Assembly (NCBI GenBank): GCA_963704435.1
Contig: OY969902.1
Location: 270,001-302,000 of the forward strand
Reading direction: 5' to 3'
Length of the DNA: 32,000 nucleotides
From: an uncultured archaeon
Lineage (GTDB): Archaea > Micrarchaeota > Micrarchaeia > Micrarchaeales > CABMGC01
Shown: piece by piece, positions 1 to 32,000 of the stretch
Numbering within the stretch: position 1 is the first letter of the stretch
Layout: each line of letters opens with the position of its first letter
Position numbers and translations under genes: made by a program
The notes under the pieces: model-generated
The model's database searches: none
What the model saw: only the letters and a program-made list of their open reading frames with translations
What the model was told of the DNA's origin: nothing

Positions 1-404
1 CCTATTATTGGGTGATTCTGAGTTATGGTTTTCCCATCCTCTCCAGCAGCATCGCACTGATCTGCCTTATCGCATACCGTACATATGAAATAAATTTCCT
101 TCGAGAGAATTCTGATTTTGCCATAGAAGTTATTCGGTTTACAATTGCGTTTCACACGGTCATCAACAAACCAAGTCTCAGCTCTATCATCTGTTGGGCA
201 CAAACCAATCTCTTTAGCTAACTCTTCTGGAATAAGGGATATCTGTGCTCCAGTGTCTATGAATGCTAAGACTTTACGGCTCCCTGAGGAGCCCGTTAAT
301 TCTACCCATTCATGAACTTTAAATGCAGTAGTAGAACCCTCTCTGGCTAAGGTGCTGCGGTAGCTTTCCAGAACTCTCTCCTTGGTTTCGTTTGTGCATT
401 CCAT
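1..404 (-). CDS. Retropepsin-like (clan AA) aspartic protease, C-terminal end runs off the window
   Basis: Absent from the ORF track because it has no stop inside the window. The minus-strand frame is open from ATG 404-402 to position 3. Translation MECTNETKERVLESYRSTLAREGSTTAFKVHEWVELTGSSGSRKVLAFIDTGAQISLIPEELAKEIG... carries the hydrophobic-hydrophobic-D-T-G-A active-site signature. Confidence 0.5.
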   Translation of the reverse strand, partial: MECTNETKERVLESYRSTLAREGSTTAFKVHEWVELTGSSGSRKVLAFIDTGAQISLIPEELAKEIGLCPTDDRAETWFVDDRVKRNCKPNNFYGKIRILSKEIYFICTVCDKADQCDAAGEDGKTITQNHPII

Positions 405-470
405 AGCATTCCCATTTTACTAATAGCTAAAAGATTAATATTTTGAGAGCATAGTCAAAGCGATACTTCT

Positions 471-839
471 ATGGATAACCTTACAAAGTCGCAAAGGAGC
501 CATGTGATGTCAACCATAAGAAGCAGGAACACGGCCCCAGAGTTGCGCATCAAGAAGCTGATGCAGGCGTTAAACTTTCGCTACCAGCCAAAAGGCATCT
601 ATGGAAAGCCTGACTTCGCAAACAGGAAGGAGAAAATAGCGGTGTTCATCGACGGGTGCTTTTGGCACGGATGTCAGATACACTACAAGACTCCTACGAG
701 CAACGTGGATTTCTGGAAAAGAAAAGTGAGCACGAACATCAAGCACGATAGGAAAGTCTCGTATGTGCTGAGGGTGGAAGGATGGAGAGTCATCAGAATA
801 TGGGAGCATTCTATAACTGCGCTTGAGTCTAAGGATTGA
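471..839 (+). CDS. vsr: Very-short-patch repair endonuclease (Vsr family)
   Basis: 122 aa. SQRSHVMSTIRSRNTAPE, GKPDFANRKEKIAVFIDGCFWHGC, FWKRKVSTNIKHDRK and GWRVIRIWEH match the conserved Vsr blocks. It lies 51 nt upstream of a C5 DNA methyltransferase. Confidence 0.9.
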   Translation: MDNLTKSQRSHVMSTIRSRNTAPELRIKKLMQALNFRYQPKGIYGKPDFANRKEKIAVFIDGCFWHGCQIHYKTPTSNVDFWKRKVSTNIKHDRKVSYVLRVEGWRVIRIWEHSITALESKD

Positions 840-890
840 GCCAATCCAGGGATTTAAATATCTTGACTTCTACAACCAACTGTGTGAGCT

Positions 891-1949
891 ATGCACTCCA
901 AGGGTACTGCTGTAGATCTCTTTTCTGGGGCAGGGGGTGCAAGCGAGGGGATTGAGCAGGCAGGTTTTGAAGTGGCTGCCGCCAACGAGATAAATGCACA
1001 TGCCGCACTTACCTACAAGTTCAACCATCCAGACACCGAGCTGATACAGAAAGATGTGAGGAAACTCACTTCGAAAGAGCTGCTCAGGACAGTAAATAGG
1101 ATTGATTTGCTCTTTGCAGGGATTCCATGCCAAGGGTTCTCGAACGCAGGCAGGAAAGACACGCACGACCGCAGAAACTATCTCTTTCGTGAAGTCATAA
1201 GGCTGGCACGTGAAATAAAGCCACCCTTTGTCCTCATCGAGAACGTAGCTGGGTTGCTTGCGCAGAGAAATCGACCTTTTCTCGGTCTGATTGAAGCGGG
1301 CATGAAGCGGACGGGGTACACCGTCTCACACAGATTGTTCGACACATCGGAATTCGGGGTTCCGCAGAGAAGGAGGCGGATTCTGATATTGGCATCTCAG
1401 GATAAAGATGTAACACTGGAATCTTTTAGCTGGAAAAGTCCAGAGGTTGTATCAGTAATGGGGGCTATCGGCGACCTCGATTTCCTGGACCACGGCATTG
1501 CAGCAGAATATCTTAAACTTCCAAGGACACTTTATCAGAAAAAAATGCGTGGAAGCCAAAAGGAGTTATGGAACCACGAAACAGCAAGGCATTCGAGAAA
1601 GGTGGCGAGAAGATTTTCAATCTTGAGGGAGGGAGAGGTGATGCGTACTGCGCTCCCGCGAAGCAGGACAAGGAAGATATACACCGTCAAGCTTCAGGGT
1701 GGAGAGCTATCACCCACAATGACAACTATGCCAGACGACTATGTTCATTATGCACTACCGAGGACGCTCACGGTGAGAGAGATGGCAAGATTGCAGTCCT
1801 TTAGAGATTCATACCTCTTCCTTGGCCCAAGGACCACAGGCGGCACGTTGAGGAGGATGAGCGTCCCTCAGTACACGCAGGTCGGAAATGCCGTGCCGCC
1901 ACTCTTTCTGAAGCAAATTTGCCTTTTGTTGGCGAAAACAATGAGCTAA
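891..1949 (+). CDS. dcm: DNA (cytosine-5)-methyltransferase
   Basis: 352 aa. Motif I DLFSGAGGASEG, motif IV GIPCQGFS (catalytic Cys), motif VI ENV, motif VIII QRRRR, motif X GNAVPPLF. Confidence 0.92.
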   Translation: MHSKGTAVDLFSGAGGASEGIEQAGFEVAAANEINAHAALTYKFNHPDTELIQKDVRKLTSKELLRTVNRIDLLFAGIPCQGFSNAGRKDTHDRRNYLFREVIRLAREIKPPFVLIENVAGLLAQRNRPFLGLIEAGMKRTGYTVSHRLFDTSEFGVPQRRRRILILASQDKDVTLESFSWKSPEVVSVMGAIGDLDFLDHGIAAEYLKLPRTLYQKKMRGSQKELWNHETARHSRKVARRFSILREGEVMRTALPRSRTRKIYTVKLQGGELSPTMTTMPDDYVHYALPRTLTVREMARLQSFRDSYLFLGPRTTGGTLRRMSVPQYTQVGNAVPPLFLKQICLLLAKTMS

Positions 1950-2210
1950 AGGCAGCAGTTAACTCTGCGGTTCACCGAAAAGTATATATATCTATTTGCC
2001 ACTACTGCCTGGAAACTATGCCTGGAGGATTCCGCCTCACATCCAGGCAAGATAAGGTATATATAGTAGATTGTGTAAGAGAATTATGCAGGTGCGGTTA
2101 AAACAGATGTGTAGTGGAGGCGTCTCCTTCCTCATAGACGGAACGCCTCCCCTGTCAGGACCGCATCTGTTGGTACTATTGTGTCCTTCATATGATTTAA
2201 AGGTACCCTT

Positions 2211-3722
2211 TTGCCTGGTAAGGTGGTCGAAATAGCAGAAACGGAAGAAAATGAAAAGCAACATACAGAGAAAATCCGAGTTGGAACTCAGATAATAAAG
2301 CAGCTGAGCTCGGCTTTTTATCCAAATCCTCTCATAATCTTTGATGAACTGGTTTCCAATGCAAATGACGCACTGGCTGAAACGGTAAAAATCCACATCG
2401 GGAGGGGCTGGATAACGATAGAAGACGATGGAGAAGGAATGACTCACGAAGGCCTCGTCCACTTCTTCTATATTTCGCATACAGAGAAGGAGTCCGTTCC
2501 CGTCAGGTCCTTCAAGAATGTGAAGCGTTACATAATAGGCAAGTTTGGCATAGGCAAGATCTCTCTGTATCAAGTGTGCAAGGATTTTGAGATAGTTACT
2601 TGGCGTGATGGCATAGAATCTTCGGCTGTTTTCGATTTTGAGAAATTTGAAAAGGCGGATTTCATAGATTCCTTCAATTTGACGGTTAATTCCAAGAAAA
2701 CCGACCGAAAAGGCCACGGGACTGTCATAAACCTGTTCAACCTGAAAGGTTCCGTGAAGGAGATAACACTGCGTGACATCAAACGCCGACTCGAGAGGAC
2801 AATGCCATTGACTGAGAACTTCAAGGTATTGCTCAGTGATAGCCAAATCGGGCCTATGGAGATAAAATCGGAAAACCTTGATATCAGGATGGCGGCTAAA
2901 TATGACATAAAAGCGGATGTTCCTGATGTTGGATCAGTAACTGGCAGAGTGCTCTTCTTCAAGCACGAGGATCAGCCAAGTCAGGGCGTTTTCATAAGAG
3001 TCTTGGGCAGGCTGGTCAATTCTGAAAATACTCAAGGCATATTGAACATGAATGCGTTAAATCACCCTCAGATGTTCGCAAATAAGATCAGGGTGGAAGT
3101 GAACGCCGACGGCCTCAACGACGTCCTTCTTACGAATCGCGCTGGATTCATGGAGAAAAGTGAGCAATACGTGTCATTCCGTGCATGGCTCCAAAAATAT
3201 GTACGAAGACTTACGGATTCCGAGTACGACAAGTGGGGCGAAATTAGAGAGAACCTCGAGAAGGTCGAGCTTCCGCAGGCAATATCAGACGCATATAGCA
3301 ATATTGCTAATGTAGTGCCCCAATCAGGAATAAGCAAGTACAGTGAGAGGGAAGAAAAAGCACGACCACAACACAAACAAAAAGAGACCAAAACCAGAAG
3401 CAGAGAACTCCCAGACCTACAGACCCTCATCAAAAAGGGCAAACTAAAGATTGAGATACAAGAGATGAAGTTGACTGATGGCGAAGCTCTTTTCGATAAA
3501 GAAAATGGAATTTTGATAATAAATTCCAGAAGCCCGTCTTATGGGTTTGCCAAAACTAAGATGAGACTATCTGGCGTAGTCTACCACATATTCAAGTCTG
3601 CAACAGTGCTCATCGCATACGAGTCTGCAAGAAATCTTGAGGAATTCAAATACATATACGATGCCATTTCCAATAATGCAGAGCTCCTCCGCAGTATTGG
3701 CATGCTACTGAAAAGAAGGTGA
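2211..3722 (+). CDS. GHKL (Bergerat-fold) ATPase, MutL/MORC/Hsp90-like N-terminal domain, no recognisable effector domain
   Basis: 503 aa with a TTG start in the track. N box ELVSNANDA, G1 box IEDDGEGM, G2 box GKFGIGKISL. K/E-rich linker (EREEKARPQHKQKETKTRSRE). Same strand as vsr-dcm, directly downstream. Confidence 0.75.
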   Translation: MPGKVVEIAETEENEKQHTEKIRVGTQIIKQLSSAFYPNPLIIFDELVSNANDALAETVKIHIGRGWITIEDDGEGMTHEGLVHFFYISHTEKESVPVRSFKNVKRYIIGKFGIGKISLYQVCKDFEIVTWRDGIESSAVFDFEKFEKADFIDSFNLTVNSKKTDRKGHGTVINLFNLKGSVKEITLRDIKRRLERTMPLTENFKVLLSDSQIGPMEIKSENLDIRMAAKYDIKADVPDVGSVTGRVLFFKHEDQPSQGVFIRVLGRLVNSENTQGILNMNALNHPQMFANKIRVEVNADGLNDVLLTNRAGFMEKSEQYVSFRAWLQKYVRRLTDSEYDKWGEIRENLEKVELPQAISDAYSNIANVVPQSGISKYSEREEKARPQHKQKETKTRSRELPDLQTLIKKGKLKIEIQEMKLTDGEALFDKENGILIINSRSPSYGFAKTKMRLSGVVYHIFKSATVLIAYESARNLEEFKYIYDAISNNAELLRSIGMLLKRR

Positions 3723-3726
3723 ATAA

Positions 3727-3867
3727 TCAGGTTGTCTTCAGCCAATTTAAGATAGCTTCTTCTACAGCAGTGCTTATGCTCCCCTTTTTGAAACCGAACT
3801 TCTCCGCAGCCTTCCTGCGAAGTTTTTCCTCGAGAGCATCGGAAATTACGATCTGCATCCTACCCAT
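3727..3867 (-). CDS. Ribbon-helix-helix (CopG/Arc-like) small DNA-binding protein, orphan antitoxin-like
   Basis: The track ORF is 3727..3915 (62 aa). The likely product starts at the internal Met: MGRMQIVISDALEEKLRRKAAEKFGFKKGSISTAVEEAILNWLKTT. This is a beta-strand, helix, helix pattern typical of RHH antitoxins. No partner toxin ORF is adjacent. Confidence 0.5.
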   Translation of the reverse strand: MGRMQIVISDALEEKLRRKAAEKFGFKKGSISTAVEEAILNWLKTT

Positions 3868-3956
3868 TTCTACACAAAAACATTTATACACACATACATT
3901 TATATTCCTTTTCAATCATATATACACACATACAGCTATGTGTTTGAGGCACGGAT

Positions 3957-4964
3957 ATGGAAAAAATGGAGGTTCTGCAAACGGTGGGTGGGAAGCTAAC
4001 CTATAGCCAGGACTGGCCAGCTTACAACAAGGCCCAGATCCAGGAGAAAACTCTTTTCATGCGCCTATTGCATGAACTTTGCAATGAGATAGAAGAGCCA
4101 ATGTATGTTTTTGGCAGGCCGAAAAAGCTTCGTGGAGACATGGTATTCAGCTCTGCCTTGAAGGTATACACTACCTTTTCGCTTAGGCGTTTCATGACCG
4201 ACATGGAAACTGCTTTGAAAGAAGGATACCTCAAAAATCGATGCTCATATAGCACAGTTAGCAACTATATGAGGAGTGAAAAACTAACAGTAATACTGAA
4301 AGATCTGATAATGCTATCTGCAATGCCGTTGAAAACAGTAGAAACTCAATTTGCAGTGGACAGCTCTGGCCTGAGAACAACAAAATTTAGCGACTACTGC
4401 AGAGAGAAGCACCACATGAGCCAGTCCCATCTATGGGTAAAGGTCCATGCAATCTGTGGAGTAAAAACCAACATCATAACGGCAGTGGAGCTCGGATTTG
4501 ACAACCATACTGCGGACAGTCCGCAATTTGCGCCTCTCGTAAGCGCAACGGCAAAGATGGGGTTCGGGATAAAAGAAGTATCTGCAGACAAGGCCTACAG
4601 TTCAGTAGCCAATTATAATGTGGTACAAGATGTTGGCGGACAGGCATACATTCCGTTCAAAAGCAATACAACTGCATTATCGAGTTACAGCAAAGGAACT
4701 CGAGGAAAATTGTGGAGAAGGATGTTTCATTACTTCCAGCTAAATCAGGAGGAATTTCTGGAGCATTACCATAAGAGGAGCAACATCGAAAGCACGTTCT
4801 TTATGATAAAGGCAAAGTTCACGGATTTGATAAGGAGCAAGGATGAAACCGCACAGATAAATGAGGTGCTTTTAAAGGTTTTATGCCATAATATCTGTGT
4901 GTTAATCCAGCAGATGTTTGAGCTGGGGATCGAACCTGATTTCTTGAAGGGTGAAACCACATGA
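3957..4964 (+). CDS. DDE transposase, IS4/IS5-type
   Basis: 335 aa. Candidate catalytic residues are in AVDSSG, SADKAY and YHKRSNIESTFFMIK, the last fitting the Y-x2-R-x3-E-x6-K signature of IS4/IS5-type transposases. The element ends were not resolved. Confidence 0.8.
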   Translation: MEKMEVLQTVGGKLTYSQDWPAYNKAQIQEKTLFMRLLHELCNEIEEPMYVFGRPKKLRGDMVFSSALKVYTTFSLRRFMTDMETALKEGYLKNRCSYSTVSNYMRSEKLTVILKDLIMLSAMPLKTVETQFAVDSSGLRTTKFSDYCREKHHMSQSHLWVKVHAICGVKTNIITAVELGFDNHTADSPQFAPLVSATAKMGFGIKEVSADKAYSSVANYNVVQDVGGQAYIPFKSNTTALSSYSKGTRGKLWRRMFHYFQLNQEEFLEHYHKRSNIESTFFMIKAKFTDLIRSKDETAQINEVLLKVLCHNICVLIQQMFELGIEPDFLKGETT

Positions 4965-5084
4965 AGGTAAGTAATTTATTCTTAAGTATTCAAAGCAGGG
5001 TTACGCAAAATGCGTTCTGGCAACGCTATACAAGAGGCCATCTGCTTTTGGGTGATCTTTCGTTGTTAGCGAAGCCAGTGCAAA

Positions 5085-6095
5085 TTGGTGTCAAATATGA
5101 TTAGAACCGATTCAAAAACTGGTGAGTTCCTTGACGTTAACCAAGTGCATAAGGGCGATGCGAGGATTCTGCTGAAAAAAGTCCAGCCGAATTCCATAAA
5201 ATTGAGTGTGTGGTCACCACCTTATCATGTTGGAAAGGAGTATGAAAAAGGCATGTCATATGAGGATTGGGTTTCATTGCTTCGGGAAGTAATAAAGGAG
5301 CACTACGAGATACTTGTGCCAGGAGGTTTCCTTGTAATAAACATAGCTGACATTTTGTGCTTTAAAGATAAGTCCATGCCCAGAATCCAGGCTTTGAATC
5401 TAAACAGGCAGCGCAGTCAAGTTACTAAAACTGACATATTAAAGGCCATGTCCAATCACCCTGATTTCAACCGAGATCAACTTGCATTGTTGCTGGGTTG
5501 CAGCGAGCAAACAATAGACAGGCGATTACACGGCAACAATATACGTGGCGGTAAATACTCGGACCAAACGAGAGTTAAGGTTGTCGGGGGTTTGATAGAA
5601 TCATTTGCTTTAGAAGCAGGGCTGTACCCTTACGATAGGAGAATATGGGTAAAGGATCCAGCGTGGGCAAATTCAAAGTTCTCGACGCTTTCATATAGAT
5701 CAGTAGATGAATTTGAATACCTGTATTTCTTCTGGAAGCCAGGCGTCACAGAAATAAAAAGAGAAAGACTCACAAACGATGAATGGGCTGACTGGGGCTA
5801 CAGAGGCGTGTGGAAGATTCCATCAGTCAGATCAAATTACGACCACGAAGCGAAATTTCCAGAAGAGTTGCCCTCCAGAGTTATACGCCTATTGACCGAT
5901 CCTGGCGACATAGTATTGGACTGTTTTATGGGGAGCGGAACAACGGCCATAGCCGCACTTAAAAACAACAGGCAATATGTGGGCATAGAGTTATTTGCCA
6001 AATATGTAGCCCTATCCAACAAGAACATCAAGGATGCGATTAAAAAGAGAGACCAATCTTTAAAGCAGAGCCGTCTTGCCAAATCTTGGAACTGA
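5085..6095 (+). CDS. Beta-class N4/N6 DNA methyltransferase (SPPY type)
   Basis: 336 aa. Catalytic motif IV VWSPPYHVGKEYE lies N-terminal and SAM motif I VLDCFMGSGTTAIAA lies C-terminal, which is the beta permutation. An inserted HTH-like segment reads DQLALLLGCSEQTIDRRLHG. The track start is TTG 5085; ATG 5097 is equally plausible. Confidence 0.85.
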   Translation: MVSNMIRTDSKTGEFLDVNQVHKGDARILLKKVQPNSIKLSVWSPPYHVGKEYEKGMSYEDWVSLLREVIKEHYEILVPGGFLVINIADILCFKDKSMPRIQALNLNRQRSQVTKTDILKAMSNHPDFNRDQLALLLGCSEQTIDRRLHGNNIRGGKYSDQTRVKVVGGLIESFALEAGLYPYDRRIWVKDPAWANSKFSTLSYRSVDEFEYLYFFWKPGVTEIKRERLTNDEWADWGYRGVWKIPSVRSNYDHEAKFPEELPSRVIRLLTDPGDIVLDCFMGSGTTAIAALKNNRQYVGIELFAKYVALSNKNIKDAIKKRDQSLKQSRLAKSWN

Positions 6096-6920
6096 TAGCC
6101 AGCCATCTTTAGAAGGGGATATCCTAACACAGCGCCACGAATCAATCTTTGAGAGCGGATTCAGTTTTATTCTTGTGCGCTTGTGTTTGAAAGCCAATTC
6201 ATCTTTGCCAGGGGTCATAATTCCAGAAACTTTTGAATAGAACGGGCCATCAAACATCAATAGTCCATTAGGAACTGAAATGACTTCCATGTACTCCAAT
6301 GGTTGCGTGCCCTTGCTTTTAACAGAATAGACTACTTTCAGGAAAAATGTCAGACAGTATTTCAGTTTTCCGTCTTTTGTAACATAGATCGGAGGCAACT
6401 CTGGTTGAAACTCCATCGAACGTCGAGGCCCATTAACTTTTATTTTTGAGTTCAGGTAACCAGTCGAATTCCAGATATGCCCATCTCCTGAGATCTGGTT
6501 AGGACTTACTACGACTTCATCTGGATTATCATTTGGACCAGTGAGTTTAATGTCGAAATGAATCACTGCAGTATTAGTCATGAATCTGACATCTCCACCA
6601 AAGGGCAGCCCTACAAATTCTAAATCTGGGAAGGTATCGTCTAATCCCATAATCAGATTCTGGCTAATGGATTTTTCTCCGACCTCTCCCCACGGTATAG
6701 AATCTTCACGTGGCTTTCGCCCTCTTGGACGTGGAGCATAATTCCACCAGAAAGGTTTAAGATATACGGCTTCGTCGAATTCTGATTTGAGTTTGGGTGC
6801 CGCATTTAGACATAAATCAACAAGCTTCGTGCTATACTGTTTTTCCAAGTTTATGAGAGTTTCTGGATGTTTGATTGCTTCTTCTCTGGCCTTCATATAG
6901 CTCTCTTTGAAATCATCCAT
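6060..6920 (-). CDS. Hypothetical protein, candidate cognate type II restriction endonuclease (PD-(D/E)XK-like)
   Basis: 286 aa. Convergent with the methyltransferase, 3' ends overlapping by 36 nt. GGDVRFMTNTAVIHFDIKL fits D-x13-D-x-K. There is no other recognisable motif, so the call rests on context. Confidence 0.4.
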   Translation of the reverse strand: MDDFKESYMKAREEAIKHPETLINLEKQYSTKLVDLCLNAAPKLKSEFDEAVYLKPFWWNYAPRPRGRKPREDSIPWGEVGEKSISQNLIMGLDDTFPDLEFVGLPFGGDVRFMTNTAVIHFDIKLTGPNDNPDEVVVSPNQISGDGHIWNSTGYLNSKIKVNGPRRSMEFQPELPPIYVTKDGKLKYCLTFFLKVVYSVKSKGTQPLEYMEVISVPNGLLMFDGPFYSKVSGIMTPGKDELAFKHKRTRIKLNPLSKIDSWRCVRISPSKDGWLSVPRFGKTALL

Positions 6921-6963
6921 AAAGCTCGATTGAAATAGAATAGGAAAAGATAAAAGAAGCTAC

Positions 6964-7003
6964 TCTGTTTAAAAAGTCTTAGTTCTGTTTAAAAAGTGCT
7001 ACT
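6964..7003. repeat. Two tandem 20-bp units sharing the 14-mer tctgtttaaaaagt
   Basis: tctgtttaaaaagtcttagt / tctgtttaaaaagtgctact at 6964 and 6984. Lies between the stop of 7006..7353 and the start of 6060..6920. Confidence 0.7.
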
Positions 7004-7005
7004 TT

Positions 7006-7353
7006 CTAAACAAAGCCGAAGTTGGAGTAAGATTGTGCAAGCTGTTTTATGAGATTCTCTTCAATAAAATTTCTTGCCTTTTTATCATATAAAGTTTCTT
7101 TTGCTGTTCCTTTTAATTTGCCGAATCTTCCGTAAAATACTTCTTCTCCATCCATATTCTGTTTAGAAACATTTCCAAATACCCATATGGCTTTTTCTAT
7201 ACCTTTTCTATTTTTCTCAATATACCCCTCACTCTTTGATATAAAGTCGAATATCTTTTCTTCAAAACTCTTTTCCTTTTCATAATTAATTGTCCGTTGA
7301 GAAGCTATGTGCATCCTTCCTATTACGAAGTTATGCTCCCAATCATTTCTCAT
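7006..7353 (-). CDS. Hypothetical protein (115 aa), no recognisable family
   Basis: Clean ORF in the AT-rich region, K/E-rich, same strand as the candidate nuclease. Flanked on both sides by pairs of the same 14-nt motif. Confidence 0.4.
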   Translation of the reverse strand: MRNDWEHNFVIGRMHIASQRTINYEKEKSFEEKIFDFISKSEGYIEKNRKGIEKAIWVFGNVSKQNMDGEEVFYGRFGKLKGTAKETLYDKKARNFIEENLIKQLAQSYSNFGFV

Positions 7354-7423
7354 ATCGGAATATGGAATAGTAGGTTTCTTATAATCTTCTTTGTTGGTCG
7401 TTCAACTCACCTTATTAATTAAA

Positions 7424-7463
7424 TCTGTCCAGAAAGTCTTGATTCTGTCTGAAAAGTAGGACT
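7424..7463. repeat. Two tandem 20-bp units related to the 6964-7003 repeat
   Basis: tctgtccagaaagtcttgat / tctgtctgaaaagtaggact at 7424 and 7444, with the same 20-bp spacing. Minus-strand consensus over all four copies is ACTTTYYRRACAGA. Confidence 0.65.
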
Positions 7464-7591
7464 TTGTGGATACTTGACGGACAAAGCCGTGTGGGCCTGG
7501 CCAGTCCGAGGGTATAGAAAACCCTATATAGGAGGGCTTTCTAATAGAAGCAATGGAATAGAATGGAAAAGCTAATTTTCCTTATTTTTCG

Positions 7592-8935
7592 GTGTTGAAG
7601 TTGACTGAATTCGGTAATATCGCTCTGAAGCCAGAGCTTGTGGAATCCTTGAAGAGGATGGGCTTCGTATCGGCCACGGAAGTGCAGGAGAAGAGCATCC
7701 CCGAGCTCCTCACGGGCAAGAACCTGCTCGTTAGGGCCAAGACTGGCACCGGCAAGACCGCTGCCTTCATGATCCCCATAATGCAGCGCATCAGCGGATC
7801 TGGGGACGTCGAGGCCCTGGTCGTAGTGCCCACGAGGGAGCTGGCGCTGCAGGTATCCGCGTTCGCCCAGCGGCTCGGCAACCTTCTGCGCATACGCACG
7901 GTCACGATTTACGGGGGCGCGTCGATAAACGTCCAGATGCAGGCGCTCCGCGCGAGGCCCAACATAGTCGTAGGCACTCCTGGGAGGCTGCTCGACCTGT
8001 ATGAGCGCGGTGCGCTTGACCTTAGCGGTGTGAGATTCCTCGTGCTCGACGAGGCCGACCTCATGCTCGACATGGGTTTCATAGTTGACGTCGAGAAGAT
8101 CATCTCGAAGACGCCGTTCGATAAGCAGACGATGCTGTTCTCGGCCACCCTCCCCAGCGAGATAACAAGGATGGCAGAGAGATATTCGAACGGAAAGATC
8201 GCCAGGATATCGATAGGTGAGGAGGAAGACCTGACCGTCAGCACGATAAGGCACATGTACGTGATGGTTCCCAACAGGCTGCGCTTCTCAGCACTGCTTG
8301 CCTACATAAAGGAGTACGCGCCCAAGAAGGCGATAATCTTCGCAAGGACGAAGTTCGAGGCGAACGCAGTGCACAGGGTGCTCGTCAGCCAGGGCCATGA
8401 CGCGATACTCATGCACGGGGGCCTGACACAGGCGGCGAGGGAGAGGTCTCTCAGCCACTTCAGGAAGGGCGCGCAGTTCATGGTCGCTACGAACGTCGCG
8501 GCAAGGGGTCTCGACATTGCCGATATAACCGACATAATAAACTTCGGGGTCCCGAAGGAGCCGAATTCGTATGTCCACAGGGTCGGAAGGTCCGCCAGGA
8601 TGGGCAAGGACGGAAGGGCGGTGACGATAGCGAGCTCGGAGCAGCGCAACGAGATAAGGGACATAGAGGACTACGCCAACATAACGATGCAGAAGATAGA
8701 GCTCAACCTTGAGCCTTTCAACAACCTTCAGCTTCCGGTGAGGGAGTCTAGGGACGGGCCTGACCAGCGTCCATTCCATGGAAGGGGCCGAGACTCGAGC
8801 AGGGGCGGAGGCAGAGGATTCGGAGGCAGGAGGGGCTTCGGCGGAAGGAACTCAGGCAGGAGGGACCGGCGCGGAGAGGGACAGGGTTTCTTCCAGTGCT
8901 ACGAGCGTCCGCGCCACACCGAGCAGCATTCCTGA
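7592..8935 (+). CDS. DEAD-box ATP-dependent RNA helicase with C-terminal RGG-rich tail
   Basis: 447 aa. Motif I AKTGTGKT, Ia PTRELA, II VLDEAD, III SAT, VI HRVGRSAR. Tail reads GRGRDSSRGGGRGFGGRRGFGGRNSGRRDRRGEG. A TATA-like ctatatagg lies about 65 nt upstream. Confidence 0.92.
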   Translation: MLKLTEFGNIALKPELVESLKRMGFVSATEVQEKSIPELLTGKNLLVRAKTGTGKTAAFMIPIMQRISGSGDVEALVVVPTRELALQVSAFAQRLGNLLRIRTVTIYGGASINVQMQALRARPNIVVGTPGRLLDLYERGALDLSGVRFLVLDEADLMLDMGFIVDVEKIISKTPFDKQTMLFSATLPSEITRMAERYSNGKIARISIGEEEDLTVSTIRHMYVMVPNRLRFSALLAYIKEYAPKKAIIFARTKFEANAVHRVLVSQGHDAILMHGGLTQAARERSLSHFRKGAQFMVATNVAARGLDIADITDIINFGVPKEPNSYVHRVGRSARMGKDGRAVTIASSEQRNEIRDIEDYANITMQKIELNLEPFNNLQLPVRESRDGPDQRPFHGRGRDSSRGGGRGFGGRRGFGGRNSGRRDRRGEGQGFFQCYERPRHTEQHS

Positions 8936-9087
8936 TTCTGCGCCGGGCATCGTCCGCGCAATGTTTAAATAGCTAGGGCAAGCATCAGCATTGGTGCGGT
9001 TTCATAGCGGGAGAGAAAATCGACAAGCTCGCGTGGGTCTGCCTGAAGGGAGGCAAGATACTCTGCACGAGATCTAAGGGAAAGGAC

Positions 9088-9408
9088 ATGTTCTACATGC
9101 CTGGCGGAAAGAGGGAAAAGGGAGAGACCGACGCGCAGGCGCTGGCGAGGGAGCTCAAAGAAGAGCTTACCATCGACCTCTTGCCCGATTCAATGAAGCG
9201 GGTGGGAATTTTCGAGGCCCAGGCGCACGGAAAACCTGAAGGCACGATGGTCAAGCTGCAGTGCTACAGTGGCGATTTCAAAGGCACAATCAAGCCGGCG
9301 TCGGAGATAGCGGAGGCGGCATGGCTTTCCTACTCCGACAGGGATAAAATCTCCGCCGCGGGAAAATTGCTGTTCGACTTTCTGAAACAAAGGAACCTGA
9401 TGAAATAG
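9088..9408 (+). CDS. NUDIX hydrolase (annotated from the first canonical start; the true N-terminus is probably upstream)
   Basis: Nudix box GGKREKGETDAQALARELKEELTI. The in-frame region 8977-9087 (..IDKLAWVCLKGGKILCTRSKGKD) looks like the first Nudix beta strands but has no ATG/GTG/TTG. Confidence 0.7.
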   Translation: MFYMPGGKREKGETDAQALARELKEELTIDLLPDSMKRVGIFEAQAHGKPEGTMVKLQCYSGDFKGTIKPASEIAEAAWLSYSDRDKISAAGKLLFDFLKQRNLMK

Positions 9409-9421
9409 CGATTGAACATTA

Positions 9422-9495
9422 CGGGGAGTCCGCGATTTGAACGCGGGTCACCAGCGCCCGAGGCTGGTAGCCTAACCAAGCTAGCAGAACTCCCC
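9422..9495 (-). tRNA. tRNA-Pro (anticodon CGG)
   Basis: Hand-folded cloverleaf: acceptor GGGGAGT/ACTCCCC, D arm with loop AGCTTGGTTA, anticodon stem CCAGC/GCTGG with loop CTCGGGC, T arm CCGCG-TTCAAAT-CGCGG, discriminator G. No encoded CCA, no intron. Confidence 0.85.
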
Positions 9496-9498
9496 CTC

Positions 9499-10587
9499 TC
9501 AGATAATCTTACATCCCTTCTTCGTTATAAGTATGTCGTCTTCAATCCTCGCCCCGCCCAAGCCAGGAATGTACACTCCCGGCTCGACTGCGAAGACCAT
9601 GTTCTCCTTTAGTTCTAGTTTCGCCCCGGGGGATAGGACCCCTCCTATGTCATGGACCTCTATTCCGACGGAGTGCCCCAAAGCGGTTATGAACTTGCCT
9701 TTGTATCTTCCTTTGCCGAAAGCATCGATATACGACCTTGCGATTCCATCCACCTCATCGCACTTCATCCCTGGTTTTATTCCCTCGATTGCCCTCTTTT
9801 GCGCCTCCTTGACTACATTGAGCATCTCCGCCTTTCTCGCGTAGCCCTTTCCACCCGCGCCACCGAAGATGAAGGTCCTTGTTATGTCGCTGCAGTAGTT
9901 GTTCACCCTCGCGCCCGCGTCAATCAGCACGAAATCGCCTGTCCTGAGCTTCGTCTTGTCCGGCTTGTGATGCGGCAGCGCCGCGTTCTTGCCGAAGTCC
10001 ATTATCGTGTCAAATGACGGGCCCTCCGAGCCCAGCCTCTCTGAAATGTCGTCGAACCTCATTGCGATGTCCCGTTCGGTCACTCCTGGCCTTAGGTCCC
10101 TGCGTATCTTTTCCATCGCCGTCCGGGTTATCCTCGCAGCTTCTCTGATGTTCTTCAGCTCCTCAGCATCTTTCACAATCCTTGCCTTCAGGAACGAGCT
10201 GTTCACGTCTACTATGCCCTTCGGCATGAACCTTTTCTTAAGCCACACGTACGTCTCATAGGGCACGAAGGACCCGTTTATCCCTATCCGCTTGCCCTTC
10301 AGCGCAGCCGAGAGCAGGGCCCTGACGACCTCGGCATCCTCCATCTTTATTATCCTAAGTCCGCTGAACCTCTGCTCGAACGCGGTCTCGTACTCCAGCG
10401 TGCTCACGTAAAGGGTCAGCCCCTTCCTCTCGACTATCAGGATGTCGCTCTCGAATATTCCTCCCTTGAAGCCCGTCAAGTAGGTGAAGTTCGGGTCCTT
10501 CTCCGATGAGTTCAACAGGACTATCTTGTCCACTCCCTTGCAGGAGCCGAATATCCTGTCGATTTTCTCCCTAAGCCGCTTTTCCAT
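9499..10587 (-). CDS. M24 family Xaa-Pro peptidase / aminopeptidase P-like
   Basis: 362 aa. Creatinase-like N-domain plus pita-bread domain, with metal-ligand blocks DFVLIDAGA, CSDITRT, GHSVGIEVHD, FAVEPGVY and ARIEDD. Confidence 0.9.
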   Translation of the reverse strand: MEKRLREKIDRIFGSCKGVDKIVLLNSSEKDPNFTYLTGFKGGIFESDILIVERKGLTLYVSTLEYETAFEQRFSGLRIIKMEDAEVVRALLSAALKGKRIGINGSFVPYETYVWLKKRFMPKGIVDVNSSFLKARIVKDAEELKNIREAARITRTAMEKIRRDLRPGVTERDIAMRFDDISERLGSEGPSFDTIMDFGKNAALPHHKPDKTKLRTGDFVLIDAGARVNNYCSDITRTFIFGGAGGKGYARKAEMLNVVKEAQKRAIEGIKPGMKCDEVDGIARSYIDAFGKGRYKGKFITALGHSVGIEVHDIGGVLSPGAKLELKENMVFAVEPGVYIPGLGGARIEDDILITKKGCKII

Positions 10588-11041
10588 CCAAAACCCTTTT
10601 TATCAGTTCAAGGATGGAACGCTCATTTAGAAAAACGTTTGTGTAGCTCCTTTGTCTCATTATGTCATCGAACGGCGCCCACTTGTAATCCGAATTCTCT
10701 ATGTTCAGCCTGACTTTCCTTGTCTTAGAACGCAGCACGTACAGGCTGTTGCTGTATCTCTCCCTCCTCCGCGACTCGAACTTCATGACGTTCTTCCGCT
10801 TGGTCAGCAGTCTTAGATTATCCCTGCAGATTCCCGTCTCCTCACGTATCTCTCTGTAGGCGGTCTCGTCGTAGCCCTCTTCGGCTCGCTTCCCTCCCGC
10901 CACGAACGTCCACGCTCCGGGGTCCGTGATGAAGGGGAAAGACCTGCGCTTGACTAGCAGCAGCCTGCCCCTGCTGACTATTATCGCGGTTATCCCGTCA
11001 TGTCTAGCCCGCCTATACTGTTTTTCTCCCGCGCGAAGCAT
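10571..11041 (-). CDS. NUDIX hydrolase
   Basis: 156 aa. Nudix box GGKRAEEGYDETAYREIREETGI. Its 3' end overlaps the start of the peptidase gene by 17 nt. Confidence 0.8.
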   Translation of the reverse strand: MLRAGEKQYRRARHDGITAIIVSRGRLLLVKRRSFPFITDPGAWTFVAGGKRAEEGYDETAYREIREETGICRDNLRLLTKRKNVMKFESRRRERYSNSLYVLRSKTRKVRLNIENSDYKWAPFDDIMRQRSYTNVFLNERSILELIKRVLDGKAA

Positions 11042-11085
11042 AGATATTTATCTCGGAAAAACCATTATAATAGACGGTCGTTGCG

Positions 11086-12300
11086 ATGTACGAAACGGGC
11101 CCGTCGATAACGCGCTCACCCTCAGTATATCTTAACATGCGTGACCCCCATCTTCTCAAGTACTACTACAAGTTCAAGACCATAGACCTGATGCAGAAGG
11201 AGAGCATCAGCGGCTCGTCGCCCCCCGACATCTTCGTAGGGCGGTTCGGCTATCCTAATGTCTACATCGGTCCCATGGTGCCTCCTGTCTACGGTGACAC
11301 CACGATACTCTCGAGCCCCGAGAGCTGGGTCGGGAAGACGATACCTGAGATCGTGGAGTACAGGTCGATGCTGGTGCGCGGGATGCAGCGCGAGAACGTC
11401 AAGGTCGCGGCCAGCAGCAAGGTGGGGGACATGCTTCAGGAGCTCGCGCTCGCGGACAGGTACACCGGCGTGGACATGTCGCTCAGGAGCAGGCCGTCGC
11501 TGAGGATGAAGCTCGACGAGAACAGCGAGCCGTTCGGCCCCAGCGCGCAGCTGAAGGACCTCGCAGTGGGGAACACGAGGGCTAACAGGGACCTGGAGAA
11601 GGCGTTCTTCGACACCGACCTAGCAGCCAAGGACGCCATGGCCGAGCTCTACTTCAAAGGCCTGCCTGTCTCGCAGCTGCAGAAGGCCCTCTCCGCGGGC
11701 ACGCTCGGGCGCAAGGGCGCGAGGAAGTTCGTCCCGACCCGGTGGAGCATAACCGCCGTGGACGACACCCTGGGCAAGCAGAGGCTCGAGAGCGTAAAGG
11801 AGTACGAGAGCATTGCCTCGCCGCTCGCGTTCGAGACGATAGGGCTCGACAACAGGTGGCTCGTGCTCATGTTCCCGGGCTCATGGAGCTACGAGCTGGT
11901 GGAGGCGTGGTACCCGAACACCACGTGGAACATGGAGAGCAAGGACATAGCCATATACTCGTCGAGCGAGTTCTTCGAGGGCAGGAAGACCTATGCTGAG
12001 ATAGGCGGCTGCTACTACGCCGCGAGGCTTGCGGTCTCGGAGCTTCTCGACAAGGTCAAGGCGCAGGCACGGGTCGTTATCCTGAGGGAGACGCATTCAG
12101 GCTACATAATGCCAGTCGGCGTGTGGAACGTCAGGGAGCATGTCAGGGCGGCCCTGCGAAACCCTCCTACGACATTCGACTCGACGCGGAGCGCGTTAGA
12201 CCACATCGCAAGCAAGATGGAGATACCGCTGAGCGCGTGGGTGAGGAACAGCACAGTGCTGAGGTACGTGCTCCACCAGAGGCTGCTCAGCGCGCAATGA
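11086..12300 (+). CDS. Nre-family (DUF650/DUF651) archaeal DNA repair-associated protein
   Basis: 404 aa. The blocks SSPPDIFVGRFGYPNVYIGPMVPP, FVPTRWSITAVDD and GGCYYAARLAV...GYIMPVGVWNVRE are recalled from archaeal Nre proteins. Assignment from memory of the family only. Confidence 0.55.
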   Translation: MYETGPSITRSPSVYLNMRDPHLLKYYYKFKTIDLMQKESISGSSPPDIFVGRFGYPNVYIGPMVPPVYGDTTILSSPESWVGKTIPEIVEYRSMLVRGMQRENVKVAASSKVGDMLQELALADRYTGVDMSLRSRPSLRMKLDENSEPFGPSAQLKDLAVGNTRANRDLEKAFFDTDLAAKDAMAELYFKGLPVSQLQKALSAGTLGRKGARKFVPTRWSITAVDDTLGKQRLESVKEYESIASPLAFETIGLDNRWLVLMFPGSWSYELVEAWYPNTTWNMESKDIAIYSSSEFFEGRKTYAEIGGCYYAARLAVSELLDKVKAQARVVILRETHSGYIMPVGVWNVREHVRAALRNPPTTFDSTRSALDHIASKMEIPLSAWVRNSTVLRYVLHQRLLSAQ

Positions 12301-12498
12301 TTTCTGACGAATGTTTATTAATCATTATGCGGAATATCCCTTAGGACTCTCTATCAGGATCGATACCTATGAATGTTGCCATTGTCTCTTATCCTTCGGG
12401 CGCGACTTAGCCCGCCCGAGCGCATGATGACAACCTAATATGATCGCTACAAGATGATTGGAGAAGTATCTAATCCGCTGATGCTTGTTAAAGCTACT

Positions 12499-13119
12499 TT
12501 AGAGAACCTTGTCTGCGTTATCCTTTCTGGCAGCGTTCAGTTCCATACAGACTTCCTTCCTAAGTCTTTTGCTGTATTTTTTTAGGTATAGTTCAAGCTT
12601 GTCCTTGTCAATCTCCTTAGCCAAATTATCCATCGCATCGTCCCTGATGCCATGCTTGTAATACACCAGGTCAATAAGCGTCTTCTCAGGATCCGACACA
12701 GGGAGCCACATGTCATAATGCTTGACGAAACCGAATCCAAAGAACAGTTTTGGCTTCACTCGCTTCACAATATAGTTCGCTCCTATGAACTCCCTCAGGC
12801 CCTCCCTGACGCCATTTGTGGTCATCACCACAGGGTTCGTCGCCTGGGTCCAGAAGTTCCTATATGAGAGCGCGTCCTCGAGCCCGTAATAAAAAGGCCT
12901 AAACGCGAAGCCAACAATCGCGAGATCATCGTGAAAAGTGTATGTGCCCCTACTTATCCTGTGTATCTCTCCCGTCTTCATCAGGTGGTTAATGAGCAGC
13001 TTTAGGTATCTCTGGCTTATGCCCAAGCTGCCCAGTAGGACCCTCGCATCGCTGAGTGTGAATATGGGATAGTCCGCGCTGCAGAACCTCTCCCTCAGCA
13101 GGCTTACATATTTGGTCAT
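12499..13119 (-). CDS. AbiEi-like (COG5340-type) wHTH antitoxin / transcriptional regulator
   Basis: 206 aa. N-terminal wHTH with ...KTGEIHRISRGTYTF (the RGxY motif of the AbiEi N-domain) and C-terminal PEKTLIDLVYY block. A 4-nt ATGA overlap links it to the upstream nucleotidyltransferase gene. Confidence 0.7.
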   Translation of the reverse strand: MTKYVSLLRERFCSADYPIFTLSDARVLLGSLGISQRYLKLLINHLMKTGEIHRISRGTYTFHDDLAIVGFAFRPFYYGLEDALSYRNFWTQATNPVVMTTNGVREGLREFIGANYIVKRVKPKLFFGFGFVKHYDMWLPVSDPEKTLIDLVYYKHGIRDDAMDNLAKEIDKDKLELYLKKYSKRLRKEVCMELNAARKDNADKVL

Positions 13120-13781
13120 TGGATCCTATCTCTTATGTATTCCACCAGGCTCGCGAACGAAGGCACGGGCCCTTCATATATGAGGTCCTTCAATCTCTCT
13201 TCCTCTTTTCGCATGCCCTTCTCCACATCTATCGCAGATACGAATGCCTTCAATTGCGGCCTTACCTCGCCAATATCTGCGAAATCTACCAAAATGCGCA
13301 GGTCATATAAGTCAGTTATCGATCTGCGGCCATTGTATGCGCTTATCTTTTCTAGTACTAAGGCTTCGGGAGGCAAGGTCAAAACCTCTCCGAAGGTGCC
13401 ATCCAGATTCTCATACTGCCTTATTACCGGATTCTTGTAATACGCCTTGTAGTTGATGTCTATCTCCGAGTATATCCCATCCATAAGTAATTCCATATAG
13501 ATGAGATTTCCCGTGTCCTTGAGCTTTATTACCTCAGCACCGTAGTCTTTCGCAGTGTCTCTTATTCTCTCCTTCAGCTCCTGCCATTTCGTCTGCGACG
13601 CCACGTAAATATCAATATCCTTCGAGAATCTTCTTCCTCCATAGCATCGCCATATGGCCGTGCCACCATGTATCTCAACTGTGCTATCCATTCCATAAAT
13701 GATTTTGACCATCACGTCTTCAAGCAAGGCGACGTCCCTGTGCGCTCGCTTTCGCAGCCTATTCATGAGCGGTATGTTCAT
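13116..13781 (-). CDS. AbiEii/AbiGii-family nucleotidyltransferase toxin (DUF1814-like)
   Basis: 221 aa. IHGGTAIWRCYGGRRFSKDIDIYV matches the GGTAL...R.S.DLDF NTase signature. Later blocks are EKISA and DLYDL. Confidence 0.75.
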   Translation of the reverse strand: MNIPLMNRLRKRAHRDVALLEDVMVKIIYGMDSTVEIHGGTAIWRCYGGRRFSKDIDIYVASQTKWQELKERIRDTAKDYGAEVIKLKDTGNLIYMELLMDGIYSEIDINYKAYYKNPVIRQYENLDGTFGEVLTLPPEALVLEKISAYNGRRSITDLYDLRILVDFADIGEVRPQLKAFVSAIDVEKGMRKEEERLKDLIYEGPVPSFASLVEYIRDRIQ

Positions 13782-13786
13782 TTAAA

Positions 13787-13882
13787 TAACCAAAGTTCAT
13801 ATTATAATATAACTTAGGTAAATCAATATATATAAATCTTTTGTTTTCATAACCAAAGTTATATTATACTATAACCTAGGTG
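13787..13882. repeat. Imperfect 33/34-bp direct repeat (two copies, 63 bp period) in the AbiE-1 promoter region
   Basis: ataaccaaagttcatattataatataacttaggt (13787-13820) versus ataaccaaagttatattatactataacctaggt (13850-13882). One indel and two mismatches. Confidence 0.75.
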
Positions 13883-13887
13883 ATGCT

Positions 13888-16095
13888 TCAGATCACAATG
13901 ACTTTATCCTTTCCTGCGATTATATCGAAGGCTTTTGTGTCCCGCTTCTTTTCTCCAAGGATAGCTACCCTGTATTTTTTACCTGAGATGACGCCTTCTA
14001 CTAAGATAAATCCGTTGTTATCCGATTCCCCTTCAAAAATCTTTTCCCCAACATAGAACACCTCCGCCTTGGCGTGACTCTTCGATTCTCCACCCACACC
14101 AGTGAATCTTATCTTCATAGGGCTTCTTACAAGTTCTCTACATCCCACTTCGAGCGTTACTTCATCCACTTTAGCTGGGCTCTCTGTACTTTGCTGCGAA
14201 ATCTTCACGAATACGGAATCTACCATGTTCTTTCCTGTTGCCGAATTCTCAATGCGGCTCAGTGCGCATATCCTGTGCTCAAGCGTCTTGAGCCTCTCGA
14301 TTACGGCCTCCCGCTCAGTTTCATTGAAAGGCAGGTCGTCGGCTGCAAACTTGGCTACGTCCGAACTCTGCCTGAAATAGAGCTTCGTTTGGCAGAGGCG
14401 CCTTATGCTTGGCTCGATGTCAGTAACGTTGTGCGTAATGAGGATAAGTCCTACGCCCTTCTTCCGGAAATCCTGTATCCTCTGTTTCAGGTCTGCCGTT
14501 GCGGCCGACTTTTCTTCCCTTCCGAATATCAGTTGCGCCTCTTCCAAGCAGATCAGCATCCTAAGGGCGTTATCCCCCAATATGTCTAACGAATCGGAAA
14601 AACCATAAGTCTGTCCAAGTATCAGCGCATAAAAGAAGGGCTTCATCTTATTGCTTACGTTTGAAAGGTCGAATACGACACCCTTTTCAAGAATCGCGCC
14701 GAAGTCGATTCCATCTGCGAACGCAAACTCGGGCCTGTTCAACATCAGCCTCAGATTTTCCAATGACGCCTTTACGTTTTCTCCGTGTTTTGTATATTTC
14801 ACGCTCGCATTCGTCTTCGTCGAATGCTGCTCTATGATTGCTGCCTCTATCGCGTTGTATACTTCGACAGGATCTGGTGCGCGTGTGTTCCTATAGACTT
14901 TATGAAACGCTGCGAGCAGGCACTTCTCCAAGGAATCTTGATACGGCCCTGCGTTTGACGCAGATGCCAGCAGCATGGCTAAGTTCTCATAGAACCTCTC
15001 TAGGTTTATGCTCGCGTCGCATTTGAAGAAGTTTATGGGCACTTTTGAAAGGTAAGGGCTGATCACATAAGATCTATTCGTGCGACCAACCGCGTTCCAT
15101 TCCTCGGTTGGAGATATCACGATTGACTTTGAATTTCTTTCCTTCATTACCTCTTCCACAATGCGCCTAGCAGCAAAGGTCTTTCCTGTCCCAGGAACTC
15201 CAGTTACGAGAGTCCCTAAATTCAACGTTTTCTCACTTATTCCTATTTCCTGTTCGGTCTCTCTTACAGAGCCTTCGAGGTAGTTGCCTATAACTATGCC
15301 TCCGACCTGTAATCCGCTAACAGTATTTATTGTCCTAAGCATTCTTGTCCTGTCTGAGAATCCAAGCATCATTGACACGTGCTTGGCATCGTTCGGAATC
15401 GCGTCTATTCCCCTAAGTCTATCAAGTATTTCCGATAGGGGACCCCCTTCGGTTTCGAATTCATCAAGAATCAGCAGCCTGGACTTTAGGTATGCGTATA
15501 GGGGCATATCTCCATAATCTATTAGAATTGTTGTTTTGTATGCAGTGCCATTCGCAAGCATTGCCCCGTCCAGTGATTCTAGAATTCCAATGAGCGCTTT
15601 TCTTTCATCCGACTCATAATAAAGATCCCGTTGTAGTGCATCAGTCTCCGAATATGAATTTAATCGGGTACTGAGGCTTTTTGTGAGCCGTATGTCCTTC
15701 TGGCTGATTCTCTCCTCCACCTTTCCTTTCACCTCACTAATGTACTTCTTGTTTACTGGTGCAAAAGACACAAGTAGCGCGGAAGCAGCTCCCCCAAAAA
15801 TTCGATACATGACATCAAAGGTGCCTTCACTCTCGCTTGCGGGAAATGCTATGATGCACCTTTTCCTGCCAGGCCATGATAGCTCCTTTTCTGAGATAGC
15901 AAACTCTGCACCAGGCAGTGCTTTCTTGACTGTTTCTACTCCATCTTCATTCTCGGTTGCCAGGAAGGTTTCCCGCCTTTTAAGGTCGTGGTACATGGCA
16001 AACTGCGCACCGAGAAGAGACTCCACGAGTAGCTTTCTGTCCATTTCACAGGGTAGCGAGAGTATCTTCGCAATCTTAAGATTATTGTTCGTCAT
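13888..16095 (-). CDS. HerA/FtsK/DUF87-type P-loop ATPase with C-terminal beta-sandwich-like domain (last gene of the T4SS-like operon)
   Basis: 735 aa. Walker A GVPGTGKTF, Walker B MLICLEEAQ, RKKGVGLILITHNVTD. No TM segment. The C-terminal 80 aa (MKIRFTGVGGESKSHAKAEVFYVGEKIFEGESDNNGFILVEGVISGKKYRVAIL) resemble a carboxypeptidase-regulatory/prealbumin-like fold. Confidence 0.8.
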   Translation of the reverse strand: MTNNNLKIAKILSLPCEMDRKLLVESLLGAQFAMYHDLKRRETFLATENEDGVETVKKALPGAEFAISEKELSWPGRKRCIIAFPASESEGTFDVMYRIFGGAASALLVSFAPVNKKYISEVKGKVEERISQKDIRLTKSLSTRLNSYSETDALQRDLYYESDERKALIGILESLDGAMLANGTAYKTTILIDYGDMPLYAYLKSRLLILDEFETEGGPLSEILDRLRGIDAIPNDAKHVSMMLGFSDRTRMLRTINTVSGLQVGGIVIGNYLEGSVRETEQEIGISEKTLNLGTLVTGVPGTGKTFAARRIVEEVMKERNSKSIVISPTEEWNAVGRTNRSYVISPYLSKVPINFFKCDASINLERFYENLAMLLASASNAGPYQDSLEKCLLAAFHKVYRNTRAPDPVEVYNAIEAAIIEQHSTKTNASVKYTKHGENVKASLENLRLMLNRPEFAFADGIDFGAILEKGVVFDLSNVSNKMKPFFYALILGQTYGFSDSLDILGDNALRMLICLEEAQLIFGREEKSAATADLKQRIQDFRKKGVGLILITHNVTDIEPSIRRLCQTKLYFRQSSDVAKFAADDLPFNETEREAVIERLKTLEHRICALSRIENSATGKNMVDSVFVKISQQSTESPAKVDEVTLEVGCRELVRSPMKIRFTGVGGESKSHAKAEVFYVGEKIFEGESDNNGFILVEGVISGKKYRVAILGEKKRDTKAFDIIAGKDKVIVI

Positions 16096-16101
16096 AACAC
16101 A

Positions 16102-16386
16102 TCACCTTAAGATGAAGATGAAGACCGCGAGTATCAGCAGGTTGATTGTTGCGCATGCAACGGACCTTCCGAACCTGCCCCTTATCGCTGGTTTTTGGCT
16201 GCCCTTCGAGTGCAATATAAGAGAGGTCGCCATGGCCGCGGCCATTATGGGAAAGACGCACCACGCCATACCAAACAGCACGCACGCTATCGATATTGTC
16301 GAGGCCAGGCCTGCCGCCAAGACCAGGCGCACCAGGCGGCATTCTCCGTGCGACATACGCGCATACATTTCTTTAAATCCGGCCAT
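16102..16386 (-). CDS. Small membrane protein (94 aa, about 3 TM)
   Basis: Hydrophobic segments LVLAAGLASTISIACVLFGMAW, VFPIMAAAMATSLIL and ATINLLILAVFIFIL. Its start overlaps the upstream stop (TGATG). Confidence 0.5.
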   Translation of the reverse strand: MAGFKEMYARMSHGECRLVRLVLAAGLASTISIACVLFGMAWCVFPIMAAAMATSLILHSKGSQKPAIRGRFGRSVACATINLLILAVFIFILR

Positions 16387-16571
16387 CAGAGCACCAAATA
16401 GACTATGACTGAAACTGCAAATAGCGCCAGAAAACTCTCCGCCTGCCTCATCAGCGTCTCCTTCCTCTTTCCGAACCCCGCGTCGCTCACTATCAGACAG
16501 GAGAATAGGATGCTTGAGGCCAACCCACTGAATCCTATCGCAATTCTGACAAACTCTAGAAGGATATCCAT
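16386..16571 (-). CDS. Small membrane hairpin protein (61 aa, 2 TM with basic loop)
   Basis: IAIGFSGLASSILFSCLIV - GFGKRKETLMRQ - FLALFAVSVIVYLVL. Abuts the upstream gene with 0-nt spacing. Confidence 0.5.
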   Translation of the reverse strand: MDILLEFVRIAIGFSGLASSILFSCLIVSDAGFGKRKETLMRQAESFLALFAVSVIVYLVL

Positions 16572-17180
16572 CTAAACCACTTTCACATCCAAGCAGTATC
16601 CCATCATATACGCCATGAGCAGGCCCCCCGGTTCGCTCTCGAAAGACAGCAACCGCGCGATCAGCGCGCGCTTGTCTGCAGCAAAAATCTCGATTTTTCC
16701 CCTTCCCTGCTTCCTGAGGTATGCGCCAAGCGCGTCCAGCCTTTCAGCATCGATTAATCCAAGCTCTGCGAATGCCCTTTCCTCCATTGGCTTTACGCGG
16801 GCACAGCCATTCCAAGAGCCGTTCGTAAGGAGTAGGTCATATGCGATTCTCCTGAACACCGCTCCATGCATGTCCTGTGCCTTCCCAACGTAGCCTCGCC
16901 ATAGCTCAAGCCCGCTTCCTCCAAGGGCACATGCTGCGCGAATACTGCCGAGCTCTCCTGCGCCGTAGTTCTCAGCGCAGCTGATTGGTAGGTTATACGC
17001 TAGTTGGCGGGCATCCGAGATATCTCCATGCGCGACGCTGTCTGCGCAGCCAATTTCTTCAGCGCACCGTATCTTTACCTTGGCTTCCGGAAGCCTCACC
17101 TCTTTCATCATCAGCATGAGAAGTACGCCGAGGGGTATAGGCAGTATCTGAAGAGCTATCTGCGAGAAAGCGCTGATCAT
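16572..17180 (-). CDS. N-terminally membrane-anchored Cys-containing protein (202 aa), unknown function
   Basis: TM/signal anchor IALQILPIPLGVLLMLMM followed by a soluble domain with 6 Cys. ATGA overlap with the upstream gene. Confidence 0.5.
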   Translation of the reverse strand: MISAFSQIALQILPIPLGVLLMLMMKEVRLPEAKVKIRCAEEIGCADSVAHGDISDARQLAYNLPISCAENYGAGELGSIRAACALGGSGLELWRGYVGKAQDMHGAVFRRIAYDLLLTNGSWNGCARVKPMEERAFAELGLIDAERLDALGAYLRKQGRGKIEIFAADKRALIARLLSFESEPGGLLMAYMMGYCLDVKVV

Positions 17181-17854
17181 AGCCTCACCAAGCTGAATCT
17201 ATCGGCACTCAGGCGTATGGCCTTGTATCCGCTTTCGTTGATGTCGCGCAGCGCGCTCTCTATATCATCGCGTTCCACATTCACAATCTTGGATATCGCT
17301 TCTATGCTCTGGTTGTTTGCGCTCTCAAGGATTATCAGCCTGTGGAGCAGTCTCCTGTTCTTATTGAGCACGGCATTATGCATTTCATTCAGTCTCCGGT
17401 TCTCTTTCGTGAGCCCGATGATTCTCTTCGAGAGTATTATGTCCGAATTATCGGGCCGAATCGGCGCATCTTCCTTGAATGCGCATCCCACCCTCTGCCA
17501 TGAAAGCGCGATGGCCAGGTAGGGGTACAGTCCCGCGAGCGAGATATCATAGTCCTTGCTTATGACCTGCATGACGCTGAGGAATCTCATGATTGCCTCG
17601 TCCAGGAAATAAAGCGGCGTAGTTTTGGAATATATGGAGATTGACGCGCGGGTTTTGTCTAGCTCTATGGAATAGAAGCGACTGCCCTGCTCCCCCTCTT
17701 CCAGCACATAGCCCAGCGTAGCACCATGCCTGACCTGCTTCAGGTTAGGGTAAACGCTTAGCTTTCGCTGCATTGCGTTCATGCAGGTAAGCAGCCTAGC
17801 CCCCACCTCGAGCTTGCTTATCAAGTAATTATCGCTCTTCCTTTCCCACTTCAT
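17177..17854 (-). CDS. Cytoplasmic protein (225 aa) with probable C-terminal winged-helix, unknown function
   Basis: No TM. A coiled-coil-like stretch (ENRRLNEMHNAVLNKNRRLLHRL) is followed by SIEAISKIVNVERDDIESALRDINESGYKAIRL. Overlaps the ATPase gene by 26 nt. Confidence 0.5.
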   Translation of the reverse strand: MKWERKSDNYLISKLEVGARLLTCMNAMQRKLSVYPNLKQVRHGATLGYVLEEGEQGSRFYSIELDKTRASISIYSKTTPLYFLDEAIMRFLSVMQVISKDYDISLAGLYPYLAIALSWQRVGCAFKEDAPIRPDNSDIILSKRIIGLTKENRRLNEMHNAVLNKNRRLLHRLIILESANNQSIEAISKIVNVERDDIESALRDINESGYKAIRLSADRFSLVRL

Positions 17855-18884
17855 TGATCTCTCCTACGCTTGAAACCGCAAAGGCAAATGCGTCTGCAAT
17901 ATCTTCGTCCTTTATGCCCAATCCCCTAGCCGAGACAAGGATCCGCCTTCGGTCCACTCCGCTTTCTATCAATTCCCTAATGAGCTCTGAAAGCTCCACG
18001 TATCCTGACTCTTCCGCTCTGCGCGATATCCTTGATGCGTGCGCGGAGTCGCAGATTTTACCCATCTCCGATTCAAACTTTTTTCTAGATACCTCCATAT
18101 CCATCAAATCACCTGCTCGTATCCTCAGGAACCTTTCAGGCACTATGCCAACCACCTTTTCTATGAAGAAAAGGCTGCGCCTGTTTGACGCATTTGTCTG
18201 AACGATTGCGCAGCTTCCGACATTCTGGTTCTGTATCCTCTCAATCTCCTTTCCAGTAATACCGTAGTTCCTGGCGAGGCCTTCAAGGCTCTGCATGTTC
18301 TGCAGCCTGAACGCGAACAGCGTAGCCGCATTGGACAGCATCGACATGTCCACATCTTCGATTAACTGCGATGAGAAGATCAGTCCGTGTCCGTATTTTC
18401 TACCCTCTCTGAGTACGGCCTCCAGAGGCCTACTGCTCCCAAGCAGTTTCCATGCTTCATCTAGCACTATGAACACTCTCCTGCCTCCGGCCTTGCTGAA
18501 ATCACGCATCTCCTCCGATATCCTTCCAAGAATCTTGTCTGCCGCGTCGACCTTGTCTCTCTCACGTTTCATTCCGCCCAGATCAAAATGGATGATGCCT
18601 TTCGAGCGGTCTCCAATCTCTTTTGGGAAGTCTTCCGGAGCAGCGCTTCGCAGCCCGACAAGTTCAACGAAACCCCTATACTCCCCCGTAAAGTCTATGA
18701 CAACCACCAGCGAGTCCATCATTACAGAGAGCCGGAGCATGAGGCTCTTCATCAGGTAGGTCTTTCCGCTCCCAGTCACCCCGCATATGAATATGTGTGG
18801 GTTCATCAGCTGCTCAAAATTCAGGAAGCAAGGGAGAAAGTGCGCGTTCCCTACGAATACCCCTGCCTTGGAGTTCTTGAGCAC
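17829..18884 (-). CDS. VirB4/TrbE/CedB-like ATPase, C-terminal P-loop domain (frame open upstream to 18998)
   Basis: 351 aa from GVG-context GTG 18884. Walker A ICGVTGSGKTY, Walker B RRVFIVLDEAWKLL, REGRKYGHGLIFSSQLIEDV, which is the VirB4-type motif set. Confidence 0.8.
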   Translation of the reverse strand: MLKNSKAGVFVGNAHFLPCFLNFEQLMNPHIFICGVTGSGKTYLMKSLMLRLSVMMDSLVVVIDFTGEYRGFVELVGLRSAAPEDFPKEIGDRSKGIIHFDLGGMKRERDKVDAADKILGRISEEMRDFSKAGGRRVFIVLDEAWKLLGSSRPLEAVLREGRKYGHGLIFSSQLIEDVDMSMLSNAATLFAFRLQNMQSLEGLARNYGITGKEIERIQNQNVGSCAIVQTNASNRRSLFFIEKVVGIVPERFLRIRAGDLMDMEVSRKKFESEMGKICDSAHASRISRRAEESGYVELSELIRELIESGVDRRRILVSARGLGIKDEDIADAFAFAVSSVGEINEVGKEER

Positions 18885-18967
18885 CTCGCCAAGGCTCTGC
18901 GCGTACGTCTTCGGGAACCTGACTAGTTGCGCGATTCCGCGCGGGCTGGATATGTATGACTGCCGGT

Positions 18968-19702
18968 TCAGACGACCACCCGCTGCAGAGAGGCCTCTTC
19001 AAGCAGCGCCTCACCCCTTAGGGTCTCGCATTCGAACCCAAGCACCGATGCGAACGCGCTCGCGATCCTTCCGATGTTTTTCTCGGATTCCAAGGAGGCC
19101 TCAATCTCGCTTTTGCTTAGGCCAAACGTCTTCAATTTGGCCTCTATCGATAGCGGTTTCTGCTCTCTGAGGTTTCTCAGCTCCCCCTCGATCACACTCA
19201 GCTCCCTCTTGAGCGCGTTCATCCTGTCGTACTTCTGCGGATCTGACCGGGATATCTCAATCTCTTTCATCCTCCTTTTCGTCTCAAGCCCATCAATTAC
19301 TCTAATCCTGTCCACGCTCTTGATCCCTAGGCTAAACTCGAAAGGGAAGTCTACGTTGGAGATGAGCGTTTCCATGAGTTCGCCGTTCATACCAGTATCG
19401 CCAGCAGGTTTCATCAGCGCAATAGAGACCGCCAGGTGCCTGCTCCCCATATCTTTTGTTGCTGAGTACAGGCTTCTGCTCAACTTGAAGCCGCAATATG
19501 GCCCAACGGGTCCGGCGCGCTTCAGCACCAGGTCATTTATCAGGTGGCCTGAGCTGAAGAAGAGCGCGGCAAGAAGGAGGCTTGCGATTGCAAAGGCAAG
19601 GATATAAACGTTCAGGGTCAGCATGCTGGCAAGGAACATGGCTATTGCTGCCGAATAGAAGGCATACGAATATATCCTATAGAACTCCCTTTCTCGCATC
19701 AC
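18968..19702 (-). CDS. Two-TM protein with soluble domain; candidate VirB3-like anchor plus VirB4 N-terminal domain
   Basis: 244 aa. TM1 YSAAIAMFLASMLTLNVYIL, TM2 AFAIASLLLAALFF, then a 180-aa soluble region. It ends within the open upstream frame of the ATPase ORF. Confidence 0.5.
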   Translation of the reverse strand: MMREREFYRIYSYAFYSAAIAMFLASMLTLNVYILAFAIASLLLAALFFSSGHLINDLVLKRAGPVGPYCGFKLSRSLYSATKDMGSRHLAVSIALMKPAGDTGMNGELMETLISNVDFPFEFSLGIKSVDRIRVIDGLETKRRMKEIEISRSDPQKYDRMNALKRELSVIEGELRNLREQKPLSIEAKLKTFGLSKSEIEASLESEKNIGRIASAFASVLGFECETLRGEALLEEASLQRVVV

Positions 19703-19703
19703 A

Positions 19704-20693
19704 TCACAGAAGGTTCAATCTCTTGAGGGGCACTTCAGATCCAAGAAGTCTTGATAGCTCGCTCACCGATATTCCGGTAATCGCAAGGCTGAACGCAGGC
19801 ATCACGAAGGCGTATACTATGAAATGTCCCACCTCAGTGAAAATGCCGTTGAGCAGGCTCGCTATCCAGGATCCGATTCCGCCTATCCATGACAACAGGC
19901 TCACGTTGTCCAGGCCCTTGTCTGCGATGGACGTCGCGCTGTTAGTTATACCTTCAGAAGTAAGGGTCACCGCGCTTGATCCAGTCTCATTCGTCGCCAA
20001 CGTGTATGAGTTTGATATTGTAGCATTCATCACATAGGTCAGGGGGAACACTACATATAGGCATATTGCCAAAGCGATCAGGAATCCGCCAGTCTTCCTT
20101 GTAGGATAGAAAGACCTCAGGATCAGGCCGAGCGGAAGGATTAGGGTGAGGGCGCTTACTGCTATGAACGCAAGGACCGAGGCTTGCACAGTGACGCTTA
20201 CTGCGGCAGCACCGAGCGCCTGGACCGCGCTCTGTATTTGGCTCAGTATGGGGCTCAGAAAGACCTTGAACAGCCCCAACGCCGCGTAGAGCGGCAGCAG
20301 GACCATTATCAGGCCCATGATGTTCGTCAATATCGAATTGTAGGGGGTTCCAAGGAAATAGTACTGGCTTGAACCCACAAGATAGTTGTAGGCAAAGCAT
20401 ATTGCGGAGTTGTACGACATGAAATTGCTGCAGCTCGCCTGTGTCCCATTCCCCATCACAATGGAGTTCATGAGTGAATCCATCACCCCGTTGTTCACGA
20501 ACAGGAGCAAAAGCCCTCCGACCAATGCACCGTTTATCACCGATTGGATTATCTCGTCCCTCCCGAACTCCTTGAGCTTCTTGACGTTTGCCGCATATCC
20601 CGTTCCGAGCGCGATGCCCCCTATCGCGAGCATAATGCTCACGAGCGCTATGGCTATGTTCAGGCCGTACGTGCCGAACGGCGTGGTCTGCAT
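19704..20693 (-). CDS. Polytopic membrane protein, VirB6/TrbL/CedA-like candidate
   Basis: 329 aa with about 6-8 hydrophobic segments and a Ser/Thr/Asn-rich presumably external loop (NATISNSYTLATNETGSSAVTLTSEGITNSATS). 1-nt gap to the next gene. Confidence 0.5.
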   Translation of the reverse strand: MQTTPFGTYGLNIAIALVSIMLAIGGIALGTGYAANVKKLKEFGRDEIIQSVINGALVGGLLLLFVNNGVMDSLMNSIVMGNGTQASCSNFMSYNSAICFAYNYLVGSSQYYFLGTPYNSILTNIMGLIMVLLPLYAALGLFKVFLSPILSQIQSAVQALGAAAVSVTVQASVLAFIAVSALTLILPLGLILRSFYPTRKTGGFLIALAICLYVVFPLTYVMNATISNSYTLATNETGSSAVTLTSEGITNSATSIADKGLDNVSLLSWIGGIGSWIASLLNGIFTEVGHFIVYAFVMPAFSLAITGISVSELSRLLGSEVPLKRLNLL

Positions 20694-20697
20694 TGGC

Positions 20698-21078
20698 CTA
20701 CACCATCGAATTCACGGTGATATTCGTCAGGAGGTGCGTTGATGCTATTGCAAGCCCGTTTGACGCAACGGATAGCACTGCAACGATGACCGCCCCCATT
20801 ATGACATCTATTGTCGTGGCATGGAACATCGCCCTCTTGCTTGGAGGGAGCAGCTGCCCGACCGCATAAAAGATTCCTGCGACGATGAACAGGACGGCGC
20901 TCAGCATCGGGCCGATGTGCGAAAGCAGGTCTTGGATGTAATTGAGCGTAGATATGATGTCCAGCGAAAATCCGGACGCGTACGTTTTTCCCGTCATCAG
21001 AAGCAGCGCCAGCAAGGCGAACTTGACGTATTTCTTGAGAATGACTGTCGGACGCAAATATGCCTCTTTTATATTCAT
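20698..21078 (-). CDS. Secreted two-helix hairpin protein, VirB2/TrbC/CedA1/TedC-like pilin candidate
   Basis: 126 aa. Signal peptide KKYVKFALLALLLMTGKTYA/SG. The mature part has helix 1 GPMLSAVLFIVAGIFYAVGQLL, basic loop PPSKRAMFH, then helix 2 IDVIMGAVIVAVLSVASNGLAIA. First gene of the operon. Confidence 0.55.
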   Translation of the reverse strand: MNIKEAYLRPTVILKKYVKFALLALLLMTGKTYASGFSLDIISTLNYIQDLLSHIGPMLSAVLFIVAGIFYAVGQLLPPSKRAMFHATTIDVIMGAVIVAVLSVASNGLAIASTHLLTNITVNSMV

Positions 21079-21095
21079 ATTCCCACCATTATACC

Positions 21096-21116
21096 TAAGT
21101 AAATTATATTTACTTA
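21096..21116. promoter_or_regulatory. Palindromic operator-like site TAAGTAA-N7-TTACTTA upstream of the T4SS-like operon
   Basis: A perfect 10-bp inverted repeat ctaagtaaat-tat-atttacttag (21095-21117) lies 17 nt upstream of start 21078. It sits between an AT-rich TATA-like stretch (21118-21131) and the start codon. Confidence 0.45.
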
Positions 21117-21207
21117 GATAAATATATAAGCATTTGGATTCATATAGATATAAGCTCCTGTGAAGGTGATTGGTTTAAAGGCTAACCGGATTCACAAGAT
21201 TTAAATA

Positions 21208-21226
21208 TAAGTAAGACTATCTTACT
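21208..21226. promoter_or_regulatory. Second copy of the operator motif (TAAGTAA-N7-TTACT) at the AbrB-RelE promoter
   Basis: taagtaagactatcttact lies immediately upstream of ATG 21230. The TATA-like tttaaatata is at 21200-21209. Confidence 0.4.
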
Positions 21227-21229
21227 ATT

Positions 21230-21502
21230 ATGGAAACGACCATAGAGATGACCAAAACGAGCTCAAAAGGCCAGATAGTATTGCCGAAGGATATTAGAAC
21301 AAGATTGCATATCAAAAAGGGCACCGTATTTAGCTTGCAGGCAAAAGGCAAGGTGATTTTATTGAGGAAGATAGACAATCTAGCTCTTAAGGAGGATTTA
21401 GAAACATTGAAGCGCGTGAAAGCGGCGTGGGATGCCATAGAGCATGGGAGGTTCCACAAAGCGAGCAAAGAAGCATTTCTCAAGGAGCTGGACACATGGT
21501 AG
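21230..21502 (+). CDS. AbrB/SpoVT/MazE-type antitoxin
   Basis: 90 aa. SSKGQIVLPKDIRTRLHIKKGTVFSL is the swapped-hairpin AbrB DNA-binding signature. Its stop overlaps the start of the next gene (ATGGTAG). Confidence 0.8.
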   Translation: METTIEMTKTSSKGQIVLPKDIRTRLHIKKGTVFSLQAKGKVILLRKIDNLALKEDLETLKRVKAAWDAIEHGRFHKASKEAFLKELDTW

Positions 21503-21744
21503 AAGTTATCTGGACTGATGACTTTAGAGAGGAAGTCCAGAAAATCAGAGATGGATTGCTCAAAGAAAGAGTAAAGAAACAAATAGCGAAAATCGTTGAC
21601 GATCCAGACCGAGGCAAACCTCTGAGATTTGATATGAAAAGTGAACGTACGATCTATGTCAAACCTTTCAGATTAATTTATTCAGTAACTGGAAATAAGA
21701 TATACTTACTTCGATTTGAGCACAGAAAAGGAGTCTATGATTGA
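21496..21744 (+). CDS. RelE/ParE-family toxin
   Basis: The track ORF starts at 21427, but the likely start is ATG 21496, overlapping the antitoxin stop. 82 aa: MVEVIWTDDFREEVQKI...GKPLRFDMKSERTIYVKPFRLIYSVTGNKIYLLRFEHRKGVYD matches the RelE/ParE C-terminal pattern (yRiiY...v.ll.i.hRk.vY). Confidence 0.72.
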   Translation: MVEVIWTDDFREEVQKIRDGLLKERVKKQIAKIVDDPDRGKPLRFDMKSERTIYVKPFRLIYSVTGNKIYLLRFEHRKGVYD

Positions 21745-21827
21745 TATTCTCTTACGGCAGTTTCTTATTCTTATTTAATTCCTTAGCAGTAGGCATAAAT
21801 ATGCCCGACGCGACGCTATTTCGTTGT

Positions 21828-21913
21828 ATGCGGAAGGTCGAGGTCGAGATCAGAAGCCCGATATCGCCTGCGGAATACGCCAGGCTCATGTGTTCTTCAA
21901 GAGGAAGGGTTGG
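21828..21913 (+). pseudogene. Decayed fragment of a CYTH-gene 5' end
   Basis: MRKVEVEIRSPISPAEYARLM is 19/21 identical to the N-terminus of the intact CYTH gene at 23505. A 1-nt deletion after codon 21 breaks the frame. Similarity starts 15 nt upstream of the ATG and ends about 15 nt before the AbiEii-2 stop. Confidence 0.65.
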
Positions 21914-21927
21914 TGATGCTTGTGCGG

Positions 21928-22704
21928 TCACAGAAGCCCGTCCCTTTTTACAGCGCTTATGACTGTTCCGCTCACGTATTCATACCCCTCCAAAGTATGC
22001 TGCACGAACGGCTGGAGGGTCGTCCACGTGGCCTGAACTTTATCTATGCATTCTCCGAGCCATTTTCCCGAAAAATCGATTTTCGACTCCTTAAGCTTTC
22101 TTAAGACCAGTCCCTTACTTATGGACGTCCCCTTTCCGATCAGGTAATAGATGTCATACAGGTCGCGTTCCTTGTGCTTCCTGCCTGCGCTCATCAGCGC
22201 CCTGAATTTTTCGGAGAGTATCTCTTGCTTGTCCATCACGAGCGCGACGTAGTTCCTCGCATCAGCATACACGGGAGTTCTCGGCATCGGGACGGCCTTT
22301 TCGATAAGGACCGCCGTGGTATTTATCTCAAAAATTATCCTCTGCAGGGTGCTTCGCTTCCCGTTGTACCTCGGGCCTTCGATATCTATGGCTGCCTCGA
22401 TCGTGCCGAACGTGTTTACGGCCGGCTCGTCCACGTATCTTGCCGTATACTGAATAGACTTCAGTGCGGAATCAATCAGCTTCCTGGCTCCAGCCGCGTC
22501 TATCCTTCGGGATGTGAAATCCAGGTCCTCCGAGAACCTGTCGGAATTGTAGAATTTCGATATCGCGGTGCCGCCCTTGAAGACGAATTCATCTGTGGTG
22601 TTCGAGTATACCGAGGACAGGAGAAGGTCCTGAAGGTAATCCTTCTCCATCTGGTACTTGTCCTTGTACGTTGTGTACCCCTCGAGCTCCTCTTTTGTCA
22701 TCAT
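21928..22704 (-). CDS. AbiEii/AbiGii-family nucleotidyltransferase toxin (DUF1814-like)
   Basis: 258 aa. FKGGTAISKFYNSDRFSEDLDFTS is the canonical signature. Later blocks are EKFRAL and RDLYDIYYL. Confidence 0.8.
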   Translation of the reverse strand: MMTKEELEGYTTYKDKYQMEKDYLQDLLLSSVYSNTTDEFVFKGGTAISKFYNSDRFSEDLDFTSRRIDAAGARKLIDSALKSIQYTARYVDEPAVNTFGTIEAAIDIEGPRYNGKRSTLQRIIFEINTTAVLIEKAVPMPRTPVYADARNYVALVMDKQEILSEKFRALMSAGRKHKERDLYDIYYLIGKGTSISKGLVLRKLKESKIDFSGKWLGECIDKVQATWTTLQPFVQHTLEGYEYVSGTVISAVKRDGLL

Positions 22705-23276
22705 GCGACCACCAGTCCATTTAACACCCGCTCGATGCGCCTCCTGATCGTGCCCACGCCAGCCATCGCAAGGTATCTCGATAGCGTGCTGAGGTCAACC
22801 TTGTTTTTCTCTAGCATCTCATCGGCATATTCGTAGAAGATATTGAAGTATATCATGTCTATTATGGCTTTCTCAGGGTCCGCGACGAATGCGCCGTCCA
22901 CCTTCCTGTAGCCGAACATCATCCCTTTCTTGACATTCCTGAACTCCACCCTGTATCCGTTTATGTCCGCGATGGGCGCATGCCTCTTTGTTGTAACGAT
23001 GTAGATTGTGTTCGGGATCTGCTCGGTGAGGTTATGGAACCTGAGCGATGATATGAGGCTCACGTAGGACGGGTAGATTATGTTCGACGCTATCTCGTAC
23101 TCGGTCGCATCCCTCGTATAGTAGAGCCCCCTCTCAGCCAGCTTCAGAGCCTTGTCCCTGAACAGAAAGAGCGAAGCGTATGCCTTTGACTTCCCGATTA
23201 TTCTCGCAGTGTCAGCTATCGTAACTAGGTGGATGCCGTTACTGGAAAGATATTCGTTGAATTCTGACGTTTTCAT
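22701..23276 (-). CDS. AbiEi-like (COG5340-type) wHTH antitoxin / transcriptional regulator
   Basis: 191 aa. wHTH with ...LAERGLYYT (RGxY) and PEKAIIDMIYF block, similar to 12499..13119. 4-nt overlap with the downstream NTase. Confidence 0.7.
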   Translation of the reverse strand: MKTSEFNEYLSSNGIHLVTIADTARIIGKSKAYASLFLFRDKALKLAERGLYYTRDATEYEIASNIIYPSYVSLISSLRFHNLTEQIPNTIYIVTTKRHAPIADINGYRVEFRNVKKGMMFGYRKVDGAFVADPEKAIIDMIYFNIFYEYADEMLEKNKVDLSTLSRYLAMAGVGTIRRRIERVLNGLVVA

Positions 23277-23504
23277 CAGACGTATTGTGAAGGTTCAGAT
23301 ATTTAAATCTTATGTCTATTTTATTATCAAATATGATAATGAATAATACATATAAATACTAAATTGGCAACTGTGGCAATGCCTGATCAAAAGCGCGCCT
23401 AGATGACGCGATGACGGCTATGTCGAATTGGGAGCGCGACTCCCCGCTAGATAAGTCATTATGCAAAAATCTTTATTCTTGTATTTCCGATACGCTTCGT
23501 TACC

Positions 23505-24038
23505 ATGCCAAAAGTTGAAGTCGAGATTCGGAGCCTGATATCGCCTGCGGAATACGCTAGGCTCATGGGGTTCTTCAAGAGTGAGGGCCGGCTCGTCAGC
23601 AGGGAAAACCAGGTCACGCACTACCTGGACGACGCGGGCAGCCTGAGGATCCAGAGGAACGACTCCTTCGCGAAGCTCTGGCTTAAGAAGGGAAGGCTCC
23701 ATGATGCGGTTCATGAGGAACTCGAGGTGAGGTTCGGAAGGGGCGACTTCCCCCGGCTCGAGGAGATGCTCTCGGAAATGGGCTTCCCGGCAAGGACGAA
23801 GTGGTTCCGGCTTAGGCACACGTTCAGGTGGAAGGGCATAAGCGTCATGCTCGACAGGTCGAGGGGATACGGGAACATAATCGAGCTGGAGAAAATCTGC
23901 AGCAAGAAGGAGAAAGACGCGGCATTGCGGTTATTGGAAACCAGGCTCTCGCAGCTGGACATAGCCCGCACCCCTGAGAAGGAGTTCGACAGGAAATACG
24001 CCTGCTACAGGAGGAACTGGAGGAGGCTTACGCGCTAG
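23505..24038 (+). CDS. CYTH-domain protein (CyaB/ThTPase-like triphosphate tunnel metalloenzyme)
   Basis: 177 aa. N-terminal VEVEIRS is an ExExK-type motif (K to R). Alternating charged beta-strand pattern (LRIQR, LWLKKG, EELEVRF, RHTFRW, VMLDR, IIELE). Confidence 0.72.
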   Translation: MPKVEVEIRSLISPAEYARLMGFFKSEGRLVSRENQVTHYLDDAGSLRIQRNDSFAKLWLKKGRLHDAVHEELEVRFGRGDFPRLEEMLSEMGFPARTKWFRLRHTFRWKGISVMLDRSRGYGNIIELEKICSKKEKDAALRLLETRLSQLDIARTPEKEFDRKYACYRRNWRRLTR

Positions 24039-24049
24039 GCCTCCGCACC

Positions 24050-24673
24050 TCAGATCAGCTTCTTGTAGGTCAGGTATCTCTTCTCGGCGTTTCCCCAGTT
24101 TATGTTGTCCACGAATGCATTCAGGTACGCCGCCCTGTCTGGGCCGAACTTGTGGTAGTAGGCGTGCTCATACACGTCGACGACCAGCAGCGGAAGCGCG
24201 CCCGTTAGCCCTCCGACGTTGTGCAGGTCGAACAGCACATTCCTTAACTTCCAGTCAGTAGCGGCGTCGAGCTTGAGCACCGCCCATCCTCTGCTTACCT
24301 TCCCGCAGGCAACGAAGTCGGCCTTCCAGGCGTCGAACGAGCCGAAGTCCTCGATGACCTTCCTGGCAAGCTCGCCGTTCGCGTCGGCCTTTCCGTCGCC
24401 TCCCATAGAATCCCAATAGAGTTCGTGGAGTATCCCGCCGTTCGCGTTCCAAGTCTCCTCGAGCTTCAAGGCCCGGTACGCGCTGTAATTCGCGTTCGCC
24501 TTCGTGAGGTCAGCGGCCTTCAGCCCGGCCTCGACCTCGTTCCTCTTGCTGACGTACCCGGCGTAGTGCGTGTCGTGGTGCCACTTGTACGTCTCCTCGT
24601 CCATCACGTCCTTTACCTTGTCATAAGCGAAAGGCATCGGTTTCACGGCATGATTCGCATCAGCGTTTCCCAC
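24050..24673 (-). CDS. sod: Fe/Mn superoxide dismutase
   Basis: 207 aa. MPFAYDKV...YKWHHDTHYAGYV (HHxxHH region), WNANGGILHELYW, GWAVL and VVDVYEHAYY metal-ligand motif. Confidence 0.92.
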   Translation of the reverse strand: MGNADANHAVKPMPFAYDKVKDVMDEETYKWHHDTHYAGYVSKRNEVEAGLKAADLTKANANYSAYRALKLEETWNANGGILHELYWDSMGGDGKADANGELARKVIEDFGSFDAWKADFVACGKVSRGWAVLKLDAATDWKLRNVLFDLHNVGGLTGALPLLVVDVYEHAYYHKFGPDRAAYLNAFVDNINWGNAEKRYLTYKKLI

Positions 24674-24873
24674 ATTCTCACCTGCGAAACTTTCGCAGCC
24701 GCTTTATTTATTGTTTTGCTTTTGGATGCTGTCACTGTAGTTTTTGCATTTCTTCTGCAGGATTCGCGGGATAGCTTTCGGGACACTTTCACCAGAAAGA
24801 AATTTAAACCGCTAGTGCCATTACCTTTGGTACATTTGTCTAATGTTTTAGCAGGAATAGGTAAGGTGTTTGC

Positions 24874-25347
24874 ATGATCGAAAATTTTAAAATTGGAAAT
24901 AGTGTAGTACCGCAGCAGGACGGAATAGTACTTTTGGCTGGAACGGTCCCAACACTTATACAATCTTTCAATAATGCAGATGACATCGCACGCTTGAACG
25001 TGTTTAGGGAGAGCGGATGGCTAACAAATATCTCCTGTCAAAAGAAGGCAGGTTCCCTATCTATTTGCACGAACCTGTACAGGCTTGACTGTGGTAAAAC
25101 TCTAACCTTCGAGACTGTTTCCAAAGATCCAAAAATTGGTGAGGCTGTCGAGCAGTTTAGGGGATTGAAAAGAGAAGAAAAGCACCCACGTTTCTTCTTC
25201 ACCAATCACGACAGAGTGCCTGCATACGTCGTGATTATGTTGCTGAGAAACGAAATCAATGGCGATTTGCAGAAGGATGACAGGCAGATAATTCCGCCTT
25301 CCTCGAGTGTGGAAGGAAACGTATTCACTACAGCGAGCCCGCAATGA
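24874..25347 (+). CDS. Hypothetical protein (157 aa)
   Basis: Only sizeable ORF in an AT-rich spacer between sod and rpl10e. No recognisable motif. Confidence 0.3.
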   Translation: MIENFKIGNSVVPQQDGIVLLAGTVPTLIQSFNNADDIARLNVFRESGWLTNISCQKKAGSLSICTNLYRLDCGKTLTFETVSKDPKIGEAVEQFRGLKREEKHPRFFFTNHDRVPAYVVIMLLRNEINGDLQKDDRQIIPPSSSVEGNVFTTASPQ

Positions 25348-25444
25348 ACTGGTTTTTCAATCAGTCAGCGTTCTCAAATTGCTACCTTACTAGACAGTTA
25401 TAAATCTTTATATCATAATTATAGTGTAATTTTGGTGTTTCAGC

Positions 25445-25993
25445 ATGAAGCTTAGACCGGGAAGGTGCGTAAGGAAGATAAACAGCCAGGCGTGGAGCCG
25501 CTACTCGCTCAAGAAGCCGAGGAAGAACTTCATCAAGGCGCTGCCTAGGACGAGCCTGCTCATATTCAACATGGGCGCGAGGGGCAAGGCCTTCGACCTC
25601 GTTTTCAACCTCAACGCGAAGAGCGACGTTCAGCTGAGGTCCAATGCCCTCGAGGCGGCGAGGCAGGCTGCGAACAAGTACCTCGAGCGCGAGATACCGA
25701 ACAACTACTCGATGCGCGTGGTCACGTACCCACACAACGTGATACGCGAGAAGAAGTTCGCGACCGGGGCCGGAGCCGACAGGATATCGCAGGGAATGAC
25801 CCTGTCGTTCGGCAGGCCGTCGTCAGTGGCGGCGAGGGTGCGCGCCGGGAAGACGGTCCTGGAGGTCAAGGCCAATGCCGATAACAGGGCGATTGCCAAG
25901 GAGGCGCTGAAGAGGGCGTCGTCGAAGCTTTCAGGCACGTTCAGCATAGTTACGGTCGAGTCCGAGAAGGAAGCTCCGGCAGTCGGCAAGTGA
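25445..25993 (+). CDS. rpl10e: 50S ribosomal protein L10e (uL16)
   Basis: 182 aa. MKLRPGRCVRKI...WSRYSLKKPRKNFIKALP...IFNMG and ...YPHNVIREKKFATGAGADRISQGM match archaeal L10e. A TATA-like ttataaatc lies upstream. Confidence 0.9.
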   Translation: MKLRPGRCVRKINSQAWSRYSLKKPRKNFIKALPRTSLLIFNMGARGKAFDLVFNLNAKSDVQLRSNALEAARQAANKYLEREIPNNYSMRVVTYPHNVIREKKFATGAGADRISQGMTLSFGRPSSVAARVRAGKTVLEVKANADNRAIAKEALKRASSKLSGTFSIVTVESEKEAPAVGK

Positions 25994-26093
25994 CCGCCAG
26001 CCCGCGCTTTACCTGCGCCAGCCGTCTCATTTTTCCCAGTCTCACGCCAATCTTTATATACGTCAGAAGACAGATTCTTCAGTAAGCTATTGG

Positions 26094-27008
26094 GTGTTGC
26101 ATTTGCGGATACTCCTGCAGTTTCCAGAGGGCCTTAAGCCCAAAGCTCTCTCCTACGCCAGGGAGCGCGAGGCGAGCGGGGACGAGGTCATCATATCCGC
26201 ATCCCCCTGCTTCGGGGCCTGCGACCTTGCCATCGACGAGGCCAGGAGCGTGAGCGCGGACAAGCTGGTGCATTTCGGCCACGCCGAGTTCCAGAGCGCG
26301 GATTTCGACGTCGAGTATGTGGACTGCGCGTCCGACGCGCCGCTCGGGGTCCTGAAGGACTCGGTCGGGCCGCTCAGCGGCTTCGCCGCGATCTGCCTGA
26401 TGACCACGATACAGCACGTCCACCAGTTGCCTGAGATAGCGAGATTCTACGAGGCCGAAGGCAGGAAGGTGGTCCTGAACGCGCCGACCGGACGCACGAG
26501 AGTCCCCGGACAGGTTCTCGGCTGCGATGCAGGCAACGTCTCGGCGATTGACGGCAGCGTCGATGCATTCGTATATTTCGGCGGCGGGAACTTCCACCCC
26601 CTTGGCGCGCTTATGCAGACGACCAAGCCGTTCTTCGTTGTAGACCCCTTCCTGAACAGGGTCGAGCGCATAGACGGGCTCAGGGACGTTTACCACAAGA
26701 GGAGCAAAGGCAGGGTAGTCGCTTCGTTGGGTGCAAAGAACTTCGGTATACTGGTGAGCACCAAGAGCGGCCAGTTCAGAATGGACCTCGCAAGGTCGCT
26801 GAAAAAGCGGATAGAGGTCGCGGGGCTCTCTGCAGCAATACTGGTCTCGAATGCCTTTGATTTCGAATCCCTCGGGAACCTGTCTGAGGTCGATGCCTTC
26901 GTGAGCACGGCGTGCCCCCGGATCGCGACCGACGACGGGGAAAGGCTTAGGAAACCGCTGCTCAACCCGGACGAGCTGATCATCTCATTGGAAATGAGAG
27001 AGAAATAG
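26094..27008 (+). CDS. dph2: Diphthamide synthesis radical-SAM enzyme Dph2
   Basis: 304 aa. ILLQFPEGLK, ASPCFGACDLAIDEA, LVHFGHAEF and a later ..STACPRIA Cys match archaeal Dph2. A TATA-like ctttatatac lies about 35 nt upstream. Confidence 0.85.
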   Translation: MLHLRILLQFPEGLKPKALSYAREREASGDEVIISASPCFGACDLAIDEARSVSADKLVHFGHAEFQSADFDVEYVDCASDAPLGVLKDSVGPLSGFAAICLMTTIQHVHQLPEIARFYEAEGRKVVLNAPTGRTRVPGQVLGCDAGNVSAIDGSVDAFVYFGGGNFHPLGALMQTTKPFFVVDPFLNRVERIDGLRDVYHKRSKGRVVASLGAKNFGILVSTKSGQFRMDLARSLKKRIEVAGLSAAILVSNAFDFESLGNLSEVDAFVSTACPRIATDDGERLRKPLLNPDELIISLEMREK

Positions 27009-27015
27009 AAAAAAA
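27009..27015 (-). terminator. Oligo-T terminator of pilin gene 1
   Basis: The minus strand reads TGAAGGCTGCCTTTGCCTTTTTTT directly after the stop codon at 27030-27032. Confidence 0.4.
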
Positions 27016-27029
27016 GGCAAAGGCAGCCT

Positions 27030-27620
27030 TCAGGTCGCCTTCACCGTCAGCGTCGCCACCTGCAAGTAGCTTGTGCATGCGGCTATGCCGTTGAAGGTCA
27101 CAGCATTCCCGCTAATATAATAGGCCGGTCCCGTCGAGCCGCTGCCATAACACGCCCAGATGGACCCTGCCAAGGTAGCCCCGACCGGATATGACGTAGC
27201 CGGCCATGCGCTGATTGCGCCTGGCTGTAGTACGTTGAAGCTCAACGTTACCTGCGCCCCATTGGGAAACGAGATGCCGTTGATGGACGCCGTCGAACTT
27301 AGGAAGGAGTTTATGGGTACCAGAGGTATGCCGTTTATGGTCGTCCATCCCTGCGGCACGAATACGAACTGATAGGCTCCCCAGTTCGTTCCGGTGTCCT
27401 GTCCGATCGTCGCAGTCACCAGTCCTGACGTGTGCGAAAGGGATACGCTGCTGCAGTAGAATCCGGACGCCGCGATGCACGACGTGCCCAGCAGCGCGCC
27501 GCCGCTGAAGACGCCTATGCTGAACAGCGCGCCGAGGACGACTGAGATAATGAGTATGGCCCACCCATAGGTCATCAGGTATTCCATTGCGCTCTGCGCT
27601 TTTAGGAGTCTTTGATTCAT
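27030..27620 (-). CDS. Archaeal type IV pilin-like protein (class III signal peptide)
   Basis: The track ORF extends to 27650, but the likely start is ATG 27620, preceded by GAAAGGTG. MNQRLLKA/QSAMEYLMTYGWAILIISVVLGALFSIGVF has a basic leader, Q+1/E+5 and a hydrophobic helix. Confidence 0.75.
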   Translation of the reverse strand: MNQRLLKAQSAMEYLMTYGWAILIISVVLGALFSIGVFSGGALLGTSCIAASGFYCSSVSLSHTSGLVTATIGQDTGTNWGAYQFVFVPQGWTTINGIPLVPINSFLSSTASINGISFPNGAQVTLSFNVLQPGAISAWPATSYPVGATLAGSIWACYGSGSTGPAYYISGNAVTFNGIAACTSYLQVATLTVKAT

Positions 27621-27659
27621 CAATACACCTTTCAACTGTTTCCAATTCAATCTAAACCA

Positions 27660-27668
27660 ATTTAAAGC
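27660..27668 (-). promoter_or_regulatory. TATA-like box of pilin gene 1
   Basis: The minus strand reads GCTTTAAAT within the duplicated block gtaaagctttaaattggtttagattgaa, about 45 nt upstream of the ATG. Confidence 0.45.
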
Positions 27669-27773
27669 TTTACTTTTTCAAAAGTCAGGCCTCCGCGGCT
27701 GCTTTTATGCGCGGACTACAAAAAGGGCTTTAAGTCAACTGCTCTGCGAGTAAGCTATGCGCTAAGCCTGTGC

Positions 27774-27789
27774 AAAAAAAGAAAAAAAA
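27774..27789 (-). terminator. Oligo-T terminator of pilin gene 2
   Basis: The minus strand reads TGAAGGCCGGCTTTGCCTTTTTTTTCTTTTTTT after the stop codon at 27804-27806. Confidence 0.4.
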
Positions 27790-27803
27790 GGCAAAGCCGG
27801 CCT

Positions 27804-28364
27804 TCAGGTCGACTTTACAGTTAATGTTGCTATCTGCATCCATCCTGACGGGGAGCCCGTGCATACTGCCCCGAAAGTCGCTCCCGTTGCAGACGCAGCC
27901 CCGTAGCACATCCATATGGAGCCTGCGGTCGTCGTACCTACAAGCGCGTTCGACGCACCCCACACAGAGCTGCCTCCTGGAGGCACAACTGCGAGGTTTG
28001 TGTAGGTCAACTGACCCCCGCTAGGCAACGAAGTGCCCACCTGCTGGCCTACTGCGGGCACTTTCGGTATTCCCGAAGTGTCAACGCTCCATCCCTGCGG
28101 CACGTAAGCGATTCCATAGGCCGGCCAGTTCGTGCCCGTGTTCTGCCCCACGGTCACCGTTATCTGCCCAGTGGTGTGCGAGAGTGACAGACCGCTGCAG
28201 TAGAATCCTGATGCTGCGATGCACGACGTGCCCAGCAGCGCGCCGCCGCTGAAGACGCCTATGCTGAACAGGGCCCCGAGGACCACTGAGATGATAAGTA
28301 TGGCCCATCCGTAGGTCATCAGGTATTCCATTGCGCTCTGCGCTTTGAGTCTCCTTTTATTCAT
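27804..28364 (-). CDS. Archaeal type IV pilin-like protein (class III signal peptide), paralog of 27030..27620
   Basis: The likely start is ATG 28364, preceded by GGAAGGTG. MNKRRLKA/QSAMEYLMTYGWAILIISVVLGALFSIGVFSGGALLGTSCIAASGFYCS is near-identical to the paralog for about 60 aa, then diverges. Confidence 0.75.
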   Translation of the reverse strand: MNKRRLKAQSAMEYLMTYGWAILIISVVLGALFSIGVFSGGALLGTSCIAASGFYCSGLSLSHTTGQITVTVGQNTGTNWPAYGIAYVPQGWSVDTSGIPKVPAVGQQVGTSLPSGGQLTYTNLAVVPPGGSSVWGASNALVGTTTAGSIWMCYGAASATGATFGAVCTGSPSGWMQIATLTVKST

Positions 28365-28404
28365 CGCTACACCTTCCAACATTCACTCAATTCAATCTAA
28401 ACCA

Positions 28405-28413
28405 ATTTAAAGC
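28405..28413 (-). promoter_or_regulatory. TATA-like box of pilin gene 2
   Basis: Same duplicated block as at 27645-27680. Confidence 0.45.
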
Positions 28414-28414
28414 T

Positions 28415-29017
28415 TTACTTTTTGCCTTCAAAGGAAAGCAGCTCTCCTGCGGTGCTCTCTATCTGTATCCTCGCGGTGTCCTGCTTGCGCCTGAAATCAG
28501 GAACTATCGAGCTTGCGAACCTCATGGACCTAGTCGAGTCGTATATCTCCTTCATGAACTCGTAGTACTCGCCCGCGCGGTCGAGCTCCCTGTTGCGCAT
28601 CGCGTCTATCGCCTCCCTCTTCAGCTCCCCGACGAGGTCCATCATGCCGAGCAGGTATGCCACCTCGGACTCTCGCAGCTCCCCCTGGGACGGCAGCCTG
28701 CTCTCGCCCAACACGGTGTAGAACGCGCCCGCCTCGACGTACTCCTGGTGCGCCTGCAGCGAGTGGTACTCCAGCCCCTTCTCGATCTTCTTGAGCTGCG
28801 CCACCCTCGACCTGAGCTGCCTCATGAGCGCGGCCGCCTCCGCCTTCCTCTGCGCGTGCATCAGCGTTATCGCCTTCCCTGAGAGCCTGACTATCTCCCG
28901 GGACGCCGCCATGACGCTGTCCCTCCGCTCCTGCAGCCTCTCCAGGTGCTTCTCTATCTCGTCCATTCCGGCAAGCGTTGCCATAAGATCATCGTCAGGC
29001 CCGAGCTTCCGGGCCAT
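28415..29017 (-). CDS. Translin-family (COG2178-type) nucleic-acid-binding protein
   Basis: 200 aa, all-helical. YLLGMMDLVGELKREAID and the FRRKQD blocks resemble the translin signature. Confidence 0.65.
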   Translation of the reverse strand: MARKLGPDDDLMATLAGMDEIEKHLERLQERRDSVMAASREIVRLSGKAITLMHAQRKAEAAALMRQLRSRVAQLKKIEKGLEYHSLQAHQEYVEAGAFYTVLGESRLPSQGELRESEVAYLLGMMDLVGELKREAIDAMRNRELDRAGEYYEFMKEIYDSTRSMRFASSIVPDFRRKQDTARIQIESTAGELLSFEGKK

Positions 29018-29098
29018 CTAAGGATGCTCGCTTGGTGCTTTTCAACCTTTTCCTTCAGGAGGCGGAATCGAATGCGATCGGCATCCGCTGAGATTCAC

Positions 29099-29989
29099 TC
29101 AAGGAGGAGTGTACCCCGAAAGCCACGAGCCCGTGTAGATGACGTTGGTCGCTGCTCCGCCGTTGTTGTTTCCGCTGTAGTCAGTGGCGTTGCCGTTCAG
29201 CGGCCACCATCCTATAATGTGATACGGATCCACCGGAGCGGCGCCTATGCCCTTGATGTAGAGCGTCTGTATCTGATTGGCGTCGAGGGAGGTGTTGTAA
29301 ATCTGCAGATTCGCAAGGTCTCCTACGAATTTGTAATACGTAGGATAATTATATGCGAGCACGCCTATCAGCGCGCCGTAGGACGAAGGTACGCCTACCC
29401 CTCCAGAATACGCGATTTTGTTTTTAAGCGCACCATTCACGTATATGTAAAGGTACGATCCGTCATAGACGCCTGCCACCTGGTACCACGCGTTCATGCT
29501 TAGCGTGCCCCCCGATACGCTGTTGGAGGCCAGGTTCCATACTAGGAAGATAGGCACTCCGGTGTTGGACACATACAGATTGTAACCGTTGTAAGTGCCA
29601 CCGCTATCTCTCGAATTGGAGAACAGGTACTGGCTGTTGGGGCCTAGGCTCTGCGGATCCGCCCATATGGACACCGTCAAAGCGGTCGCAAGGTTGTTCA
29701 TCTGCAACGCATTGCTGCCCACATACACATAGCTCTGGCCGTTGAACTGCGCGACCTGCTGCGGCAGGACACCGCCGCACGTGCCCTCGAGGTTGGCCTC
29801 GCCCGACGACCGGAATATCTTGCAGTTCCCCGGAGGCGCGCGGGGGCCGATGTTCGACGATCCGAACGCGCCGACGCTGTAGAGCGCGCCGAGGATCACC
29901 GTGATTATGAGGATCGACCATCCGTAGGTCATCAGGTACTCCATCGCGGACTGCGACCTGATGCTCTTATGGAGTTCCGAATCCAGCAT
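29099..29989 (-). CDS. Type IV pilin-like protein with LamG (concanavalin A-like lectin) domain
   Basis: 296 aa. N-terminus KSIRS/QSAMEYLMTYGWSILIITVILGALYSVGAF. LamG_3 pattern LTVSIWADP...WYQVAGVYDGSYLYIYVNGAL...FVGDLANLQIYNTSLDANQIQTLY. Confidence 0.78.
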   Translation of the reverse strand: MLDSELHKSIRSQSAMEYLMTYGWSILIITVILGALYSVGAFGSSNIGPRAPPGNCKIFRSSGEANLEGTCGGVLPQQVAQFNGQSYVYVGSNALQMNNLATALTVSIWADPQSLGPNSQYLFSNSRDSGGTYNGYNLYVSNTGVPIFLVWNLASNSVSGGTLSMNAWYQVAGVYDGSYLYIYVNGALKNKIAYSGGVGVPSSYGALIGVLAYNYPTYYKFVGDLANLQIYNTSLDANQIQTLYIKGIGAAPVDPYHIIGWWPLNGNATDYSGNNNGGAATNVIYTGSWLSGYTPP

Positions 29990-30137
29990 GGGCTCATAGG
30001 ACTATCTGAAGGAAAGGATAAAACGGTATCGAAACGCGAACCCGCGGCTTTGTTCATCAAACCCATTCGGAGCAGCATCGGATTTTTCCGAGCGAATCGG
30101 TTAAATACATTGGTTTCCAAGCAATTGGCAGAGCTAC

Positions 30138-31256
30138 ATGGCAAAGGAATGGAGGGTTACGCCCTACGACGTCGAAGGCAATGTCGACTACGACATATTC
30201 GCGAAGGACTTCGGCATAAGCCTGATAGACAAGAAGCTCGAGGACAGGATCAGGAAGATCGCGGGCGGGACGCACCACCTGCTTAGGAGGCGGATCTTCT
30301 ACGCGCACAGGGACCTCGGCTGGCTGCTTGACGAGTACGAGAAGGGCAACAAGTTCTACCTGTACACAGGCATAGCGCCCAGCGGCTCCATGACCCTCGG
30401 CCACCTCATACCCTTCATGTTCACGCAGTGGCTGCAGGAGAAGTTCGGTGCGGAGGTCTACATCCAGATACCTGACGAGGAGAAGTTCCTGGCTAAGAAG
30501 GGGCTGAGCCTCGAAGAGGTGCACAAGCTGGCCTACGAGGACGCGCTGAACATAATGGCGCTGGGCTACGACCCGAAGAAGACCAGGATATTCTTCAACA
30601 CGGACTATGCGAAGACGCTGTACAAGCACGCCGTGCGCACCGCGAAGCACATAACCTTCTCTATGATAAAGGATGCGTTCGGGTTCACCAACGAGACGAA
30701 CGTGGGCTCGCTGTTCTACACGAGCATGCAGGCGGTGCCGGCATTCCTGAAATCAGTGGAGGAGGGCAAGAACGTCCCGTGCCTGATACCGCTCGCGATA
30801 GACCAGGACGTGCACTTCAGGGTAGCGCGCGACGTGCTCCCGAAGCTCGGCTACTACAAGCCCGCGATAGTGCACGCGAAGTTCCTGCCGGGCCTGGACG
30901 GCAGGCCGAAGATGTCGGCGAGCGACCCTAACAACACGATATACCTGGACGACGCTCCGGACGTCGTGAAGAAGAAGGTCTACCGCGCGATAACCGGCCA
31001 GCAGCCGACCGCCGAGCTGCAGCGCAAGCTCGGTGGGAACCCAGACAAGTGCGCGGTCTGCCAGTATTACCGCTTCCTGTTCGAGCCGGACGACAGGAAG
31101 CTCGAGAAGATATTCGAATCCGAGAGGAACGGCACCCTGCTCGCGGGCGAGCACAAGGCGGACCTCAACGACAGGATCAACAGGTTCCTAGTTGAGCACA
31201 GGAAGAAGAGGGAAAGGTTCAGGGAAAAATTGAAAACTTGCATCGTAAGCGATTGA
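30138..31256 (+). CDS. trpS: Tryptophan--tRNA ligase (archaeal/eukaryotic type)
   Basis: 372 aa. RRRIFYAHRDL, FYLYTGIAPSGSMTLGHLIPF (HIGH-like), QIPDEEKF, KMSAS (KMSKS). Confidence 0.9.
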   Translation: MAKEWRVTPYDVEGNVDYDIFAKDFGISLIDKKLEDRIRKIAGGTHHLLRRRIFYAHRDLGWLLDEYEKGNKFYLYTGIAPSGSMTLGHLIPFMFTQWLQEKFGAEVYIQIPDEEKFLAKKGLSLEEVHKLAYEDALNIMALGYDPKKTRIFFNTDYAKTLYKHAVRTAKHITFSMIKDAFGFTNETNVGSLFYTSMQAVPAFLKSVEEGKNVPCLIPLAIDQDVHFRVARDVLPKLGYYKPAIVHAKFLPGLDGRPKMSASDPNNTIYLDDAPDVVKKKVYRAITGQQPTAELQRKLGGNPDKCAVCQYYRFLFEPDDRKLEKIFESERNGTLLAGEHKADLNDRINRFLVEHRKKRERFREKLKTCIVSD

Positions 31257-31269
31257 TTCGGGACTTCCT

Positions 31270-31878
31270 ATGTCTAATTCGACCACCATCAAGACATATG
31301 ACCTTGCGGCGGAATGGTACGCCGAAAACCACTGGAACATGGGGAAACGGTTTGAAAGATATTACGGCGAAGTGCTTAAAATCCTGAAAAAAGGCTCCTT
31401 GATACTTGATGCGGGGTGCGGCCCTGGAAGGGATGTTTTGTATTTTCTCAATAAAGGGTACAGAGTAATCGGAGTGGATGCGTCTGAGGGCATGATCAGG
31501 GAAGCGAAAAAAAGAGCGCCTGAGGGGACCTTCCTGAAGATGGATATTGAAAAGCTCAGATTTGAAAAGAATACCTTTGATTGCGTGTGGGCTTGCGCAA
31601 GCGTATTGCATGTGCGCAAATCGGGAATCGCGAAAGTGCTCAAGGGATTCAAGAAAGTGCTAAAAAGAGAGGGCATCTTGTTTATTACCGTGAAGAAGGG
31701 AATTGGGGAGAAGATTAAAATCTATCCCAATGGAACGAAAAGATTCTTTGCATATTACGCTAAAGGGGAATTGGAAGGGCTCCTGAGAAATGCTGGATTC
31801 AGAAAAATCAGGGGTTATCTGGATAAGGATGAGAATGGGGATGTTTGGATAAATTATTTGGGTCGGAAGGAAAAGTGA
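31270..31878 (+). CDS. Class I SAM-dependent methyltransferase
   Basis: 202 aa. Motif I ILDAGCGPGRD, post-I VIGVDASEGM, motif II/III FDCVWACASVLHV. Confidence 0.8.
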   Translation: MSNSTTIKTYDLAAEWYAENHWNMGKRFERYYGEVLKILKKGSLILDAGCGPGRDVLYFLNKGYRVIGVDASEGMIREAKKRAPEGTFLKMDIEKLRFEKNTFDCVWACASVLHVRKSGIAKVLKGFKKVLKREGILFITVKKGIGEKIKIYPNGTKRFFAYYAKGELEGLLRNAGFRKIRGYLDKDENGDVWINYLGRKEK

Positions 31879-31891
31879 AGGAGATGTTTGT

Positions 31892-32000
31892 ATGCTCGTA
31901 ATCGGGATAGAAAGCACAGCCCACACGTTCGGGGTCGGCGTAGTCTCAGGAGGCCGCATGCTCGCTAACGAGAAGGCGATGTATGACGTAGGGAAGAGGG
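31892..32000 (+). CDS. kae1: Kae1/TsaD-family tRNA t6A threonylcarbamoyltransferase, N-terminal fragment (continues beyond window)
   Basis: MLVIGIESTAHTFGVGVVSGGRMLANEKAMYDVGKR matches the Kae1 N-terminus (GIEGTAHT.G.G.V). Confidence 0.7.
   Translation, partial: MLVIGIESTAHTFGVGVVSGGRMLANEKAMYDVGKR

Follow-up and report, generated by a model that had tools for sequence, protein, structure and literature searches.

Ced and Ted are domesticated archaeal T4SS that are built from VirB2-, VirB6-, and VirB4-like parts and lack a relaxase (PMC9905601); Ced imports DNA (PMC9905601). The Ced system of Sulfolobales comprises CedA, CedA1, CedA2, and CedB, together with CedD and CedE (PMC9905601, PMC11868833), and runs two ATPases, CedB and CedD, whose joint N-terminal domains resemble the VirB4 N-terminal domain (PMC11868833). 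In the Ted system of Thermoproteales, TedC is the pilin, TedA the channel, and TedB the VirB4-like ATPase (Beltran et al. 2023, PMC9905601). Here, we analyze an operon of nine genes (g1 to g9) in a 32-kb stretch of DNA (the window) from a Micrarchaeota archaeon (DPANN), a cluster for which we found no published description. We consider it probable that the operon encodes a chromosomally fixed ("domesticated") minimal T4SS-like machine of the same kind as the archaeal Ced/Ted DNA-exchange systems. A sequence-only reading of the window had already proposed such an apparatus, and the proposal is supported by the g1 pilin, the VirB4 matches of g3 and g4, and conservation.

By published make-up, the operon resembles Ted in being chromosomal, in lacking a relaxase, and in having a VirB4-like motor; the pilin signal peptide looks cleavable, the gene for a polytopic membrane protein adjoins the pilin gene, and Ted loci often include a HerA-like second ATPase, a possible parallel to g9. 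It differs in that two genes encode VirB4 between them, g3 supplying the TM part with the N-terminal domain and g4 the C-terminal domain, in the absence of a ParA/MinD or Rad50 neighbor, in five additional conserved small or unknown genes, and in its host, a DPANN archaeon instead of a hyperthermophilic crenarchaeon. With Ced, it shares VirB2-, VirB6-, and VirB4-like parts, the lack of self-transfer genes, two paralogous HerA/VirB4-like ATPases, small two-TM partner proteins, and a VirB4 N-terminal domain function spread over more than one polypeptide. However, CedB and CedD are each complete with TM, N-, and C-terminal parts, in contrast to the N- and C-terminal domains here, which are encoded by different genes; no signal peptide is processed from the Ced pilin; and the Ced genes, which are induced by UV, are dispersed instead of forming one operon as they do here. 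The monoderm conjugative T4SS (MPF-FATA) and the Patescibacteria T4SS are likewise comparable, with a VirB4, VirB6, and VirB3-like core in a single-membrane cell, VirB2-like pilins in a monoderm, no relaxase, and chromosomal fixation in an ultra-small, host-dependent organism (PMC12102498); on the other hand, the operon has no recognizable VirD4, VirB8-like, or VirB1-like protein, its ATPase is far shorter and split, and it belongs to the archaeal domain.

Gene layout and conservation

All nine consecutive ORFs of the sequence-only reading were confirmed on the minus strand, to which the coordinates of g1-g9 and of the region ahead of g1 refer, and their junctions are as tight as it had described. 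From the coordinates, g1 and g2 are separated by 4 nt, g2 and g3 by 1 nt, and g8 and g9 by 6 nt; g4 and g5 overlap by 26 nt, g5 and g6 by 4 nt (ATGA), and g7 and g8 by 1 nt (TGATG), while g6 and g7 abut. A hydropathy scan agrees with the earlier topology calls, giving a leader plus two helices in g1, six hydrophobic segments in g2, two N-terminal TM helices in g3, one anchor in g6, small membrane proteins for g7 and g8, and soluble proteins for g4, g5, and g9. The AT-rich intergenic stretch that precedes g1 (21079..21229; GC 0.41 in the 21001-22000 bin) would probably be a promoter, and a GGTGGG ribosome-binding-like motif can be read 3 nt ahead of the g1 ATG.

The operon proteins are identical in six independent assemblies, and the order g1 to g8 is kept in at least 10 other loci of Micrarchaeota metagenome genomes, with orthologue identities of 15-84%. 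Since identical proteins recur in six assemblies and divergent orthologues occur in the same order, these ORFs are genuine genes that did not arise by chance. Four genomes (the window, L007, L008, and L014) share the chromosomal site, with L10e, SOD, diphthamide synthase, and translin as neighbors. The expected co-conservation of all nine genes holds for g1 to g8 but extends to g9 in only 5 of 10 loci (the window, L007, L009, L012, and L016), g9 being absent or replaced in L008, L010, L011, L013, and L014; g9 is therefore accessory, and the conserved unit is one of eight genes. The cluster is vertically conserved and chromosomal, and both the gene set and its conservation are direct observations.

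Pilin, channel, and split VirB4

Judged by its profile matches, g1 (20698..21078; 126 aa) is homologous to the TrbC/VirB2 pilins and would be a pilin precursor. It carries a signal-peptide-like leader ending ...YASG, two hydrophobic helices with a PxxKRA loop between them, and a conserved NxT sequon at the C-terminus. The Pfam score of g1 itself falls just below the TrbC cut-off (27.3 bits against 27.9; T4SS_pilin, 21.2 bits), and seven of nine g1 orthologues match Pfam TrbC/VirB2, which bears out the earlier proposal of a T4SS-like apparatus. Alignment with R388 TrwL by hhalign is in register over 65 columns (E 0.0012). The g1 profile retrieved no pilin chains from the PDB sequence set, which we take to include the solved archaeal pilins.

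The adjoining g2 (19704..20693; 329 aa) is a polytopic membrane protein with ~6 TM segments and a conserved extracytoplasmic Cys pair, and its family is very large (2660 50%-identity clusters at E<=1e-3). Its AF2 model (pLDDT 77.5, pTM 0.70) has TrwI/VirB6 (8rt9_F) as the best PDB match, which is not significant (E 0.19, probability 0.72, TM 0.32-0.35), and the second-best reaches a probability of <=0.25. Neither a Pfam/NCBIfam family nor a link to TrwI by sequence profiles was found for g2. A VirB6 role for g2 thus has the top structural match but finds no counterpart in sequence, and the model weakly suggests g2 as a candidate VirB6/CedA/TedA-like channel.

g3 (18968..19702; 244 aa) has two N-terminal TM helices, in a VirB3-like position, followed by a soluble domain. 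No family was found for it at the sequence level, including Pfam and NCBIfam, and hhalign against the TrwK sequence was negative. Its AF2 model (pLDDT 78.2), however, retrieves R388 TrwK/VirB4 at Foldseek PDB ranks 1-11 and 13 (12 of the top 13), with probabilities of 0.99-1.00, E values of 2e-4 to 3e-2, and ~165-173 aligned columns, the output giving no indication of which portion of TrwK is matched. The VirB4 entry that consists of the C-terminal domain alone (4ag5) is missing among these matches. At the level of the predicted structure, the soluble domain of g3 thereby shows the VirB4 N-terminal domain fold. The only structures that g3 matches significantly come from the R388 Trw/Agrobacterium VirB T4SS (7o41-7o43, 8rt9, 8rtb, 8rtd). 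The R388 order of pilin, VirB3, and VirB4 is partly echoed in the operon, where the pilin gene is followed by those for the candidate channel, for the TM part with the N-terminal domain, and for the C-terminal domain; the operon differs in having no outer-membrane core (VirB7/9/10), VirB5, VirB11, VirD4, or relaxase, and its proteins show essentially no sequence similarity to that system.

g4 was listed as 17829-18884 (351 aa, start GTG 18884), which left an apparent larger gap at 18885-18967. This 83-nt stretch is open in the g4 frame, as had been noticed, but it aligns with the N-terminus of the g4 orthologues (stand-alone proteins of 370-377 aa) and is therefore coding sequence of g4 and no gap. 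CTG 18971-18969, placed opposite the orthologue Met in the alignment, shares bases with the g3 stop codon (TGA 18970-18968) and is probably where g4 starts (17829..18971; 380 aa). In every locus read, the stop codon of g3 overlaps the start codon of g4, as ATGA in relatives and as CTGA in this lineage.

The g4 product is a HerA/VirB4-superfamily ATPase that consists of the C-terminal (RecA-like) ATPase domain alone plus a helical tail. It carries the motifs GVTGSGKTY, VFIVLDEAW, and RKYGHGLIFSSQ and passes the Pfam cut-offs for AAA_10 (44 bits) and DUF87 (42.8 bits), so the earlier assignment to VirB4 stands for this domain but not for a whole VirB4, the N-terminal domain being encoded by g3. 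By sequence, g4 is at least as near HerA as VirB4, with PDB profile matches to HerA 8wiv (2e-16) and VirB4 4ag5 (4e-6); its best NCBIfam matches are CedB (51 bits), HerA (41 bits), and VirB4_CagE (40 bits), all far under the equivalog cut-offs. Since g4 is intermediate among HerA, CedB, and VirB4, its motifs are not the specific VirB4/TrbE set that they had been taken for. These comparisons establish the homologies of g3 and g4, which are one VirB4 split over two genes.

Accessory proteins and the second ATPase

g5 (17177..17854; 225 aa) is soluble, basic, and conserved in all loci; scattered, sub-threshold HTH matches at residues ~165-215 suggest that its C-terminus is probably a winged-helix/HTH domain. 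g6 (16572..17180; 202 aa), with an N-terminal anchor and a variable insert, is poorly conserved, giving phmmer matches with weak E values in most loci; its Cys residues are not conserved in the alignment, and no family was found in Pfam or NCBIfam. g7 (16386..16571; 61 aa) has two hydrophobic segments, and an ORF of 60-62 aa with weak sequence similarity occupies its position in L007, L008, L009, L013, L014, and L016. g8 (16102..16386; 94 aa) is a basic membrane protein; most loci have an ORF of 60-110 aa at its position, with similarity detected to L007 only.

g9 (13888..16095; 735 aa) is a soluble, highly divergent P-loop ATPase of the HerA/VirB4 superfamily with a beta-rich C-terminal domain. 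Its Pfam scores lie just under the cut-offs (HerA_C, 21.1 bits; DUF87, 21.4 bits), its sole PDB sequence match is VirB4 4ag5 (E 0.003), and hhalign relates it to g4 in the Walker B region (E 4e-5). No role could be assigned to g5-g8 or to the N-terminal half of g9. Although CedB is the best NCBIfam match of g4, its 51 bits compare with a cut-off of 700, and g4 and g9 reach 27 and 20 bits against the CedD cut-off of 600; with scores so far under the cut-offs, they are not CedB/CedD orthologues. Both ATPases also match PADLOC models (HerA, mad8, and DndH) and PHROG packaging-ATPase families, and the locus lies amid Abi and toxin-antitoxin genes, as would a HerA-type antiphage defense or a virus-derived packaging/egress module that shares merely the FtsK/HerA ATPase fold. 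We regard this explanation as very improbable: the matches do not extend past the generic P-loop core, the remaining seven products have no match in PADLOC or PHROGs, nuclease, Sir2, NurA, and capsid partners are absent, and such systems have neither a pilin-like g1 nor the VirB4 N-terminal fold of g3.

Mobility, mechanism, and substrate

No relaxase, integrase, replication protein, or VirB11 was found by Pfam among the 30 long ORFs of the window outside the operon or by NCBIfam among the nine products, in agreement with the earlier reading, and no coupling protein was found. Two AbiEi/AbiEii pairs and one MazE/ParE pair border the operon, with a DDE transposase and restriction-modification genes <10 kb away, and archaeal conjugative plasmids likewise have no recognizable relaxases (PMC9905601); the transfer genes might thus be left over from an integrated conjugative element or plasmid, or be its cargo, in a variable toxin-antitoxin island, with self-transfer now or formerly. 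This is unlikely, however, as the gene order and housekeeping neighbors are shared by four divergent genomes, and the toxin-antitoxin modules vary among genomes while the operon stays constant. Integrase and replication genes are absent, no att-like repeat brackets the operon (the sole long direct repeat encloses the AbiE cassette alone), the tRNA-Pro gene 4.4 kb away is unrelated to any repeat, and searches of PLSDB and IMG/VR gave no close relatives on plasmids or viral contigs. The earlier judgment that this is not an obvious self-transmissible element held up under these tests.

For the Ced/Ted-like machine that we favor, we infer from the parts that a pilus forms and that g3 and g4 make a complex, and likewise what is moved and in which direction. 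g1 would be exported, lose its leader, and polymerize into a thin VirB2-type pilus that grows on g2, a polytopic platform or channel through which the substrate would pass. A VirB3-like helical hairpin would anchor g3, whose VirB4-type N-terminal domain would dock the separately encoded g4, rebuilding a VirB4 motor for pilin extraction and substrate translocation; the stop/start overlap may fix the g3:g4 proportion. g5-g8 would be lineage-specific accessory components, with g5 resembling a DNA-binding protein, g6 anchored, and g7 and g8 small membrane proteins. Where present, g9 could serve as an additional motor or feed in the substrate, the part that CedD plays next to CedB. The substrate would most likely be nucleic acid swapped between touching cells, and since nothing for self-transfer is encoded, DNA uptake is favored over the export of an element.

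Instead of exchanging DNA within the species, the same machine could be a host-interaction conduit for episymbiosis that imports RNA, nucleotides, lipids, or proteins of the host archaeon or injects effectors into it, as proposed for the essential Patescibacteria T4SS. In Patescibacteria, epibiotic growth depends on a T4SS that lacks a relaxase and has VirB2-like pilins (PMC12102498, PMC12857230), and T4SS-like tubes occur where a parasite meets its host and host RNA is consumed (bioRxiv 10.64898/2026.06.21.733656). Micrarchaeota are a DPANN lineage with small genomes (contigs of 0.84-0.85 Mb), the cluster is chromosomal and conserved across the phylum, and the size of the g2 family also fits this role. 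The operon, however, includes no effector-like or adhesin gene, and DNA is the cargo of Ced, the sole archaeal relatives studied experimentally, so we consider a conduit of this kind a real but lesser prospect. As a Ced/Ted-like machine or otherwise, the operon is a good candidate for a route by which Micrarchaeota cells exchange DNA or other material with neighbors or hosts.

Operon layout and the g3/g4 junction

The nine consecutive minus-strand ORFs proposed by the sequence-only reading are all present in the window as described, and GC skew is negative across the whole of 13-20 kb, which fits with minus-strand coding. From the ORF coordinates, g1 (20698-21078) is separated from g2 (19704-20693) by a 4-nt gap and g2 from g3 (18968-19702) by a 1-nt gap; g4 (17829-18971) overlaps g5 (17177-17854) by 26 nt, g5 overlaps g6 (16572-17180) by 4 nt (ATGA), g6 abuts g7 (16386-16571), g7 overlaps g8 (16102-16386) by 1 nt (TGATG), and a 6-nt gap precedes g9 (13888-16095), all on the minus strand.

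The one larger gap of that reading, at 18885-18967, is indeed an open frame, solely in the frame of g4, and it is not a real gap; it is the 5′ end of g4. This assignment follows from three observations. The 27 codons of the interval align with the N-termini of g4 homologues (e.g., LVRFPKTYAQSLGE vs. LIRFPELYTQTLGE), whose Met aligns at CTG 18971-18969, overlapping the g3 stop codon; the g3/g4 junction of a relative with 59% identity (L007) reads ATGA; and all three closest genomes (the window, L016, and L027) have CTGA at this junction, with the peptide kept. In these three genomes (window 18884-18971, L016:2205-2294, and L027), protein-level conservation extends over the 27 codons preceding the listed GTG start, and gene callers have shortened the annotated g4 to 351 aa in four assemblies. 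It thus appears most likely that g4 is initiated at a near-cognate CTG via termination-reinitiation. The junction could also be read as a single frameshifted g3-g4 gene; however, it is a stop/start overlap, and fusion to g3 was seen in none of 120 g4 homologues: The close ones are all stand-alone proteins of 344-391 aa, and only two, both distant (460 and 520 aa), are longer. We therefore rejected the frameshift reading and prefer two coupled genes.

Candidate pilin, channel, and motor proteins

To judge from its alignment, g1 carries the leader, two hydrophobic helices, and basic loop of a VirB2/TrbC-type pilin: The leader ends in a small-residue motif, the two helices are invariant, the loop reads PxxKRA, and an NxT closes the C-terminus. 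These elements are in register with TrwL of the R388 type IV secretion system (T4SS) in an hhalign comparison (E 0.0012). Pfam TrbC/VirB2 scores g1 at 27.3 bits vs. a cut-off of 27.9, T4SS_pilin is also matched, and TrbC is matched by seven of nine g1 orthologues. Searched with the g1 profile, the PDB sequence set, which we take to contain solved archaeal pilins, yielded no pilin chain. Assignment of g1 as a VirB2/TrbC-like pilin is marginal for any single sequence but consistent across the family.

Six hydrophobic segments mark the adjacent membrane protein, g2, in which a pair of Cys residues is conserved. The best PDB match of its AF2 model (pLDDT 77.5) is TrwI/VirB6 of R388, at weak values (E 0.19, TM 0.32-0.35), and this is the sole match with a probability above 0.25; an hhalign comparison with the single TrwI sequence was negative, and neither g2 nor 10 distant relatives matched Pfam TrbL/VirB6 or any other Pfam domain. 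The model hints weakly at a VirB6-like channel. A profile match to the transmembrane part of an ABC transporter in the PDB (E 3e-4, 100 residues) was rejected as reflecting helical-bundle composition, not homology. The N-terminus of g2 and g1 gave no hhalign match, a relation that CedA and CedA1 do show. The g2 family itself is large and wholly unannotated: The profile retrieves 2660 clusters (50% identity) at E≤1e-3 and 1393 at E≤1e-10, far more than the 114 implied by word-indexed search, and some members reach 590-1313 aa, their g2-like part lying close to the N-terminus.

No sequence family was found for g3 in Pfam, NCBIfam, or a profile search against the PDB. The structural model (AF2, pLDDT 78) gave a different picture, in that Foldseek matches 1-11 and 13 are TrwK/VirB4 of R388, with probabilities of 0.99-1.00, E values from 2e-4, and about 170 aligned columns. 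The structure 4ag5, which comprises only the C-terminal domain of VirB4, is not among the Foldseek matches, and g3 has no P-loop; the matched region of TrwK is therefore, we infer, the VirB4 N-terminal domain. This link comes from one predicted model and one search program, and hhalign of g3 against the single TrwK sequence was negative.

The Walker A, Walker B, and sensor motifs that the sequence-only reading had quoted are located in g4, which passes the Pfam cut-offs for AAA_10 and DUF87. In NCBIfam it comes closest to CedB, anti-phage HerA, and VirB4_CagE, scoring well short of each family cut-off, and its profile ranks HerA structures first in the PDB (2e-16), with VirB4 4ag5 at 4e-6. Annotation pipelines label g4 homologues "HerA-like," "VirB4 component," or "conjugative DNA transfer family protein," the rest being hypothetical. 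The N-terminal and RecA-like C-terminal domains of a VirB4-family ATPase are thus both represented, over two coupled genes. Taken as a pair, g3 (a VirB3-like transmembrane hairpin plus a VirB4 N-terminal domain) and g4 (a VirB4/HerA C-terminal domain) amount to a split VirB4.

The product of g9 is a soluble, very divergent P-loop ATPase for which HerA_C and DUF87 fall just below the Pfam cut-offs. Its sole PDB sequence match is VirB4 4ag5, and it is akin to g4 across Walker B and the sensor region; it has no transmembrane anchor, matches TrwB_AAD_bind at E 0.039, and its N-terminus gave no match to g3. The C-terminus of g5 shows scattered helix-turn-helix matches, all sub-threshold, and the g5 profile found nothing meaningful in the PDB; no assignment emerged for g6-g8. 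HerA-NurA repair or HerA-based defence, in which a HAS-barrel HerA acts with a partner, was considered and rejected: HerA models match just the P-loop cores of g4 and g9, PADLOC and PHROGs matches are confined to the generic ATPase core, and no partner nuclease or effector (NurA, Sir2, DUF4297) was found in the operon or its flanks.

Conservation and genomic setting

Identical proteins occur in six assemblies, including the 839-kb contig ENA ERZ25039481 and GCA_052915985.1. Homologues carry the names Micrarchaeota, Micrarchaeales, or Micrarchaeia, and a few MAGs are labelled Marsarchaeota; judged from these sequences, the source organism is a DPANN archaeon with a genome of approximately 1 Mb. 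Phyletic distribution was sampled through eleven loci gathered by exact-protein look-ups, and the cluster recurs in unchanged order and with near-equal gene sizes in L007, L008, L009, L010, L011, L012, L013, L014, L016, and L027. Co-conservation, which the sequence-only reading had proposed as a check, holds for g1-g8 and fails for g9. The first six were found in almost all complete loci by phmmer or hmmsearch, and g7 and g8 are kept mostly as size and position, that is, as 60-110-aa membrane ORFs of slight sequence similarity. The g9 gene is present in the window, L007, L009, L012, and L016 and missing or replaced in five loci: It is absent from L010, L011, L013, and L014 (its position downstream of g8 being empty in L013 and L014), and its place in L008 (12810-14900) holds a 696-aa protein that is unrelated to it and matches nothing in Pfam. 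This variability makes the second ATPase an optional extra beside an eight-gene core. At L015:3115-5536 (GCA_900175155.1), a distant g3-like (276 aa) and g4-like (520 aa) pair is followed by small membrane ORFs, and g1 and g2 are not recognisable beside it; the pair may represent a further-diverged form of the system that belongs to a different lineage.

On one side, the operon is flanked by an AbiEii/AbiEi pair, then Nre, NUDIX, prolidase, and tRNA-Pro, and on the other by MazE/ParE, a second AbiE pair, CYTH, superoxide dismutase (SOD), L10e, diphthamide synthase, and translin. Translin, diphthamide synthase, and L10e are shared as neighbours by the window, L007, L008, and L014, and SOD by the first three and not by L014, whereas the toxin-antitoxin genes lying between the cluster and these housekeeping genes differ. 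Such a combination is the pattern expected of a vertically inherited chromosomal locus, not a mobile element.

The alternative of a self-transmissible conjugative element would call for relaxase, VirD4, and integrase or replication genes, and this set was not found. In keeping with the sequence-only reading, Pfam scans of 39 window ORFs, made up of the nine operon products and 30 long flanking ORFs, revealed no relaxase, integrase, replication protein, or VirB11; they likewise gave no VirD4 coupling protein, and all five classes are also absent from an NCBIfam scan of the operon products. No direct or att-like repeats bracket the operon, and neither PLSDB (tblastn) nor IMG/VR scans contained close relatives. 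On the other hand, archaeal conjugative plasmids likewise have no recognisable relaxases (PMC9905601).

Several features of the surroundings stand apart from the operon. Three toxin-antitoxin modules lie around it, two AbiEi/AbiEii pairs and one MazE/ParE pair (12499-13781, 21230-21744, and 21928-23276), and at this position related genomes hold other modules (PIN, ParE/MazE, Fic), which points to a local hotspot of toxin-antitoxin turnover. The AbiEi/AbiEii cassette at 21928-23276 is bracketed by an 82-nt imperfect direct repeat (21828-21909 and 23505-23587; 84-89% identity). Its right copy forms the 5′ end of the gene for the CYTH-domain protein (23505-24038), and its left copy is a truncated duplicate; the repeat resembles a trace left when a mobile toxin-antitoxin cassette inserted. 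Between the end of g9 and the AbiEii start (13116-13781), a motif of ~33 nt, CCTARGTTATAKTATAATATRAACTTTGGTTAT, occurs twice, 63 nt apart (13783-13880), and may be a duplicated promoter or operator. Farther away, 471-6920 is a defence/mobile-DNA stretch of lower GC (0.40-0.45) than the remainder of the window, with a Vsr endonuclease and C5 cytosine methylase, a HATPase_c_3 protein, a DDE transposase (3957-4964), and an N4/N6 methylase with a BglI/SfiI-like restriction endonuclease.

Relation to Ced and Ted and possible function

The Ced system of Sulfolobales, with membrane components CedA, CedA1, and CedA2, is UV induced, depends on Ups pili, and imports DNA. Ced and Ted are domesticated archaeal T4SS (PMC9905601), and the Micrarchaeota cluster resembles both in its VirB2-like pilin, adjacent polytopic membrane protein, and membrane-tethered VirB4 motor, as well as in its fixed chromosomal site and lack of self-transfer genes. 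Ced relies on a pair of ATPases, CedB and CedD, which jointly mimic the VirB4 N-terminal domain with their own (PMC11868833); the g4/g9 pair and the spread of VirB4 domains over separate polypeptides parallel this arrangement. The scores, however, place the kinship at superfamily level only: g4 reaches 51 bits vs. the NCBIfam CedB equivalog cut-off of 700, and g4 and g9 reach 26.6 and 20.4 bits vs. 600 for CedD. Together with a pilin leader, which is a TedC feature, and the gathering of the genes in one operon, both unlike Ced, these low scores argue that the system is not a Ced orthologue. The leader of g1 and its adjacency to g2 are analogous in architecture to the Ted system of Thermoproteales, in which a TedC pilin with a cleaved signal peptide stands beside the TedA channel and the VirB4-like ATPase TedB.

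An ecological parallel is offered by Patescibacteria, whose epibiotic growth depends on a relaxase-less T4SS with VirB2-like pilins (PMC12102498, PMC12857230). Based on this parallel and on the Ced/Ted combination of parts, we favour a T4SS-like pilus/translocon that would transfer nucleic acid between contacting cells, uptake being the likeliest mode. The main alternative is a host-directed conduit; every functional statement on the cluster is one that we infer, and sequence decides neither substrate nor direction. A broader reading, which we consider less likely than not, is that the eight-gene core is a phylum-wide, vertically inherited Micrarchaeota apparatus, possibly reaching more of DPANN through the large g2 family, that bridges to host archaea and lets these genome-reduced episymbionts draw nucleic acids or other macromolecules from them. 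If so, the cluster would be the archaeal counterpart of the essential Patescibacteria T4SS, and its motor would be uniquely divided between a membrane-anchored protein (VirB3 plus the VirB4 N-terminal domain) and a free ATPase (the VirB4 C-terminal domain).

Searches of open-access literature and bioRxiv turned up no account of a cluster like this from Micrarchaeota or other DPANN and no dedicated transfer apparatus defined for Micrarchaeota; the sole T4SS-related finding for DPANN is of VirB4-like domains within giant proteins of nanohaloarchaea (PMC10266531). The type of machine is already known; what seems not to have been described is the split VirB4 and the occurrence of the machine as a conserved core locus of a DPANN phylum. 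For DPANN archaea in general, the means of attaching to hosts and of drawing on their material are an unsettled question in the field. The locus offers a concrete conserved gene set for existing Micrarchaeota-Thermoplasmatales co-cultures, with the candidate pilin g1 as a marker for cryo-ET or immunolabelling and the g3-g4 pair as a handle for biochemistry. It would carry the Ced/Ted idea of domesticated conjugation machinery beyond Thermoproteota, and a natural split at the boundary between the N- and C-terminal domains of VirB4 may inform how this motor is built and has evolved.
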